DNA of 62,857 nucleotides, from positions 1 through 62,857 of the IMG/VR virus record IMGVR_UViG_3300024308_000007; one strand, 5' to 3'. Position numbers and translations under genes: made by a program. Below the pieces are notes generated by a model. The model saw nothing but the letters and a program-made list of their open reading frames with translations, had not been told where the DNA came from and did not search any database. Origin of the DNA: a virus. Lineage: Duplodnaviria > Caudoviricetes. The first letter of the stretch is position 1; each line of letters begins with the position of its first letter. Shown here piece by piece: positions 1-62,857 of this stretch.

Positions 1-127
1 GCTGTCCATGGCGCCGTGTTCAAGATGCAGGCGATGACGATGGCCGAAGGAACGCATACACTGGCCAGTGCGGTGCAGTACGGCACCACCAAGGCGATCG
101 GCACCAAAGAGTATCCGCTGACCCTGG
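1..127. repeat. 127-bp terminal direct repeat (circular assembly overlap)
   Basis: 1-127 is identical to 62731-62857, lies inside a CDS, and matches a common assembler k-mer length. Confidence 0.95.
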
Positions 128-237
128 CCACACTGAACAATTTCATGATGGATGTGTCGAAGAACCCCGTCACGAACGCCAGGTGGACGCCGCAGGAAAT
201 CGCCAATGCCGGATTCGGTTTCAGCCTGATTAAATAG
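1..237 (+). CDS. 3' part of tail fibre paralog that starts at 61822 and wraps through the contig junction
   Basis: Frame 1 continues the 61822 ORF across the overlap; ends WTPQEIANAGFGFSLIK like its paralogs. Confidence 0.85.
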   Translation, partial: AVHGAVFKMQAMTMAEGTHTLASAVQYGTTKAIGTKEYPLTLATLNNFMMDVSKNPVTNARWTPQEIANAGFGFSLIK

Positions 238-246
238 GGGATTACG

Positions 247-1371
247 ATGGCCATCATCGTGGCAGAAAACTTCAACTTCCTGGACACCGCATTCGCCGAT
301 GTTAAGGCGTCTTTGCTGGCGCGCGGGTACGTCTTCACCACCGATATGTCTATCTGGAACTCCGGTACAATCCGGACGCAGGTGGAAAACGGGGTGACTC
401 GCCCGTACTTGGTCACATCCAGCGACTACTATGCCAATAGCGGAAACACGTTTAACGCGTTCGGCCTGCCGCTGACCAATAACACGAACCCGTTCTACCT
501 GTCGTTCCGGCTGAAACTTAACGCCCCGTCGGCAAGCAACATGGTCGAATTTGGTATAGATACGCAGGGCAGCGCGGCTCTTGGTGCCAACCGTTTATTA
601 CGCGTCTTCAACACCGGCGGTCAGTTGCAGATTTTCCCTGGTTCCGGAACATCGGCTTCTGTCGGCGGAAAATACATCGTGATGCCTTATAACCAGTGGG
701 TCATGATTGAGGTGTTCCGTGCGGCGGACGGCAAGGTGAAAGTGTGGGTGGACGATATGCTGCTACTTGGCGCGTCTAACTTCGTTAACACGGCGCCGGT
801 GGCCGCTAACCCACGCGTCTACCTTGGGCCATTCCGTAACGGGAATTTCATTCAGGGTCGGTATGAATGGTTGATCTCCGACCTGGTGCTGGTAGATGCC
901 GCACTGCCGGGGCAACAAAACCGCGTCGGATCTACCGGCCGCGTGGAATCCGTACCCTACACCGCCGACGTCACCGCCGAGTGGGCGCCCCCTGCCGGTG
1001 TTACCGACCCACATAACACGCTGATGACGTCATGGAAGTCGGTGCCAGACACCACGAAGATCCTGACCGGTACCGTTGCTGGCCAGCGCGAGAAATATCA
1101 GGTGGGGGCGGTGCCGAAGTCCCGCGCGGATAACGACGTCGTCCTGGCCGTCGGGATAGAGCGCCGCGCTAATAACGCCGGTGGTGCCGCGCACACATTC
1201 GCATCGGAAATCGACCTGGGCGCTGGCAACGTTGAGGTGGACAGTGTTACGCTGGCCGCCGGAGCCGGATACCAATACATCCCGAAATTCATGGATAAAA
1301 AGCCCGACGGCTCTAACTGGACAATGGCAGACGTCGCTGCCATGAAGTCCGGTTTCGTCGTTAAATCATAA
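247..1371 (+). CDS. tail fibre/virion protein with LamG/concanavalin-like domain (paralog family)
   Basis: 374 aa; WVMIEV...VWVDD beta-sandwich pattern, ISDLVLVD, C-terminal WT...SGFVVK shared with the genes at 58850-62857. Confidence 0.75.
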   Translation: MAIIVAENFNFLDTAFADVKASLLARGYVFTTDMSIWNSGTIRTQVENGVTRPYLVTSSDYYANSGNTFNAFGLPLTNNTNPFYLSFRLKLNAPSASNMVEFGIDTQGSAALGANRLLRVFNTGGQLQIFPGSGTSASVGGKYIVMPYNQWVMIEVFRAADGKVKVWVDDMLLLGASNFVNTAPVAANPRVYLGPFRNGNFIQGRYEWLISDLVLVDAALPGQQNRVGSTGRVESVPYTADVTAEWAPPAGVTDPHNTLMTSWKSVPDTTKILTGTVAGQREKYQVGAVPKSRADNDVVLAVGIERRANNAGGAAHTFASEIDLGAGNVEVDSVTLAAGAGYQYIPKFMDKKPDGSNWTMADVAAMKSGFVVKS

Positions 1372-1380
1372 GGACTTTCC

Positions 1381-3501
1381 ATGGCCGAAGAACTTTACAT
1401 GGGGACATACCGCCTGACCGCCGTTACTGCGCGGTCGATGGCGGTAGATGTCGCGGGCGCGGTACCAACATCCCGCATCGCCATGATCTACGCGGATAGT
1501 CCCAAACTACAGATGGCCACCAGCCGGTTGCTCGCGGTTACGGCGAACACCCGCAGTCCGGACATCCTCGGTGCGGTACCTGCCGCCCGCATGGCCATGA
1601 TCTATTCCGACCCGCCGAATTTCCAGATGGCCAATTACAGGGTGTCGGTGGTCACGGCGAACACCCGCAGTCCGGACATCCTCGGCCTCGCTACGGCGGG
1701 GCGCGTCGCTTTCGTTATTTCCCCGCCAGCGGGATACGCGGCCGCCGGACGCATCGCTTTTATCATCAACCAGCAGGAAACCGGACCGGCCGCATACGTG
1801 CCGCAGTTCTTCATGAAGGTGCAGCAGAAGGAAGCCTGGCCAACGGTGGACGACACGGTTTCCACGACGCGCGCGCTGCAGGTGTTCCAGAAAGTCGTCC
1901 AGAAAGAGGACGTCACGATGCCGTGGTCGCAGACCCGCGTCGTCTCCGAATCGCTGAAAGTCCTGCAGCAGCTTGCCTATGCGTTCGACCAGTCGAACAC
2001 CCGCGTCATGTCCGAAGCCATGCAGGTTCTCCAGTCCGACCTTCACCAGCACATTCCGGTTTCCATGGACTACGTGCTGTCGGAAGCCATGCAGGTCGTC
2101 CAGCAGACCCCGATGCAGATCTGGCAATCGCCACATTACGCGCTGTCACTGGCGCAGTGGGAGCTATACAAAACGCCGATGGGATTCCTGCCGCGCTCGA
2201 CTACCACGGCATACCACACGTCGCTGAAAGTGCTGCAGGGGACGGAAGAAGGGTATCTGCCATGGTCGACAACAACCGTTGGTCAGGTGGCCGTGAAGAC
2301 CCTGTTCGACTATGTGTCGCCGATGCCGGATCAGGGTACCAACGAGGTCTACCAGGAAACGCTGCTGGCGCTGCAGCACACCGACGGCGAAGTCGGCATC
2401 GTTGGTCCGGAAGAGGCGCGCCAGTTGGCCATGCAGGCACTACAGAGTGCGCCGGCCCCGCTGCCGCAGTCGGACACCCGCGCGCTGTCGCTGGCGGAAT
2501 TCGTGCTGCAGGAAGAACACTACGACCCGCCGGAAAGCATTGGCAAGACCAGCGGGCTACAGACGGTCATGAAAGTGGCCATCGAATCTACTGATTTCAT
2601 CAATCCGGAAATCATGCAGTCGCAGACGCCAGTTCGCCAGGTTGTCGTGAAAGCGCTGCAGGAATCCGAGCCGATGGAAATGTGGGTGTCTCCGGCCATT
2701 GTGCCGCAGGCGCACATCGAATGGCTGCAGGGCGCGGACTACCCGTCCCCTGGCGACATGGTACCGCCCGACAAAGCGGCACTGGTGACGCAGTTGGGTA
2801 TCCGCACCCTGCAACACGCCGACTTCGATAAACCACAATCCAATACGCGCGCGCTGCAGATGGTCCAGATGACATCGCAGTACCTGTTCTACACGCCAGC
2901 GTCTGACCTCGCCGAGAAGGGGATCTTTATCGGACAAATGATGGAGGCGGTAGCGCGGGAAGTGTCGTATCCTGATCCTGCAGAGCCGATTTCACCGGTT
3001 TATGCAGATCAGATAGCCGTGATTGCCGCTTATACCGACGACAAGTTCCCGGACCCGACAAAAGAAGCCAAACCAGGCGAAGCATTCCTGGTCGTAGAAA
3101 CCATCGCGTCCGGCGTGGAATACCCTGATCCTAGCGTTAGCCAGGTGTGGGCGGAAGTAACGCAGACAATCGTGCAAAAATCGTCCAGCGATACTTTCCC
3201 TGACCCGTCGGTTCCGGTATCATCCGTCGCCCTAACGCAAATTTCGATTCAGGCTTCCACCAATGCGGATTATCCAGATCCGGCGAACATGGTGTCTCCT
3301 GCCGAAGTGAGCCAGGCAATTAGTCAGGTGTCTCACAAATCAACGTTCCCGAATCCAGCTAATCCGGCGTCCACAATAACTGTCGATCAGACGTTACAGA
3401 TGGTGGCCATACCGGATGTGACTCTGTACGGGGTACCAGATTATGCGATTAAACACCGTCCAATTATCACAATCAGCATCGTGTACATTCAAACGTCTTG
3501 A
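1381..3501 (+). CDS. repeat-rich tail fibre protein
   Basis: 706 aa; 38-aa N-terminal repeats, SxTR/VLQ repeats and YPDP/FPDP repeats; last structural gene before lysis, as in Chi-like phages. Confidence 0.7.
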   Translation: MAEELYMGTYRLTAVTARSMAVDVAGAVPTSRIAMIYADSPKLQMATSRLLAVTANTRSPDILGAVPAARMAMIYSDPPNFQMANYRVSVVTANTRSPDILGLATAGRVAFVISPPAGYAAAGRIAFIINQQETGPAAYVPQFFMKVQQKEAWPTVDDTVSTTRALQVFQKVVQKEDVTMPWSQTRVVSESLKVLQQLAYAFDQSNTRVMSEAMQVLQSDLHQHIPVSMDYVLSEAMQVVQQTPMQIWQSPHYALSLAQWELYKTPMGFLPRSTTTAYHTSLKVLQGTEEGYLPWSTTTVGQVAVKTLFDYVSPMPDQGTNEVYQETLLALQHTDGEVGIVGPEEARQLAMQALQSAPAPLPQSDTRALSLAEFVLQEEHYDPPESIGKTSGLQTVMKVAIESTDFINPEIMQSQTPVRQVVVKALQESEPMEMWVSPAIVPQAHIEWLQGADYPSPGDMVPPDKAALVTQLGIRTLQHADFDKPQSNTRALQMVQMTSQYLFYTPASDLAEKGIFIGQMMEAVAREVSYPDPAEPISPVYADQIAVIAAYTDDKFPDPTKEAKPGEAFLVVETIASGVEYPDPSVSQVWAEVTQTIVQKSSSDTFPDPSVPVSSVALTQISIQASTNADYPDPANMVSPAEVSQAISQVSHKSTFPNPANPASTITVDQTLQMVAIPDVTLYGVPDYAIKHRPIITISIVYIQTS

Positions 3502-3547
3502 GGTATCCTTGAGGCGCGGATTACGCACTGCTACAGGGGGGTTATTT

Positions 3548-3826
3548 GTGAGCGACATTCCAGCGGGGGGTGCGCGCGAAAAAGTTAACTGGATTTCGTT
3601 GATCGGCGTCATGGTCACGATCCTCAGTTTAGGCGCGGCGGGGCTGCAGTACATCGGTACCGTCAACGCCAAAGCAGACTTCGCGCTTGCGCAGATCTCG
3701 GAAATGAAAACGCAACAGCGACAGTCGTCAGCCGATACCAGAGATGACCTCAAAAGTATCAACGCCAAACTGGATAACCTTATCCTGACTGTCGGCCGAA
3801 ATGGGACCACTAACGGGAAATACTAA
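3548..3826 (+). CDS. putative holin
   Basis: GTG start after AGGGGG; one N-terminal hydrophobic helix then coiled coil; immediately upstream of the endolysin. Confidence 0.6.
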   Translation: MSDIPAGGAREKVNWISLIGVMVTILSLGAAGLQYIGTVNAKADFALAQISEMKTQQRQSSADTRDDLKSINAKLDNLILTVGRNGTTNGKY

Positions 3827-3828
3827 CA

Positions 3829-4527
3829 ATGGCCAAACAACAGCCACGCGGGATTCGTAACAACAATCCCGGCAACATTGAATGGGGATCGCCGTGGCAG
3901 GGCTTAGTACCTGCCTCACAAAAAACCGACCCGCGCTTCGCTCAGTTCGTTGACCCCGTCAGCGGTATCAGGGCGATCGCGGTGACGTTGATCACGTACT
4001 ACGACAAGCGCAAGGCTAACGACGGCAGCAAGATTGACTCGGTACGCGAGGTGATCGAGCGCTGGGCGCCAGCCACGGAAAACAACGTGACCGCTTACGC
4101 CAAGCAGGTCGCCGCGTTGCTGAAAGTCGACCCGAACTCGGAAACCCTGAACATGCACGACTACGATACCCTTCGTGGTCTGGTGGAAGGGATTATTCGC
4201 CACGAGAACGGGCCTGGTCCTCTGACCAACGGTAACACCTGGTACAAGGACGATGTCATCCAGGAAGCGCTGCGCCGCGCCGGTGTAGTGCCTACCGAGA
4301 AGAAAGTCGTCACCACTACCACCGTGGCCGCAACCGCGACCGCCGGTGTGGGTATCGACCAACTGGCGGGCGTTATCCCGCAGGTCACCTCGGCAATCAG
4401 TAACAGCCGCGATGACCTGACGTCCGGCGAATGGATGCGCATCGCTATCGGCGTCGTCATGGTGGGGGCGGCCATCGCGCTGGCGTACTCCCACTGGCGC
4501 CGTCAGAAGCTGGCCACGGCGGCGTAA
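3829..4527 (+). CDS. endolysin (lysozyme-like, RNNNPGNI family) with C-terminal hydrophobic helix
   Basis: RGIRNNNPGNI...F...GIRA...IERWAP..ENN...IIRHENG motif set; position in lysis cassette. Confidence 0.8.
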   Translation: MAKQQPRGIRNNNPGNIEWGSPWQGLVPASQKTDPRFAQFVDPVSGIRAIAVTLITYYDKRKANDGSKIDSVREVIERWAPATENNVTAYAKQVAALLKVDPNSETLNMHDYDTLRGLVEGIIRHENGPGPLTNGNTWYKDDVIQEALRRAGVVPTEKKVVTTTTVAATATAGVGIDQLAGVIPQVTSAISNSRDDLTSGEWMRIAIGVVMVGAAIALAYSHWRRQKLATAA

Positions 4528-4769
4528 TGGCCATCTGGCAACGGATTAAAGGGTGGCTCATTGTGGCCGCCCTTTTCGTTGGTGGTCTGTTCACTGCGTT
4601 CTATCGGGGCCGGCGCGACGGCAAAGAGGAACAGAAACAGGAGCAGATGGTCAACGACTTCCAGGTTCACGTTGAAGCGGAGAAGAAGATCAATGAAGCG
4701 CGCCAGGATGTTAACTCTATGTCTGATGACGATCTCAATAAGCGTACTGACGACTGGATGCGGGACTAA
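4527..4769 (+). CDS. i-spanin (Rz-like)
   Basis: TAATG overlap with endolysin stop; N-terminal TM helix plus coiled coil. Confidence 0.7.
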   Translation: MAIWQRIKGWLIVAALFVGGLFTAFYRGRRDGKEEQKQEQMVNDFQVHVEAEKKINEARQDVNSMSDDDLNKRTDDWMRD

Positions 4770-4929
4770 GCCGACGCTGGCACCCGCGTTTTGTTCGGTG
4801 GCCACGCCGTTCTACCCAAGCCGGAAAGACGTGCTGACGGACGGGACAAAGCGGCAAATCGTCACCCACAATGAAATCGGTGTCCGGCTATGCGGCTGGC
4901 AACCACCGAATAAAAAGAACCCCGCGTAG
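4693..4929 (+). CDS. o-spanin (Rz1-like lipoprotein)
   Basis: Overlaps the i-spanin in another frame; signal peptide MKRARMLTLCLMTISISVLTTGC ending in a lipobox-like Cys. Confidence 0.7.
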   Translation: MKRARMLTLCLMTISISVLTTGCGTKPTLAPAFCSVATPFYPSRKDVLTDGTKRQIVTHNEIGVRLCGWQPPNKKNPA

Positions 4930-4944
4930 TGCGGGGTTTTCATT
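4912..4944. terminator. bidirectional intrinsic terminator
   Basis: AAAAAGAACCCCGC-GTAGT-GCGGGGTTTT between convergent late and early operons. Confidence 0.8.
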
Positions 4945-5519
4945 TAGAGGGGCTTACCGAATCCCTTGGCCACCGAACGATCGGGGTCGTCTTCGGCGAG
5001 ATCCCATACCGTCTGTTCGCGCGCTTTCGCAAACTCGTCCATGGCCAGACTGTCCCCGAACGCTTTAACCGCGAACTGTTCCACCATCCGGATGGCCTCT
5101 TCCTTCCCTGACAGGTGGTCGGGGTCATCCATCTGATAGAGATACGCGGCATACGCGCCCAATGCTTTGCCGGTCATCAACCATGCACCGTCGGGGTCGG
5201 TGGCGTCGTACAGGCTCTTCTCTGCCGGTTCGAACTCCACGTCGCGGATTTGCGATTGCCCCGGACCGGTGATCCCGCGCACCTTCACCAGTTCTTTCAC
5301 CAGGCGCGCATGTTCTTCCAGTTGGCGATGGACAGGGATGGTGTTGTCGAACACCGCCGTCATCGTTCTCCCGTCCGCCAGGTAGACGTCGAAATGCGCG
5401 CTGTCTTTGTCCGTCGCTGGCCAGAATACTCCGACCGCCCTGACGTCCTGTAAGTCCAGCAGCAGGCCGCCCATGGCGTTTCCGCGCAGGCCGTTCGTGT
5501 TGATGTAGTGCATGGACAT
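4944..5519 (-). CDS. hypothetical protein
   Basis: 191 aa, coupled to upstream gene by TAATG overlap. Confidence 0.7.
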   Translation of the reverse strand: MSMHYINTNGLRGNAMGGLLLDLQDVRAVGVFWPATDKDSAHFDVYLADGRTMTAVFDNTIPVHRQLEEHARLVKELVKVRGITGPGQSQIRDVEFEPAEKSLYDATDPDGAWLMTGKALGAYAAYLYQMDDPDHLSGKEEAIRMVEQFAVKAFGDSLAMDEFAKAREQTVWDLAEDDPDRSVAKGFGKPL

Positions 5520-6571
5520 TAGATGTCCTCCTCAAAGCTGTCAGGACGGGAATTGCGCTCGGCTTCCAGTTCCAGGTGCATCACTGCAGCGCACGAATAA
5601 ACGATGGCGCCAAGGATCTCTTTGACGTCCTGGCCATACGGCAGGCCGGTACACTCTTCCAGCTTTTTGGATGCCTGGCCGAGCAGGAAGCCGGTACCGA
5701 ATTTATCCGCCAGTTGCATCAACGGCTGCTTGGCGAACGGCTTGTTGTTGGCGTGGCGCTCTTTCCCTTTACCGCGCGCTGCCTGGTCATACGCCAGAGC
5801 CAGGACGTGGAAGAGGTCGTCGTATCCCGGCACCGTGCGTATCCAGTGCAGCTTACCTTCGAACAGTTCGTCTTTCAGGCGGCTAATGAACTGGTCGGGG
5901 ACGTTCCGGCCATGGGTCTGCGTATAGAATCCGGTGTTCGGCTTTTTCGTGCCTGCCCGCGGCATCTCCGGAACCGGCGGCGGGGCTTCGTCCCATGGCA
6001 GCGGCGGCAGGCTGTTACGGAACAGCAACGGGGTGATCTCCCATCCGCGCGCTTTGATGAACATGAGGAAGTTCGACGCGTCCGCCATGTGGCCTTTCAG
6101 GATGTTCTTGAACGCCAGTTCTAATGCGTCTTTCACTCTAAAGGATTCATCATCCCATCGCATGAAGTCGAGATCCCCGCCGCGCTTCTCGCCCTGCAGC
6201 AGACCGCCGAACATCAAGTCGATGTGGACTTTGAACACTTCCTGCAGGTGGACAGGTATGCCGCTCAGGTCGATTTCGAACACGTTCGGGTTAGGCTTGG
6301 GTACCGGAGCAGGAGGGAAGTATCCACACAATGCCAGTTGTTCTTTCAACTTATTGTGGAAACGGCTTTCCGGCTTGCCGAGGACGTATTTTACCTCTGC
6401 GGCGAACTGTTCCGGAGTCGGATTCGAATTTGGGCGGCAATCTGACACACGTTCTGGCGCGACCTTTTCGAACCCTGTTTTTTGCAGAACTTTTATCAGT
6501 TCGTTCAGTTCACGGTCGCCGCCGTTACGGGCCAGCACGTCTTCCACCCAACGTACATTTCTCATGCTCAT
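5519..6571 (-). CDS. hypothetical protein with putative all-alpha NTP pyrophosphohydrolase-like domains
   Basis: 350 aa; KGHMADASNFLMF and AYDQAARGKGKERHA...GQASKKLEE...EILGAIVY motifs. Confidence 0.55.
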   Translation of the reverse strand: MSMRNVRWVEDVLARNGGDRELNELIKVLQKTGFEKVAPERVSDCRPNSNPTPEQFAAEVKYVLGKPESRFHNKLKEQLALCGYFPPAPVPKPNPNVFEIDLSGIPVHLQEVFKVHIDLMFGGLLQGEKRGGDLDFMRWDDESFRVKDALELAFKNILKGHMADASNFLMFIKARGWEITPLLFRNSLPPLPWDEAPPPVPEMPRAGTKKPNTGFYTQTHGRNVPDQFISRLKDELFEGKLHWIRTVPGYDDLFHVLALAYDQAARGKGKERHANNKPFAKQPLMQLADKFGTGFLLGQASKKLEECTGLPYGQDVKEILGAIVYSCAAVMHLELEAERNSRPDSFEEDI

Positions 6572-6573
6572 GA

Positions 6574-7443
6574 TTAACCTTCCAGTGCGTAGTTTTCGTC
6601 GCCCGCTTCGTCAGCGGAGATGGTGTTTGTGGCGGCCGTCAGTGTGTGGCCATGGAGTTCGCAGAACATTTTAAAGTCAACTTCTGCGGCGTCTTTCTCT
6701 TCCTGAGTTTTCGCGTTGATATAGTTCACGTAGAGGTGCATAGCCTGGTTGCAGTCTTCGACGCTGCTGAAATGCAACTTGGCAGGGTCGAACGCATACA
6801 GGTTTCCTGTTTCATCGTTGAACATGAAGTACGGGAACACCTCGTCGTGAACCTGGTACTGCCAGATTCCATCGCCGACCGGCTCCCACATCTGCCAGTC
6901 CTGATTGCGCTTCACCTCGGCGCGCTGCTGCTGGTTGGTCGACAACTGCAGGATGACGCGGAGGGTGCGGCCGCCGATCATGCGCGACACCTTCTTCTGG
7001 TGCTTATTGCGGGCGCGGTGCAGGTGTTCGGCTTCCTCTTTCACCCCATCCATTGTGCGGCCGCCCACGCGGCGTTTGTACTCCATGGCGCGCTGGTTGG
7101 TGAACTCGCGCATGATGTTATTGCTATGCACCTGGTAGTTGAAGATCAGGTCGCCGATTACTGTGGCGCCGCGGTTAGACGGGGCCGGCAGCACACGTCT
7201 TTTCGGCATTTCTTTCACGTACCCGCCGGTGCGGAAGTGCATGTTCTTCTGGCGCTTCTTCGCGTCGACCTTCTCGTTCCAGTCGTCTCGGTCAGCGGCG
7301 GCCATTAATTCCTGGCGAGCGTCTTCGCGGGACTTCTTGCCGTATGGCGCTGCCAGTGCCGGAGATTTACCGATAGAACGGCCGCCGGACAGTCCTAACA
7401 TAGTTGCCATGACAGCCATGGATTTCATGCCTAACGTTCTCAT
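6574..7443 (-). CDS. hypothetical protein
   Basis: 289 aa; AAGGA RBS; first gene after the promoter at about 7508. Confidence 0.7.
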   Translation of the reverse strand: MRTLGMKSMAVMATMLGLSGGRSIGKSPALAAPYGKKSREDARQELMAAADRDDWNEKVDAKKRQKNMHFRTGGYVKEMPKRRVLPAPSNRGATVIGDLIFNYQVHSNNIMREFTNQRAMEYKRRVGGRTMDGVKEEAEHLHRARNKHQKKVSRMIGGRTLRVILQLSTNQQQRAEVKRNQDWQMWEPVGDGIWQYQVHDEVFPYFMFNDETGNLYAFDPAKLHFSSVEDCNQAMHLYVNYINAKTQEEKDAAEVDFKMFCELHGHTLTAATNTISADEAGDENYALEG

Positions 7444-7478
7444 TTGTTCGTCCTTAGTGACGTGTTGAAGTTAATGAC

Positions 7479-7508
7479 AAAATACACCACCGTTGATTCG
7501 CATGTCAA
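7479..7508 (-). promoter_or_regulatory. sigma70-like early promoter
   Basis: TTGACA-18 nt-TATTTT on the minus strand. Confidence 0.65.
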
Positions 7509-7524
7509 CGAGTTTTCAGGAAAT

Positions 7525-7549
7525 AAAAAATCCGGCTCGAAAGCCGGAT
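7525..7549 (-). terminator. intrinsic terminator
   Basis: ATCCGGCT-TTCG-AGCCGGAT followed by a T tract on the minus strand, downstream of the adenine methyltransferase. Confidence 0.75.
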
Positions 7550-7573
7550 CTCTTATCCCATCCCTGGAGGCTA

Positions 7574-8260
7574 CTACAACGAAAATGACTGGATATGTCG
7601 CTGCCGGAACTCTGCCAGTTCTTCCGCTCGCTGCCGACCGAATGCCAGAAGTTCTTTCCGGTGAATGTACACTGGTTCCTTGTCGCGGGGCAAGTGCTTA
7701 TTGAACACCAGCACGGCGCAGCCAAAGAACGCTGACTGCCGCGGTACCCGCTCTTTCGCGTTAAACCAGACCGGACGTTCGAACGCGACGCGCCCCTTGA
7801 TGAAGATGGTGCGATCCGGTTCGGTGTCCGGCCACCACGTCTCGCTGGTAGCGGCTTTAATCAGGAATGCGAAACGGCCGCCGCGCTCCCGTTCTTCCAG
7901 CGCCTTGTTGATAATCGGCGCCATACCGGTAATAGTCTCGCCCTCGTCCGACTGGATGATCGAATAAGGTGGATTAGCAAAGGCATAATCAGGCTCCCCG
8001 TTGGTTATCTCCTGCAGGCGGCCGGTCCAGTCCTGCAGCAGAGCGTTGTCCTCTGCAGTAAAGTATTCCGGACACTTGGAGTTTTGGCCATCGGTAAACA
8101 GGTCCAGCACGAACTTAGGCTGGCGGCGCTTCTCCGGCGGCAGCAGGATTTCGATGCCGTGGAAAAGCGCGTCACCGGTACGCCACTGGTCGCCCACCTC
8201 TTTCAGTTCGTGGTAGCGCTGATCCTTTACCGCTTCCAGTCGGCGCACATAGCTGTTCAT
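7574..8260 (-). CDS. dam: phage N6-adenine DNA methyltransferase (phage Dam family)
   Basis: DQWRT, FVLDLFTDGQNSKC, YFTAEDNAL, ANPPYS catalytic motif, AATSETWWP, GRVAF. Confidence 0.88.
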   Translation of the reverse strand: MNSYVRRLEAVKDQRYHELKEVGDQWRTGDALFHGIEILLPPEKRRQPKFVLDLFTDGQNSKCPEYFTAEDNALLQDWTGRLQEITNGEPDYAFANPPYSIIQSDEGETITGMAPIINKALEERERGGRFAFLIKAATSETWWPDTEPDRTIFIKGRVAFERPVWFNAKERVPRQSAFFGCAVLVFNKHLPRDKEPVYIHRKELLAFGRQRAEELAEFRQRHIQSFSL

Positions 8261-8511
8261 GCGGGCGCCCCCAGTCTCAGGTTACGACAAACGGCTTCCA
8301 GCAGCGCCCATTGTTCGGTCTGCTGGGTGCCGTCGGCGAACTGGATGGTCACGCGGCACGGACGCGCGGCCATGGACGCCAGGACTTTCACCGACTCGTT
8401 CCCCTCGGCGAAAATGTAGACCGCGCCGGTGCTGGCCACTGTCTGCGTTTTCAGCCCGTTGCGGTCGGCCATGCGCTGTACGCGCTCAGTGAATTCGTCT
8501 TTCCGGCTCAA
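8257..8511 (-). CDS. hypothetical protein
   Basis: 84 aa; 4-nt overlaps with both neighbours. Confidence 0.6.
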   Translation of the reverse strand: MSRKDEFTERVQRMADRNGLKTQTVASTGAVYIFAEGNESVKVLASMAARPCRVTIQFADGTQQTEQWALLEAVCRNLRLGAPA

Positions 8512-8798
8512 AACGTTTCCCCCTTATGCAGCAGGTCGGCGTCACGCAGGCGGACGAAGTATTCCTGCGCTTTCATGGCGGCCACGTCGGAGCGCTGCTG
8601 CAGGTCTTTGGCGCGGCTGTCCAGGCGAACGTTGGCATCCTGCAGACCTTCAATCTGTTCGTACAGCAGGTCGAACAGGACGGCCATTGGTTGACCGGCG
8701 GCCATTAAGCCGGACACCTCTTCCGGCGTGAATTCGGTGCGGTCACTGATCTGCTGGATAACCAGTGCGCGTTTCGTGTCTTTAGCGGATGAAGTCAT
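8508..8798 (-). CDS. hypothetical coiled-coil protein
   Basis: 96 aa; ATGA-type overlap. Confidence 0.6.
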   Translation of the reverse strand: MTSSAKDTKRALVIQQISDRTEFTPEEVSGLMAAGQPMAVLFDLLYEQIEGLQDANVRLDSRAKDLQQRSDVAAMKAQEYFVRLRDADLLHKGETF

Positions 8799-8992
8799 AA
8801 CTGTTTTATCCCTTCCAGATAGTTCTTAATGATGCCTACATACCATTTGCGCATGATGTAGGACGCGTTTCGGAATCCTCGCCATGCACCCGCGATGATC
8901 TGCATGGCGAAGACGCCAGGCGCGGCCACTGTCGCCACGGCGAGGTTGACGGTGGCAAGGACGAGGGCGAGACACAGCAAGAGCGGTTTCAT
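8795..8992 (-). CDS. hypothetical membrane protein
   Basis: Start MKPLLLCLALVL overlaps the upstream stop (TAATG); hydrophobic N-terminus. Confidence 0.55.
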   Translation of the reverse strand: MKPLLLCLALVLATVNLAVATVAAPGVFAMQIIAGAWRGFRNASYIMRKWYVGIIKNYLEGIKQL

Positions 8993-9186
8993 TAATCCCA
9001 CTTCCTGTATCTGCCTTTGGTCGGGCGGTGAATCCCCTTCCCTAACGACCGCTCGCGTTTTCCGACTTCGGCCTCGGATACGCATTCAGGGACGTCTGCG
9101 TCATCGACGTCCCAACTTTTTCCACACCCAGGACAAACGAACTGATCTGTCGTCCGGTACTTACTGCGATGATTGTGATTTGTCAT
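8992..9186 (-). CDS. small CxxC protein
   Basis: 64 aa; CPGCGKSWDVDD...PEC. Confidence 0.6.
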   Translation of the reverse strand: MTNHNHRSKYRTTDQFVCPGCGKSWDVDDADVPECVSEAEVGKRERSLGKGIHRPTKGRYRKWD

Positions 9187-9736
9187 CTATGGGACTCCCG
9201 AAAATATGCAGAGTGCGTCCGACGCCATAGCCGGACGGATCTTGCTTGATGGTGTTCACCACGTCCGTCACCTGCTTCTGGAACTTCTCGTCTTTCAGAT
9301 AGTGCAGGAACGCCGGAACGTCTTCGAATACCGGTATGCCGCAGCGATTCGCTTCGTACACCTCGTTGCGGGTGCCGATGGACTTTTGCGCAGCGTCCGG
9401 CCGCGTCAGGATAACATAACTGCAGTCCCACATCTGGCGCAGGGTGCCGCGCAGCCAGTAATCCGCGTCGATACCGGAGATTCCCGGCGTGTAGTCGAAC
9501 AGGGCGGTGTTCATGTGAGGGATGACAGGGAACGGCGCTTCCCGCCCCATCTTCTCCAGAATGCTCCGGCTCTCCGGCGCGTCGTCGTAGCCGTGGCCAC
9601 CGATGACCTCCACGATCGGCTTTTGGTGCAGCGCTCGCAGCAGAGCGATGGCGGTCTGTCGGGCCAGTCGGATGTTCTCTTCCACGCCCGCCTGGTCAGC
9701 AGCGCGGTACGGGCCGGCAATATAAACGAGTTTCAT
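9161..9736 (-). CDS. DUF4406 / nucleoside 2-deoxyribosyltransferase-like protein
   Basis: LVYIAGPY, PHMNT, DCSYVIL, SIGTRNE...A...GIPVF motifs; start overlaps the upstream stop. Confidence 0.7.
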   Translation of the reverse strand: MKLVYIAGPYRAADQAGVEENIRLARQTAIALLRALHQKPIVEVIGGHGYDDAPESRSILEKMGREAPFPVIPHMNTALFDYTPGISGIDADYWLRGTLRQMWDCSYVILTRPDAAQKSIGTRNEVYEANRCGIPVFEDVPAFLHYLKDEKFQKQVTDVVNTIKQDPSGYGVGRTLHIFGSPIDDKSQSSQ

Positions 9737-10365
9737 AAACTGAGGTTCTCCATCTGGTCTTCGGTGGCGCGCATACTGATCGCGGCCGCGGGTGAGTAGG
9801 TAACGAAAATGTCGGTCAGCAGCGCGCCGAAGGTCGGGACTTTCGGGCAGTAGCGGGACGTGTACTGGTCGATGATGACCGGATGGCCGTGCCATTTACT
9901 GTACTGGCGTCCAAACTGAGCATCGCAGAGAATCGGGCGCGATGGTGCCATCCAGATACGGCCTCTGTACTCTTCGTGCATCATGCCGCCTTTCATCATA
10001 ATTCGCATCAACGTTGCCCGCGCCATTCCGAGGTCGCCCCGCATCTTTTCGGTACCGGCGGCGACACCGGTGCGCATGGCAAACCGGCCAAAGAAAGAAC
10101 CACAAACGAGGTGGCCGTAGATGGCCAGGCCGTCGAAGTCTTTCGGGCGAACGGGGTTGAACTCTTTCGCCGCGATGGCGAACAGGGGGTCGACTTCTTC
10201 GGCGATCTCGTCATGCAGGTCGACGGGCTTGCCGGTGGCGCTGACGAAGTAGGGGAACGAGCCGTCGTGGATAATCAGGCCGACGTCACCGCCGTAGTCG
10301 GGCGTCGCGGAGGATGGCCATGTCACTTTGGCTGGCCGGTAAGGGGCGATACTCGGTAATTTCAT
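9733..10365 (-). CDS. hypothetical protein
   Basis: 210 aa; GGAG RBS; first gene after the promoter at about 10425. Confidence 0.65.
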   Translation of the reverse strand: MKLPSIAPYRPAKVTWPSSATPDYGGDVGLIIHDGSFPYFVSATGKPVDLHDEIAEEVDPLFAIAAKEFNPVRPKDFDGLAIYGHLVCGSFFGRFAMRTGVAAGTEKMRGDLGMARATLMRIMMKGGMMHEEYRGRIWMAPSRPILCDAQFGRQYSKWHGHPVIIDQYTSRYCPKVPTFGALLTDIFVTYSPAAAISMRATEDQMENLSL

Positions 10366-10395
10366 TGTGGTGGCTCCGTTTGTAATTACGATTAC

Positions 10396-10425
10396 AAATT
10401 ACACCACCGTTCGATTGCATGTCAA
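10396..10425 (-). promoter_or_regulatory. sigma70-like early promoter
   Basis: TTGACA-18 nt-TAATTT; near-identical to the promoter at 7479-7508. Confidence 0.65.
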
Positions 10426-10438
10426 CACGTTTTACAGA

Positions 10439-10465
10439 TAAAAATATGCCCCGACTTACGGGGCA
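10439..10465 (-). terminator. intrinsic terminator
   Basis: TGCCCCG/CGGGGCA hairpin followed by a T-rich tract on the minus strand. Confidence 0.55.
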
Positions 10466-10474
10466 AAATGCTTC

Positions 10475-10906
10475 CTATCCACCAATGTCTGTCATCGTTT
10501 GTATCGCTAACACTAACTCTCGCCTGGTATTCATATTAATAGTTATTAACGATTCAAATGTCAAATCATCCTTTGTCCTATAGTAATTTTCGCCGTGCGT
10601 GTTCTCACCGCCGTAGGCGTCCTTCAACCGGTTGAACTCTTCCAGCCGGAGGACGATACAGCCGTGGTGGCGCGGCTGCATTTTCAGGACTTCCGTCAGC
10701 GGGTCGCAGAAGACAATGAACTGGTCGGGCTTATGGAACAGCACGACGGCTTCGAACTCCTTGTCCCACCAGATTTCCGTCTTTTCGTCCGGCTTGTGGA
10801 CGGTTTCAATGATCACGCCGGTGCGCCAGTTCCGCCAGTGCTTATACACCGCGCTGCGGGATGACGCGGCTGGTACGTGGAACCGGTCAGAGCTTATCGT
10901 CTTCAT
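10475..10906 (-). CDS. hypothetical protein
   Basis: 143 aa, in operon. Confidence 0.6.
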   Translation of the reverse strand: MKTISSDRFHVPAASSRSAVYKHWRNWRTGVIIETVHKPDEKTEIWWDKEFEAVVLFHKPDQFIVFCDPLTEVLKMQPRHHGCIVLRLEEFNRLKDAYGGENTHGENYYRTKDDLTFESLITINMNTRRELVLAIQTMTDIGG

Positions 10907-11120
10907 CGTCGTTTTTCTCCCGCCAGACGCGGACGCCCGCCTGCCCCTGGTATATCTCGTCGTTCTCTACGCGGTGGATGGAAATCTTCACGCCCGCCCG
11001 CCGCGCTACCTGCCGCAAAAAGTACACGTCCTTCGGCTGCTTGCCCTCCACGAAGAAGGAATGGCCGACCTCCATGTCGGCGAGCATTTTGCGGTAATTG
11101 TCGTATTTAGCTTTTGCCAT
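10887..11120 (-). CDS. small putative DNA-binding protein
   Basis: 77 aa; LADMEVGHSFFV...GVRVWR pattern; AAGGGG RBS. Confidence 0.6.
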   Translation of the reverse strand: MAKAKYDNYRKMLADMEVGHSFFVEGKQPKDVYFLRQVARRAGVKISIHRVENDEIYQGQAGVRVWREKNDDEDDKL

Positions 11121-11129
11121 AACCGCCCC

Positions 11130-12335
11130 TTAAAGCTGATCGTCCTCGTCGATTTCCTCTTCCCCGACGATTTCCTCTTCGCCCACCTTGCCGGTACCGT
11201 CACCCTCTTCGCGCTGGTGGTCAGGCGAGTAGTGCGCCGACAGGTCTTCCAGGCAGGCAATCATGTCGCCCAGGACGTCCGTCAGCAGGTACATATAGGC
11301 GTGGAAGTCCAGCGCCGCGCTATCGTCTTCCACGCTACCGCGCTCGGCGACCAGCACGTCGGAGATTTTCACGCCGGAGAACACGCCCTTCGCGTTGAGC
11401 TTGAACGTGGTGTAGCCCATCGGGTTGTCGATCGGGGACTTCTGCCAGAAGCGCATGGACATGTTGTCCACTTCGTAGTCCTGGTCCAGCGCCTCTTTCA
11501 CCAGCGGGTCGTGGTCACCGTCGCTGTCGCGCAGGATCTGGTCCTTAAACGAGTACGCCGAGCCGCCGGACATCTTGTCGACCAGCTTGGCCGAGGTGTA
11601 CGGCACAAACGTCGACCACGGCTTGTCGCTGTCATCGTTTTTCAGGATGCGCGTCAGCAGCCATTTCACCGGCAGGGTCAGGTCGTTCTCAAACGGGTAG
11701 ATGGGGAACGAGCCGAACGCGCGGCGGAACAGCGCGGCGTTGCAGTCCTCAACGACCTTGTGGCTGCTGATGAAGTAGAACACGTCGTAGATCGCGGGGT
11801 CGTTCACCGAGCGCTGGAACAGGACGGGGATGTGGCGGGTACGCACCAGCGCTTTCGCCAGCAGGCGCGCGGCCACCACATCTTTGATTTCCGCCCACTG
11901 CTTACGGTTCAGCGGTTCGCCCTGACGCTTGGCCAGCTTGTCGCCCTCTTTCTGGACTTCCGCGCGCAGCGTGTCTCCTGGCAGGATGCGTTCGCGGCGC
12001 TCCAGGATAGCGAAGATCTGGCCGTTGTCGAGCGCATGGAACACGGTGTCAGCGGGGTCGAAGTCGCTGTCGTCTTCCCATTCGATTTCGATGAACGGCA
12101 GGGCGTCCATGATGCGGGCAAAGCCGTATTTCAGCCATGCGGACGAGGCGGGGTCTTCGGCATACAGTGTGCCGCCGGACTCGGATGCCTCTTTCACCTG
12201 CAGGTTCATCGCGCGGGCGACCTCTTCTGCAGAGTGGCCCGACCAAAGGTGTTTCAGGGGGTACGCGTCGCCCACCATGGATTTTTCCAGGCGCATGACG
12301 TTAAACCCTTTGAGCTTGTTAGCGTAGGTAGCCAT
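11130..12335 (-). CDS. rdgC: recombination-associated protein RdgC
   Basis: GF...ERRERILPGDTLRAEVQK...QGEPLNRKQWAEIKDVVAARLLAKAL RdgC signature. Confidence 0.8.
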   Translation of the reverse strand: MATYANKLKGFNVMRLEKSMVGDAYPLKHLWSGHSAEEVARAMNLQVKEASESGGTLYAEDPASSAWLKYGFARIMDALPFIEIEWEDDSDFDPADTVFHALDNGQIFAILERRERILPGDTLRAEVQKEGDKLAKRQGEPLNRKQWAEIKDVVAARLLAKALVRTRHIPVLFQRSVNDPAIYDVFYFISSHKVVEDCNAALFRRAFGSFPIYPFENDLTLPVKWLLTRILKNDDSDKPWSTFVPYTSAKLVDKMSGGSAYSFKDQILRDSDGDHDPLVKEALDQDYEVDNMSMRFWQKSPIDNPMGYTTFKLNAKGVFSGVKISDVLVAERGSVEDDSAALDFHAYMYLLTDVLGDMIACLEDLSAHYSPDHQREEGDGTGKVGEEEIVGEEEIDEDDQL

Positions 12336-12336
12336 T

Positions 12337-12693
12337 TTATCTTCCTTCGTGGCGCGCCAGGATTCCTTCGATGTCCGTGTGGCGGATGTCGTGGGTGATG
12401 CGGCGCAGGTTGTCGATAGCGGACGACAGGTCGCCCAGTTGTCGGAACAGGTATTCGGAGATGATTTCCTGGCGGCTCGGCGACAGGTTGGTGTCGTTGA
12501 TCACTTCAACGGCCGTTTCGATGGTATGGCGCATCTCCTTTTCAAGCGCGAATACCGCGTTTTCCGCGGCTTTCGGTGTGTCTTTTACGCCCAGCAGCAT
12601 CACGCGGCAGATGTCGAATATCCGGCGCGTATCTTCAATGCTGTCGAACTCCGGCTGTTCAGGGGCCGGCACCATGCGGGCGAGGTCAGACAT
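12337..12693 (-). CDS. hypothetical protein
   Basis: 118 aa, in operon. Confidence 0.65.
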   Translation of the reverse strand: MSDLARMVPAPEQPEFDSIEDTRRIFDICRVMLLGVKDTPKAAENAVFALEKEMRHTIETAVEVINDTNLSPSRQEIISEYLFRQLGDLSSAIDNLRRITHDIRHTDIEGILARHEGR

Positions 12694-13105
12694 TCTTTTT
12701 GTCCTTCAACGGCGCCACGTTGTAGCTGGTGGTGTGCGCGTCGATTTGAGTGACGGTGATGGCCTGCGCTCCGAACTTCGTGGTGTCCGTTATTTCGCGG
12801 CTGTCGATGGCCAGCGTCTTGCGGCCGCACTTCCACATCACGAAAGCGATCAGGCTGACCTGCATCTGGTCGAACTGTTCTTTCAGGTTGTTTTCCATTT
12901 GTTCCTGAGCCGCTTCCAGCAATTTCAGTTCGCCGTGGGCGGCCGCGTTGGTCGCTTTCAGTTTTTTGATAGCCGGTACTAGTTTTTCCAGGCAGTCAGG
13001 GAACGGCGTGATGTCTCCGCCTCCGGTAAGAATGCCTAATTCCAAAAATGCTTCGGTTAGTACATGCGTCATTTCGCCTAACGCTTGGTGGTTAATTTCA
13101 GACAT
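12686..13105 (-). CDS. hypothetical protein
   Basis: 139 aa; TAATG overlap. Confidence 0.65.
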   Translation of the reverse strand: MSEINHQALGEMTHVLTEAFLELGILTGGGDITPFPDCLEKLVPAIKKLKATNAAAHGELKLLEAAQEQMENNLKEQFDQMQVSLIAFVMWKCGRKTLAIDSREITDTTKFGAQAITVTQIDAHTTSYNVAPLKDKKNV

Positions 13106-13428
13106 TATTTGAGCCTCTTAATAATGGCCATTGCGTAAATATGGCCGTTGGCAGTGATGGTGTGGGAAGTCTCGATCGAGAACTCCGCTTCGGCCATGCC
13201 GTTGCGGTTCTTAGCGCCTTTGACACTGGAGTACGCGCCGTCGGACAGTCCCTTCTTAATTGAGGACAAGGAGGACAGGAAGTCCTTATCGACGGCTACG
13301 ATTTTGCTGCAGCATTCCCCGATTTCCAGCGCGGCGATCTGGCTGGTCAGGGATGCGGGCTGTTTACGGGAGCCTTTGGAGACGCCGTCATCCGGCATCT
13401 GCATGGCAATGGAAAGCTGGTCGGTCAT
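13105..13428 (-). CDS. small putative DNA-binding protein (paralog of 20029-20331)
   Basis: AAGGA RBS before MTDQL; LTSQIAALEIG...SSVKGAKN...IIKRLK. Confidence 0.6.
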   Translation of the reverse strand: MTDQLSIAMQMPDDGVSKGSRKQPASLTSQIAALEIGECCSKIVAVDKDFLSSLSSIKKGLSDGAYSSVKGAKNRNGMAEAEFSIETSHTITANGHIYAMAIIKRLK

Positions 13429-13444
13429 GATAAGATCCTTTTGG

Positions 13445-13489
13445 CTGTTTGACAGAAAGATAATTACATGCGTTCTTCCTGTCAAACAG
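13445..13489 (-). promoter_or_regulatory. sigma70-like promoter enclosed by an 11-bp inverted repeat
   Basis: TTGACA-17 nt-TATCTT; CTGTTTGACAG...CTGTCAAACAG. Confidence 0.7.
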
Positions 13490-13502
13490 TTTTTCAAATG
13501 GA

Positions 13503-13775
13503 CTAAAGTTCTTCGTTCTCTGTCCACTCAACATCCCAACCGTCTTCGTATGCCTGTTTGTAGCGCTCCCAGGAAACGCGCTCTACCAGCGGGTCGCGGG
13601 CGTGGAGTTGTTCGAACTGCGCCCACGACGTCAGGATGCCGCCGCAATCGCATTCGTGATAGAGCCAGTAGCCGTAGAATGGCTGAATCCCGCAACCACA
13701 CCAGGACAGGTCTGCGTCGCCGTAGAACCAGCCGGTGCCGTCGCAGGTGCGGCAGGTTTCTTCGTTCTCTTCCAC
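13503..13775 (-). CDS. small Cys-rich protein
   Basis: 90 aa; CRTCDGTG, CGCG, CDCG; GGAGGT RBS. Confidence 0.6.
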   Translation of the reverse strand: MEENEETCRTCDGTGWFYGDADLSWCGCGIQPFYGYWLYHECDCGGILTSWAQFEQLHARDPLVERVSWERYKQAYEDGWDVEWTENEEL

Positions 13776-13914
13776 TCACCACCTCCGATTGCTGTATTGT
13801 TGCGGGACAGTGCGCACCCGCCATTCACTCCCTTCCGCTGCGTTCCGTTTGACCTTCTCGGTCATGTATTGCCATCCGTAGCAACCGCACGGCGCCGGCC
13901 CGTAGTGGTAGAAC

Positions 13915-14166
13915 TTAGGACGCTTCGGTTTTCTGGCCATAGGGTTTCTCCACGTACAGTTTCACCGCGTACTGCCGCACCTTCCTGGCGATGTGGAGGT
14001 GGCGGCGGCGCAGTCTGTTCAGGTACCGGCGCGTCGGGTGTTCCTGCGGGATCTCCCAGCGGTCGGCGTGTCCCAGGGCATCGTCAATCTCGTTGGCCAG
14101 CTTTTCGTGCGCTACGATGATGGCCGCCAGACGGGCAACGCGCTGGCCTTTCTGATAAAAGTTCAT
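13915..14166 (-). CDS. hypothetical basic protein
   Basis: 83 aa; ATGA overlap. Confidence 0.6.
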   Translation of the reverse strand: MNFYQKGQRVARLAAIIVAHEKLANEIDDALGHADRWEIPQEHPTRRYLNRLRRRHLHIARKVRQYAVKLYVEKPYGQKTEAS

Positions 14167-14333
14167 ATCAGGTCTTCCTCAAATGCCGCCGCCGATCCTA
14201 GCAATTCATCTATGACAGGCCAGCGCCACGTACTTACTTCGGTGGCTTCGGGGTGCTGGACGGAAATGTCGGCAAGAATTTGCGCCGCTTCGCGTAACAA
14301 TTCGACCGTTTGTTGCAGTTCTTTTTGGTTCAT
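14163..14333 (-). CDS. hypothetical protein (56 aa, not in ORF track)
   Basis: MNQKELQQTVELLREAAQ...AFEEDLI; ATGA overlaps on both sides; GAGG RBS. Confidence 0.65.
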   Translation of the reverse strand: MNQKELQQTVELLREAAQILADISVQHPEATEVSTWRWPVIDELLGSAAAFEEDLI

Positions 14334-15331
14334 AGCAGATCATCCTCATTAATTCCGGCCAGCTTGGCCATTGCGGGGCCAATACTACCCGTACCCCAGT
14401 CCAGGACTTCATCGTCAAAGTCGGCTGTCTCCGATGGCGAGGATAAACGCGCGGATGAACTCGGCAGCGAGCGCGGGGATGATGGCGTTCCCGTAGCCTT
14501 TAAGTCGGATGTTCTTGTTAGCGCGAGCCAGGCGTAATATTTCGGACTTTCCCTGTCCCACGATTTCGGAAAACCCATTAACCAGCGGGGCAAGGCCGGG
14601 TTCAATTGGCCGCCACTTACCATCCCCGCCGCATACCCAGTCAACAACTCCCCAAGGCATGTAATGCGCAGCATGGTCGTCCTGAATCCCTGTTCCGCCG
14701 CGAAGTCGATGCGATCCCACGTCCTGTCCTTCCCGTCTTTCCGGATGACGGTCGGCCCCGATCCCTTCACGTCCGATGCCGTTGGCGTCGGCCAGGCTGC
14801 GTAATACATCGTGAGTTGCTCGCCAAGGTTCCCAGGGCTGAGTGACGTCCGGCCACTCTTCAACCTGGCCGCCTGCCGTCTGGCCAAACTGTCCGACGAG
14901 CGTTCCCCAATTTTCGACATCACTGTCGGGGACATCCAGCCGGTGAGCGCCGAACATGATTCGTTCCCTGCGGTGCGGCGCGCCGATGATACCGCCTGGC
15001 AGTACGGCCGATCCCACGGCGTAACCCGCCATTTCCAGTTGATCGTATAAATCGTCGAGCCAATGTTTTTTGATAGCGTTCTCAACCTGTTCGCCAAAGA
15101 TAACTGGAGGGCGACACTCTTTGACGAGTCGGCACCAGGTTGGCGCGAGGTGGCGATCGTCGCTGCGACCTTTTTGTTTTCCGGCCGGACTGAAAGGCTG
15201 GCAGGGAGGACTTCCGGTCCATACGCGAAAGTCATCGGGGAAACCGGCCATTCGTAAGGCGAGCGGCCATCCGCCAATTCCGGCAAAAAAGTGACAGGCG
15301 TTAAAGCCGCGAAGATCGGATGGTTGGACAT
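14330..15331 (-). CDS. C5 DNA methyltransferase beta subunit (alternate frame; motif IX and putative target-recognition modules)
   Basis: AAGGAG 8 nt before the ATG; GQLNPALPRWLMGFPKSW motif IX; WMSPT and WPTPT modules; stop overlaps the next start. Confidence 0.75.
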   Translation of the reverse strand: MSNHPIFAALTPVTFLPELADGRSPYEWPVSPMTFAYGPEVLPASLSVRPENKKVAATIATSRQPGADSSKSVALQLSLANRLRTLSKNIGSTIYTINWKWRVTPWDRPYCQAVSSARRTAGNESCSALTGWMSPTVMSKIGERSSDSLARRQAARLKSGRTSLSPGNLGEQLTMYYAAWPTPTASDVKGSGPTVIRKDGKDRTWDRIDFAAEQGFRTTMLRITCLGELLTGYAAGMVSGGQLNPALPRWLMGFPKSWDRESPKYYAWLALTRTSDLKATGTPSSPRSLPSSSARLSSPSETADFDDEVLDWGTGSIGPAMAKLAGINEDDLL

Positions 15332-15440
15332 CGACAATACTCCTTCGGTCGACCACGCCGTCTGGCAGGTCACCGGATAAAATTAAGTTCTCCAGCCAGT
15401 CGGCCGCGTTGTTATCGAATTCGTTGTAGTAGACCGCCAT
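14415..15440 (-). CDS. C5 cytosine DNA methyltransferase alpha (catalytic) subunit
   Basis: FFAGIGG (I), GSPPCQPFS (IV), GEQV (VI), PHRRER (VIII), RLKGYGNAI (X). Confidence 0.9.
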   Translation of the reverse strand: MAVYYNEFDNNAADWLENLILSGDLPDGVVDRRSIVDVQPSDLRGFNACHFFAGIGGWPLALRMAGFPDDFRVWTGSPPCQPFSPAGKQKGRSDDRHLAPTWCRLVKECRPPVIFGEQVENAIKKHWLDDLYDQLEMAGYAVGSAVLPGGIIGAPHRRERIMFGAHRLDVPDSDVENWGTLVGQFGQTAGGQVEEWPDVTQPWEPWRATHDVLRSLADANGIGREGIGADRHPERREGQDVGSHRLRGGTGIQDDHAAHYMPWGVVDWVCGGDGKWRPIEPGLAPLVNGFSEIVGQGKSEILRLARANKNIRLKGYGNAIIPALAAEFIRAFILAIGDSRL

Positions 15441-15856
15441 TACGGATTCCTCGGCGGCCGTTTGATACCGCAAAACCGGCAAAACTCGCCCTCTTCGATG
15501 CCCGGTCCCCCGCTTGCTGAGAAGAACCATTCATGGTTGCAGGACTTCGGGAATTCGTGGCCGCGGCAGCGCATCCAGTTGATAGACAGTTCGGGCGTTG
15601 CCTCCTTCTTCCGTTCGAACGGCGGGAATCCGCAAGACAGGCGAAGGGCGGCCGATGCGTCAGCGTCTTCCCACTCCACCTCTGTCGTGAACATGCGATT
15701 CGGGTCAGTCAGTTCGTGCGGGTAACGATACTTCGTCACCTCGTAAATGATGGCCACCTGCAGGATCTGGCGGCCGGTAAACCATTGCGAGCGGAAGCGG
15801 ATGTCTCCGGTCATCCCGACACGCTTGCGGTGCGTCCGTAGTGTTGGCTGGTGCAT
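15440..15856 (-). CDS. hypothetical protein with C-terminal Cys motifs
   Basis: 138 aa; TAATG overlap with the methyltransferase start. Confidence 0.6.
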   Translation of the reverse strand: MHQPTLRTHRKRVGMTGDIRFRSQWFTGRQILQVAIIYEVTKYRYPHELTDPNRMFTTEVEWEDADASAALRLSCGFPPFERKKEATPELSINWMRCRGHEFPKSCNHEWFFSASGGPGIEEGEFCRFCGIKRPPRNP

Positions 15857-15857
15857 A

Positions 15858-16127
15858 TCAATGCTCCGTCATGAAGTAGACAAACGTGATAACGAACAAA
15901 AATATCACGGTAATGAAGATCAGCGCCAGGTGCGGCAGCGGGTCGTCAAAGTGCGGGTCCAGTTCTCGCTTGAACAATTCGTAATTCTTTTCGCCGTGCT
16001 GGCGACCGTCTTCCCAGGTGTCCGCGAGATCGGTACCCAGGAAAGGGTTGTGTTCGCGCCTTACCCCAATCTCACCGGCAAGGCGCCCTTCCTGGAATAC
16101 TTCGGAACGACGTTCAGGTGTGTGCAT
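15858..16127 (-). CDS. hypothetical membrane protein
   Basis: 89 aa; C-terminal TM helix; AAGGGG RBS. Confidence 0.6.
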   Translation of the reverse strand: MHTPERRSEVFQEGRLAGEIGVRREHNPFLGTDLADTWEDGRQHGEKNYELFKRELDPHFDDPLPHLALIFITVIFLFVITFVYFMTEH

Positions 16128-16157
16128 GGTCTTCCCCTTAGTTGGTATCTAAGATGA

Positions 16158-16187
16158 AAACTAGCACACACCTGTCATGAAGGTCAA
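16158..16187 (-). promoter_or_regulatory. sigma70-like early promoter
   Basis: TTGACC-18 nt-TAGTTT with TGn extension. Confidence 0.55.
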
Positions 16188-16201
16188 TCGTTTTTGTCGC
16201 G

Positions 16202-16540
16202 TCAGACTACAATTTCTGTCTTTTTGTGCGCCAGCGCAGGATCGTGCGTCCACTGGTCGCGCGGGGCGATGTTGATGGCGAATACCTCCAGATCCTTATC
16301 GCCGAAATGCGGGTGGCAGATGGTCTTTCGGGCGATGCCGGTGAACGGCATTTCGATGCGGCGCTTCTTATCCGTTTTGCTCGGATACCCCCAGGTGATC
16401 ACCACCCTGTCGAACTCTTTGCCCTCCAGGCGCCGCGTCCAGTATTGGTTGGCTTCGCGGTACTCTTCGGTCTTCTCGCCTGACAGCATGGCGTCGAAGT
16501 ATTGTTGTTCGACCGCTACCTGCAGCACACGTTCAGTCAT
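16202..16540 (-). CDS. ASCH domain protein
   Basis: YFDAMLSGEKTEEYRE...YWTRRL...WGYP. Confidence 0.8.
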   Translation of the reverse strand: MTERVLQVAVEQQYFDAMLSGEKTEEYREANQYWTRRLEGKEFDRVVITWGYPSKTDKKRRIEMPFTGIARKTICHPHFGDKDLEVFAINIAPRDQWTHDPALAHKKTEIVV

Positions 16541-16958
16541 GGCTATCCCCTTTCAGGTATGGCGGAACGAAGCCGATGACGCCGTCGCCCTCTTTCAGCA
16601 GACGAATGGTCATGGCCAGCAGGTCGACGATTTCGTCTTCCACGCGCGCCCAGTCGCCGCGGTTCTCGGTGTAGTGGATCACCTCTTTACCCACTTCGCC
16701 CGCCTCTTCGTGGAATTTATTCAGCACGTAGTTGGGCTGCGGGAATTTGATGGCCGCCTTTATCGCGCGCTCTTTCGCCTTGGCCAGCAGGCTCGCAAAA
16801 AGCGCCATGCCTGGGTCTGCGTCAATCGGAGATGGAAGGTTGGCCAGGATCACCATGATTTCTTCTCTCGCTACACGCACCCCTAAAATGCTGGTGTCTG
16901 CAGACGCCGCGCGAAGTGCGGTTACTACCTCTTCAATGGTCAGTGGTTCTTTATTCAC
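16533..16958 (-). CDS. MazG-like NTP pyrophosphohydrolase
   Basis: KFHEEAGEV...EDEIVDLL (ExxE...ExxD); GTG start with GAGG RBS. Confidence 0.7.
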   Translation of the reverse strand: MNKEPLTIEEVVTALRAASADTSILGVRVAREEIMVILANLPSPIDADPGMALFASLLAKAKERAIKAAIKFPQPNYVLNKFHEEAGEVGKEVIHYTENRGDWARVEDEIVDLLAMTIRLLKEGDGVIGFVPPYLKGDSHD

Positions 16959-17142
16959 GGTTCTGTTCCTCTTTCTCGGCGGCAGTGGCAATCGCGTCCA
17001 GTCGCTGATTCATTAGCGCGGACCGTTCGGCGAACTCCGCATCGGTTGGCGCCGGTACCGGCACAAAGCGGACGCCTGCGCGGGCCAGCATATTGGCCGC
17101 CTGCAGGCACTTCCGTAGATCAACGGGCGAGGCTCGTTGCAT
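16951..17142 (-). CDS. hypothetical protein
   Basis: 63 aa, in operon. Confidence 0.5.
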   Translation of the reverse strand: MQRASPVDLRKCLQAANMLARAGVRFVPVPAPTDAEFAERSALMNQRLDAIATAAEKEEQNRE

Positions 17143-17377
17143 GGAACTTCTCCCAAATCGGTTTACGTCTGGCGTCCGCCTGTCTGGCGCCTTTCATTCT
17201 CTGCTTACCGGGACGGCAGGCAGGCGGGATGTGGTTATCAAACAGGTCGTAAGTCCCGTTCCGGATAGCACGGTTAATCTGGCGCTTCTGGTTGCGCGTC
17301 AGCGGAACGTATGACCGGATGGTCACACCACCTTCCAGTGGCGTTATCCAGATGTGTCGCAGTTCATCGATCGGCAT
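17120..17377 (-). CDS. hypothetical protein
   Basis: 85 aa; AAGGGG RBS. Confidence 0.55.
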   Translation of the reverse strand: MPIDELRHIWITPLEGGVTIRSYVPLTRNQKRQINRAIRNGTYDLFDNHIPPACRPGKQRMKGARQADARRKPIWEKFHATSLAR

Positions 17378-17750
17378 TGTCTTCCCCTTTGACGATCAGG
17401 TAGTAGAAGTCCGGATACCGGAAGTCGTGTCCTTCGCGGTTCCAGTTCGGGTTGTCCAGGACGAAGTCGACGCGCCACTTTTTCCCGCGGTCGCCGGTCT
17501 GCGCATCGGTGTATACGCCGGTGACCTTCTTGATCGCACCGCCCACACGCCCGACAATCAGGTCGCCAGGTTTCAGGTCGCGGACACGGCGCATGGTCAG
17601 TCGGACTTTCACCGGCGTAGAGAACTCGGCGTAATTCAGCGCTGCCGTGTATAACGCCTGTGCGTCATACTCCGTGATGCAGTCGTACCCGAAGATGCGG
17701 CGCATGGCCGCAACCTGGAACGAGTTAATTTTCTCGTTGATTAGCGCCAT
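17364..17750 (-). CDS. hypothetical protein
   Basis: 128 aa, in operon. Confidence 0.6.
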   Translation of the reverse strand: MALINEKINSFQVAAMRRIFGYDCITEYDAQALYTAALNYAEFSTPVKVRLTMRRVRDLKPGDLIVGRVGGAIKKVTGVYTDAQTGDRGKKWRVDFVLDNPNWNREGHDFRYPDFYYLIVKGEDNADR

Positions 17751-17751
17751 A

Positions 17752-18927
17752 TCACACGTCCGCGTTCTTGTGTTCGATGGACTTGCCGCAATATTTGCAC
17801 TGCATCTCTCCGTTCATGCCGTCCGGCGCATACTCACACGACTGACCGGTGGCCACGCACTCGTCCGGCACCCCATCCCACTTATCGACCGGCCTGCTGC
17901 CGGTACTCAGCGACTTATTGACCTGCTGGCTGTCGAGGTCGTTGCCGGTGAAGTGTTTGCGCAGCGCTTCCGACAGCGTGTCGCCGAACTCCGAGCGAGT
18001 CTGGCCTACACGAACCGTCCACGTCTCCGTGGCGTCGTCCTGGAAGATAGTCACGACGTCGTTGCTGCCGTCCTCTACGTGGCCAAGGAGGTTCTCGATG
18101 GCCGCCTGTTCGTTCAGACGCCGGACACGCTCAGGATCGCCCACCTGCGCCTGCAGCGCCGCCAGTTGTTCTTCCAGCAGGCGGATGTGCTCGGCAATCA
18201 GGTTGGCATGGCCACGCGACAACGATATGTGCGAGCAATCCCGCGCCCGCGCCTCGTCCAGTTGTGCATAGAACGCGCCGACAGGCCCATGGCCATGCGG
18301 GATGGTCGTCGGGGCGGGCAGCGTGAAGTGATCCACCAGCGCTTCGACAAGGACACACGCTTCATCGCGGTCAATGTATGTTTCGATTTTCGTCACAAGA
18401 CCGCGCTGCAGAATGAGCGAGGTATCTTTTTGATAGAGATCGGTCAGCATCACGCAGCCGCCGAAACCGTCTTTCTCCGGCAAACGCAGGGTCGTCTGGT
18501 GCGGCTTGCTGACCGATTCGGAGGACTCGCCCATTCCGATCGGCATCGGGGCGCCTTCACCGATTGCATAAGAGAACGCGTCGAGACGATTCCCGTAGAC
18601 ACGCTTCGCCTCTTCGATCACCGAATAAAACTCACGGACTTCCAACCGGGCGCCTTCGAACCAGGCAGGGAAGAACTGTTCGGTCAGCGGATGGACGGCA
18701 TTGACCAGTGCCAGTACCACTTTTGCCCCCTGGTGGTTGTGCTCAATCATCTGGTGCAACTGGCGCATGTGCTTTTTGTTGCCGGAAGTGACGGCCATGG
18801 AATACTGGTCGCAGTCCAGCACGACGTCCGCGTTAAAAAAGTACGCCAGCGCATCGCGGTTCTTGGTTTTTCCGCAGGCCTGGGGGCCGACGACGACGAT
18901 AAGTTTATTGATCATGTTTGCTCTCAC
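17752..18927 (-). CDS. multi-domain protein with N-terminal P-loop
   Basis: VVVGPQACGKT Walker A; C-terminal Cys-rich segment. Confidence 0.6.
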   Translation of the reverse strand: MRANMINKLIVVVGPQACGKTKNRDALAYFFNADVVLDCDQYSMAVTSGNKKHMRQLHQMIEHNHQGAKVVLALVNAVHPLTEQFFPAWFEGARLEVREFYSVIEEAKRVYGNRLDAFSYAIGEGAPMPIGMGESSESVSKPHQTTLRLPEKDGFGGCVMLTDLYQKDTSLILQRGLVTKIETYIDRDEACVLVEALVDHFTLPAPTTIPHGHGPVGAFYAQLDEARARDCSHISLSRGHANLIAEHIRLLEEQLAALQAQVGDPERVRRLNEQAAIENLLGHVEDGSNDVVTIFQDDATETWTVRVGQTRSEFGDTLSEALRKHFTGNDLDSQQVNKSLSTGSRPVDKWDGVPDECVATGQSCEYAPDGMNGEMQCKYCGKSIEHKNADV

Positions 18928-19109
18928 TCAGTTTTGTTTACAAGGGTTTCGACGAAATCACGCAGACGCTTTTTTGCTGACCGGGCGCCATTCGCTACTG
19001 CTTCCCGTTCTTCGGCGTCCATGAGTGTTCCGGACCAACTGGCTTTAATCTCTGCCGCTACCAGTTTTTGTATCAGGGAATTCAGCCTTACTTTTTGTTT
19101 CCCGTTCAT
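18924..19109 (-). CDS. hypothetical protein
   Basis: 61 aa; GTGA overlap. Confidence 0.5.
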   Translation of the reverse strand: MNGKQKVRLNSLIQKLVAAEIKASWSGTLMDAEEREAVANGARSAKKRLRDFVETLVNKTE

Positions 19110-19260
19110 TGTGTGCCGCCCATTCAGTTAGTGGTGGATAGTTATTACCGGCGTACCGGTCAATCAGGTGAACCGCTTCGCGCTGGTACTTTGGCTCGGC
19201 GGAAAACAGCAGTACCGCCGATACAACGACCGCGCCGAATACTGCTGTCATCGGCTTCAT
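19045..19260 (-). CDS. hypothetical protein with hydrophobic N-terminus
   Basis: 71 aa; TAATG overlap. Confidence 0.45.
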   Translation of the reverse strand: MKPMTAVFGAVVVSAVLLFSAEPKYQREAVHLIDRYAGNNYPPLTEWAAHNERETKSKAEFPDTKTGSGRD

Positions 19261-20018
19261 TACTCTGTTTCGCCCTCGTCCAAGTTGATCTGGTTCAGCG
19301 GAGACATGTCATCCAGGTCGTGCCAGCTACCGTCGGGCCGGCGCGTCACGTTGCGCAGGTCAGGATCGGCGAGGTCGATAGAGCGGATGACCGCGAACAG
19401 CTTGCGAGCCTGGTTGCAGCAGTCGTCGATGCCGACATGCAGCGTACCTTCGTTGGCCACGCCCTCTTTCACCGCGTAGTAGGTCGACAGGAACGAGCGC
19501 GCGCAACGCACCCCCCAAAATGGCCAGTTCATCTTCGTGACCGGCAGCATGTTGCGCCAGGCATTTTCAAGCCAGTTCTGATCCTGCATCGGTCCGCACG
19601 ACCACAACTCCACACGGTCGTTATGCAGGCCGTACAGGTTACACATGTCGCGCACCCAGTCGTTGAAGCCGCGCAACACACCTTCCAGTGAAACCGCTTC
19701 CTGCTGCCCGTATACCTGGTCCATGCGGGCGGCTTCGCACTGGCGGAACCACCACATGATCGTCTGCGGGTCGATATGGCCGCCGAAATTGCGCGCGTAA
19801 TCGAATGCCGAGTCGATTTGCACGTACATGTTGAAGCGGTTCAAAAGGGACTCCTGGGCCGATTTCGCATCGAAGTCCATTACAACCGCACTCAGGGAAA
19901 TGAATGCGGCGTTGGGCGCGGTCGACAGGCTTTCCTTATCGATCATGATGCGCAGGCGAGCCAGCTTTTGCGGGGCGAAAGACGGGCGGCTTCGTTCAAT
20001 CAAAGTCAGTTGTGACAT
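19260..20018 (-). CDS. 3'-5' exonuclease (DEDDh, Rv2179c/exonuclease VIII N-terminal-like)
   Basis: IMIDKESLST.PNA, TIMWW, LWSCG..D, HVGIDD..NQA. Confidence 0.75.
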   Translation of the reverse strand: MSQLTLIERSRPSFAPQKLARLRIMIDKESLSTAPNAAFISLSAVVMDFDAKSAQESLLNRFNMYVQIDSAFDYARNFGGHIDPQTIMWWFRQCEAARMDQVYGQQEAVSLEGVLRGFNDWVRDMCNLYGLHNDRVELWSCGPMQDQNWLENAWRNMLPVTKMNWPFWGVRCARSFLSTYYAVKEGVANEGTLHVGIDDCCNQARKLFAVIRSIDLADPDLRNVTRRPDGSWHDLDDMSPLNQINLDEGETE

Positions 20019-20028
20019 GGTGGTTTCC

Positions 20029-20331
20029 TTATGCGATACGGATGATTTCTAGGGTGCACACAAACGCGTCTTTATCCCATTTACGTGAACTACTGATCGT
20101 GTACTTCTGGCCGGTCTTCTTACGGGCGTCTGTGACAGAACGACTGTGGCGGCTGCGCAATGCTTGGCTCATTCTAAGCGCGGCATCAATGGCGGACTCC
20201 CCGTTCTCCGGTACCGCTCGTTCTTCCAGGGAAATCACCCCGTTCACCGGCATACGTGCCAGTTGGCTACGAAGGCCGTTGCCTTCTGGCTTCTTAACTG
20301 CTGTTGTGTCTACTGTGATTTTCTTCGGCAT
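20029..20331 (-). CDS. small putative DNA-binding protein
   Basis: 100 aa; AGGAG RBS; first gene of the leftward early operon. Confidence 0.65.
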   Translation of the reverse strand: MPKKITVDTTAVKKPEGNGLRSQLARMPVNGVISLEERAVPENGESAIDAALRMSQALRSRHSRSVTDARKKTGQKYTISSSRKWDKDAFVCTLEIIRIA

Positions 20332-20360
20332 TTTGTTGCTCCTGTTTGCTGGTGGAGTGA

Positions 20361-20390
20361 ACTATAAACAACACTCGCTGCGAAGGTCAA
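20361..20390 (-). promoter_or_regulatory. sigma70-like early promoter
   Basis: TTGACC-18 nt-TATAGT. Confidence 0.7.
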
Positions 20391-20416
20391 CAATAATTCA
20401 CGATTATTTTCTAATC

Positions 20417-20600
20417 GCTAAAAACCACTGGCCAGAATTGCTCCGCTCACGGGGTTGTTGAAGTGATAGGGAGAATTGGTCCGATCGCGCGAGAAAAATT
20501 TCTCCGCTCATGGGGATCTTGAAGTGATAGGGCGCGGGGGAATTGCTAAAAACCGCTGGCCAAAATTGATCCGCTCATGAGGGTTTTGAAGTGACTAAGG
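20417..20600. repeat. three direct repeats CCGCTCA-N8-TTGAAGTGA
   Basis: Cores at 20443, 20504 and 20571; copies 1 and 3 also share GCTAAAAACCRCTGGCCARAATTG. Confidence 0.85.
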
Positions 20601-20684
20601 AAGTTCGCTGGCTTTTCAGCTACCGGAGAAAAAATCAGCCCGATACGGTTGCTCACGTTTGACGATTTTTAAGTGAAATTTTTG

Positions 20685-20697
20685 TAAGTCGTTGATT
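20685..20697 (-). promoter_or_regulatory. IHF-binding consensus site
   Basis: AATCAACGACTTA matches WATCAANNNNTTR. Confidence 0.55.
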
Positions 20698-20904
20698 TTC
20701 GGGGACTATTTCGATTTTTTCGGAGCGGGATCGGCTGGAAGCCGCGCCACGCCTGGCCTGGCGGGCTGTCGGGGTGCCACTGGCGGTGATCGCCTGGCGT
20801 TTTCGTTGTCCTTTCAGATACCGCGAAACCAGGCGGGGCGCGGGTTTATGGTTGTTTCGTTGGTGTTGACCGTCCGCAAAGTTGAAAAATATTTTAATAA
20901 GGTG

Positions 20905-20934
20905 TTGACCTTCGCGGCGGAGGTCATTAATAAT
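20905..20934 (+). promoter_or_regulatory. sigma70-like pre-early promoter with palindromic operator
   Basis: AT-rich UP element; TTGACC-18 nt-AATAAT; TGACCTTCGCGGCGGAGGTCA palindrome. Confidence 0.75.
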
Positions 20935-20987
20935 TAGGCCGCACCACCAAACAACGACACGAAACAACAGATAAACGAGGTAACACG

Positions 20988-21245
20988 ATGGAAAGGATTT
21001 ACAACACGCTGAAAGGGCAACCGCTGCAACATTGGTTGACTATCGCGATCATCCGTGACGAAACCGGATCGGCAACCGTTGAAACGCGCTCAACTATCCA
21101 CGTAGTAAAAGCGCGGCCTCTTTCTCAATCCTGGGGCGCGTCGTTCTCTGATTCTGACATCCTGAACGACAACGATTTATTAAAGGTTGTTTATCAGCGT
21201 TTCGGACGTGAGATTTTCACCGCCGATTATACCCGCAATTTTTAA
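20988..21245 (+). CDS. pre-early hypothetical protein
   Basis: 85 aa; GAGGT RBS. Confidence 0.7.
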   Translation: MERIYNTLKGQPLQHWLTIAIIRDETGSATVETRSTIHVVKARPLSQSWGASFSDSDILNDNDLLKVVYQRFGREIFTADYTRNF

Positions 21246-21262
21246 TTAAAGGGGACCAGAAA

Positions 21263-21808
21263 ATGCAGTCAATCACCACCACGTACACTTTCACGAACGG
21301 CGGACAAGGCCGGATCTTGGTTGAATCATGGCACGGTAAAAAACGCTATAACGCGGATGACGCTTTGAACAGTGAGCAGAATCACCGCCGCGCTGTTCAA
21401 TTGTACATTGACGAAATGAACGAACGCCGCCGCGCTAATCGTCCTGGGGAAAACGTCCCGCCTTTCGAGATCGTCACGTCCGCGCCGCTATCGGGGGAAG
21501 GATGGGCGTTTATGGTCGATTATGCACCGGAGATCGCGCCGTGTCATATGTCTATAACAGTGCGTTTCATGCCTGGAACGAACACCCGCCCCGCTTATAT
21601 GAAAGTTCATTCGTGGTTATTCCCGAAAGGGACGACGGTTAATTATTCACGCGCCACGCAACCAGGGGACGTACAAGGCGCGGCGTTTTATGCGGCGCGG
21701 ATCATGCTGGATATGATCAACGATGAAGTAAAAGACGCCGGAATATCCTATTCCATCCGGGACTATATCCAGACATATAACGGGGATCGCGTTTTCTCTT
21801 TAATCTGA
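21263..21808 (+). CDS. pre-early hypothetical protein
   Basis: 181 aa; AAGGGG RBS. Confidence 0.7.
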   Translation: MQSITTTYTFTNGGQGRILVESWHGKKRYNADDALNSEQNHRRAVQLYIDEMNERRRANRPGENVPPFEIVTSAPLSGEGWAFMVDYAPEIAPCHMSITVRFMPGTNTRPAYMKVHSWLFPKGTTVNYSRATQPGDVQGAAFYAARIMLDMINDEVKDAGISYSIRDYIQTYNGDRVFSLI

Positions 21809-21866
21809 TTTGTTTTATTGCACGACGATAGCCGAAATATACCGACGACATAACGAGGGGTTTACC

Positions 21867-22502
21867 ATGCGTACTATTAACATCGAACTTTTTAAATTCG
21901 CTGAACTGGACGACGCCGCCAAAAAAGCCGCATTAGAAAACGTCCGCGCCGTTTATCTGGATTCATCGGATTTTTGTTTTTCCGAATATCTCGCCAGTTT
22001 AACCGCTTTCGCCGATGACATCGGGATCGCCGTCCGGGGCTATTCTTTCGGCCTGGAAGGCGGCAACGTCGATCTAGATTTAGATGATTTGTCCGCCGAA
22101 TATAAAAGCGGCGCCCGCCTTTACGCGTGGATCGTGAATAACGTTAAAGGGCTGCAACCCGGCCCGCGCGTTTACCGTGTTGAGCGCGACACCGTGCGCC
22201 ATGGTTTCAAACAACGTGAAAGAATCGTTAAACGTGTTAGCCGTATCTATTCGGGGGATGACTGCTGCAATTATACCGGCGTTTTCTGTGACGAATCTTT
22301 ATTAACGCCTTTCCGCGAATTCCTGAAAGCGCCAACGGATGAAACCTGTTTAGGCGACCTGGTGCGCGCGGCTGTCGATTCCTTTTGCGCTGATATACTG
22401 GCAGAACTGGAACACCAGGAAAGCGACGAATATGCGCAAGAATGGATCGAGAATAAAGGCGATGAAATCGAATTCACCGCAAACGGAAAAATTTACGGAT
22501 AA
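21867..22502 (+). CDS. pre-early acidic protein
   Basis: GAGGGG RBS; LFKFAELDDAAKKAA, C.YTGVFCD and EFTANG motifs. Confidence 0.7.
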   Translation: MRTINIELFKFAELDDAAKKAALENVRAVYLDSSDFCFSEYLASLTAFADDIGIAVRGYSFGLEGGNVDLDLDDLSAEYKSGARLYAWIVNNVKGLQPGPRVYRVERDTVRHGFKQRERIVKRVSRIYSGDDCCNYTGVFCDESLLTPFREFLKAPTDETCLGDLVRAAVDSFCADILAELEHQESDEYAQEWIENKGDEIEFTANGKIYG

Positions 22503-22512
22503 GGGGATCATC

Positions 22513-22803
22513 ATGACTATTAAAATTTTAACGGCTGAATCTATCGCCGTGATCTCTTTTTGGGAATTGAACGACGCGCAACAGGCTGAACAGTTGGAAA
22601 CTTTCGGCAGTGACGCGGAAGACGGCAATTATTTTATTTATGCCGATCAGGTTTACGCAATGGCGGATTGTATGCGCGAAGAATCGCACACGGAAGCGGG
22701 CGCGGCGGGCTGGAATGGGTCATTTAGTGAAACGGCGTTTTCCCGTCTCCTGGTGCGCCTGGTGGATGATAACGAGGCTGTTTTACTGGGGCGCGAATCA
22801 TGA
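22513..22803 (+). CDS. pre-early acidic protein
   Basis: AAGGGG RBS; 96 aa, D/E-rich. Confidence 0.7.
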   Translation: MTIKILTAESIAVISFWELNDAQQAEQLETFGSDAEDGNYFIYADQVYAMADCMREESHTEAGAAGWNGSFSETAFSRLLVRLVDDNEAVLLGRES

Positions 22804-22991
22804 TTAAAGAAAATGATATTGTCCACGAAAACGGGAAATATTGGGTTATGCGAAACCGTAAAGATCGCTGTTATTCGGTTATGGTTTCCGGCGCAACTCA
22901 TTCTGTTAGCGATAGCCATTATTCCATGGACGACGACGGGCTATCCATTGCCGTCGCCCGTTGTGATTATCTTGCGAGGCCGAAAAAATGA
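22800..22991 (+). CDS. pre-early hypothetical protein
   Basis: 63 aa; ATGA overlap. Confidence 0.65.
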   Translation: MIKENDIVHENGKYWVMRNRKDRCYSVMVSGATHSVSDSHYSMDDDGLSIAVARCDYLARPKK

Positions 22992-23188
22992 TCCTTTTAT
23001 TCATCCTGGCCGGATATGCCTTTATCGGCTTTTACGTGGGGCGTGATTTGCTGGCGGTGCATCGCCGTTGCCGTGTCGAATTCCGGCAATGTTTCGGCAA
23101 GCGGAAAATATATTTACGTGAACGTAAGACCGGACGTCTGATCGGCTGTTCAAACAATCCATTTACTTTAATTTTGCAGGTTGCCTAA
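22988..23188 (+). CDS. pre-early small membrane protein
   Basis: 66 aa; N-terminal TM helix. Confidence 0.55.
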   Translation: MILLFILAGYAFIGFYVGRDLLAVHRRCRVEFRQCFGKRKIYLRERKTGRLIGCSNNPFTLILQVA

Positions 23189-23189
23189 T

Positions 23190-23366
23190 ATGCCTTATAT
23201 CCGCGCCCTGGTCGCGCTAATCGTTGTCTTATTCGCGTTTGCCGTGATCTATAACTTGCCTTATCCGTATCTTTCGCCGCGCTGGTTTTTCACGGCGGCG
23301 GGCGTCGCTTTCATCGCGGCGGCCTTTGTGGGCTTTATTCTTCCCGATAACAAAAAAGGCGGCTGA
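23190..23366 (+). CDS. pre-early small membrane protein
   Basis: 58 aa; two TM helices. Confidence 0.55.
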   Translation: MPYIRALVALIVVLFAFAVIYNLPYPYLSPRWFFTAAGVAFIAAAFVGFILPDNKKGG

Positions 23367-23368
23367 TC

Positions 23369-23500
23369 ATGATTAACCTCAAAGATACGGCGGAAGTGGT
23401 GATCCCGGTCCTGGTCCTGGCGGGGCTTCTCCTGGCGGTGTCGCTGGACTTTAAGCGCCGTTTACGCGCCGCTGGTAAAAAGTTTAAAAACAGACGCTGA
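23369..23500 (+). CDS. pre-early small membrane protein (43 aa, not in ORF track)
   Basis: MINLKDTAEVVIPVLVLAGLLLAVSLDFKRR...; TM helix plus basic tail. Confidence 0.5.
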   Translation: MINLKDTAEVVIPVLVLAGLLLAVSLDFKRRLRAAGKKFKNRR

Positions 23501-23532
23501 TCACAAAATTCGCATAACGCGAAAAATAGTTT

Positions 23533-23572
23533 AAGGCCGCGATCCCTTGTGCTGTAAGGGGTTGCGGCCTTT
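23533..23572 (+). terminator. putative terminator hairpin
   Basis: AAGGCCGCGATCCCTT...AAGGGGTTGCGGCCTTT. Confidence 0.5.
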
Positions 23573-23598
23573 GTTCGTCTGGCTTCCGTGAAATAGTG

Positions 23599-23627
23599 TT
23601 GACCTTTGCCGCGAAGGTCACTATATT
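23599..23627 (+). promoter_or_regulatory. sigma70-like pre-early promoter with palindromic operator
   Basis: TTGACC-17 nt-TATATT; TGACCTTTGCCGCGAAGGTCA palindrome. Confidence 0.75.
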
Positions 23628-23681
23628 GGCATTGCACCACCAAACAAAAACATCGAAACGCACCAACGAGGATAAACAATC

Positions 23682-23981
23682 ATGAGTAAATCAGCACTGA
23701 AAGCCCTGGCAAACGCGGACGACAACGAAAGCGCGGCAATCTGCAACCTTTGCGCAAGCCTGATCGTTAATGACGACGCTACCGGATTCGATTATTCGGA
23801 CGACGGCGAAAAACGCGAAAAGAACGCGCGGATCGGGATCGCGTCGTGGCGGGCTGAATGGTTGACGTTAGCCGTTGATCTGGATAATGCAGAAAACGGC
23901 GTCTCTTTCGGTTGTGAATGTTGCGGCGCGCGTGTTCACGGCTGGCGCGGTCGCGTAGTTTTCGCCAACTTTCGTAATTAA
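23682..23981 (+). CDS. pre-early putative zinc-binding protein
   Basis: 99 aa; CNLC...CECC; GAGG RBS. Confidence 0.7.
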   Translation: MSKSALKALANADDNESAAICNLCASLIVNDDATGFDYSDDGEKREKNARIGIASWRAEWLTLAVDLDNAENGVSFGCECCGARVHGWRGRVVFANFRN

Positions 23982-23991
23982 GGGGTAAATC

Positions 23992-24231
23992 ATGATCGGT
24001 ATCTGTGAACGTAGAACGGTTATTCAGGCTTGCGCGGAATTCAGCAGAACACGCCGCCACCTGGCCGGATGGAAAACCCGCGACGGGTTGACGTTCGACC
24101 GTGATGGATACCGGATTGAATTCACGGACTGGCGCTGGACACTGTATAAAAACGCTCTTTCGTCCCGTCATGCTGTTTATGTTTCGTCTTACTTAATCGC
24201 CGTGGTGGACGCGGCAAAGGAAATTAAATAA
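23992..24231 (+). CDS. pre-early hypothetical protein
   Basis: 79 aa; AAGGGG RBS. Confidence 0.65.
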   Translation: MIGICERRTVIQACAEFSRTRRHLAGWKTRDGLTFDRDGYRIEFTDWRWTLYKNALSSRHAVYVSSYLIAVVDAAKEIK

Positions 24232-24310
24232 TGAGTATCGGCCTGATTTTATCCGTGTGTATGCCGCTGATATCCGGCGGTGACGATGCGAAATGGATAT
24301 GGGGTGCGGC

Positions 24311-24595
24311 ATGAGAGATCACGAATACCGCGTATTAATCCGCATTATCCGCGCTCGTTCCCTGGTGGTTGGGGACACAATAGCGACGCTTGATCGCGTC
24401 GAACTAAAACAGGGCGGACGCTGTGAGATGGTGGATCGCTGGTTTACCTGGAAAATTGAATCAATCGACACTTTCGGATCGGCGGTAGTCCTGCATTTAT
24501 CGCGCCGCCTTGCTGAACTCAAAAAGCATAAATTAATGGTCACGCCGCCGGATTCATATCAAAAGCGCGTGATCGGATGGATTAAGGAGAACTAA
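24311..24595 (+). CDS. pre-early hypothetical protein
   Basis: Start MRDHEY with GGGG RBS; in operon. Confidence 0.6.
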   Translation: MRDHEYRVLIRIIRARSLVVGDTIATLDRVELKQGGRCEMVDRWFTWKIESIDTFGSAVVLHLSRRLAELKKHKLMVTPPDSYQKRVIGWIKEN

Positions 24596-25054
24596 ATGAT
24601 CACGCTGAACCGCAACCGTACCAAACCGACGATTAACGACGTATTAAACGAATTAGACGCTTTCGAGGCCGAAACCATGACAACCGCAAAACCTTTTACC
24701 GTATTCATTCACGATAAAGACACCAGCGCAGCCGATCCTTTCCAGGAAACCTATAAAAGCGCCTTGATCAGCACGGCGCACCTGACCCCCGCCACGCTGG
24801 GCGTCCTGAACCGTATCACGGCCAGCAGGGATCTACCTTTCTGGATTTACGCCACGGAATACGGCTGGATCGTGTGGTTCGAGGCAGTGGACGCGATCGG
24901 CCTGATTGAAGAGGAGCACCCCGCCGCCTACTGGATAGCGCAGCAGGCCGATCTGCTGGCGATAAAAGCTGCCCTGTTTAAACACGGGTATCAGGCCGCG
25001 CACCTGGACAAGGACGGGCCGATCATTGACGGCCTGGAAGAGTACGATCATTAA
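24596..25054 (+). CDS. pre-early hypothetical protein
   Basis: 152 aa; AAGGAG RBS; LISTAHL...TEYGW...LDKDGP. Confidence 0.7.
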   Translation: MITLNRNRTKPTINDVLNELDAFEAETMTTAKPFTVFIHDKDTSAADPFQETYKSALISTAHLTPATLGVLNRITASRDLPFWIYATEYGWIVWFEAVDAIGLIEEEHPAAYWIAQQADLLAIKAALFKHGYQAAHLDKDGPIIDGLEEYDH

Positions 25055-25090
25055 TCTGTAAATCATCCTCGTTAATCTGGCTTTATGGTT

Positions 25091-25117
25091 GCCCGTCTAT
25101 CATGGACGGGCTTTTTT
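25091..25117 (+). terminator. intrinsic terminator
   Basis: GCCCGTC-TATCATG-GACGGGC-TTTTTT. Confidence 0.8.
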
Positions 25118-25469
25118 ATTTGTGTTGTCTGCCTGGTTGCCGCCGCCTTTCTGAATACCGCGAATAACATCATTGATCCGCGTACTGGTCCCGCCTGTTT
25201 TTGCTCTTTTCTGACTCTCAGAGATCACCCCCTACGGAATACCCCACACACCACGATCACCCCCTTATATGGGGGCATATCCGCATACCGTGTATAACGT
25301 GTATATCAGGATACTGATTCTGGCCCCTGTATGGGGTCTACATTCAACGATCTATCATGAGGTAGTGCATAGGTAGCGGGTCGCCTGGCGGACGCGTCTC
25401 AGCGCGATTGAGGACGAATGACGCACCAGGGGCGAAAAGGTACTTCCCCCACCCCGTTTTCAGCCCGCG

Positions 25470-25481
25470 GGGGCGCAGAGC
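25470..25481 (+). other. predicted cos site (12-nt cohesive end)
   Basis: GGGGCGCAGAGC is an 11/12 match to the phage Chi cohesive end as I recall it (GGTGCGCAGAGC); flanked by CCGCG/CGCGG; lambda-like terminase present. Confidence 0.8.
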
Positions 25482-25539
25482 CGCGGTTTGCGAAATTGTG
25501 CGGGATCTGCCATGGCTCCACTGCGGCCAACCATGGAAA

Positions 25540-25836
25540 TTCTGGCACTTCTGGAACAATTATTTCTGGTACGGATTCTGGTACAGTTTCTGGTACAATA
25601 GAATTTCTTTATATAATAGATACTTAGAAGTCAGTTGTACCAGAAGTACCAGAAGTACCAGAAGTTTCTAAGGTTCCATTAATACTCCACTGTCTAAAAC
25701 TAAACGATCCTCACATATAAAACGTAATACATATATAACGCGTAACTGAACCTTTCTGGTACACTCGGTACAAAGCCTTTTTCCCGTTGCAGATCATGTA
25801 CTTAACCCTGTACCGGAAGTTTTCGAGTTCTGGTAC
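25540..25836. repeat. iteron-like TTCTGGTAC/GTACCAGAA array (putative origin or cosB)
   Basis: About 12 exact or one-mismatch copies in both orientations around an AT-rich core. Confidence 0.8.
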
Positions 25837-25968
25837 TTAGACGAAAAATGCAGTGGAAAGCCCCCGAAATTTTGCAGAAAAACGCGAATTTTCACGCCTA
25901 CGAAAACGAAAAATCCCCGGATTTCTCCAGGGATTCGATTTCAAAAATTGGCCAATTTCAGAAATTCG

Positions 25969-28599
25969 TTAAAGGAAGTCGTCTTCGTCGAATTCGTCTT
26001 CCTCCTGTACATTCGCTTCATTGTGTCGGTCGAGCCACGCGCGAATTTCGTCTGCATCTGGCGAACCATCCGGGCGTTCGAAATGCTTCGGTTGTGGTGA
26101 ATAACAGCGTCCCAGTTTTCCGTCCATGCGGACTTTGCCGGAGTGCGTGGAGGCTACGCGGTAGAAACCGGCGGCTTCCATTTTCCTGGAAATAGAACGC
26201 GAATTCGGCGCTTTGAAATTGTCTATTTCGCGCTCCATGTACTCCATCAAAGACGGCATGAAGATGATGTCGCGGCAGACGTTCCGTGTTCGGTTTTCGC
26301 TGACGCAGGTGATCACCGAATCCGTGAAGTCATCCTTCGACAGCGCCATCATTCTTTCGCGCGCCATGGTGTCCATAGGAGCGTGGCCACCCGACGGGTT
26401 AAAGTCTTTGCGGAACTGGTATTCGCTGAACCATTTACGCAGCGCGCCAGCAGACTGGCGGAATGCGCGGTCGAACCGCTTGAAGAAATTCGGCTCGGTT
26501 TTCAGGAACGGCATAAGGTCGCGCTTTTTGTCCTGGAACTGGCTGGCCACCACCAGATAGCGGCGGTCGTTGTCGTCAATTGGCAGCGCTGCAGGGTCGT
26601 TTGTCACCATGATGTAACTGGCGGTGTTGCGGACTTTCAGGCTGTCTTCACGCATACGGCGCACCGAAATAACGGGGTTGGTGATGAACGGCTTGATGTT
26701 GTTCAGCACGTCATAACCATGGCCTACCACGGACACCTCTTCCACGAACTTAACGATGTCCGATTCCGCCCACTTGGTGAAATTGCTCTGCAGGTCGGAG
26801 TTACTTACTTCGCCCACGTTCGCGTCCCCCAGGATGCAGCGGAACATTTCGCGGATGATCGTCTTGCCGGAGCCGGGGCAACCGTGGATGATCAGCGCGT
26901 AGTTGATGCGTTTTCCTGGGTTTTTCACTATCCAGGCGAAATACTCCATCACGTATTCCCGTTCTTTCGGGTCGGGGAACTGAACGAGGAAGAAGTCTTT
27001 CATGATCTGGATGTTTTTCAGGTCGCGCTGCGTGTATTCCTCCGGCATATCGACCATCGTGTCCGGATGGAATGTGTTCAGGAAGATGCGGCCGTTATCT
27101 GCGGAATACGCCAGGTTGTCCGATTCGAAGAAGCGGAAGAACTCAGGCCGGCCCGCACATTCGCGTACTGGTTTCCACTCGCTGTTCGGCGTTTCGCCGT
27201 GCGCCAGCGGGTTATACATCACCCCGTCGACCACCGGCACCTGATAGATGTCCATGGCCAGCTTGGCAGGCGTGGTGTCAGGGTCTTCGTCCACCATGTA
27301 TCGGCGCATGGCAAGATCGAATGCCTGAACGCTACTGGAAGAACCGTTGCGGATGTTCACGAAAAGACCGGTCTGGCGGTTGAAACACCACTGCATCAAC
27401 CACCCTGGCAGGTCGTCCGGGTCGATACGGTATGACAGGTTTTTCTTGATCTCCGCCGGAGACAGCTTACGGCCTACCAGTTCGTTGTATTTGTCGCAGG
27501 CGACTTTCACAACGTCCATGCGCGCCATGCCGAACATCTTCACTTTGCGGAAGTGGCTGGCCGCCTCCATCCATTCGTCGCGGTTGGTGGCGCCGGAGAA
27601 TTTCGGGATCAGGGTTTCTACGGCTTCCGCGCGCTGGCGGTCTTCGATTTCGTTCGCTTCCTGCAGCAGCGAGCGGAAGGAGATCAGGCGCTTTTTATCG
27701 TGCTTGAAACCCTCGTCCCACTTCTTGTCGAAAGCGTCCTGATCGAAGTTGTTGGCCTGCGCCGACCATTTCAGCGCGATGTCGTATGCGCGATCCTGGT
27801 CTTCAACGCCGGTCTGCAATGCTGCGATGACACGAATCCACTGCTGGTAATCTTCCGAGCCTGGCAGCAGCATTACTTTGCGCTCCAGTTCGTCGTAGTC
27901 ACCATCGTACTGGCTGTATGCGTCGGCGGCGCGGTTCACCCAGTCGTCTTCTTCGTACTCTTCGTCGTCGTCATCCCATCCCAGGGTCTGCCCGCGCACG
28001 GCCATGGTGTGATTCCACCCGCGCTTGGCGCATTCGCGGTCGAATTCGGCGATGATGTCGAACGCTTGTGCTTCGGTCAGTTCCGGCAGTTCGTCGTAAT
28101 CCACTGTCGTCGGGTCGCCGTTGGCCACCCATTTATACGGCTTGTTCGTATCAGGGTGGATACCGAAAGCGATGAATTGCTGGCCATCCCCAAGGATCTG
28201 AACTTCGTGTTTCGGAGTATTTTTGTCTTTCGGGTCGCCGTCATGCCAGACCGATTTCATTGTCGGGAAGCGGGCGCCAGAAAGGCGGAACAGCAGCAGG
28301 CGTTTCGGGTCCAGGCCTACGCGAGTCGGCGCGCTGCCATAGACCAGTTCGACATAGTCCGACATGTGCGTGACGAGGTCTTCGTCGCGGATGTCGAGGT
28401 CGACGGCCGGATTTTTGGCGGTAAGGATGCCGGCCCCGCAGTCACCGTGTTGCAGAACCCAGTTTTCCCAGTTTCCTTCGAAATCATTCGTCGTCCAGTT
28501 CTTGAACAACGGCGCTTTCGATTTCCGCCGGATCGGCGTAAAGATGTAGCCATTGACGGCCAGGTCTTCGCCGACTTGATTTAGCGAAGTTTTGGCCAT
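25969..28599 (-). CDS. primase-helicase (Prim-Pol, PriCT-2, SF3/DUF5906 helicase)
   Basis: AVDLD primase motif; QQFIAFGIHPDT; YQQWIRVIAAL; HGCPGSGKT Walker A; FVEE Walker B; VTND. Confidence 0.88.
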   Translation of the reverse strand: MAKTSLNQVGEDLAVNGYIFTPIRRKSKAPLFKNWTTNDFEGNWENWVLQHGDCGAGILTAKNPAVDLDIRDEDLVTHMSDYVELVYGSAPTRVGLDPKRLLLFRLSGARFPTMKSVWHDGDPKDKNTPKHEVQILGDGQQFIAFGIHPDTNKPYKWVANGDPTTVDYDELPELTEAQAFDIIAEFDRECAKRGWNHTMAVRGQTLGWDDDDEEYEEDDWVNRAADAYSQYDGDYDELERKVMLLPGSEDYQQWIRVIAALQTGVEDQDRAYDIALKWSAQANNFDQDAFDKKWDEGFKHDKKRLISFRSLLQEANEIEDRQRAEAVETLIPKFSGATNRDEWMEAASHFRKVKMFGMARMDVVKVACDKYNELVGRKLSPAEIKKNLSYRIDPDDLPGWLMQWCFNRQTGLFVNIRNGSSSSVQAFDLAMRRYMVDEDPDTTPAKLAMDIYQVPVVDGVMYNPLAHGETPNSEWKPVRECAGRPEFFRFFESDNLAYSADNGRIFLNTFHPDTMVDMPEEYTQRDLKNIQIMKDFFLVQFPDPKEREYVMEYFAWIVKNPGKRINYALIIHGCPGSGKTIIREMFRCILGDANVGEVSNSDLQSNFTKWAESDIVKFVEEVSVVGHGYDVLNNIKPFITNPVISVRRMREDSLKVRNTASYIMVTNDPAALPIDDNDRRYLVVASQFQDKKRDLMPFLKTEPNFFKRFDRAFRQSAGALRKWFSEYQFRKDFNPSGGHAPMDTMARERMMALSKDDFTDSVITCVSENRTRNVCRDIIFMPSLMEYMEREIDNFKAPNSRSISRKMEAAGFYRVASTHSGKVRMDGKLGRCYSPQPKHFERPDGSPDADEIRAWLDRHNEANVQEEDEFDEDDFL

Positions 28600-28883
28600 T
28601 AGATCAGACTCCCGTTCCGGACACACTCGACTGGATTAACCAGCCATTCCCACCGGATGAACTCTCGGCCTAAACCGGCTTCAACCATCATTGCCGCGCG
28701 CGTCGTGAAACGACCCTCGCGCATGAAACGGGAAAGTACGTCGGGACGGAAGTCGCAGATCTCCGCGATTTCTCTTACCAGGACACGATTTTTAGAAAGC
28801 AGGCCAGCGCGGGCAACCACGAAACGAACGATCTGTTCGGCATCTTCGCGGTCTACGCAGGCAGGAAGTTCAGGTAATGACAT
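28599..28883 (-). CDS. putative HTH DNA-binding protein
   Basis: GAGG RBS; VREIAEICDFRPDVLSRFMREG helix-turn-helix-like segment; coupled to primase. Confidence 0.6.
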   Translation of the reverse strand: MSLPELPACVDREDAEQIVRFVVARAGLLSKNRVLVREIAEICDFRPDVLSRFMREGRFTTRAAMMVEAGLGREFIRWEWLVNPVECVRNGSLI

Positions 28884-28918
28884 AAATACGTCCTCATTGC
28901 TCGTTTGTGATCCCCGCG

Positions 28919-28947
28919 ATAATGGCGCATTCAGCGGATAAAGGCAA
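28919..28947 (-). promoter_or_regulatory. sigma70-like promoter for the HTH/primase operon
   Basis: TTGCCT-17 nt-CATTAT. Confidence 0.55.
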
Positions 28948-29060
28948 GTTTTGTTCCGCTTGTCCCAAATGTACCAGAAGTTTTGACAATAATTGCCGCC
29001 GGTACCGCCAGCATTCGCCGGTACCGAAGACAAATTTTGAAAATAATTCGAAAAAAGGTG

Positions 29061-29089
29061 TTGACGGATTTTTCGAGGGGGCGTATCTT
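29061..29089 (+). promoter_or_regulatory. sigma70-like promoter for the replication operon
   Basis: TTGACG-17 nt-TATCTT with A-rich UP element. Confidence 0.7.
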
Positions 29090-29153
29090 TCAATCACCGG
29101 CAGCAAACAGCAACCGGATAAACCGAAAATTAACCGCTAAGAAGGAATACCGA

Positions 29154-29555
29154 ATGTCTCTCGAACAAGTAATCGCTGAAAACAACTCCCTGCTGCGTGA
29201 ACTGATTGACCTGCAGAAAGCAGGCGTCTCTTCCGCTAAAACCTCCGCTGCGGACACCACTAGCGAAACCAAAACCGAAACCAAGTCCGCTAAGGGCGCG
29301 GCGAAGGGCGGCAAAACCACCACCAAAGCGAAAGCCGAAGTAGTCGATCCGGATACGCTGAAAGCGAAGCTGGTTGAGTACAAAAACCTGACCGACCTGA
29401 AAGCGGCCAAGGCGCTGACCAAAGAACTCGGTTACGACGCGATCGCTGACGTGCCGGAAGAGAAGTCGAAAGAAGTGTTCGACGCTATCGAAGCGGCAAT
29501 CCTGGCGCTGGACAACGGCAATGAAGCCGACACGGATGCCGAAGAAGACCTGTGA
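29154..29555 (+). CDS. hypothetical protein of the replication module
   Basis: AAGGA RBS; T/K/A-rich linker and C-terminal helical domain; typical position before DUF2800. Confidence 0.7.
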   Translation: MSLEQVIAENNSLLRELIDLQKAGVSSAKTSAADTTSETKTETKSAKGAAKGGKTTTKAKAEVVDPDTLKAKLVEYKNLTDLKAAKALTKELGYDAIADVPEEKSKEVFDAIEAAILALDNGNEADTDAEEDL

Positions 29556-30858
29556 TTTAAGTCTGCAGGCCATCTACGAACGATTTGCGGAGGGCGACCA
29601 TTCGATATTCTCGCCCTCCGCATCGTCCAGGTGGATGAATTGTCCCGGTTCGTTGATACCCAATTTATTGGCACCTGACGACACCGGGATTTTTGCTGCC
29701 GAAGGTACGGTGGCGCACGAACTGGCCGAACAATGGCTGACCACTGGCAAAAAACCGAAACACCGGTTGGGCGAGTGGGTCTGGATAGAGAACGGCACCG
29801 ACTGGTTCGAAATCCAGATAACGCGCGGGATGTTCATCTACGTCGAAGAGTACGTCGACATCTGCATGATGACCCCTGGCGAAAAGTTCATAGAAAGCCG
29901 CGTAGACTTTTCGATGTTAACGCCGGTGCCTGGCCAGAAAGGGACACTGGATTTTTGTGCAATCGACGACGACACCCTTTACATCCGCGACCTGAAATAT
30001 GGGAAAGGGGTGAAAGTAGACGCCGTCAAAAACTCGCAGTTGCTGATCTATGCGTATGCGAAGTACATGGAAATCCGTGACTTCTACTACATCAAGCGGA
30101 TCGTAATCTGCATCGTGCAGCCTCGCCTCGACCATGTCGAAGAGTGGGAATGCACACCCGAAGAACTGATGGGCTTCGGTGAACTGGTTAAGCGCAAGGC
30201 AGCGGAAGCGTGGAACCTCAACGCCCCGCTGGTGGCCGGTGTGAAACAGTGTGGTTTCTGCCGAATCCGCCAGACCTGCCCCGCTCGGTTGGCCATGGCA
30301 AGACAGGTGCTTGAACTGCGATTCCCCGAAGACGGGCAATTCCCCATCACGGAAAAGCAGGTTAAAATCCTGAAAGAAGACCTGGACGAGGATTTGTTTT
30401 TCCTCAACTTCCAGCCGCCTATGTCACTGAACAACGCGCAGTTAGCCAGCGTCCTGAAATACCGGACGACAATAGAAAACTGGTTCAAGTCATTGCAGAC
30501 TGAACTGACACGCAGGGCGATGGCGGGCGAAACTATCCCAGGCTACAAACTCGTCGAAGGGCGGTCGTTCCGTAGCTTTGAGGATAAAGAGAAAGCCGAA
30601 AAAGCGCTGCTGGAAGCGGGGCTGACCGAAGAGGACATCTGGAAGGTAGATATAATATCTCCGGCTGTCGCAGAGGAAGCGCTGATGGCAACAGGATTGA
30701 AGCGGAAAGAACTTCCCGCGGTACTCGATCCGATAGTAAAATCGACGAAGGGTGCTGCGACACTGGCGCCACTGACCGATAAACGGCCCGAAATTGGTTC
30801 CGACGTTAGGTCGGCCATGAACGACGAAGACGACGATTACTTTCCGTCACAACGATAA
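29521..30858 (+). CDS. Cas4-like PD-(D/E)XK exonuclease (DUF2800)
   Basis: HSIFSPSASSRWMNCPGS, EGTVAHE, GTLDF, DLKYGKG, QPRL, CGFC.....C, KLVEGRS. Confidence 0.85.
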   Translation: MKPTRMPKKTCDLSLQAIYERFAEGDHSIFSPSASSRWMNCPGSLIPNLLAPDDTGIFAAEGTVAHELAEQWLTTGKKPKHRLGEWVWIENGTDWFEIQITRGMFIYVEEYVDICMMTPGEKFIESRVDFSMLTPVPGQKGTLDFCAIDDDTLYIRDLKYGKGVKVDAVKNSQLLIYAYAKYMEIRDFYYIKRIVICIVQPRLDHVEEWECTPEELMGFGELVKRKAAEAWNLNAPLVAGVKQCGFCRIRQTCPARLAMARQVLELRFPEDGQFPITEKQVKILKEDLDEDLFFLNFQPPMSLNNAQLASVLKYRTTIENWFKSLQTELTRRAMAGETIPGYKLVEGRSFRSFEDKEKAEKALLEAGLTEEDIWKVDIISPAVAEEALMATGLKRKELPAVLDPIVKSTKGAATLAPLTDKRPEIGSDVRSAMNDEDDDYFPSQR

Positions 30859-30873
30859 TACCGGAGATAAAAA

Positions 30874-31548
30874 ATGGCACGTCAATTAACCGTACTGAAA
30901 AAGTTCCCGAAAGAAGGTATCACTTTCTACAAAGAAGGTTATATCAAGATTTTGGACACCAAACTGTCCTACCCGCATTTCGACAAACCGCAGAAATTCA
31001 CCCGCGACGACGGCACAGAAGTCGAGAAGTACGGTTGTGAAGGTCTGATCGAGTCCACCCGCTTCCAGGAGTCCAAAAAGTTCATGGTCGACATGATTAA
31101 AAAGATCATGGAAGACAAGGACTGCAAATGCTCCAAAGACAAGTGGTTCGTTGTCGAAGGTGATCCGGACATGCGCCCTGAACTGGACGGCATGTACCAG
31201 ATTAAGGCCAGCGAATCCCGTAAGCCGGAATTCCTGTCCGTGGACGGTGACGAAATCGACTCTGTGAAAGAACTGCGCGAGCTTTTCTATCCAGGTTGCC
31301 GCGTTGACCTCATGATTCGCCCATGGGGTCAGAACTACCGCGATGCGAAAAGCGGCACCACGGCAAAACGCGTGAACGCCGGTCTGGTGACCGTGAAGTT
31401 CCGCCGCGACGATACCCGCCTCGGTGAAGAACCTATCGACACCAACGGCGCGTGGGACGATGATGAAGACGACGAATATTTCGAGAAGTCGGCTCCATCG
31501 AAAGGCTCCCGTCAGTCCAGCAACGACGATGACGACGACGCTTTATAA
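30874..31548 (+). CDS. single-stranded DNA-binding protein (DUF2815 / gp2.5-like)
   Basis: LSYPH, FYPGC, DDTRLG and acidic tail; lies between DUF2800 and polymerase. Confidence 0.8.
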   Translation: MARQLTVLKKFPKEGITFYKEGYIKILDTKLSYPHFDKPQKFTRDDGTEVEKYGCEGLIESTRFQESKKFMVDMIKKIMEDKDCKCSKDKWFVVEGDPDMRPELDGMYQIKASESRKPEFLSVDGDEIDSVKELRELFYPGCRVDLMIRPWGQNYRDAKSGTTAKRVNAGLVTVKFRRDDTRLGEEPIDTNGAWDDDEDDEYFEKSAPSKGSRQSSNDDDDDAL

Positions 31549-31561
31549 TCGACCCACCAGT

Positions 31562-31588
31562 AAAGCCGTCCTTCGGGGCGGCTTTTTT
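31562..31588 (+). terminator. intrinsic terminator
   Basis: AAAGCCGTCC-TTCG-GGGCGGCTTTTTT. Confidence 0.8.
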
Positions 31589-31602
31589 ATCGGAGATGGC
31601 CA

Positions 31603-33807
31603 ATGATTGTCGGCGAAATGACCCTGGAGATAGCGAAGAAACTCGCTGTCCTCTCCGCCAAAAGGCAGGACTACCACAACTGCATGGGCTTGCCGTCCGA
31701 CGTGTACCTCGACTACGAAACGCGCTCGGAAGAAGACCTGAAAAAGTACGGACAAGACCGGTACGCCAACCACCCTAGTACGCACCCGCTAATGGTAACG
31801 TGGTGCGAAATCCGGCCGGACGGCAACCACTGGTTTCACTGGAACGTCGAAATGGGGGAATTCCCACGTCGCTTAATTGCGATTTTTTGCGATCCTAAAG
31901 TCCTGAAACACGCATTCAACGCGCAGTTCGAACGCACCATCACGAAGTTCGCCATGGGCCTGGGGGACAACGTCGGGTACAAAGACTGGCGCTGTACGAT
32001 GGTTCACGCGTACATGATGGGATTCGGCGGTACGCTGGCGCAGATTGGCGCGGCCGTCGGCCTGAAAGAACAGGCCAAACTGGAAATCGGCAAAGACCTG
32101 ATTAAGTTCTTCTCCATTCCGGTGCCGGAGCGCCAGCGCAAAACCGTGGGCGGCATGTTCCGCGACCCCGCCAACTATCCCGAAGAGTGGTTCGCGTACT
32201 GCGTCTACAACATCATGGACGTGGCGGCCGAGATGGCCATCGCCGCGCGCATCGATCAGCCGGATAAGTACCCGATTCCGCCGTCAGAATGGGCGACCTA
32301 CGCCATCGACCAGGAAATCAACGACCGCGGGGTGCCGATCGACCTGCGCATGGCCGAAAACGCCATTATCCTGAAAGACCGCCGGAAGGAAGAACTGGTG
32401 GCCGAACTGCGCCAGATCACCGGACTGGCCAACCCGAACTCCACGGCGCAATTGCTGCCATGGCTGAAAAAGCGCGGATACCCGTTCCCTGACTGTAAAG
32501 CGGCATCCGTTAAGACGGCGCTCAACCGCTTCTCCCACAAGATGACGGAAGATTGCATCGTCGTCCTGAAAAAGCGTAAGTGGGCGGCGTCCACCAGCCA
32601 CGGAAAATACACGACAATTGCCAACGCCTCCCGAGCTGGACGTTTTCGCTATGCGTTCCAGATGGCGGGCGCGCAGCGCACACAACGTTGGGCCGGTCGT
32701 AAGGTGCAGGCGCAGAACCTCCCGCGCACACCTAAGTGTCTGGAGCCGAAAGACGGCGACATCCGGAAGCTGAACATCACCACCGAGATCATCCGAAAAG
32801 GCCGGTACGACGAACTGTCGCTGTGGATGAAAGAGCCAATGGAAGCCATCGTCGGCTGCATCCGCTCCACCTTCCGCGCCGAGGAAGACCACGAATTCCG
32901 CGTGTGTGACCTGGCGTCGATTGAATCGGTGGTGATCGGCTGGCTGGCCGACTGTAAGTGGTTCCAGGAAGTGCTGTCGAACGGCCGCGACATCTACAAA
33001 TCGTTCGCTATGCACCTGTACGACAAGGCTTACGACGAGGTGACGAAAGCCGAGCGATCCATGGCCAAACCGGCGACCCTCGGATGCGGCTACCGCCTCG
33101 GCGGCGGCGAAGAAACCGAGACGTTCACCCGTACCGGTCTGTGGGGATACGCGGAGAACATGGGCGTCAACATGACGAAGGAAGAGGCGGCCGAACACGT
33201 TAAGGTGTTCCGTGAACTCTGCCCTGAAATCGTCGACCTGTGGTTCGATCTGGAGCAGGCAGCGTTTAAGTGCCTCAAGACTAAGCAGCCGGTACAGTGC
33301 GGGCGGGTGACCTTCGAATACCGCAAGCCGTTCCTGGCGATTCGCCTGCCGTCTGGCCGCCGCCTGTGGTACTTCGACCCGAAAGTGCTGCCGGTAACTC
33401 GCAAGTTCAAGAATAAATACACTGAGTCGTACACGGTTAACGGGAAGACAGCCACCCGCGAAATCGTGAAGGAAGAGTCGTACACCAAATACCAGTTGTC
33501 GTACATGGGGATGGACCAGAAGACCCGTAAGTGGTCGCGTCAGTACACCCACGGCGGAAAACTGGTGGAAAACATCGTGCAGGCAATCGCCCGCGACGTG
33601 CTGAAAGCTGGCATCATCCGCGCGACCCGCGACGGTTTCCAGATCGTCATGCACATCCACGATGAAATCGTATGTCACGAAAAACGTGACGACACCTATC
33701 ACACGCTGTCCCGCCTGCAGGAACACATGACGGCACCGCTGTCGTGGGCGCCCGGTATGCACCTTGGCGGCGCCGGATGGACGGGGCCATTCTATATGAA
33801 GGACTAA
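31603..33807 (+). CDS. DNA polymerase, family A
   Basis: LDYET and AFNAQFER exonuclease motifs; DLASIE (A), RSMAKPATLGCGY (B), HIHDE (C). Confidence 0.92.
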   Translation: MIVGEMTLEIAKKLAVLSAKRQDYHNCMGLPSDVYLDYETRSEEDLKKYGQDRYANHPSTHPLMVTWCEIRPDGNHWFHWNVEMGEFPRRLIAIFCDPKVLKHAFNAQFERTITKFAMGLGDNVGYKDWRCTMVHAYMMGFGGTLAQIGAAVGLKEQAKLEIGKDLIKFFSIPVPERQRKTVGGMFRDPANYPEEWFAYCVYNIMDVAAEMAIAARIDQPDKYPIPPSEWATYAIDQEINDRGVPIDLRMAENAIILKDRRKEELVAELRQITGLANPNSTAQLLPWLKKRGYPFPDCKAASVKTALNRFSHKMTEDCIVVLKKRKWAASTSHGKYTTIANASRAGRFRYAFQMAGAQRTQRWAGRKVQAQNLPRTPKCLEPKDGDIRKLNITTEIIRKGRYDELSLWMKEPMEAIVGCIRSTFRAEEDHEFRVCDLASIESVVIGWLADCKWFQEVLSNGRDIYKSFAMHLYDKAYDEVTKAERSMAKPATLGCGYRLGGGEETETFTRTGLWGYAENMGVNMTKEEAAEHVKVFRELCPEIVDLWFDLEQAAFKCLKTKQPVQCGRVTFEYRKPFLAIRLPSGRRLWYFDPKVLPVTRKFKNKYTESYTVNGKTATREIVKEESYTKYQLSYMGMDQKTRKWSRQYTHGGKLVENIVQAIARDVLKAGIIRATRDGFQIVMHIHDEIVCHEKRDDTYHTLSRLQEHMTAPLSWAPGMHLGGAGWTGPFYMKD

Positions 33808-33811
33808 CGAT

Positions 33812-34126
33812 ATGCCGAGAAAAGACCCATTTGCGGTGGCCAGCGCCATCCGCGAGTCGAAAGTCGAAAAGGGGATATGCGAGTTCGCCGAGTATTACGG
33901 CTGGATGCAGTTTAAGGTCGTCAGTCCGGCGTTCAACGGGATGCCAGACCGCGGCTTTGTCAGGAAGACCGGCGACAAAAGCGAGTTCATCCTGGCCGAG
34001 ATTAAGCAACTCGGCAAAAAGCCTACGACGCTGCAGGCCATCCGCGCGCGGGAACTGGCCAAACACGGGGTAGAGGTTCACTGGTTCGACAGCGTGGAGG
34101 CGGCCAAAGATGTATTTCGACGCTAA
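33812..34126 (+). CDS. VRR-NUC domain nuclease
   Basis: ESKVE, GMPDR, EIK, PTTLQ. Confidence 0.85.
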   Translation: MPRKDPFAVASAIRESKVEKGICEFAEYYGWMQFKVVSPAFNGMPDRGFVRKTGDKSEFILAEIKQLGKKPTTLQAIRARELAKHGVEVHWFDSVEAAKDVFRR

Positions 34127-35639
34127 AGCCCGTATCGCCGCTGCTGAACTCAGCGACGCGAACCACCACGACTACCAGAAGGAGGCCATCGACTTCGCCA
34201 TGCGGGTGCCGAAGTGCGCCCTGTGGATGGACTTAGGCCTTGGTAAATCCGGCGTGTCCGGCAAAGTGGTGTCCGAAACGCTGGCCAACCTGGAAATCAA
34301 CCGCTGGCTGATTATCGCCCCGCTGCGCGTATCCCGCGTGACGTGGCCAGAAACGTTCAGCGAGTGGCGCTACCTGGCGGGCATCCAGTACACCGTGCTG
34401 TCGGACGAGCCGGAAACGTCGAAGGAAACCAAGGCGCAGGCCGTCATCCGCCGCTCGCGCACCAGCCGCACGTCTGTCGACATGGTCAACATGGAGATGG
34501 TGCCGACGCTGGTCGACTTCTGGCGGCGCGACTGGCCATACGACGGCGTGATTATCGACGAATCCAGTAAGTTCAAAGACCACAAGTCGCAGCGCTTCAA
34601 AAAGCTGGCGCTGGTCTTCAACTACATCAAACGCATGATCCAGTTGACGGCCACACCGGCATCCGAAGGGTACGAAAGCCTGTTCGCGCAGATCGCCCTG
34701 CTGGACGGCGGCGAACGCCTTGGCAAAGTCATCACCCACTACCGGAACGACTATTTCCAGCAGGACTACTACACCCGCAAATGGAAAATCATCGAGCGGT
34801 TGAAGCCGGAGGTCGACGCGAAGATCGCCGACATCACGCTGGTGATGAAAGCCGAAGAGTACCTTCCGGACCACAAAGAACCGCACTTCGTCGAACACAA
34901 ACTGGAAATGTCGCAGAAGTTCCGTGACATGTACGCGTCCATGGAGAAAGACAGCGTCCTGGAACTGGGCGACGTCGAAATCGTGGCGGACAACGCGGCG
35001 GCCGTGTGGGGCAAACTGCTGCAAATGGCCAGCGGCATGGTGTATGAGACGTGGAAGGAGCCACACCCGAAAATCGAAGGGCGGATGGTGCTGAAACGCC
35101 GGCCCCACCTTCTCCACGACGAAAAGCTGGACGAACTGGAAGAACTGCTGGACCAGCTCGACGGGAAACCGCTGCTGCTGGCCTACCACTGGGAAGAATC
35201 GCTGGAACGCCTGAAAAAGCGCTTCCCCTGGGCTACCATTCTGGACAAGGAAGGGAAGTACAAAAAGGCGTGGGACGCCGGTAAGATCAAGATGCTTATC
35301 GCGCACCCGCAGTCGGCAGCGCACGGCCTGAACCTGCAGAAGCCGACGAACCAGATGTGCTTCTTCGACATCCACCCGTCGCTGGAAAACTTTCTGCAGT
35401 TCATTGGCCGTTTGAACCGCCAGGGGCAGAAAGAAAAAGTCTTCGTTCACCTAATGCTTTCCAAAGGCACGTATGATCTGCGAACATGGGAGGCATTGAA
35501 ACAGAAACAAGACGGCGAACAGGCACTGCTTAATCGCATCCGGTACTTGCAGCGCAAGATGCGCGAGGCAATCCGGAAAGAGCAGGAGTCGACCGCGAGG
35601 GGCGCCATGGCCATGGCCGACGAAGACGACCTGCTGTAA
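34110..35639 (+). CDS. SNF2-family superfamily 2 helicase
   Basis: DLGLGKS, IIDESS, LTATP, HGLNLQ, QFIGRLNRQGQ. Confidence 0.9.
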   Translation: MYFDAKARIAAAELSDANHHDYQKEAIDFAMRVPKCALWMDLGLGKSGVSGKVVSETLANLEINRWLIIAPLRVSRVTWPETFSEWRYLAGIQYTVLSDEPETSKETKAQAVIRRSRTSRTSVDMVNMEMVPTLVDFWRRDWPYDGVIIDESSKFKDHKSQRFKKLALVFNYIKRMIQLTATPASEGYESLFAQIALLDGGERLGKVITHYRNDYFQQDYYTRKWKIIERLKPEVDAKIADITLVMKAEEYLPDHKEPHFVEHKLEMSQKFRDMYASMEKDSVLELGDVEIVADNAAAVWGKLLQMASGMVYETWKEPHPKIEGRMVLKRRPHLLHDEKLDELEELLDQLDGKPLLLAYHWEESLERLKKRFPWATILDKEGKYKKAWDAGKIKMLIAHPQSAAHGLNLQKPTNQMCFFDIHPSLENFLQFIGRLNRQGQKEKVFVHLMLSKGTYDLRTWEALKQKQDGEQALLNRIRYLQRKMREAIRKEQESTARGAMAMADEDDLL

Positions 35640-35656
35640 TCGCCCATTGCCAAGAC

Positions 35657-35694
35657 AAAGACGTTCGCCGTAAATTATCGGCAACGTCTTTTTT
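35657..35694 (+). terminator. terminator hairpin overlapping a putative late promoter
   Basis: AAAGACGTT-c-GCCG/CGGC-AACGTCTTT plus T tract; TTGCCA-18 nt-TAAATT. Confidence 0.6.
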
Positions 35695-35710
35695 CATTTT
35701 AAGGACTCCC

Positions 35711-36286
35711 ATGGCAAACAAAGACCTCAAAGAGATCAAGAACGCCGGCCCCGACGAGAAAACGAGGTCGATGATTCATGAGGGGTGTTCAATATCCCAA
35801 CTGGCTGACATCTTCGACCGTGATCGCCGCACGGTGACGAAGTACATTCACGATGCGGGGGTGAAACCTTGTGCGACAAGAAACGGAAATCCCATCTACA
35901 AACTGCGAGACGTCGCTGGCTATCTCTGCGACATCGATCCGGACTTCATCGACCAGCGCATCCGCAACCTGAACCCACAGGATCTTCCGCCGCTGCTGTC
36001 GAAGGAATACTGGAACGGAAAGCGAGCGCGACTGACGTATCTGCGTGAAGAGGGCGACCTGTGGGAGACGTCGCAGATTCAGATGCTGCTGGGCGTGTGG
36101 GTGAAGAACTTCGTCACCGGCGTCCGCCAGGTTCAGGACACCATCGACCGCCGCGAAATCCTGACGGAGACGCAGCGAGAAGCGCTGGTACAGGAGATGG
36201 ACAGCCTGATCAACATGACCCGCGAAACACTGGCCAACGCCATTCAGCGCGCGAAGGATACGGCAGATGAAGACGACCTACTCTAA
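35711..36286 (+). CDS. terminase small subunit (Nu1/DUF1441-like)
   Basis: N-terminal HTH SISQLADIFDRDRRTV; directly upstream of the large subunit. Confidence 0.85.
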   Translation: MANKDLKEIKNAGPDEKTRSMIHEGCSISQLADIFDRDRRTVTKYIHDAGVKPCATRNGNPIYKLRDVAGYLCDIDPDFIDQRIRNLNPQDLPPLLSKEYWNGKRARLTYLREEGDLWETSQIQMLLGVWVKNFVTGVRQVQDTIDRREILTETQREALVQEMDSLINMTRETLANAIQRAKDTADEDDLL

Positions 36287-38345
36287 GGCGTTCGATACGG
36301 TCTATGACGTCTTTCTGGCGGCGGTAGACACCATCCGCGCGCCGGAGCGTATTTCCGTTTCGCAGGCGGCCATGAAATACCGGTACGTGTATCAGCCAGG
36401 TGCATACATCGGTCCGTGGAAGAACTCGGAAACGCCGTACATGGTCGAGCCGATGGACATGTTCACCAGCAGGACGAAGATTGCCATGGCGCTGATGATG
36501 TCGGCGCAGACGGGTAAAACGGACTCCATGATCCTGAACACCACCCTGTACACGACCATCGTCGACCCGATGGACATGATCATCTACAACCCGACGCACA
36601 ACCTGGCGCGCGACTTCTCCATTCGTCGTATCGACCGTCTGATGCTGCATTCGAAGAAAGTCGGCGAACAGCTTTTGAAGGGGCGCGACTCGGACAACGT
36701 GTTCGACAAACACTTCAAAAACGGCACCATCCTGTCGCTGTCGCATCCGGCGCCAGGGGAACTGGCCGGTCGTCCAATCGGCCGAGTTTTGATGACCGAT
36801 TACGACCGCTTCCCGATGGACGTGGGCGGCGAAGGTTCGCCGTTCGACCTCGGCTCAAAGCGTACAACCACCTTCGGTTCCATGGCCATGTGCGTGGCGG
36901 AATCGTCGCCGTCAATGCCGATCATCGACCCGAAGTGGATTGCCCGCAGCCCACACGAAGCGCCGCCGTGCGACGGCATCGCCAACCTGTATAACCGCGG
37001 CGACCGGCGTCTGTGGTTTTGGCCATGCCCGCACTGCGAGGAATATTTCGAAGGTCGCTTCGAACTGCTGACGTGGGACAAGACCAAGCCGACCAACCTG
37101 GAAAAAGCGCGCACCGTTCAGATGATCTGTCCGGAGTGCGGCAGTCTGATCGACTACAAAGAGCGCCGCGAGATGCAGCAGTGGGGCATATGGGTGCCGG
37201 AAGGTATGCGCATCGAAAAAGGCAAACTGGTCGGGGATGTGCCGGACAACCTGATCGCCTCCTACTGGCTGAAAGGCGTGGCCGCAGCGTTCGTGACGTG
37301 GGAAAAGCTGGTGTTCTACTACCTGAACGCCGAGGACGAGTACCAGCGCACGATGTCGGAAGAGGCGTTGAAGAAATTCTGGAATACGGACATGGGGATG
37401 CCGTATCTGCCGAAGTCGATGCGATCGGTCCGGTCGCCGGACAGCATTAAGGCCATGGCCATCTCGCTGCCGGTCAAAACGGTACCGAGCGACGTCCGGT
37501 TCCTTGTGGCCACCGTCGACGTCCAGAAGACAAAATTCGTGGTGCAGGTGTGGGGAATCCGCCCTGGCCAGCCGTTTGATCAGGTGCTGATTGACCGCTT
37601 CGACATCGTGAAAAACCCGATGCGCGTGGACGCCAACGACGAGCCGGAGCCGCTGGACCCTGCTGGCTACCTGGAGGACTGGCACACGCTGACGCGTCAG
37701 GTCATCCGCGCTAAGTATCCACTGGAAGGTGGCGTCGGCGTCATGGGCGTTAAACTGACCCTCTGTGACTCCGGCGGCCGCGCGGGCGTGACAGCCAACG
37801 CGTATAATTACTACCGCCAGTTGAATTCGCCGGACTACCAACTGGGGGCGCGCTTCCTGCTGATTAAAGGGCGCAACACCCCGAACACGCCGCGCGTCGC
37901 GCTGACGTATCCGGACTCCACCCGCAAAGACCGCTACGCCAACGCGCGCGGGGAAATTCCGGTGCTGCTGATCAACACCAACCTGATTAAAGACATGTTC
38001 GACGGGCGCCTCGGCGTGATGACACCAGGCAAAGGCATGGTCGTTCATCCGGACTGGCTGTCCGACGATTACTACCGCGAACTTTGCGTGGAGGTGCGAA
38101 CCCCGAAAGGGTGGGAGAACCCGAACAGCGAACGAAACGAGGCATGGGACTTAGGGTGCTACTGCATCGCCGGTTGCGTCTCGCCGTACATTGGCATCGA
38201 ACATATCCAATGGGACCGGCCGCCGCTGTGGGCGGAAGAGTGGGACAAAAACATCATGGTGGAACTCACAACGGAGAAAGGCGAGATTGTTCGCGCGCCC
38301 GCTTCCCGCTATGATTTCGCTAAATTCGGTTCGGAAATGGCTTAG
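36267..38345 (+). CDS. terminase large subunit (lambda gpA-like)
   Basis: TPYMVEPMD, SAQTGKT, ESSP, GDRR..WPCPHC, TVDVQ, DSGG, RNEAWD. Confidence 0.93.
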   Translation: MKTTYSKAFDTVYDVFLAAVDTIRAPERISVSQAAMKYRYVYQPGAYIGPWKNSETPYMVEPMDMFTSRTKIAMALMMSAQTGKTDSMILNTTLYTTIVDPMDMIIYNPTHNLARDFSIRRIDRLMLHSKKVGEQLLKGRDSDNVFDKHFKNGTILSLSHPAPGELAGRPIGRVLMTDYDRFPMDVGGEGSPFDLGSKRTTTFGSMAMCVAESSPSMPIIDPKWIARSPHEAPPCDGIANLYNRGDRRLWFWPCPHCEEYFEGRFELLTWDKTKPTNLEKARTVQMICPECGSLIDYKERREMQQWGIWVPEGMRIEKGKLVGDVPDNLIASYWLKGVAAAFVTWEKLVFYYLNAEDEYQRTMSEEALKKFWNTDMGMPYLPKSMRSVRSPDSIKAMAISLPVKTVPSDVRFLVATVDVQKTKFVVQVWGIRPGQPFDQVLIDRFDIVKNPMRVDANDEPEPLDPAGYLEDWHTLTRQVIRAKYPLEGGVGVMGVKLTLCDSGGRAGVTANAYNYYRQLNSPDYQLGARFLLIKGRNTPNTPRVALTYPDSTRKDRYANARGEIPVLLINTNLIKDMFDGRLGVMTPGKGMVVHPDWLSDDYYRELCVEVRTPKGWENPNSERNEAWDLGCYCIAGCVSPYIGIEHIQWDRPPLWAEEWDKNIMVELTTEKGEIVRAPASRYDFAKFGSEMA

Positions 38346-38353
38346 GGGGCAAT

Positions 38354-38611
38354 ATGTTTGATTGTGCGGGACTCACCTGCGAAGAACTGCAGGACATGTT
38401 AGCGGAAGCGCGCAAGGCGTATTCGCAACTCGTCTTAGGGGGCGCGGTACGCGTCGTGGTGGACCAGAACGGCGAGCGTGTGGAATTCACCGCAGCTAAC
38501 CGCCAGTCGCTGAGCCAGTACATCCAGACACTTCTGTCCTACATGCGCGAGAACGGCTGCATCTGTACGCCGGCCCCGCAGCAACAGAAAGCGTTCCGCT
38601 TCATCTTCTAA
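38354..38611 (+). CDS. head-tail joining protein (gpW-like)
   Basis: LAEARKAYSQLVLG..V.VV.DQNGERVEFTAAN. Confidence 0.85.
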   Translation: MFDCAGLTCEELQDMLAEARKAYSQLVLGGAVRVVVDQNGERVEFTAANRQSLSQYIQTLLSYMRENGCICTPAPQQQKAFRFIF

Positions 38612-38621
38612 GGGGAAGAAT

Positions 38622-40271
38622 GTGAAAAAATTATCTCTCGCCGAGTCGAACGCGATGGTGCCGATGGCGCTGGGCGGCGGTGGCCTGGAGGGTGCCAAAA
38701 TCATGTCGCGTGAAATGGCGCGCTGGCAACCCTACGGCGGATCGCCGGACACGCTGATTAACGGCGCTAAGAAAATCACGGACGACCGCAGCCGCGACGC
38801 CATGATGAACGACGGCTACCTGTCAGGGGTGCTTCACTCCACCCGCGACAGTATCGTCGGTTCCAGCTACATGCTTATCGCGCAGCCAAACATCGACGTG
38901 CTGAAAACCATCGACCCCCGTTTCGACGACGTGTGGGAAGAAGAGTTCTCCATGGCCGTCGAAGGGCGATTCAACCTGATTGCCGAGTCCCGCGCCAACT
39001 TCCTGGACGCCACCCGCCGCGATAACCTTACCGGCCTGGTGCGCCTCGGTCTGGCGTCTCACGTCTATTCCGGCGAGATCCTTTTCTCGTCTGAATGGAT
39101 TCGTGAAAACGACCGGCCGTTCAATACCGCCGTGCAGCTAATCGCCCCCGACCGCCTCTGCAACCCGGATAACGGGCCGGATCAGCTACGCCTGCGCGCC
39201 GGTGTCGAACTGAATATGTGGGAGCGACCGATCGCATACCACATCCGCAACGGCTATATGGGCGACCCGTACAGCACGGTGCCGCAGGTGTCATGGCAGC
39301 GCGTAGAAGCAGAGAAGCCGTGGGGCAGGAAGATGATCGTCCACATCTGCGAACGTGACCTGCCTGGCCAGACTCGCGGTCTGTCGGAAATGGTGGCGGC
39401 GCTGAAACAGATGCGCATGACCCGCCGCTTCCAGGACATCACGCTGCAGAACGCCGTCATTAAGGCGAGCTACGCGGCCACCATGGAATCCGAACTGCCG
39501 ATGGAAATGCTGGCTGGCGCCATGGGCGGTAATTCGATCGGCATGGAAGAGTACCTGGGAACCTTCATGTCGCGCCTGCAGGAGTACATGGGCGGGGCGA
39601 ACAACCTGACGATCGACGGCGCCAGCATTCCGGTGCTGTTCCCGAACACGAAACTGAACATGCAGCAACTGGGGACACCAGGCGGTGTCGGTACCGAGTT
39701 CGAAATCTCCCTGATTCGCCACATCGCGGCGTCGCTCGGCTATTCGTATGAAGAGTTCGCCCGCGACTTCTCGAAGACGAACTACTCGTCTGCCCGCGCT
39801 GCGATGAACCTGACGCACAAGCGTATGCAGGCGAAGAAGAAGACCATCGCAGACCGTCAGGCGTCGGAGATTTACGACCTGTGGTTCGAAGAGGACTGGA
39901 ACGCTGGCAACCTGCCGATGCCGGTGGGAATGAAGACGTCGATCCTGTATGCTCCGCTCGTTAAGCAGGCGCTGACCGGTTGCCTTTGGATTGGTGCCGG
40001 ACGTGGCCAGATTGACGAGGTCAAAGAGACGCAGGCGGCTATTATGCGTATCGGCGCTGGCCTGTCGACCTACGACAAAGAGGCGGCGAACCTCGGCATG
40101 TACTTCAAAGATGTCGTGCGCGCCCGCCAGAAAGAAGAGAAGATGATTAAAGCCGCCGGTCTGACGTTCACCAACGATGCGACGAAGCCGAACACCAACG
40201 ACCGTCAGCAGACAATGACCGACAACAACGATACCCAGGACCGGGAGGAAAATGCAGATGCCGCAAGTTAA
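38622..40271 (+). CDS. portal protein (lambda gpB-like)
   Basis: RSRD...ND, GQTRG, DFSKTNYSSARA, IDEVKE. Confidence 0.92.
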   Translation: MKKLSLAESNAMVPMALGGGGLEGAKIMSREMARWQPYGGSPDTLINGAKKITDDRSRDAMMNDGYLSGVLHSTRDSIVGSSYMLIAQPNIDVLKTIDPRFDDVWEEEFSMAVEGRFNLIAESRANFLDATRRDNLTGLVRLGLASHVYSGEILFSSEWIRENDRPFNTAVQLIAPDRLCNPDNGPDQLRLRAGVELNMWERPIAYHIRNGYMGDPYSTVPQVSWQRVEAEKPWGRKMIVHICERDLPGQTRGLSEMVAALKQMRMTRRFQDITLQNAVIKASYAATMESELPMEMLAGAMGGNSIGMEEYLGTFMSRLQEYMGGANNLTIDGASIPVLFPNTKLNMQQLGTPGGVGTEFEISLIRHIAASLGYSYEEFARDFSKTNYSSARAAMNLTHKRMQAKKKTIADRQASEIYDLWFEEDWNAGNLPMPVGMKTSILYAPLVKQALTGCLWIGAGRGQIDEVKETQAAIMRIGAGLSTYDKEAANLGMYFKDVVRARQKEEKMIKAAGLTFTNDATKPNTNDRQQTMTDNNDTQDREENADAAS

Positions 40272-41601
40272 CACTACCGTGGCTCAGGCCGTGGCCAGAC
40301 GCCTCAGTCTGCAGCCGCTGCTGACCACACCAGAAGCCGCCATTGATGCTGACATGGCGCGCTTCCTGGCCATGTCTCCGGAAGAACGCGCCGAAGAAGA
40401 ATCGCTGTACGCAACGTGGAAGTGCGAAGTCGTCGCGTCGTTCGGGATGCAACCGAGCGCGAACGATAAGCCGTATGCCTATGCCAACGGCGTGGCGGTG
40501 ATCCCGATTCACGGTATGCTGATTAACCGCTTCGGCGGGTCATGGGGGTGGGTAACCGGCTACCAGTACATCTCCCGCATGACCATGGCCGCAGATGCCG
40601 ATCCTGATGTTCAGCTTATTGTGTACGACGTGAATTCCGGCGGCGGCGAAGTTTCCGGCTGCGCAGAAGCGGGCGCGATCATCGCGGCTACTGAAACGCC
40701 AACAATGGCCGTAATCGACTCGCGCTGCTACTCTGCTGCGTACTGGCTGTCGTCTCAGGTTGACCGTTTAGTGTCGACGCCGAGTGGCGGGGCCGGCTCA
40801 GTCGGTGCGATGACGATGCACATCGACGTGTCCGAGATGATGGAATCCATCGGGATGAAAGTCACCCTGATGTATGCCGGTAAACACAAGGTCGATGGCA
40901 ACCCGTATGAAAAACTCGGTGCCGAGGTCAAAGAAAAGACCGAAGCACGTCTGGAAGAGATTCGACAGGATTTCGCTGAAACCGTTGCAGAAGGTCGCGG
41001 TATCACCTTAGAATCTGTCCTGGCTACCGAGGCGGATTGCTACACGGCCGAACAAGCGGTAGATTTAAAACTGATTGATGCGATTAGCGATCCATCGGCC
41101 GCGATTCTCACCGCGATGACGCGCCTGGCAGATGGCGAAGACCCCTTCGACGAAACTGATGACGAGGAAGACGATATGTCTACTGCAGCAAAGACCACTA
41201 CCAACCAACCGAAAGCCGAAGTCGAGCAGCCGCAGGTTGACGAAAAACAGATTGAAGCGAATTCCCGCGCGCGCATGAAAGCCATCAACACCCATGCGAA
41301 CGCTACCGCTCAGGCTGACCTGGCGTCCTTCCTAGCGTATGACACGGAACTGTCCGCTGACATGTGCTGCGCTATTCTGGATAAAGTGAAAGCCGCTCCG
41401 GCGCCGACCGAGCAGCCGAAAGCTGAAACTGATCCGGAGAAAAACGGCACCAAGGCCGAAAACGACGGTGAAAACACTTTCGCCAAGGCCATGGACGAAA
41501 CCGCGAATCCTAACCTCAAGCCGAACCAGACGGAAAACAAAGCCGAAGGTGACCGGCTTGACAACATTCTGTCGCTGATCCCGGACGACATGAAAAACTA
41601 A
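40252..41601 (+). CDS. prohead protease (S49, gpC-like) with C-terminal scaffold
   Basis: VNSGGGEVSG, YSAAYWL, GSVG, AGKHKVDGNPY. Confidence 0.9.
   Translation: MQMPQVNTTVAQAVARRLSLQPLLTTPEAAIDADMARFLAMSPEERAEEESLYATWKCEVVASFGMQPSANDKPYAYANGVAVIPIHGMLINRFGGSWGWVTGYQYISRMTMAADADPDVQLIVYDVNSGGGEVSGCAEAGAIIAATETPTMAVIDSRCYSAAYWLSSQVDRLVSTPSGGAGSVGAMTMHIDVSEMMESIGMKVTLMYAGKHKVDGNPYEKLGAEVKEKTEARLEEIRQDFAETVAEGRGITLESVLATEADCYTAEQAVDLKLIDAISDPSAAILTAMTRLADGEDPFDETDDEEDDMSTAAKTTTNQPKAEVEQPQVDEKQIEANSRARMKAINTHANATAQADLASFLAYDTELSADMCCAILDKVKAAPAPTEQPKAETDPEKNGTKAENDGENTFAKAMDETANPNLKPNQTENKAEGDRLDNILSLIPDDMKN
41176..41601 (+). CDS. putative nested scaffolding protein (Nu3-like)
   Basis: In-frame ATG after GAGGA within the protease gene. 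Confidence 0.55.
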   Translation: MSTAAKTTTNQPKAEVEQPQVDEKQIEANSRARMKAINTHANATAQADLASFLAYDTELSADMCCAILDKVKAAPAPTEQPKAETDPEKNGTKAENDGENTFAKAMDETANPNLKPNQTENKAEGDRLDNILSLIPDDMKN

Positions 41602-41630
41602 CCCATCGGTCAAACTGACGGAGATTAAAA

Positions 41631-42038
41631 ATGGCACAAGCAATTTACGAACCGGATGATCTGGCCGGTAACTCAAACTGGGACGGCGTCAAACCACAAC
41701 AACTGTGGGCGGGCGAATACCCGAAACACACCTCCAGCGGTAAAGCGGGCGGCGCGTCTTCCGTGACTTACGCGAAATATGAAGTGGTCGCGTATGATGC
41801 AGCAACCGACACGTACATCAAGTACGACCCGACGGCTGCAGCAGGCGAAGCAGCAGCGACGCCGGTCGGCTTTACCTGTCAGCCTACCGTTGGCGGCGGC
41901 AGCATTCAGGTTTATGATTCTGGTGCGCCTAACCACGAAGCGCTGGTGTGGCCAGCCAGCATTGACACCCTGGCCAAACGTAAAGCGGCTTTCGCTTACG
42001 CAGGATCTAACATTTTCGTGGCGCGTCTGTTAGGCTAA
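41631..42038 (+). CDS. head decoration protein (gpD-like)
   Basis: SG.PNHEALVWP motif; lies between protease and capsid genes. Confidence 0.8.
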   Translation: MAQAIYEPDDLAGNSNWDGVKPQQLWAGEYPKHTSSGKAGGASSVTYAKYEVVAYDAATDTYIKYDPTAAAGEAAATPVGFTCQPTVGGGSIQVYDSGAPNHEALVWPASIDTLAKRKAAFAYAGSNIFVARLLG

Positions 42039-42106
42039 CGCCATCATAAACATGGACGCCCGATAATCGGGCGTTTACCGATTATCGGGTAAGAGGGGAA
42101 TTCAGA

Positions 42107-43177
42107 ATGTCCGATCAAGTCGTCAACCCTTGGGATACGCAGACCGCGGGCGGCGTTATTCGTAAAATCAAAGTCCCGTTCTCATTGTTCCTGGGCTTCT
42201 ATGGCCGTTCGATCTATTTCGAAACGGACAAGATTTTCTTCGAACGCGTGAACACCAACTACCGCCGCGTTGCGCCGTTCGTCGCTCCGAACGTGCAAGG
42301 CTGGATCAACCGTCGTGAAGGTTACACTGCCGATTCCCTGGCTCCTGCGTACATCAAGGAGAAAGACGAAGTCGACATCAATGCCCCGCTGATGCGTCTG
42401 CCTGGCGAAACGATGGTGTCCGGCAGCTACACCAACCAGCAGCGTCACGACATCATCGTGGCCGATCTGGCGGCGCAGCAGAAGCAACGCATCTACAACC
42501 GTTTCGAATGGATGGCCTGCCAGGCGGCGAAGAACGCGGAAGTCACCATCTCCGGTGAGAAGTATCCGGCGCGTACCGTGACCTTCCCGCGTAACCATGG
42601 CCTGACTATGGTATCCAACTGGACGGCAACCGGCGCTGACCCGATGGGCGACATTAGCGCGCTGCGTCGTATCGCCAACACCGAATCCGGCGCCCGCATT
42701 GTGGACGTCTACTTCGGCCGCGACGCGTACCAGGCGTACTTCAATGCGCACAAAGAACTGCTGGTCGGCCAGAACGGCCTGATGGACCGTAACATGGGCG
42801 GCTCGGAAACGCAGATCACCCGTCTGCTGGACCAGTTCGAAGGTCTGGAATACGTGGGTCGCGTGTCCGGCCTGAACGGCGCTGGCGAAATCCGCATCTG
42901 GATTTACGAAGCGACCTACCTGGACGCAGAAACCAACGCGCAGGAATACTTCCTGGAGCCGACCGAAGTCTTCGGTATCGCGCCGAGCGTCTTTGCCGGT
43001 GTGCGTTGCTTCGGTGCAATCAAGGATGGCCGCGCTGGCTGGAAAGCGATGGAAATCTTCTCTAAAAACTGGGTGTCTCAGGAAGACCCGTGGGAAGAGT
43101 TCTTCATGTCGCAGTCCGCTCCGCTGATGGTTCCTGGCGATGCGAACGCAACCTTCTTGATTAAGACTGGCGCCTGA
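42107..43177 (+). CDS. major capsid protein (gpE-like)
   Basis: VAPFVAP, PAYIK, EWMACQA, QSAPL. Confidence 0.92.
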   Translation: MSDQVVNPWDTQTAGGVIRKIKVPFSLFLGFYGRSIYFETDKIFFERVNTNYRRVAPFVAPNVQGWINRREGYTADSLAPAYIKEKDEVDINAPLMRLPGETMVSGSYTNQQRHDIIVADLAAQQKQRIYNRFEWMACQAAKNAEVTISGEKYPARTVTFPRNHGLTMVSNWTATGADPMGDISALRRIANTESGARIVDVYFGRDAYQAYFNAHKELLVGQNGLMDRNMGGSETQITRLLDQFEGLEYVGRVSGLNGAGEIRIWIYEATYLDAETNAQEYFLEPTEVFGIAPSVFAGVRCFGAIKDGRAGWKAMEIFSKNWVSQEDPWEEFFMSQSAPLMVPGDANATFLIKTGA

Positions 43178-43215
43178 TCATAATATGGGGTCTGCCAGAC
43201 CTTAACGACTAAACT

Positions 43216-43243
43216 AAAAGGGCGGCCGATGTGCCGCCTTTTC
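43216..43243 (+). terminator. intrinsic terminator
   Basis: AAAAGGGCGGC...GCCGCCTTTT after the capsid gene. Confidence 0.65.
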
Positions 43244-43263
43244 ATTCACTTGAGGACACTACT

Positions 43264-43644
43264 ATGCCGCAACGTATCACGAACATCTCAGTTACCGTTT
43301 ACCGTGATGGTAAAGTTCAGCGCCTGCAGCCGAACACCAAGTTCGACTTTACTGCAGACGAAGTCGACCAGATTAACCGCGCTCACAACGGCGCGCTGCG
43401 CAAAGTTAACAGCGAAGCGGACGACATTCTGGATCTGACCAAGGCCGACGTATCCAAGCAGAAAGCGTCTGCCGGGGCGAACGGTGGCGACCACACCAAC
43501 GACAGCAATCCGAAGAAAGAGACTGCTGACACCACCAACAAGACGCTGACCGCCGCGCAGAAGAAAGCGCAGGACGCGAAAGCAGAGAAAGCCAAACTGG
43601 CCGACGAGCAGAAATCCTCTGACGGCGAAGAAGGCGATCTGTAA
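43264..43644 (+). CDS. hypothetical head-associated protein (gpFI position)
   Basis: GAGG RBS; synteny. Confidence 0.55.
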   Translation: MPQRITNISVTVYRDGKVQRLQPNTKFDFTADEVDQINRAHNGALRKVNSEADDILDLTKADVSKQKASAGANGGDHTNDSNPKKETADTTNKTLTAAQKKAQDAKAEKAKLADEQKSSDGEEGDL

Positions 43645-43994
43645 TGGCCAAGGGCTTCGACTGGCAATCGGTCAAAGCCCGCACCCGCCGAGTGGTGCAT
43701 AACACATTCGGCGGGGACGCGAAGTACATGGATTCCACGCAGCCGGAGATAGCGTTAACTGTCCGGTGGCACAATAAAATCCAAGTAGGCGGCGACCTGG
43801 AAAGCGGCGGGTACGCTGAAACTATCGAAGGTATCGAACGCGTTATTTTCGACAGGGAAGAACTCATGGCCAAGGGCGTCACCCTGCGCAATAACGGCAC
43901 GGTGATTATGGCAGACGGTACCGTCCTTACGCTCGGCACCCAGGAACCAATCGTTGGTCCTATCGAAGTAATCTGGCAGGTAGCGCGGGGGTAA
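43644..43994 (+). CDS. head-tail joining protein (gpFII-like)
   Basis: 116 aa, beta-rich; synteny. Confidence 0.6.
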   Translation: MAKGFDWQSVKARTRRVVHNTFGGDAKYMDSTQPEIALTVRWHNKIQVGGDLESGGYAETIEGIERVIFDREELMAKGVTLRNNGTVIMADGTVLTLGTQEPIVGPIEVIWQVARG

Positions 43995-43995
43995 C

Positions 43996-44616
43996 ATGCA
44001 ACCGATCATCGACGTCGCCGCGCTGGACAGCCTGCGAGACTACTTCAACCGATTCCCTGACCTCTCCAAAGTAGCCATGCGCATTGCCATTAACGACACC
44101 GTGAAAGGCAAAGGCATGGCGCTTATCCGTAACCAGATGACCGACCAGATAAACTTCAACAGAAGCTATCTGACCGGCGACCGCCTCGGCGTCGCAAAGC
44201 TGGCCACCAACGAAAACCCCGAAGCCATCATTCGCGCCCGCGACCGTGCCACCAGCCTGGCGCGTTTTGCCACCAGCACGACAGTCGGCAAAAAGGCGGA
44301 ATCAGGGGTGACAGTCCGCGTGAAGAAGGGGAAGACCACTTTCATCAAACGCGGCTGGCTGGTGAGGCTGAATAAGGGCGCGTCTAAGTCCGAAGACCAC
44401 TACAACCTCGGACTGGCCGTTCGCCTCGGCCCTGGCGAAAAACTGAGTAACAAAAAATCCACCCACCAGTCATGGCTGGTGAAAGGTTCCGTCGCGCTGC
44501 TGTATGGCCCCTCCGTCGCTCAGGTGTTCAACGACACCCGCAACGAGGTGATCCAGCCAATCGGCGGCCTGGTCGAAGCGGAATTCCTGAGACAACTTTC
44601 GAGGCTAATTGAATGA
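43996..44616 (+). CDS. neck/tail completion protein (gpZ-like)
   Basis: Basic; RIAINDT, LYGPSV.QVF. Confidence 0.7.
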   Translation: MQPIIDVAALDSLRDYFNRFPDLSKVAMRIAINDTVKGKGMALIRNQMTDQINFNRSYLTGDRLGVAKLATNENPEAIIRARDRATSLARFATSTTVGKKAESGVTVRVKKGKTTFIKRGWLVRLNKGASKSEDHYNLGLAVRLGPGEKLSNKKSTHQSWLVKGSVALLYGPSVAQVFNDTRNEVIQPIGGLVEAEFLRQLSRLIE

Positions 44617-45119
44617 GCGCTCTGATTAAATTGCAAATCCAGCAAAAATTAACGACAATCCTCAACGAAATCACCGTGGCGAACGGCTTTAACACCGACA
44701 ACAAGGGAACGTGGCGGGGCCGGTCGCAGTTCGGGCAGGAAACAGACATTCCCTTCCTGGCTTTGCTGGAGTCCCCGCGATCCGATATTTCGGACTGGGC
44801 GACAGAAGACAACACGGTGAGCAAGGATGCCTGGACGCTGCTGGTGCAGGGCTTCGTATCCGCCAACGGTCAGGAACACCCGACCGATGCCGCGTACATC
44901 TTCCTGCATGATGTCGAAACGCAGCTTGGCAAAATTACCGCGACGCGCTCTAATGGCATGGGTGGCGGGCAGTATCCCGAATACTTCATGCTGAACGGGA
45001 TGATCACCAAGCTGGAACTGGAACCGGCGGTCGTGCGCCCTGGCGGGGATGATGTTTCGCCGATGGCGTATTTTTATCAGCCGGTCCGGCTTACACTAGT
45101 TCGTGACCTTAAATGTTGA
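44613..45119 (+). CDS. tail terminator protein (gpU-like)
   Basis: ITVANGF.TD...RGR; precedes the major tail gene. Confidence 0.65.
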   Translation: MSALIKLQIQQKLTTILNEITVANGFNTDNKGTWRGRSQFGQETDIPFLALLESPRSDISDWATEDNTVSKDAWTLLVQGFVSANGQEHPTDAAYIFLHDVETQLGKITATRSNGMGGGQYPEYFMLNGMITKLELEPAVVRPGGDDVSPMAYFYQPVRLTLVRDLKC

Positions 45120-45142
45120 TCAACAAATAAAGGGGGGTCGAA

Positions 45143-46333
45143 ATGGCCACTACTTGCGTTAATGAGAAAAACAACCTTGTGTTAGGCCGTGGTCGACTCT
45201 TCTTCGACCGTCAGGATAGCAAAGGGAACCCAACTGGCGAGCGCTATCTCGGCAACACGCCGGAACTGAACGCCACGCAGGACGTAACCACGCTGGACCA
45301 CTTCTCGTCCGATTACGGCGTGAAGGAGATGGACGATCAGATGACGCTGCAGAACACCCGTTCCGGCAGCTTTATCACCGACAACATCTCGATCGAGAAC
45401 GTGGCCGCGTTCTTCGGTGGCCAGCAGCAGACCATCGTCAACACGCAGCAGACCGACGTGAAAGAAGTGCTGAACGCGAACAACCCGATTACGCGCGGCC
45501 GTTTCTATCAGCTTGGTCAGACGGTCGACGACCCGCAGGGCCTGGGTAACATCGACGCTGCGAACTTCGAACTGTATTACGCATCGGCTAACGCCTCCAT
45601 CGTGATCGGCTCCGGCGACCTGTCATCCGTTTCCGGCCTGACTCTGCTGCCTCCGGCGAACTACGAACTGGAAGCGGATACCGGCCGCGTGTACATCGAA
45701 CCCGATGCGCCTGACCTGGTAGCCTCGTCTAAGATTTACGCGCAGTACAACCGTAAAGCCGGTTCGACTGACATGTTCATCACCGCCGACGATTCCGTTC
45801 GCGGCGCGCTGCGCTTCATTTCGGACAACCCGAAAGGTCTGCAGATGAACTACTACTGGCCGGAAGTCAACCTGACGCCGAACGGTGACTACGCGCTGAA
45901 AGGCGACGACTGGCAGCAGCTTTCGTTCAACTTCGGTGTGCTGAAAAAAGACTGCAATACGCCGTCTCAGATCACCTACCGTCCGACGCCGGATCAGGGT
46001 AACGCAGGCACCGGCGCTACCGTGTCCACGCTGACGCTGAACCCGACTTCTATCGCCGGTGACAACACTGCGACGTCGACGGTTTCCGTGACCGTGCTGG
46101 ATGCCAATGGCCAGCCTGCCGCTAACCAGCAGGTATCGCTGTCCCGCGGCGCTCTGCCTGCCGGTGTTAGCTCGCTGACCCTGGCGCAGACCACCGTGAC
46201 CACCAACGCGTCTGGCGTGGCCTCCACCACCGCCAAGGCGGAGGCGACCGGCGCCGGTACCGTGCAGATCACCGCCACCGTTGTTTCCAGCGGCGCGACG
46301 AAGACCGCGAACCTGTCGGTCACCGCACCGTAA
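45143..46333 (+). CDS. major tail protein with C-terminal Ig-like (Big_1) domain
   Basis: LGRG.LFF, RYLGN, LRFISDNPKG, LTPNGDYALK; VTVLDANGQP...TTNASGVA Ig motif. Confidence 0.85.
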   Translation: MATTCVNEKNNLVLGRGRLFFDRQDSKGNPTGERYLGNTPELNATQDVTTLDHFSSDYGVKEMDDQMTLQNTRSGSFITDNISIENVAAFFGGQQQTIVNTQQTDVKEVLNANNPITRGRFYQLGQTVDDPQGLGNIDAANFELYYASANASIVIGSGDLSSVSGLTLLPPANYELEADTGRVYIEPDAPDLVASSKIYAQYNRKAGSTDMFITADDSVRGALRFISDNPKGLQMNYYWPEVNLTPNGDYALKGDDWQQLSFNFGVLKKDCNTPSQITYRPTPDQGNAGTGATVSTLTLNPTSIAGDNTATSTVSVTVLDANGQPAANQQVSLSRGALPAGVSSLTLAQTTVTTNASGVASTTAKAEATGAGTVQITATVVSSGATKTANLSVTAP

Positions 46334-46352
46334 GACGAAAAGCAAAATATTC

Positions 46353-46381
46353 AAAGGCCGGACTAACCCCCGGCCTTTTTT
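46353..46381 (+). terminator. intrinsic terminator
   Basis: AAAGGCCGG...CCGGCCTTTTTT. Confidence 0.75.
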
Positions 46382-46423
46382 ATTTGCTAGATTAGCGGTG
46401 TCAATTACCTGGAGACTACAACA

Positions 46424-46906
46424 ATGCCAATTCGTGCTTATCAAGTACCTCGCCGCGAAATTACCGACGCCGAAGGGGAAGTGCTGGCCGACGTCCGCGG
46501 CCTCGCGTTTTACGACCTGAACCTTCTGGTCAGCCTGCATTTTGACAGCCTGGATAAACTGCTGTCCGTGTGGGAACACTATCAGGACGTTTCGAAGCGA
46601 AAAGATCCTGGCGCCATGATGACCGACGCGGACTTCGCGGCTTTCCTGGCCGACATCTGCGCCAGCGCTCCGGCAATCATGGCTGACGTCATCGCCCTTG
46701 CTGCCGACGAGGTCGACGAAAACGGTATGCCGTCGACGGCCGCACTGGCAAGCATTCGCCGCTGGCCGATGCACGCTCAATGCCGCGCCCTTGGCCACAT
46801 CTATGGACTGTCGGTTGCCGACTTCGGCGGGCCGGTAAAGCTGATCGGAGCGCTGATTCAGCAGGTGAGGCAAGCGGCTCCGGCGATGGGGATGATTCAG
46901 GCGTAA
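46424..46906 (+). CDS. tail assembly chaperone (gpG-like)
   Basis: Between major tail and tape measure genes. Confidence 0.75.
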   Translation: MPIRAYQVPRREITDAEGEVLADVRGLAFYDLNLLVSLHFDSLDKLLSVWEHYQDVSKRKDPGAMMTDADFAAFLADICASAPAIMADVIALAADEVDENGMPSTAALASIRRWPMHAQCRALGHIYGLSVADFGGPVKLIGALIQQVRQAAPAMGMIQA

Positions 46907-47169
46907 CGCCGGACGAGCGCCACGAAGCGGAGATCTGGTTTTCGAACCTTCGGGCGCACGTCACATACCTGCAAATGAACAATATCCCCGACCCTGACAG
47001 ATTGCCGATCGGCAAGTTACTCAATACCTCCGAACTCGTTCGGCAGATGAATAACCGCAGACTGGCCAGTGAAGGGATCGTGCTGCAAGCCGCTGCGTCG
47101 AGTATCATGACTAAAGAGGGCGGCAAATTTTTCCAGAAGGTTATTAAGGGGCTTATGAGCAATGGCTGA
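46834..47169 (+). CDS. tail assembly chaperone extension (gpT-like, -1 frame)
   Basis: Open -1 frame overlapping the 3' end of G; candidate slip site GGTAAAG. Confidence 0.6.
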   Translation, partial: GKADRSADSAGEASGSGDGDDSGVTPDERHEAEIWFSNLRAHVTYLQMNNIPDPDRLPIGKLLNTSELVRQMNNRRLASEGIVLQAAASSIMTKEGGKFFQKVIKGLMSNG

Positions 47170-50100
47170 TAAAGACATCACGCTACGAATCCGCGCCAAG
47201 GATACGTCGAAGCAAACATTCGATCAGTTAACCAGAACCATGGAACGTCTGTCCAAGGCGATGGAAGAACAACGCGACGCGGCGAAGAAAGGCGACGCTT
47301 CGGTGCGTGATCTCGAAAACAGCTATTCAGACCTTGAGAAAGTGGCCAAGGCGATGCTGCGACAGGTCGCCGACGTCAAAGCCTATGAGAACCAGGCCCG
47401 CGCACTGGATGAAGCCCGCAAACGTGCGATTGAAGCCGCGCGCGCGCAGACGGCATATGCGGCCAAGCTGGCGCAACAGGACAAGGTTCTCAAGAAGGAA
47501 GAGAAGGAACTCGCCCGCCTGACGTCCGCCCGCGAGCGCGAAGAACGTGCCGTGCAGAAGCAGACCGACACCCTGACGAAACTGGGTCAGCGCCTTGCTG
47601 GCTACGGCATCGCGGCCAACCAGACGACGCAGGCTACCAAGCGCATCGAAACGGCCATGAACACCCTGAACGGGGAACTGGCCAAGCAGGACGCGGCTAT
47701 CGAAAACAACGCGCTTCACATGAAGCAGTTGAAAGCCGCTCAGGATGCGGCAGCGGCGCAGGCACTGGCCGAAAGTCTGCGTCGTCAGCAGGAAGCGCTG
47801 CGCCAACTGGCGGCCGAGCAGCGGGCAGCGGCAAACGGCTGGAACAGTACCGCGGCATCTATGCGCGCCATGGGTACCGCGGCTGTCTCGCTGGCGCAGC
47901 AAATCCGGAACATCACCGACCCGACCCGCAACGGCGCGAAGACCCTCGACGGTCTGAATCAGGCCGTGGACAGGGTGCGGGCGAGCTTGGCCAACACGAA
48001 GAAACCAATCTCCGACTTCGCCGGTAAAATCCGCGAGTTGAAGAACGCCCGCGAAACGGTAACCGCGCTGGCGCAGATGGTCGACCAGTTCAGGACGCAG
48101 ACGCAGGAACTGGCGCGTCTCCGCACGGCGTACACTGCAGCGCGCGCTGACGTCATCCGGCTTACTCAGGCGCTGACGCAGACCGGTGCGGACACGACGG
48201 CCATTAGCCAGAAACTTCGTCAGGCGCAGCAGACTCTGGCGCAACTGTCCGGCGAGTTCAAACGCACGTCGCAGTCTGCCCGCGAGATCCAGCAGCAGTT
48301 ACGCGCTGCCGGTATTGACACGCGCAACCTGACCGAAGCCGAACAGCGCCTTATCGCGGCCGCCCGTAACACCACCACCGCGCAGAACCAGTTGACCGAA
48401 GCATACCGCCGTAACGGCGCTGCAGCGGACGATGCCGGTAAGCGCACCAAGGGTAACTACGACCAGCAGAAAACCGCGCTGTCGTGGGCGCAGCGCCTCC
48501 GTGGCGAACTCCTGTCACTGGCCGCTGCCTACGGCGGGGTGTTCGGTGCCATCAACCTGGCGAACTCGGCGGTGGACGCCGCGATTACCCGTCAGCAGAC
48601 GATGTCGGCGATTGCCGTGGTGGTCGGTAAAGACCAGAAAGCGCAGGCGCAAGAGTGGGAGTACGTGAATCAGGTGGCCGACTACTTCGGCTCCAACCTG
48701 GAAAGCATGGCCAAGTCCTACGGCAAGTTCTCGGCGGCAGCGAAGGGCAGCGGCCTCGGCCAGAAAGAGTCGAAAGAGCTGTTCGAAAACGTCACCTCGA
48801 TCGGTACCGCCTACGGCAAGACCGCCGACCAGATGAACCTGGTGTTCCTCGCCATTGAACAGATGCTGTCGAAGGGGAATATCTCGGCGGAAGAATTTAA
48901 GCAGCAGTTCGGTGAACAGATCCCAGGCGCGTTTGCCGCCGGTGCCAAGGCGCTCGGTCTGACCGAACAGGAATTCCGCAAATACATGGAAAGCGCGTCC
49001 CTCGGTTCGGATGCGGTCATCTCCATCATGCGCGACCTGGCGAAAGAAACCACGGACGCGACGGAGCAGATGCGTACCGGTATCGTGGCGCAGCGAAACG
49101 CGCTGGATAACGCGAAGTTCCGCTTCAACCTGGCGCTGGCCGACTCCGGTTTCCTGGAGGCGTATCGCAAGCTGATTACCTCGCTGACGCAGCTACTGGA
49201 AAGCAACGAAGGGAAGCAACTGGCCGAAGACCTCGGCGCGGCGTTTTCCAGCGTGGCCAGCGCGGCGCAGTTCCTTGTCGAGAACCTTGATCTGGTGAAG
49301 TGGGCTATCGCCAATATCGCGTTCGTCAAAGGGGCGCAGATGGCGTTCTCGTTCGGCCAGTCGCTGAAAGAGATCGCAGACATCGCCACCAGCACGAACA
49401 CGGCCATGCGAAAAATCCAAGCGTTCCTGCTGATCTTCGCCCGCGGCCTCGGCACGGCGACGGTGGCCACGCGCGGCCTGTCTATCGCCATGAAACTGCT
49501 GGCGCGCTCAATCCCTATCCTCGGCGCTATCCTGATTGCGCTGGACATCGGGAAGGTGCTTTACGACCAGTCGGAAACCGTGCGGAACATCGTTGACGGC
49601 ATGATTAAGTACGTCGTGGTGTCGTTCAACTACATCAAAGGCGTCATCTCCGGCAACTACAAAGAGTTCGACCAGCTTAAACGCGAATACGAAGAAAAGA
49701 ACTCGCCTATTCCGTCTAACGTGAAAGCGCAGGCGGACCAGCTTAAAAAGGACATGGATGCGGTATCCGGCTTCCGACGTTCGCAGACGGAAACCGCGTT
49801 TGACCGTGCGGCCGCGGACGAGAAGAACTTCAACAAGAAACTGGACACCCTGCGCGATAACCTGGCGAAGCAGTCTATCAGCCAGCAGAAACGAGTGGCC
49901 AAAGACGACCTGAACACCCGTATCGCACTGGTGCGCCAGACCTACGCCGCGCAGTTGAAAGAGGCGGAGAAGTACGGCGGGGAGACGCTTAAACGCACCA
50001 AGGCGCTAATCGAACAGGCGGTGGCCAACGAGCGCGAGGCGTACAAAGCCGACCACATGAGAAGCGGGGATGGTGGTGCCAATAAGCGCGCCAACCTCGT

Positions 50101-51289
50101 TCAGTCGACGATGACGGATCTGGAGCAGGCAGAAAGCCGTGGCCAGAAGAAAGCCGTCTATGGCGACCCGACGTCCAGCTATGGCGAGCGAGAGGCAGCA
50201 GCGGTTAAAGCGGCCAACGACCAGTACAAGGATCTGGAAAACCGCATTAAGAAAATCGCGGAATTCGATAAGACCGGCGCCGATGCCATGCAGAAGCGCC
50301 TGGACATCCTGAAACAGACCACCACGGAAGCGGTGAAGCAGCAGACGGCCGCGCAGGAACTGACGCGCCTGCAGGGCAAGATCGATTCGAACAGCAAAGC
50401 GCGTAAGGATCAGGAAGCGCTGATCAACGCGCAGGCGGATGCCGGACTTATCACGGAATCCGAGCAGGTCAAAAGGCTGAACGACCTGTATGACGAGTCC
50501 AAGGTCAAGATCCTGGAGAACATCAAGGCGTTGCGAAATTTCGCTATTGAGAAGCAAGCGGCAATGGACCCCGAAGCCTTCGACGCGCTGATGGTTAACC
50601 TGGATACCATGCAGGTGAAGATCGAGAACTCGCAGCGCGCGGTGGAGAAGTTTTACACCCAACTGGTCAGCGGCCTGCTTAACGGACTGGACGTAGCGTT
50701 CGATTCCGTCGTGGACAACCTGACAGAAGTGTACCAGGGAACAAAAAACTGGCAGGAAGCAGTGGTGGCGCTAGGCGTAACAATGGCGCAGTTCTTCGCG
50801 GACCTGATGAAAGATCTGGCCATGGCCATCCTGAAAACGATGATCCTGAAAGCGCTGCAGACATTTTCCGGAGAAGGCGGCGTCATGGGGTCTATCGGAG
50901 ACGCCGCCGGTTCCTTACTGGGCGGCCAGAACCACACTGGCGGTATTGCTGGTGGCGGCGGTGGCCATAAACGTGCGCTGCCTGCCGGTGCATTCGCCGC
51001 GGCGCCACGCTACCACACTGGCGGTATTGCGGGCAGCGCGCCTAACTCCGGCCTGCGCCCGAACGAGGTGCCGAGCGTCCTGGAGAAAGGGGAAGAGGTG
51101 TTGACACGCGACGACCCTCGCCACATCCTGAACGGCGGCGGCAATAATGGGCCGAGCAGTATCCGCCTGATTGCCGTTGACGACCAGCGCGCCGCTACCG
51201 CCGAGGCGCTGAAAACGCCGGAAGGGCAGCAGGCGATGATTGTGGCCATGCGCCAGCAACTGCCGACGATTAAGAAGATGGTGAAATAA
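47162..51289 (+). CDS. tape measure protein
   Basis: 1375 aa, Ala-rich helical; QMLSKGNISAEEFKQQFGEQIPGAF motif. Confidence 0.93.
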   Translation: MADKDITLRIRAKDTSKQTFDQLTRTMERLSKAMEEQRDAAKKGDASVRDLENSYSDLEKVAKAMLRQVADVKAYENQARALDEARKRAIEAARAQTAYAAKLAQQDKVLKKEEKELARLTSAREREERAVQKQTDTLTKLGQRLAGYGIAANQTTQATKRIETAMNTLNGELAKQDAAIENNALHMKQLKAAQDAAAAQALAESLRRQQEALRQLAAEQRAAANGWNSTAASMRAMGTAAVSLAQQIRNITDPTRNGAKTLDGLNQAVDRVRASLANTKKPISDFAGKIRELKNARETVTALAQMVDQFRTQTQELARLRTAYTAARADVIRLTQALTQTGADTTAISQKLRQAQQTLAQLSGEFKRTSQSAREIQQQLRAAGIDTRNLTEAEQRLIAAARNTTTAQNQLTEAYRRNGAAADDAGKRTKGNYDQQKTALSWAQRLRGELLSLAAAYGGVFGAINLANSAVDAAITRQQTMSAIAVVVGKDQKAQAQEWEYVNQVADYFGSNLESMAKSYGKFSAAAKGSGLGQKESKELFENVTSIGTAYGKTADQMNLVFLAIEQMLSKGNISAEEFKQQFGEQIPGAFAAGAKALGLTEQEFRKYMESASLGSDAVISIMRDLAKETTDATEQMRTGIVAQRNALDNAKFRFNLALADSGFLEAYRKLITSLTQLLESNEGKQLAEDLGAAFSSVASAAQFLVENLDLVKWAIANIAFVKGAQMAFSFGQSLKEIADIATSTNTAMRKIQAFLLIFARGLGTATVATRGLSIAMKLLARSIPILGAILIALDIGKVLYDQSETVRNIVDGMIKYVVVSFNYIKGVISGNYKEFDQLKREYEEKNSPIPSNVKAQADQLKKDMDAVSGFRRSQTETAFDRAAADEKNFNKKLDTLRDNLAKQSISQQKRVAKDDLNTRIALVRQTYAAQLKEAEKYGGETLKRTKALIEQAVANEREAYKADHMRSGDGGANKRANLVQSTMTDLEQAESRGQKKAVYGDPTSSYGEREAAAVKAANDQYKDLENRIKKIAEFDKTGADAMQKRLDILKQTTTEAVKQQTAAQELTRLQGKIDSNSKARKDQEALINAQADAGLITESEQVKRLNDLYDESKVKILENIKALRNFAIEKQAAMDPEAFDALMVNLDTMQVKIENSQRAVEKFYTQLVSGLLNGLDVAFDSVVDNLTEVYQGTKNWQEAVVALGVTMAQFFADLMKDLAMAILKTMILKALQTFSGEGGVMGSIGDAAGSLLGGQNHTGGIAGGGGGHKRALPAGAFAAAPRYHTGGIAGSAPNSGLRPNEVPSVLEKGEEVLTRDDPRHILNGGGNNGPSSIRLIAVDDQRAATAEALKTPEGQQAMIVAMRQQLPTIKKMVK

Positions 51290-52995
51290 TGGCTGACGGA
51301 ATTGTTAAGGGGACGCGCGACGCGAACAGTGTCGTGAAGACGATGTCTCAGACGATGAACAATGCCTGGCTGCTGTACGTCCAGGACGAGTTCGGTAAGG
51401 CGGCGGCGAACACGCTGTACCGCCTGTCGAAGTGGACATATTTTCAGGGCGGCGTGTACACGGTGCAGATGGCCGGAGACGACAAGGTCGAGATGTTCGT
51501 CGACTCGTCGAAGGTCGGGGAATCGACCTACCCGAACGTGGCCACCTACGAATACGTGACCATCGATCAGGGGTGGCACCGCGTCGACGTCTCATACACC
51601 AACGTCCCCGCGAACACCCCGTCTTACGCCGGATGGGCTTTCTACCGCGATGGCAACGTCGTGGCGGAAATCATCTCGGAGCCGGGAGACACGAAAGGTA
51701 ACGATTCGGAATGGCCGGACATCGGCGCGCAACCGGCGGGGAATGGTAGCAACATTCTCGGCCTGCCGGTATTCCTGCCGGAACCGAACTGGGGCGACGG
51801 CATCACCGAATCGTGGGCGTGGCTGACGACGATCAACACGTCGGAAACAGGTGCCGAGCAGCGCCGCAAAATCCGTCGTTTCCCGCGCCGGTACGTGGAA
51901 GCGCAGTTCCGCGGATTGAAGGGTAAGCGCCGCGCGATTGACATGGCCATCACCGGCCTCGGCCGCGACCAGTGTCTGGTCCCGTTGTGGTTCGACAGCC
52001 AGTTCATCAAGTGGAACCTGACCGAGAAGGAAACCGTCATCCACGGCGACTTCGAACACCGCAACTATTACGCGGGGTGCGTGGCCATTCTGCGCAACCT
52101 GGACAGGGACAAGATTTTCGATTACGAACTGGTGCCGGTGCTGGAGGTGCATAACGACCGCATTGTGCTGGCCACCGGCCTGAAAAAAGACTGGTCGAAC
52201 TTTCGCCTGTTCCCCTGCCGCGTGTCCGTTATCGACGATGCCGTGCAGGCGCAGAACTACACGAACGCCGCGGCGGACTTTCAGGTGCGCTTCCGCATCG
52301 TCACGGCTGAGACGTTTATCCAGCCGTCCTGGTCATACGACGGCACCGTGTGGCCGCGTAACCCGCGCGACAACCTGCCGCTGATCAACAAGCGCCCGAA
52401 CTGGCGGGAGGACATCACTCACTCGTTCGACCGCGTCGTCTACTGGACGGACAACGAAACCGGCATCCCGTTTGTCATGGACGCTGGAAACCAGGAGACG
52501 CAGGACTGGTCGCTGCCGTGGCTCATGAAGGGCAAGAAGCAGAAGTTCACCTTCCTGCAGATGCTGTTCGCCATGGAAGGGCAGACGCAGCCGTTCTACG
52601 CCCCGAACTGGACGGAAGACTTCACCATCGTGAAAGACATCAATCCGGCCGACGGGTACATCGCGGTGGAGCAGACCGGATATTCGTATTATTCGGCGCT
52701 GATTCAGGAAATCCGGCGCGGTCTGTACATCGAAAAGCGTGATGGAACGATCATCACTGGCCGCATCGTGAGTACGCGCGCCGAGAATGGCATCGAATAT
52801 CTCTACCTCGACCAGACTATCGGGGCTATCGCCAAAGAAGACATTAGGGTGATATGCTTCATGCCATACTGCCGGTTAGGCTCGGACTCCGTGGAAATTA
52901 CGCACCACGCAGACCTGACCGGACCGGCGGAATGTGTGCTGGCGCTGCACGGATTCATCGAACGAAGAGACGGAGCGCCAGCCATTTTCCCATAA
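51289..52995 (+). CDS. distal tail protein with N-terminal PA14-like domain
   Basis: PNW...ITE..AWLT.I.TS.TGAEQR; N-terminal GDD..EMFVD...GWHRVDVSY.N. Confidence 0.65.
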   Translation: MADGIVKGTRDANSVVKTMSQTMNNAWLLYVQDEFGKAAANTLYRLSKWTYFQGGVYTVQMAGDDKVEMFVDSSKVGESTYPNVATYEYVTIDQGWHRVDVSYTNVPANTPSYAGWAFYRDGNVVAEIISEPGDTKGNDSEWPDIGAQPAGNGSNILGLPVFLPEPNWGDGITESWAWLTTINTSETGAEQRRKIRRFPRRYVEAQFRGLKGKRRAIDMAITGLGRDQCLVPLWFDSQFIKWNLTEKETVIHGDFEHRNYYAGCVAILRNLDRDKIFDYELVPVLEVHNDRIVLATGLKKDWSNFRLFPCRVSVIDDAVQAQNYTNAAADFQVRFRIVTAETFIQPSWSYDGTVWPRNPRDNLPLINKRPNWREDITHSFDRVVYWTDNETGIPFVMDAGNQETQDWSLPWLMKGKKQKFTFLQMLFAMEGQTQPFYAPNWTEDFTIVKDINPADGYIAVEQTGYSYYSALIQEIRRGLYIEKRDGTIITGRIVSTRAENGIEYLYLDQTIGAIAKEDIRVICFMPYCRLGSDSVEITHHADLTGPAECVLALHGFIERRDGAPAIFP

Positions 52996-53006
52996 GGAGA
53001 TAGGCT

Positions 53007-53831
53007 ATGGCGTACAACGAGTACGAGGCGTCGACGTTTAGTGGGCGCCCCGTTCACCTTTATGAATTCACCATTGACACGAAAGCGTGGTATGTGACCT
53101 CCGCGGATAGCGATATTTCCGCTGGCGGCCGCCTGTATAAAACGCTCGGTATCAGCGACGACGGTGTCAACCAGACCGGCGAGGCGCAGACCGACACCTT
53201 CACGCTACGGGTGCCAATCACGTTTGATCTGGTGTCCCTCTACGTCAACACCCCGCCCATCAACGACGTCATGGTTAAGCGGGCGCGCATCCACGAAAAC
53301 GATAATGAACTGGCGTACAACTACGTCGGCTTCATCATTAACGTGAACTTCACCACTCCCGGCGTCGCGGAAATAACCTGCCAGACCCTTGGACCAACCA
53401 TGCAGCGCAACGGGCTTCGCCTGACGTGGCAGCGCGGGTGTCCATACGTTCTCTACGATCCGGCCACCTGCAAAGTCGACAAGAACGCTCACCGGCTGAC
53501 GACCTACGTGACCAATGCGCAGGGCGGCGCCGTCACCGTGGCAGCGGACGTCGCGGCTTTCGGCGACAACTACTTCACGGCCGGATTCGTTGAGTGGGTA
53601 GACCGCCGGACAGGTGGCCCGAACCGTCGCGGCATCAAATCGCAGATTGGTAACACCATCACGCTGTTAGGCCGAAGCGATGGCATTGCCAACGGCGATC
53701 CGATATTCATTTACCCAGGCTGTCAGCGCGTCGCGCAGGTGTGCAGCAGCAAGTTTAACAACATGGCCAACTATGGCGGGGAACCGCACATTCCTGGCAA
53801 GTCGCCGTTCTCCGGCGATCCGGTATTTTAA
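53007..53831 (+). CDS. tail tip/hub protein (DUF2163/BR0599, gpL-like)
   Basis: C.YVLYD...C, PGC......C..KFNN..NYGG.P.IP. Confidence 0.8.
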   Translation: MAYNEYEASTFSGRPVHLYEFTIDTKAWYVTSADSDISAGGRLYKTLGISDDGVNQTGEAQTDTFTLRVPITFDLVSLYVNTPPINDVMVKRARIHENDNELAYNYVGFIINVNFTTPGVAEITCQTLGPTMQRNGLRLTWQRGCPYVLYDPATCKVDKNAHRLTTYVTNAQGGAVTVAADVAAFGDNYFTAGFVEWVDRRTGGPNRRGIKSQIGNTITLLGRSDGIANGDPIFIYPGCQRVAQVCSSKFNNMANYGGEPHIPGKSPFSGDPVF

Positions 53832-53840
53832 GGGGGCTTT

Positions 53841-54083
53841 ATGGAACCGATGACATGGGCGATGCTGATTATGATGGTGGCCAGTATGGTGCTGTCTATC
53901 GTGCTGGCGCCCAAGGCCAAGCAGCCGCAGCCGGGCACCTATGACGACATGAACATTCCGCAGATTGACGAGGGGACGCCGCAGTCGGTCATCTTCGGCG
54001 AAGTGTGGATCTCGGACTGGTTCGTGTTGGCCACCGGCAATTTCCGCACGAAGAAAGTTAAAGCGAAAAACGCGAAGAAATAA
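53841..54083 (+). CDS. small tail assembly protein
   Basis: N-terminal hydrophobic helix; PQ.DEGTP..VIFG. Confidence 0.7.
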   Translation: MEPMTWAMLIMMVASMVLSIVLAPKAKQPQPGTYDDMNIPQIDEGTPQSVIFGEVWISDWFVLATGNFRTKKVKAKNAKK

Positions 54084-54094
54084 GGGGGAACATT

Positions 54095-54310
54095 ATGATC
54101 ATCACTGTCGAACACATCCGCGCTGCCCGCCTCTGTGGCCGTGGCCTGGTGAACCGCATGAAACGCGTCGGGATGACTGACCAAGAGATCATGTACGCTC
54201 TGCAGAACGGGATGCCAGAAGAACAAGTCCGTTCCTACGGCGACGCGCAGATGAATGCCGTCATTGAACTGGCGCACCGAATGGAAGCGGAGAAGAAAGC
54301 CAATGGGTAA
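54095..54310 (+). CDS. small tail assembly protein
   Basis: IITVEHIRA..LC.RG; conserved position. Confidence 0.65.
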   Translation: MIITVEHIRAARLCGRGLVNRMKRVGMTDQEIMYALQNGMPEEQVRSYGDAQMNAVIELAHRMEAEKKANG

Positions 54311-57300
54311 GGCCAAGAACGTAACAGTCGGCTTTAAATACCTGATGTCGCTGCAGATGGGTATGTGCCGCGGGCCGGTAGACGCGCTGCTGGAAATCCG
54401 CGTGGGCGACCGAACGGCGTGGACGGGCGAAATGACGTCCAACACGAAGTTCGGCATCCACAAGGAAAACCTGTTCGGCGGCACCAAGGCAGAAGGGGGC
54501 ATCGACGGGGCTGCTGAATTCTACCTTGGCGGCGCCAGCCAGACCGTCTCGTCGAAGGTGAAGTCCATTCTGCCCGGTCTGTCGCCGGAGTTCAGGGGGA
54601 TCGTGACTCTGTTCTTCGACGGCATGGTATGCGCGATGAACCCGTACCCGAAACCGTGGGCGTTCAAACTGCGCCGACTGTTTCAGGGGTGGGACGGCGG
54701 CGCATGGTATCCGGACAAACTCCGCATCGACCAGACCACCACATACACCGATGACGAGGGCAAATCGCGCACTGGTACCATCCAGTCGATGAACGGCGTC
54801 CACATCCTGTACGAAGCCTGTACGAACCGCGTGTGGGGTCGCGGCATCCCGCGTTCGGCGATGTACGAGGCACAATGGAAGTACGCGGCTGACCTCGCCT
54901 ACGAAGAGGGCATGGGGCTTTGCCTGGCATGGAAACGTACCGACAACCTGGATTCCTTCGCGCAGATGATTCTGGATCACCTCGGCGCCACAATGTTCGT
55001 CGACAAACAGACTGGCCTGCTGACGATTAAACTGATCCGCGACGATTACGTGTTCGAACAGTTGCCGGTGTTCACGAACGATTCCGGCCTGCTGGAAGTC
55101 GAAGAGTGTTCGGTGGCCGCCGGTACCAGCCTGATTAACGAAATCGTGGTCGGCTTCCACTCGCCGTTGTCCAATGAGGACGGTAAGGTGCGCGCCCACA
55201 ACCTCGCCGGTATCCAGACGGCAGGGTCAATCGTGTCCAGCAGTGTGGACTACATGGGCGCGCCGACGGCCGAACTGGCGCAGCGACTGGCAGACCGCGA
55301 CCTGAATGCGCAGGCGCTGCCACTACGCGGCTTTAAGATCAAGGTCGACCACCGCGGCTGGAAGATTCAGCCAGGCACGGTCTTCCGTATTCAAGACCCG
55401 AAACGTGGCGGGATCGACATCGCCATCCGCGCTGGCGCCGTGGAGGAATTGCCGATTACCGACGGCTACCTGCATATCGCCGCAGTGGAAGACGTGTTCG
55501 CTATGCCGGTAAATGGCACGGCCGCCGTACAGCCGCCGCTGACCAATCCGCCGGATCGCCTGCCTGCCATTGCCCGCCGCCGTCAGTACGAAATCCCGTA
55601 TGCGCTCCTGAACCGCCTGTTCCCGCCTGGCGAGTTCAACGCCATCCAACCGCAATGGGGCTACTACGGCATGGCCGCAGAGAAGCCGACAGACTTGTCT
55701 ATGGGCTACGACCTCGCAATGCGCGCCGGTGGTGAGCCGTCATTCGAAATCCGCGGCCAGGGCGGTTTCGTGCCGCTGGGCGAACTAATGGAAAACATCT
55801 CCTACCTGACGACGCAGGTGAAGCTGAATAAGCTGAAAGACGAGGACGAAATGGCCGTCGGCGAGTGCATCTATCTCGGCGAAGAGATCATGCGCGTGGA
55901 CGCAATTGCCGAGTACGGATCGGAAGTCTGGCTGACGGTAGCGCGCGGCGTGTACGACACCGTGCCGGCCCCGCAAGCCGCTGGCCAACTGGCATGGTTC
56001 TTTGAAGACGAAGTCGGTTCGGATTCCGTGGCCTACGTCGGCGGCGAGAAGGTCGACGGGAAGGTGCTGCCGTACACTATGGCTGGCCGCTATCCGGAAG
56101 ACCAGGCGCCGATCGATACCGTGAACATGAACTTCCGCTTCTACCGCCCCTATCCGCCGGGGTACGTGTGGCTGAACAATCAGTGGCGCTGGTTCACCAA
56201 AACGTCGCTGAATAAGAACGCTCCGGTGCTGAACATCTCCTGGACACACCGCGACCGCGTGGCGCAGGAAGACACCCGCATCGATCACGAAATCGGGAAC
56301 ATTGGTCCGGAGCCAGGCACCACGTATGTCCTGCGATTCTTCAACGATAAAAACGTGCTGGTGCGGCAGGAAACCGGTATTACCGGCACCAGCTACCAGT
56401 ACCTTTGGTCGCAGGCGATGTCCGACCTTGGCGTGACCGAGCAGGACGACGGCCGCGTGTTCGACATGACCATTACCCTGTTCAGCCGCCGCAACAATTA
56501 CGAATCCTGGCAGGGCTACACCATGCGCATCCAGGTAGAGGACATTGCGACATACCTGCAGATGGCACAACTGGCGCAGCAGACCTCGCTGGTGGTTGAC
56601 GATACCAACGGTGGCGAGGATGACACGACGCCGACGCAGGGCTTGATGATGGCCAGTATGGCGCAGCAGACTGGCACCGAAGTGGATGACCGCGACGGCA
56701 GCGACGTTCCGGCGGACGGCCTGGCAATGGCCTCCCTTGGCCAAGCCGCGAGCCAGATGACGCTGATGCCGGTCACCATGGACGCAACCATCTTCGAAGC
56801 GCCGTATCTGGAGCTGTACCGCCTGAATCTCAGCCTGTCCAATTCCCGTCCGATGGGCGTGGTTGCCCGCACCTCTGACCGCCTGACTGACGGTTACGAA
56901 ATGTGGTCGACTAAGCTGGACGTGACCAAGGACGCCAAAGGCAATCCGATTTACACGCCTGTCGACTGGCAGTCTTCCGGCTCCGGCGCGTTCACTCCGT
57001 GGGCGGTGACCACTACGAAACTGGACTACCTGGATACGCAGGTTTCCTTCGGTGCGACCTCCGAGCAAGACGGGGTGCCGCTGGACGGCATCGCTGTGGG
57101 CGACCTCGCGCTGATCGATAAAGAGATTGTCCGCGTCGACTCTATCGGCAACGGCTTCCTGGTTCTCGGTCGCGGCGTGGCGGACACGGTACCGGCGGTT
57201 CACAATCCCAACACCCCGATCTGGTTCTTCCAGAAGAAAAACGCGATGTCCGGCTATGTCTACGGCGGCCAGGAATGGGTGGGCGTGAAGATGAAACCGG

Positions 57301-58103
57301 AAACCCACACTGTCCCATACCCGCTCGATCAGGTGCCGCAGACGAACATCCAGATGAACGTGCGACCGGTCCGGCCGTATGCCCCTGGCGACGTCTTCAT
57401 CGACAACCATCGCTGGTGGGTGCCGACCAAGGCGTACACGCTGGATTCTCAGGGCATCTACACCGCGCGCGACGTCAACCTGTCGTGGAAACACCGCGAC
57501 CGTCTGTCGCAGGCCGGTGACGCTGTCGACCACATGGCCGGTAACATCGGGCCGGAACCGGGCGTCAAATACCGCGTGTGGGTCGGGTATGTTCGGCCGA
57601 ACAGCAAAGGCGGCGCGTCCAAAACCACTCTGCGTCAGTACGACGTCGACGGTACCGGCTTCACATACACCGCGGCCATGGCTGTGGCGGATGGCGCGAA
57701 AGCGGGGCCGGTGTTCGATGCCTGTGGTGAAGTGACTATCATGATGACGCTGTTCGCGGTGAACCCAAGTGGTTTAGAATCATGGCAGGGATACTCGTTC
57801 TATCTGTCTGTACCGACAAATGCGTGTCCTCCGGGCAAACAGCCAGGCGGCGGCAACCAACCTCCTACGGGTGGCGGTGGTGGCTCCGGCGGCGGTAACC
57901 CTGGCGACCCAAGCGGTCCGGACGAGCCAGACCCGACTGACCCGACGACGCCTGACCCGACCGATCCAGTTGACCCTAACTGGCCACCGGAAGAACCGCC
58001 AGTCATCGTCGACCCGCCGGAGCCGCCAGACCCTGACTTCGAAGGTTCCTGGTCCTACGATTGGGATCATGGTTGGGCGAACACACTGCCGAAAACGATT
58101 TAA
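54303..58103 (+). CDS. central tail tip/fibre protein (gpJ-like) with duplicated C-terminal module
   Basis: LFGG...EGG, NPYPKPW, KLIRDDY, twice RG..DTVP...HRDR..Q; Pro/Asp-rich tail. Confidence 0.82.
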   Translation: MGKAKNVTVGFKYLMSLQMGMCRGPVDALLEIRVGDRTAWTGEMTSNTKFGIHKENLFGGTKAEGGIDGAAEFYLGGASQTVSSKVKSILPGLSPEFRGIVTLFFDGMVCAMNPYPKPWAFKLRRLFQGWDGGAWYPDKLRIDQTTTYTDDEGKSRTGTIQSMNGVHILYEACTNRVWGRGIPRSAMYEAQWKYAADLAYEEGMGLCLAWKRTDNLDSFAQMILDHLGATMFVDKQTGLLTIKLIRDDYVFEQLPVFTNDSGLLEVEECSVAAGTSLINEIVVGFHSPLSNEDGKVRAHNLAGIQTAGSIVSSSVDYMGAPTAELAQRLADRDLNAQALPLRGFKIKVDHRGWKIQPGTVFRIQDPKRGGIDIAIRAGAVEELPITDGYLHIAAVEDVFAMPVNGTAAVQPPLTNPPDRLPAIARRRQYEIPYALLNRLFPPGEFNAIQPQWGYYGMAAEKPTDLSMGYDLAMRAGGEPSFEIRGQGGFVPLGELMENISYLTTQVKLNKLKDEDEMAVGECIYLGEEIMRVDAIAEYGSEVWLTVARGVYDTVPAPQAAGQLAWFFEDEVGSDSVAYVGGEKVDGKVLPYTMAGRYPEDQAPIDTVNMNFRFYRPYPPGYVWLNNQWRWFTKTSLNKNAPVLNISWTHRDRVAQEDTRIDHEIGNIGPEPGTTYVLRFFNDKNVLVRQETGITGTSYQYLWSQAMSDLGVTEQDDGRVFDMTITLFSRRNNYESWQGYTMRIQVEDIATYLQMAQLAQQTSLVVDDTNGGEDDTTPTQGLMMASMAQQTGTEVDDRDGSDVPADGLAMASLGQAASQMTLMPVTMDATIFEAPYLELYRLNLSLSNSRPMGVVARTSDRLTDGYEMWSTKLDVTKDAKGNPIYTPVDWQSSGSGAFTPWAVTTTKLDYLDTQVSFGATSEQDGVPLDGIAVGDLALIDKEIVRVDSIGNGFLVLGRGVADTVPAVHNPNTPIWFFQKKNAMSGYVYGGQEWVGVKMKPETHTVPYPLDQVPQTNIQMNVRPVRPYAPGDVFIDNHRWWVPTKAYTLDSQGIYTARDVNLSWKHRDRLSQAGDAVDHMAGNIGPEPGVKYRVWVGYVRPNSKGGASKTTLRQYDVDGTGFTYTAAMAVADGAKAGPVFDACGEVTIMMTLFAVNPSGLESWQGYSFYLSVPTNACPPGKQPGGGNQPPTGGGGGSGGGNPGDPSGPDEPDPTDPTTPDPTDPVDPNWPPEEPPVIVDPPEPPDPDFEGSWSYDWDHGWANTLPKTI

Positions 58104-58114
58104 GGAGATACAGA

Positions 58115-58840
58115 ATGCCAGCAATTACCGCACCCCGTTATGGGGTGCTGTACGGATGGGCTGCAGGGGAGGACTTTTGGGGCGGTCCGATGAACGACAA
58201 CCTGCAGCTTTTGGATGCGCTTCTCTTCCCCTACATCCTGAACATGAACTTCGGGTCGCCGCCTCAGAACGTGGAGGATGGTGACCAGTACATCGTCTCG
58301 ACGCCGTCTTCCGGCGACTGGGCGAACCAGGACGGCAAACTGGCCTACCGCATCAATGGCCAGTGGATCTTCTTTGAGCCGACGCGAGGGGTGCGCGCCC
58401 GACTGGTCAACATCAATTCGTGGATCTGGTTCGATGGGGTGCAGTGGGTCGACGAGACTACCGGACAGGCGCCCGGTACCGACCCTGGCGTTCTCCCGCT
58501 TTACTATGACATCGGCGGCACGGTGCCGTATGCCGTCGACAAGGACGAATGGATCATGTGGTTGCCGCTGGTGCAGGCGGTATCCCTGCCAAAGAACGCG
58601 GTGGGAAGTTCGTTCCGTCTGGTGGCCGGTGTGTCGGGGTACGTGGAACTGGCTGTTTATCGCAATGCCACGAAGGTCGGACGAATCACGATCCCTTCCG
58701 GCGCGACAGTTGGCCAGTTCGACATTCCGAGTCCGGTATCGTTCGGCGCGGGCGACATCTTCGGTATTCAGGCTTCCGCTGATATTATCGAAGGATTCAA
58801 AAACTTCGGTTGGGCGTTTCGCCTGAACATTGTGACATGA
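58115..58840 (+). CDS. virion protein with DUF2793-like domain
   Basis: PP....GD.YIV.....GDW..QDGKLA.....W.F..P..G; AAGGAG RBS. Confidence 0.7.
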   Translation: MPAITAPRYGVLYGWAAGEDFWGGPMNDNLQLLDALLFPYILNMNFGSPPQNVEDGDQYIVSTPSSGDWANQDGKLAYRINGQWIFFEPTRGVRARLVNINSWIWFDGVQWVDETTGQAPGTDPGVLPLYYDIGGTVPYAVDKDEWIMWLPLVQAVSLPKNAVGSSFRLVAGVSGYVELAVYRNATKVGRITIPSGATVGQFDIPSPVSFGAGDIFGIQASADIIEGFKNFGWAFRLNIVT

Positions 58841-58849
58841 GGTGCATCA

Positions 58850-59791
58850 ATGCCATTCATTGACGGATTCGAACAATTCGATAAAGCAGAAAATCCGGCG
58901 GCCGAGATGCGTCTGGCCAACTACACCATTTTGGGGAACGTGGTGACCGGTACCGGACGCAAGACTGGACGTTCGCTCGTCTGCAGTGGCAGTTCAGTAT
59001 CCCGCGCGTGGCCGTGGACAGGCGACCGCTTTTCCGTGGGCTTCGCGTTTAAGTTCGACAAGCGCGGCGCCCTGATCCAGTTCAACAACGGGGTGACGCT
59101 GGCGCTGGATTCTTCTACCGGCCGCCCGTACTTCGTCGGTGGCGCAGTCGGCAACGCCGGCCCCGTAAAGAACCGCTGGTATTACTGCGAGGTCGAACTT
59201 CGCCGCAACGCGCGCCAGATGATTGTCTGGTTCAACGGCCGTCAGGATTTCGTCGGCACCATGCCGGAAGAACTGGCAACGGCTAACGTCGTTACCTGCC
59301 GTCTTAATCCGTGGAACGCGGTGGCCGATGACAACGGGTCGACGAAGAACTATGACGACTTCTACATGAACAACGGGGCGCGCATTCAGCCGATGCAGAT
59401 TGTCACCCGTTTCCCGAACAAGGACAACCAGCCTAACGAGTGGGCGCCGTCCACCAGTCCGACGGCGGCACACTGGGCGATGGTTGGCCCGTTGCCGACT
59501 GACAAACTCGACCGGTACCTGATCGCCAACGTGACCGGAGCCGAGGAATCGTTTAAGTCCTCGCAGGGATTACCAGATGGTTATAACGTTCTTGCGCTCG
59601 GTCTGGTATCGTTAGTCCGTAAAACCACCGTGGATAACCTGACGCTGACGATGAAATTCGGCGGCCGAAACATCCCGAACACCGACATCCCGATGGACTG
59701 GGCTTACCGGTATTCAGATGTGCCGGTGCAGGGGGATACCGCAGATTCCATCGTCGACGAAGCGTTCGGCGCAGTGCTTAACAGGAGCTAA
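58850..59791 (+). CDS. tail fibre paralog (LamG-like)
   Basis: IDGFEQF...WYYCEV...DDFYM...FG. Confidence 0.72.
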   Translation: MPFIDGFEQFDKAENPAAEMRLANYTILGNVVTGTGRKTGRSLVCSGSSVSRAWPWTGDRFSVGFAFKFDKRGALIQFNNGVTLALDSSTGRPYFVGGAVGNAGPVKNRWYYCEVELRRNARQMIVWFNGRQDFVGTMPEELATANVVTCRLNPWNAVADDNGSTKNYDDFYMNNGARIQPMQIVTRFPNKDNQPNEWAPSTSPTAAHWAMVGPLPTDKLDRYLIANVTGAEESFKSSQGLPDGYNVLALGLVSLVRKTTVDNLTLTMKFGGRNIPNTDIPMDWAYRYSDVPVQGDTADSIVDEAFGAVLNRS

Positions 59792-59794
59792 ACC

Positions 59795-60763
59795 ATGCTG
59801 ATCCATATGGACGGTTTCGAACAGTTTTCCAATATGACGAACACGCAGGTGGCCAAAGAGTTGCCTGCAGCCGGTTACACGGTGTCGGGTACCGTGGCCA
59901 TTAACAACGGCCGCACCAGCGACACGAAGGCGGTAGTTCTCGGCACATCCAATTCCGCGGGCAGTATCAAGCGCTCTTTCCTGTCCACGGCGCCGCTGAC
60001 GGTTATCGGTTTCGCCTACATGGCCGAGACAGCGCGCGAGGACATCGTGTCTATCGCCAACGGCTTCAAACTGGAATGGCCGGATAAGATTCAGATCAAC
60101 GGTGCGAAGGGGACAGTCGTGCCGGTGCTGGGCGTCTGGTATTACTATGAACTGGTGATCGATAAAGAGCAGAACCAGATTCAGGTGTACATCAACAACG
60201 TGCGGGATTTATCGGTACCGCTGCCTGCCGCGATGACAGGCCTGACCACGTTCGATTGCACCTGGGAGGCACCGGCCAAAAGCGTGAAGCGCCTGGACGA
60301 CCTGTTCGTGCTGAACAACGGTTCCGGCGGCGCGCCGGTTAATCGCGTTGGCCCGCAAGCCATTACTATGCGTCTGCCGACCAGCGACTTCGTGAAAGAG
60401 TGGAGTCCGGCTACAGGCGACGACCACTTCGCCATGGTCGACAACCTGCCGCCGTCGGAAACCGAGTTCATCAAGTCTTCCGTCAGCGGGGCGCAGGATC
60501 TGTTCAAAGCGGGGGCGACTGTCGGTACCGGCGACATCACGGCCGTCGGCGTCGTCGTGCGCGCGCGGAAGAATGACATCGACGCTCGCCAGATGGGCGT
60601 TGCGATCGGTCCGAAGGGGTCGACGCAGAAAGAAAACCTGATTACGAACCTCGACGTCGAACCGAAATACTTTTACTCGTTTTTCCCGACCGCGCCTGGT
60701 AATGTGGCGTGGGATAACACTAACCTGCAGGACACCCCGTTCGGTGTCATCGTCAGACCGTAA
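59795..60763 (+). CDS. tail fibre paralog (LamG-like)
   Basis: MDGFEQF...WYYYEL...DDLFV...RVGP...FGV. Confidence 0.72.
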   Translation: MLIHMDGFEQFSNMTNTQVAKELPAAGYTVSGTVAINNGRTSDTKAVVLGTSNSAGSIKRSFLSTAPLTVIGFAYMAETAREDIVSIANGFKLEWPDKIQINGAKGTVVPVLGVWYYYELVIDKEQNQIQVYINNVRDLSVPLPAAMTGLTTFDCTWEAPAKSVKRLDDLFVLNNGSGGAPVNRVGPQAITMRLPTSDFVKEWSPATGDDHFAMVDNLPPSETEFIKSSVSGAQDLFKAGATVGTGDITAVGVVVRARKNDIDARQMGVAIGPKGSTQKENLITNLDVEPKYFYSFFPTAPGNVAWDNTNLQDTPFGVIVRP

Positions 60764-60777
60764 CAGGAGACAGACAA

Positions 60778-61812
60778 ATGTTAATGTGGATTGATGGTTT
60801 CGACCACTACACCGCCGTTGGCCAGAGCGGCGCCGTAGTCCAGAGATACCTGGAAGCGGCGAACTACACCGTGCGTAACGCTGCTGCCAACACCTTCGCC
60901 GTGGTGGATGGTCGCATCGCCGGACAGCGCGCCCTGCAGTTCTCGGTACCGGCCAACACGACCACCGTGCCGTCGCTGTCGTGGGGCTACACTCCGGCCG
61001 TCGGCGCGACGAAGATCGTGTTCGGCTTTGCCATTAAGGCGACCGGCGCCCGTATGCGCGTCTGCCGTATTGAAGGGGGTGTTCTCGACCTCGACTGGGA
61101 TGCCTCAACCGGTAAGCTGAAAATCGGCTCTACGCTCGGCGCCGCGGTGCTGATCCTGAATGCCTGGTACTTCATTGAAGTCGTGCTGGACACGACGGCC
61201 AACACCATCACGGTTTACGCCAACGACGAACTGCAGTTGACCGTTCCGATGACCACCGCACCGTCCAATCCGGTGACGATTACGTGGGGGCAGACGGCCA
61301 CGCAGACTTCCGCCGGTGTTCAGGTTATCGACGACCTGTATGTGCTGGACAATGCTTCCGGCACCCGTATCGACCGCCTTGGTCCGTGTTCCGTGAACAC
61401 CCGCTTCCCGACCGCGGACATCACGACGCAGTGGACGATTGTTCCGAACGGCGCGAACCCTGCCCCGACTAACCACTACGACGTGGCGGCGCAGCTTTCT
61501 CCGCTGGAAACGAACAAGCCGTACCTGCAGTCCAACGTGAATGGCAACACCGACGAGTTCCGTTCGAATGCCGTGCTGCCGAACAGCAACACGATCTACG
61601 GCGTTGGCCTGGTGGCGCTGGCGCGTAAAGGTGACCTGGATGATCGTAAACTGGGTCTGAAACTGACCGTGTCCGGCACCAGCGACGAGAAGCAACTGGC
61701 GTTGATCGAGTCGAACAAGTATCTGCAGACTACCTACGAAACCCCTCCAGGGGGCGGGACGTGGTCGCAGAACGCCGTTGAGTCGGCAACCTTCGGCATC
61801 GTGACGCGTTAA
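60778..61812 (+). CDS. tail fibre paralog (LamG-like)
   Basis: IDGFDHY...WYFIEV...DDLYV...RLGP...FGI. Confidence 0.72.
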   Translation: MLMWIDGFDHYTAVGQSGAVVQRYLEAANYTVRNAAANTFAVVDGRIAGQRALQFSVPANTTTVPSLSWGYTPAVGATKIVFGFAIKATGARMRVCRIEGGVLDLDWDASTGKLKIGSTLGAAVLILNAWYFIEVVLDTTANTITVYANDELQLTVPMTTAPSNPVTITWGQTATQTSAGVQVIDDLYVLDNASGTRIDRLGPCSVNTRFPTADITTQWTIVPNGANPAPTNHYDVAAQLSPLETNKPYLQSNVNGNTDEFRSNAVLPNSNTIYGVGLVALARKGDLDDRKLGLKLTVSGTSDEKQLALIESNKYLQTTYETPPGGGTWSQNAVESATFGIVTR

Positions 61813-61821
61813 GGGGGCAAC

Positions 61822-62857
61822 ATGACCGTACTGTTTGCCGAAGGGTTTACCGGAGTTCAGCGCGCAACGTCGGGGCTGAATCTTTCCGCGTTAAACAAGT
61901 TAGGGTACATTTTCAAGGCGTTTAACAACGGGACGTCGGACGTCACGAATGCCGCGGCCTGGACGACCAGCGTGGCCGCCGACCCTGTTTTCGCAGACCG
62001 CAACCGCATGGCGCTGCAGACCACGGACAGCAGATATACGTGGATTGCGCAAGCACGAATGCCGGTCGACACTACCGGTTTCGAAAAATTTGTTATCGGA
62101 TTCACGGCAGAGGCGTTTTCTGCCACGGCGGTGGCCACGACGTTCTTGCAGATTATGCTGACGGGCAATACTCAGGTCACCACGTCGAACGCCCTGCCGA
62201 GTGACCTGATCGTCGGCGTGTCCGTGAACAACGATGGCGTGTCCACCGGCTACGTCTTTCATGATGCGGCGAGCGGGTCACAACCGCTGCCTACGGCGCT
62301 GAAAGCCAAGCTGATGCACATCGAAGCGTTGATCGAGCAGGACGTCGACCGCATCCGTGTTTACGTGGATGGGGTGCTGGTGCAGGACTACACCTACACC
62401 GGAACATTCGCCAAGGCAGACGGCGGATTCGGCATCGCCGCGCGCTTCCCTACCGCGCAGGCAAACGCCTCGTCGGGGGTGTGGTTCTCTAACATCTACA
62501 TGCTCGGCGTGGATGCCACGCATCCGGGAATTCTCGGTCCGGCCACGCGCATCCTGGAAGTGGCACCGCAGACGGATAAGGACGTAGAGTGGAAACACCC
62601 CGACGCCTACGCCAGCAACGCCGCCGTGCTGCAGCAATATTTCGATGCGGCTAATCCGGCATACCTGACAACGGGCGGGCCGGCTACCGACCTTTACGGT
62701 GGCCTGGACGCAGTTGGCCAGAACGCCGCTGCTGTCCATGGCGCCGTGTTCAAGATGCAGGCGATGACGATGGCCGAAGGAACGCATACACTGGCCAGTG
62801 CGGTGCAGTACGGCACCACCAAGGCGATCGGCACCAAAGAGTATCCGCTGACCCTGG
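61822..62857 (+). CDS. tail fibre paralog (LamG-like), continues into 1-237 (381 aa in total)
   Basis: AAGGGGG RBS; MTVLFAEGF...HIEALI...VYVDG...SNIYM...ILGP; no stop before the window end. Confidence 0.8.
   Translation, partial: MTVLFAEGFTGVQRATSGLNLSALNKLGYIFKAFNNGTSDVTNAAAWTTSVAADPVFADRNRMALQTTDSRYTWIAQARMPVDTTGFEKFVIGFTAEAFSATAVATTFLQIMLTGNTQVTTSNALPSDLIVGVSVNNDGVSTGYVFHDAASGSQPLPTALKAKLMHIEALIEQDVDRIRVYVDGVLVQDYTYTGTFAKADGGFGIAARFPTAQANASSGVWFSNIYMLGVDATHPGILGPATRILEVAPQTDKDVEWKHPDAYASNAAVLQQYFDAANPAYLTTGGPATDLYGGLDAVGQNAAAVHGAVFKMQAMTMAEGTHTLASAVQYGTTKAIGTKEYPLTL
62731..62857. repeat. 127-bp terminal direct repeat (circular assembly overlap)
   Basis: Identical to 1-127. Confidence 0.95.

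What the first reader, a model, noticed from the sequence alone, without database searches (positions are those of the whole stretch)
20700..25470. Terminal segment with a distinct methylation/restriction-site signature: candidate first-step-transfer DNA
Seen (manual counts): about 44 GATC and about 25 CCWGG in 20.7-25.06 kb (roughly 10 and 6 per kb), against about 4 and 3 per kb in the polymerase gene. I found no CTGCAG, GTCGAC, GGTACC, TGGCCA or ACCGGT here, though they are abundant elsewhere. The segment ends at cos. Known: GATC and CCWGG are Dam and Dcm targets; in lambda-like packaging the last-packaged end generally exits first; T5 injects a restriction-site-poor pre-early segment first. 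Inference: this end enters first, heavily marked as self, and expresses takeover genes before the site-rich remainder enters. The avoidance is selective, since GAATTC is present.
Basis: partly seen in the sequence, partly recalled or inferred. Interest (0 to 1): 0.75.

Follow-up and report, generated by a model that had tools for sequence, protein, structure and literature searches.

The report
GATC-rich early end of Chi-like phage
The last five kilobases of this Chi-like phage genome form an operon of small unknown genes, probably expressed early, whose DNA is unusually rich in Dam methylation sites while the rest of the genome avoids them, and the same contrast is seen in related phages.

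Summary
The window is a complete Chi-like cos siphovirus (Casjensviridae, nearest Erwinia phage pEp_SNUABM_08).

GATC enrichment is real. It survives codon-aware and trinucleotide-Markov nulls. In four other genera (Chi, Soft, JC01, JS26) the densest GATC stretch also lies in the terminal few kb; PM87 and BcepNazgul show none. GATC is the top end-versus-rest tetramer. The bulk genome is GATC-depleted, as is long known for enterophages. CCWGG shows a weaker version of the pattern.

The absence of five hexamers is not significant given the block's own composition, and pooled palindrome avoidance is not conserved.

The phage encodes a Dam-family and a C5 methyltransferase.

A 2025 preprint on the relative JS26 reports that the syntenic block is expressed at 5 min, is mostly non-essential and is proposed to enter first. 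That supports "early, first-entering accessory genes".

Nothing supports a T5-like two-step transfer: there is no long terminal repeat and no A1/A2/dmp homologs, and T5's own first-step DNA is not GATC-rich.

The function of the GATC array is unresolved. I favour a methylation-linked role, at low confidence.

The parts
20331..20987 (.). Divergent control region between the leftward middle-gene block and the rightward terminal operon. It holds promoter-like sites (- strand 20390-20361; + strand 20866-20895 and 20905-20934), near-identical inverted promoter copies 20360-20392 / 20903-20935, and three 54-nt direct repeats at 20413-20594.
   Evidence: The overall number of promoter-like hits in 20000-26100 is not above shuffles (8 against 7.5), so only their placement is suggestive.
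20483..25352 (.). Densest GATC interval of the whole genome: 51 sites in 4870 bp, 10.5/kb.
   Evidence: Likelihood-ratio scan over all intervals of the cos-rotated genome (rotated coordinates 57744-62613 converted to window coordinates).
20988..21245 (+). Gene 1, 85 aa, DUF7300 / phrog_4445, unknown function; homolog in Chi and JC01.
21263..21808 (+). Gene 2, 181 aa, phrog_3199, unknown function.
21810..22502 (+). Gene 3, 230 aa (the start may lie later), phrog_10310, acidic (net charge -15).
22513..22803 (+). Gene 4, 96 aa, very acidic (pI 4.1, charge -13); homologs found only in the same phage group.
22800..22991 (+). Gene 5, 63 aa, phrog_20712; sub-threshold Pfam hit to the N4 gp8 replication inhibitor (E 0.0034, 18.3 bits against a cut-off of 25).
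22988..23188 (+). Gene 6, 66 aa, basic, phrog_2385; the most widely shared gene of the block (Chi, Soft, pEp08, G001, G002).
23181..23366 (+). Gene 7, 61 aa, hydrophobic (GRAVY 1.02), probably a membrane protein.
23599..23627 (+). Internal promoter-like site (TTGACC-17-TATATT) in the 316-bp gap before gene 8.
23682..23981 (+). Gene 8, 99 aa, unknown function.
23992..24231 (+). Gene 9, 79 aa, unknown function.
24293..24595 (+). Gene 10, 100 aa, unknown function.
24596..25054 (+). Gene 11, 152 aa, DUF5983 C-terminal domain, acidic (charge -12).
25091..25111 (+). Intrinsic-terminator-like hairpin (9 pairs) followed by a T run; end of the operon.
25436..25445 (+). AAAGGTACTT box 25-34 bp upstream of cos, conserved in all 7 enteric relatives aligned. 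It sits where lambda has cosQ; that role is an inference.
25470..25481 (+). cosN-like 12-mer GGGGCGCAGAGC: right end of the virion chromosome on its left side, left end on its right side.
25534..25838 (.). Array of at least 10 direct and inverted TTCTGGTAC-type repeats just inside the left chromosome end; candidate terminase-binding (cosB-like) sites or iterons.
7574..8260 (-). Dam-family N6-adenine DNA methyltransferase (PF05869, 97.5 bits against cut-off 28.1; phrog_111). Annotated 'PAPS reductase' in relatives.
14415..15530 (-). C5-cytosine DNA methyltransferase (PF00145, 75 bits; phrog_363).

Best explanation
The segment is the right-terminal operon of a Chi-like cos siphovirus. It has eleven small genes of unknown function. 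They are read from sigma-70-like promoters at about 20.9 and 23.6 kb towards cos and stop at a terminator at 25.1 kb.

Shown here:
- The block has its own DNA vocabulary. GATC fills 40% of the places where it can be encoded synonymously, against 19% elsewhere.
- GATC sites are evenly spread (about one per 97 bp) and are conserved in position more than control words.
- The bulk genome is GATC-depleted.
- Four other genera (Chi, Soft, JC01, JS26) show the same contrast; PM87 shows it only weakly. They share 0 to 3 of the 11 genes.
- The phage carries a Dam-family and a C5 methyltransferase.

Taken from a relative (JS26 preprint): the syntenic block is expressed within 5 min, is largely dispensable and is proposed to enter first.

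Inferred:
- This end is packaged last and ejected first.
- The GATC array is kept by selection tied to adenine methylation.

The mechanism I think most likely (about 30%) is a methylation-state mark. The infecting chromosome is fully methylated and expresses the block. Hemi- or unmethylated progeny copies are treated differently, leading to early shut-off. Genes that must work from progeny DNA stay GATC-poor.
For: Identity and anatomy: synteny with pEp_SNUABM_08 and Chi; all 11 genes unknown or unmatched in PHROGs; promoter-like sites and terminator; cos.

GATC under codon-aware nulls:
- Window block 37 against 24.4 (z +3.75). The five other gene blocks have observed/null 0.62-0.92, with z down to -4.9.
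- Chi gp63-75: 46 against 27.6 (z +4.67); its four other blocks 0.72-0.90. Soft gp01-15: 34 against 26.0 (z +2.1).
- JS26 gp01-13: 68 against 41.8 (z +6.15); its long minus-strand ORFs 134 against 165.7.

Densest GATC interval: window 20483-25352; Chi 54666-58907 (lying within gp65-75); JS26 42-6306 against the early genes at 752-6314.

Specificity:
- GATC ranks 1, 2 and 1 of 256 tetramers for the early-versus-rest contrast, combined z 8.9.
- It ranks 1 in 3 of 3 lineages with within-gene or 40-codon-window shuffles.
- It ranks 1 of 136 under a trinucleotide Markov null over six enteric genera, z 7.0.
- Seven size-matched control blocks behave as null: GATC z between -1.4 and +1.3.

Use of synonymous opportunities: 34/85, 46/114 and 67/125 in the early blocks against 217/1128, 241/1044 and 162/659 elsewhere.

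Positional conservation: GATC 41/43 against 209/287 for anagram words (p 0.001); 25/37 against 115/243 (p 0.03); 16/31 against 86/228 (p 0.17).

Not host-like: 37 E. coli genes give GATC 0.90 of null. Early blocks correlate with each other (0.51-0.60), not with E. coli (0.22-0.29).

Methyltransferases.

Timing and entry in JS26: preprint sections 7-8.
Against: - No expression, methylation or entry data exist for this phage. Timing rests on one relative and on a preprint whose supplementary figures I could not see.
- The enrichment is absent in absolute terms in two of six enteric genera (JC01 0.86, PM87 1.05 against Markov). There only the contrast with a depleted bulk remains.
- In the window alone the Markov z is only 1.9.
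- Against a SeqA-type reader: close GATC pairs (31 bp or less) are depleted, not enriched (window 6 against 13.9 +/- 2.7; Chi 4 against 13.6).
- GATC specificity of the PF05869 enzyme is assumed from the family name, not tested.
- Many other words also differ between the block and the bulk (11-13 tetramers with |z|>4), so GATC may be one facet of a wider, unexplained signature.
- The three site-conservation comparisons share one reference and are not independent.
- Gene calls for the window's bulk genome are my own longest-ORF choices per strand block.
- The JS26 bulk set is only 19 ORFs of 300 aa or more.
Confidence: 0.55

Rival explanations
1. Leading-end restriction evasion (a refined form of the reader's idea). 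The first 5 kb to enter must survive before any anti-defence protein is made. Selection therefore purges risky short words there and lets words accumulate that are already methylated in the virion by the phage's own Dam and Dcm-type enzymes (GATC, CCWGG).
For: - The two most enriched words are the two methylation targets: GATC and CCWGG. For CCWGG the window block has 18 against 9.5 with the rest at 203 against 246; JS26 has 25 against 12.4 with the rest at 75 against 151.
- CCWGG is zero genome-wide in the two enteric genomes without any known C5 methylase (Chi, PM87). It is tolerated in the six that carry the homolog.
- The contrast is strand-symmetric, as expected for duplex-level selection (Spearman 0.59, p 1e-12). 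Controls range from -0.24 to 0.04.
- Several word pairs are strongly depleted only in the block: CTGC/GCAG, CTTC/GAAG, CATC/GATG, TGGCC/GGCCA.
- CTGCAG is 0 in the end block of all 7 genomes whose bulk holds 51-87 copies.
- JS26 authors infer first entry.
Against: - The depleted words are the same in phages of Salmonella, Serratia and the Erwinia/Enterobacter group (early-early correlation 0.51-0.60), whereas restriction specificities vary from strain to strain.
- Pooled 6-bp palindrome avoidance at the end is not conserved (window 0.76 against 1.05, but Chi 1.14 against 0.67).
- 'Safety' explains tolerance, not enrichment above neutral or positional conservation of sites.
Confidence: 0.2
2. 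No function. The block is a mosaic accessory region drawn from a different gene pool or subject to a different mutation and recombination regime. Its low GC and word usage, GATC included, are historical by-products.
For: - Low-GC island (0.51 against 0.57-0.60).
- High gene turnover: 3 of 11 genes shared with Chi, 1 with Soft, 0 with JS26.
- Part of the GATC excess is explained by codon content (null 35.3 against 18.6 from base composition).
- A lower-order style exists: AAA/TTT and CG-containing trinucleotides are up, CAG/CTG and ACT/AGT are down.
Against: - The same signature recurs in blocks with unrelated genes.
- GATC stays first under a trinucleotide Markov null and under local shuffles.
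- GATC sites are more conserved than anagram controls.
- The signature is not E. coli-like.
- Size-matched small-gene control blocks show nothing.
Confidence: 0.15
3. T5-like first-step transfer. Only this segment enters at first, its products are required to bring in the rest, and its site composition protects it meanwhile.
For: - Terminal position at cos.
- Small early genes in the syntenic block of JS26, with a Tn5 hot spot read by its authors as longer exposure of first-injected DNA.
- T5's first-step DNA lacks GAATTC (0 in 10,219 bp), so site-poor leading DNA has a precedent.
Against: - There is no long terminal repeat. Ends are 12-nt cos, whereas T5's first-step DNA is a 10,219-bp repeat with an annotated injection stop signal.
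- 0 of 17 T5 pre-early proteins match the window (best E 0.074).
- 12 of 13 JS26 early genes are non-essential, which does not fit products required for DNA transfer; one gene, gp10, is essential.
- The JS26 authors invoke lambda-like two-phase ejection, not a protein-dependent second step.
- The operon is transcribed outward, towards the end.
- T5's first-step DNA is not GATC-rich (2.54/kb).
Confidence: 0.05

Closest known systems
Early region gp01-gp13 of Serratia phage JS26 (Casjensviridae, Dunedinvirus); preprint 10.64898/2025.12.19.695335 and PMC8754663
   Same: Syntenic block: at the chromosome end opposite the primase, small unknown genes transcribed towards the end. Same GATC enrichment (68 against 41.8; densest interval 42-6306). 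JS26 also has a Dam homolog.
   Different: None of the 11 proteins has a JS26 homolog at E<=1e-4. The preprint does not mention GATC, Dam or methylation (0 occurrences). Expression and essentiality are known for JS26 only.
Phage T5 first-step-transfer (pre-early) DNA
   Same: Terminal DNA that enters first, carries small early genes and is poor in some restriction sites (GAATTC 0 in 10,219 bp).
   Different: T5's is a 10.2-kb terminal direct repeat with an injection stop signal and A1/A2/dmp. None of these is present here. T5's first-step DNA is not GATC-rich.
Counter-selection of GATC in enterobacteriophages (McClelland 1984; Deschavanne and Radman 1991, as cited in PMC5014478, passages read)
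   Same: The bulk genome of all six enteric Chi-like genera is GATC-depleted (0.58-0.83 of Markov expectation).
   Different: The known phenomenon is genome-wide. Here one terminal block is exempt or enriched (0.86-1.58), and the phages carry their own Dam.
Lambda cos (cosQ-cosN-cosB) and right-end-first ejection (recalled from textbook knowledge; the JS26 preprint cites lambda ejection)
   Same: 12-nt 5' cohesive end. Conserved box just upstream and repeats just downstream of the nick site. The end carrying this block would be packaged last.
   Different: Lambda's first-entering end carries late lysis genes, not an early operon. The roles of the flanking elements here are inferred only.
GATC clusters read by SeqA (oriC, P1 pac); recalled, not taken from a call
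   Same: Local excess of Dam sites with a proposed regulatory role.
   Different: Those are tight clusters of sites within tens of bases. Here the sites are evenly spread over 5 kb and close pairs are depleted.

Membership tests
T5-type first-step-transfer DNA | Lies in a long terminal direct repeat | tested here: not met
   T5: 10,219-bp repeat. Here: 12-nt cos. The 127-bp repeat at the window ends lies in the tail-gene region and is an assembly overlap.
T5-type first-step-transfer DNA | Encodes A1, A2 and dmp homologs | tested here: not met
   tblastn of 17 T5 pre-early proteins against the window: best E 0.074. PHROGs and Pfam gave no named function for the 11 genes.
T5-type first-step-transfer DNA | Entry pauses at a stop signal until pre-early proteins are made | not testable with these tools
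   Needs an entry time course with and without protein synthesis.
T5-type first-step-transfer DNA | Poor in restriction sites relative to the rest | tested here: inconclusive
   39 of 64 six-bp palindromes are absent against 20-26 expected. The five named hexamers are not significant. Pooled avoidance is not conserved among relatives.
Casjensviridae terminal early operon (JS26 gp01-13 type) | Sits at the cos end opposite the primase, transcribed towards the end from a divergent control region | tested here: met
Casjensviridae terminal early operon (JS26 gp01-13 type) | Small genes of unknown function with high turnover | tested here: met
   11 genes of 61-230 aa, none with a known function. 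0-3 are shared with other genera.
Casjensviridae terminal early operon (JS26 gp01-13 type) | Expressed within minutes and mostly dispensable | not testable with these tools
   Known for JS26 only.
Lambda-type cos packaging | Defined 12-nt cohesive end at a fixed site | tested here: met
   The 12-mer matches Chi's record start. The core lies at the record ends of Soft, JC01 and BcepNazgul; in PM87 it lies 67 bp from the record end. Soft annotates it as a cos overhang. X7 contigs meet with a 12-nt overlap (contigs only).
Dam-family methyltransferase (PF05869) | Profile match above the curated cut-off | tested here: met
   97.5 bits against 28.1; phrog_111, E 1.5e-51.
Dam-family methyltransferase (PF05869) | Methylates GATC | not testable with these tools
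   Assumed from the family name; needs a methylome.
Dcm-like (CCWGG) C5 methyltransferase | C5 methylase fold | tested here: met
   PF00145, 75 bits against 22.
Dcm-like (CCWGG) C5 methyltransferase | CCWGG specificity | tested here: inconclusive
   All 6 enteric genomes with the homolog keep CCWGG. Of 3 without it, 2 (Chi, PM87) have zero CCWGG. JS26 keeps CCWGG and has a different Dcm-related gene according to the preprint. This is correlation only.
SeqA-type GATC cluster | Excess of GATC pairs within about 31 bp | tested here: not met
   Window 6 against 13.9 +/- 2.7; Chi 4 against 13.6; pEp08 7 against 19.9; JS26 15 against 23.8.

The most novel reading that the evidence does not exclude
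Chi-like phages of enterobacteria write their first-entering early operon in a position-specific DNA vocabulary that does not depend on which genes sit there. It consists of an evenly spaced array of Dam (and, where tolerated, Dcm) sites, plus a purge of a fixed set of words (GCAG/CTGC, CTTC/GAAG, GATG/CATC, TGGCC). A conserved host or phage factor reads this vocabulary, either to tell the infecting methylated chromosome from its progeny or to protect the leading end. That would make it an epigenetic leading-end code and would invert the classical GATC counter-selection of enterophages.
Probability: 0.3. Interest if true: 0.75.

Novelty: new variant of a known kind. Interest (0 to 1): 0.55.

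Why it matters
GATC avoidance in enterophages has been known for forty years and is treated as genome-wide. This finding shows a block with the opposite sign. It sits in the terminal block that a relative's experiments identify as early and probably first to enter. In four other genera (five counting this phage's own group) it is conserved although the genes are replaced.

This gives a testable handle on two questions: what Dam methylation does for phages that carry their own Dam, and whether the leading end of an ejected genome is under its own DNA-level selection. Practically, the signature could help locate early or leading-end regions, and so candidate anti-defence genes, in uncultured Chi-like phage genomes.

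The T5-style reading that made the finding look exciting is not supported.

Tried and rejected
- Recombination Chi sites (GCTGGTGG) as leading-end protection: none lies in the block.
- An extended motif around GATC: flanks show only a mild preference for G, and against C, after the site.
- CRISPR PAM avoidance: AAG/CTT is only modestly depleted (combined z -4.1), AGG/CCT is not depleted, and ACT/AGT is the most depleted trinucleotide.
- A host-like signature: rejected with 37 E. coli K-12 genes as proxy. The true host genus was not available by name.
- Compositional patchiness as an artefact of pooled shuffles: rejected by within-gene and 40-codon-window shuffles.
- Pooled 6-bp palindrome avoidance as a family trait of the end block: not conserved.
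- A18P4, FoX4 and Salvo: no cos core was found, so their origin was set arbitrarily. Their rows are uninformative and were left out of the six-genus statistics.
- MA11 (partial genome) was fetched only as a small locus and not analysed.
- BcepNazgul was kept as a non-enteric comparison: no Dam homolog and no enrichment.
It remains untested.
- Read laying used contigs only. Stretches without cover and the absence of a listed contig bridging cos are not evidence; 75 pieces were not shown.
- Supplementary files were not seen. This covers JS26 Fig. S2D on genome ends and the Extended Data tables; they may bear on which physical end enters first.
- Literature: 'Chivirus' + 'GATC' returned 0 papers. 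A broader GATC/bacteriophage/Dam search listed nothing on Chi-like phages among its 20 rows.

Full report
WHAT THE WINDOW IS

The 62,857-bp window is a whole virus record whose first and last 127 bases are identical. This is an assembly overlap lying in the tail-gene region, not a physical end. Its nearest named relative is Erwinia phage pEp_SNUABM_08 (Casjensviridae, Gwanakrovirus), at 84% identity over 53% of window 20000-26000.

Gene order follows phage Chi. Starting at cos it runs: a primase-polymerase on the minus strand (25969-28626), replication genes, terminase (35.7-38.3 kb), structural and lysis genes, a long minus-strand block of middle-type genes (about 4.9-20.3 kb), and then a plus-strand block of small genes running back to cos.

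THE OBSERVATION

The cos call is right.
- GGGGCGCAGAGC at 25470-25481 is the only match to the pattern in the window.
- The linear Chi record starts with GGTGCGCAGAGCCGC...GGATCTGCCAT, which aligns with the window from 25470.
- The same 12-mer is the PhageTerm 5' cohesive end of Chi-like salmophages (PMC9409062, Table 2 passage).
- The 9-base core lies at the record ends in Soft, JC01 and BcepNazgul and 67 bp from the end in PM87. Soft annotates it as the cos overhang.
- In run X7 one contig ends at 25481 and another begins at 25470, a 12-base overlap. These are contigs only, from a related phage.

IS IT MORE THAN CHANCE?

GATC: 48 observed against 18.6 from base composition, 22.0 from dinucleotides and 36.8 from trinucleotides. 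Against shuffles of synonymous codons that keep the proteins, the block's codon usage and the non-coding DNA, the expectation is 35.3 +/- 3.5 (z 3.6). Most of the raw 2.6-fold excess is therefore codon content, but a residue remains.

Block by block the contrast sharpens. The segment's genes hold 37 GATC against 24.4 (z +3.75). All five other gene blocks are below their null: 20/24.6, 58/79.9, 13/14.1, 20/32.3 and 106/146.2. A likelihood scan with no prior coordinates places the densest GATC interval of the genome at window 20483-25352.

CCWGG: 28 against 19.5 +/- 2.5 under the codon null, but z is only 1.6 under a tetranucleotide Markov null. It is very asymmetric (CCTGG 23, CCAGG 5), mostly as xxC|CTG|G.

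The five absent hexamers have a summed expectation of 6.0, 4.3 or 2.8 (Markov orders 0, 2, 3) or 2.9-3.6 (codon nulls). Their absence from 4.8 kb is unremarkable, given that they were picked after the fact among 64 palindromes. What is unusual is their abundance elsewhere (TGGCCA 113 against 17.8). That abundance is mostly codon usage: 72 of 106 coding copies read xTG|GCC|A.

RELATIVES

I rebuilt eleven further genomes, oriented them by the primase and rotated them to cos where the core was found.

GATC per kb in the last 4,771 bp against the rest:
- window 10.06 / 4.23
- G001 11.11 / 4.57
- G002 10.48 / 4.30
- pEp08 11.53 / 4.69
- Chi 9.64 / 4.63
- Soft 7.55 / 3.79
- JC01 5.03 / 2.93
- PM87 4.82 / 3.62
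- BcepNazgul 5.66 / 6.45

In the enteric genomes the end window ranks 0-3 below the top of about 240 sliding windows. For A18P4, FoX4 and Salvo I could not locate cos, so their rows say nothing.

With deposited annotation and the codon null:
- Chi gp63-75 holds 46 against 27.6 (z +4.67), and its four other blocks are at 0.72-0.90.
- Soft gp01-15 holds 34 against 26.0 (z +2.1).
- JS26 gp01-13 holds 68 against 41.8 (z +6.15), while 16 long minus-strand ORFs hold 134 against 165.7.
- The densest GATC interval in JS26 is 42-6306, against early genes at 752-6314.

Only 3 of the 11 segment proteins have homologs in Chi, 1 in Soft, 2 in JC01 and 0 in JS26. The property therefore belongs to the place, not to inherited sequence.

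Under the conservative trinucleotide Markov null, the end block is at 1.31 (window), 1.58 (Chi), 1.27 (Soft), 1.55 (JS26), 0.86 (JC01) and 1.05 (PM87). The bulk is at 0.58-0.83 in all six. In two genera the end is merely exempt from the depletion rather than enriched.

SPECIFICITY AND CONTROLS

- Among all 256 tetramers, GATC ranks 1, 2 and 1 for the early-minus-rest contrast (combined z 8.9).
- It ranks 1 in 3 of 3 lineages when shuffles are confined to each gene or to 40-codon windows.
- It ranks 1 of 136 strand-symmetric words under the Markov null over six genera (z 7.0).
- Seven size-matched control blocks (four in the window, three in Chi) behave as null. Their sd of z is 1.09-1.22, 0-2 words have |z|>4, and GATC z lies between -1.4 and +1.3. 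The early blocks give sd 1.86-1.89 and 11-13 outlier words.
- GATC occupies 34/85, 46/114 and 67/125 of its synonymous opportunities in the early blocks, against 217/1128, 241/1044 and 162/659 elsewhere.
- GATC sites are conserved in position more than the 23 anagram words: 41/43 against 209/287, 25/37 against 115/243, and 16/31 against 86/228. The three comparisons share the window as reference.
- The sites are spread more evenly than random (CV 0.67-0.88 against about 0.96), and pairs within 31 bp are depleted.

A WIDER SIGNATURE

The early-versus-rest contrast is strand-symmetric (Spearman 0.59 over 120 word/complement pairs; controls -0.24 to 0.04).

Early-depleted pairs are CTGC/GCAG, CTTC/GAAG, CATC/GATG, AGTC/GACT and CGAG/CTCG. 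At pentamer level they are CGCAG/CTGCG (2/8.8, 2/13.1, 0/13.9) and TGGCC/GGCCA (3/6.9, 1/11.2, 1/12.9, while the bulk is 364/235, 252/182 and 80/108).

The top early-enriched pentamer is CCWGG. The window block has 18 against 9.5, with its rest at 203 against 246. JS26 has 25 against 12.4, with its rest at 75 against 151.

The early blocks of the three lineages correlate with one another (0.51-0.60). They correlate much less with their own genomes (0.24-0.28) and with E. coli genes (0.22-0.29); in E. coli GATC is at 0.90 and CCWGG at 0.87 of the null.

CTGCAG is, however, absent from the end block in all 7 genomes whose bulk holds 51-87 copies. This fits the GCAG/CTGC depletion.

METHYLTRANSFERASES

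Window 7574-8260 (minus strand) is a Dam-family enzyme (PF05869, 97.5 bits; phrog_111). Window 14415-15530 (minus strand) is a C5 methylase (PF00145; phrog_363).
- The Dam homolog is present in all enteric relatives examined and in A18P4. It is absent from BcepNazgul, FoX4 and Salvo.
- The C5 homolog is present in the six enteric genomes that keep CCWGG. It is absent from Chi and PM87, which have no CCWGG at all.
- JS26 keeps CCWGG and, per the preprint, has a different Dcm-related gene.
- Site specificities are inferred, not shown.

WHAT IS KNOWN ABOUT THE BLOCK

I read sections 7 and 8 of the preprint 10.64898/2025.12.19.695335. For JS26 they report cos-type ends before gp01 and after gp84. 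They describe gp01-gp13 as small genes, 12 of 13 non-essential, highly expressed within 5 min, and a Tn5 insertion hot spot read as the first-injected portion. They refer to lambda's fast-then-slow ejection. The text contains no occurrence of GATC, Dam or methylation. The JS26 primase lies at the opposite end, so the block is syntenic with ours.

Bulk GATC avoidance in enterophages and its link to MutH are cited in PMC5014478 (passages).

HOW IT PROBABLY WORKS

Shown: the anatomy, the cos position, the signature and its conservation, and the presence of the methylase genes.

Borrowed from JS26: early timing, dispensability and the proposal of first entry.

Inferred: conserved elements flank cos on both sides, and a repeat array lies just inside the left end. 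This resembles lambda's cosQ-cosN-cosB. If so, packaging starts at the left end, and this block is packaged last and leaves first.

The GATC array looks selected. What reads it is unknown. I put about 30% on a methylation-state mark that separates the infecting chromosome from its progeny. I put about 20% on leading-end restriction evasion using pre-methylated words, about 15% on a functionless by-product, and about 5% on a T5-like two-step transfer. The remainder goes to readers I have not thought of.

AGAINST T5

T5's first-step DNA is a 10,219-bp terminal repeat with an annotated stop signal and A1, A2 and dmp. None of its 17 proteins matches the window, the ends here are 12-nt cos, and T5's own first-step DNA has 2.54 GATC per kb.

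LIMITS

- There are no wet data for this phage.
- Gene calls for the window's bulk are my own.
- The JS26 bulk set is 19 long ORFs.
- E. coli stands in for the unknown host.
- Six genera is a small, related sample.
- Supplements were closed.

Noticed in passing
whole window outside 20400-26000: About 22 six-bp palindromes are completely absent from the 57-kb remainder, although each is expected 5-34 times (for example CCCGGG, GGATCC, CGTACG, TCGCGA, CAGCTG, GCATGC). Others are several-fold over base-composition expectation (TGGCCA 113 against 17.8, CTGCAG 67, GTCGAC 56, TTCGAA 41 against 9.3). Between lineages a given hexamer is all-or-none: CTGCAG is 0 in Chi and 67-87 in the window group and JS26; TGGCCA is 2 in Chi and JS26 and 116-128 in the window group.
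   Followed up: partly
window 14415-15530 (-) and relatives: CCWGG is totally absent from Chi and PM87, the enteric genomes lacking this C5 methylase homolog. It is present at 2.5-3.8/kb in the six that carry it. This suggests a Dcm-like specificity that frees the phage from EcoRII-type avoidance.
   Followed up: partly
window 7574-8260 (-); pEp08 gp44; Chi gp52: The gene annotated 'phosphoadenosine phosphosulfate reductase' in relatives matches the Dam family (PF05869) and phrog_111 (DNA methyltransferase). Its PAPS-reductase PHROG match covers only positions 284-484 of a 495-position profile, so the name probably comes from a fusion family.
   Followed up: partly
window 25534-25838: At least ten direct and inverted copies of TTCTGGTAC-type repeats lie between cos and the 3' end of the primase gene. 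Equivalent but different repeats occur in relatives. They are candidate terminase-binding sites or origin iterons.
   Followed up: no
window 25436-25445: An AAAGGTACTT box 25-34 bp upstream of the cos 12-mer is conserved in all seven enteric genomes aligned, and only partly in BcepNazgul.
   Followed up: no
window 20413-20594: Three 54-nt direct repeats (67-85% identical, spacing 61 and 67 nt), each ending in TTGAAGTGA, lie in the divergent control region. Function unknown.
   Followed up: no
window 20360-20392 and 20903-20935: The leftward and rightward promoter-like sites are 33-nt inverted copies of each other (76% complementary). This suggests a matched divergent promoter pair.
   Followed up: no
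window 21810-22502, 22513-22803, 24596-25054: Three products are strongly acidic (net charge -15, -13 and -12; the 96-aa one has pI 4.1). They could be DNA mimics of the anti-restriction kind. This is untested because structure prediction was off.
   Followed up: partly
window 22800-22991: A 63-aa product has a sub-threshold Pfam hit to the phage N4 gp8 host-replication inhibitor (E 0.0034, 18.3 bits against cut-off 25).
   Followed up: no
window 22513-22803 homologs: Two close homologs sit on contigs of about 62-64 kb that their sources label Enterobacter hormaechei, one of them as a plasmid. This is a hint to the host range of this phage group, and to phage genomes being filed as plasmids.
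   Followed up: no
segment 20700-25470 and whole genome: AGCT is nearly absent from the segment (1 against 18.6 expected) and three-fold depleted in the rest (71 against 212).
   Followed up: no
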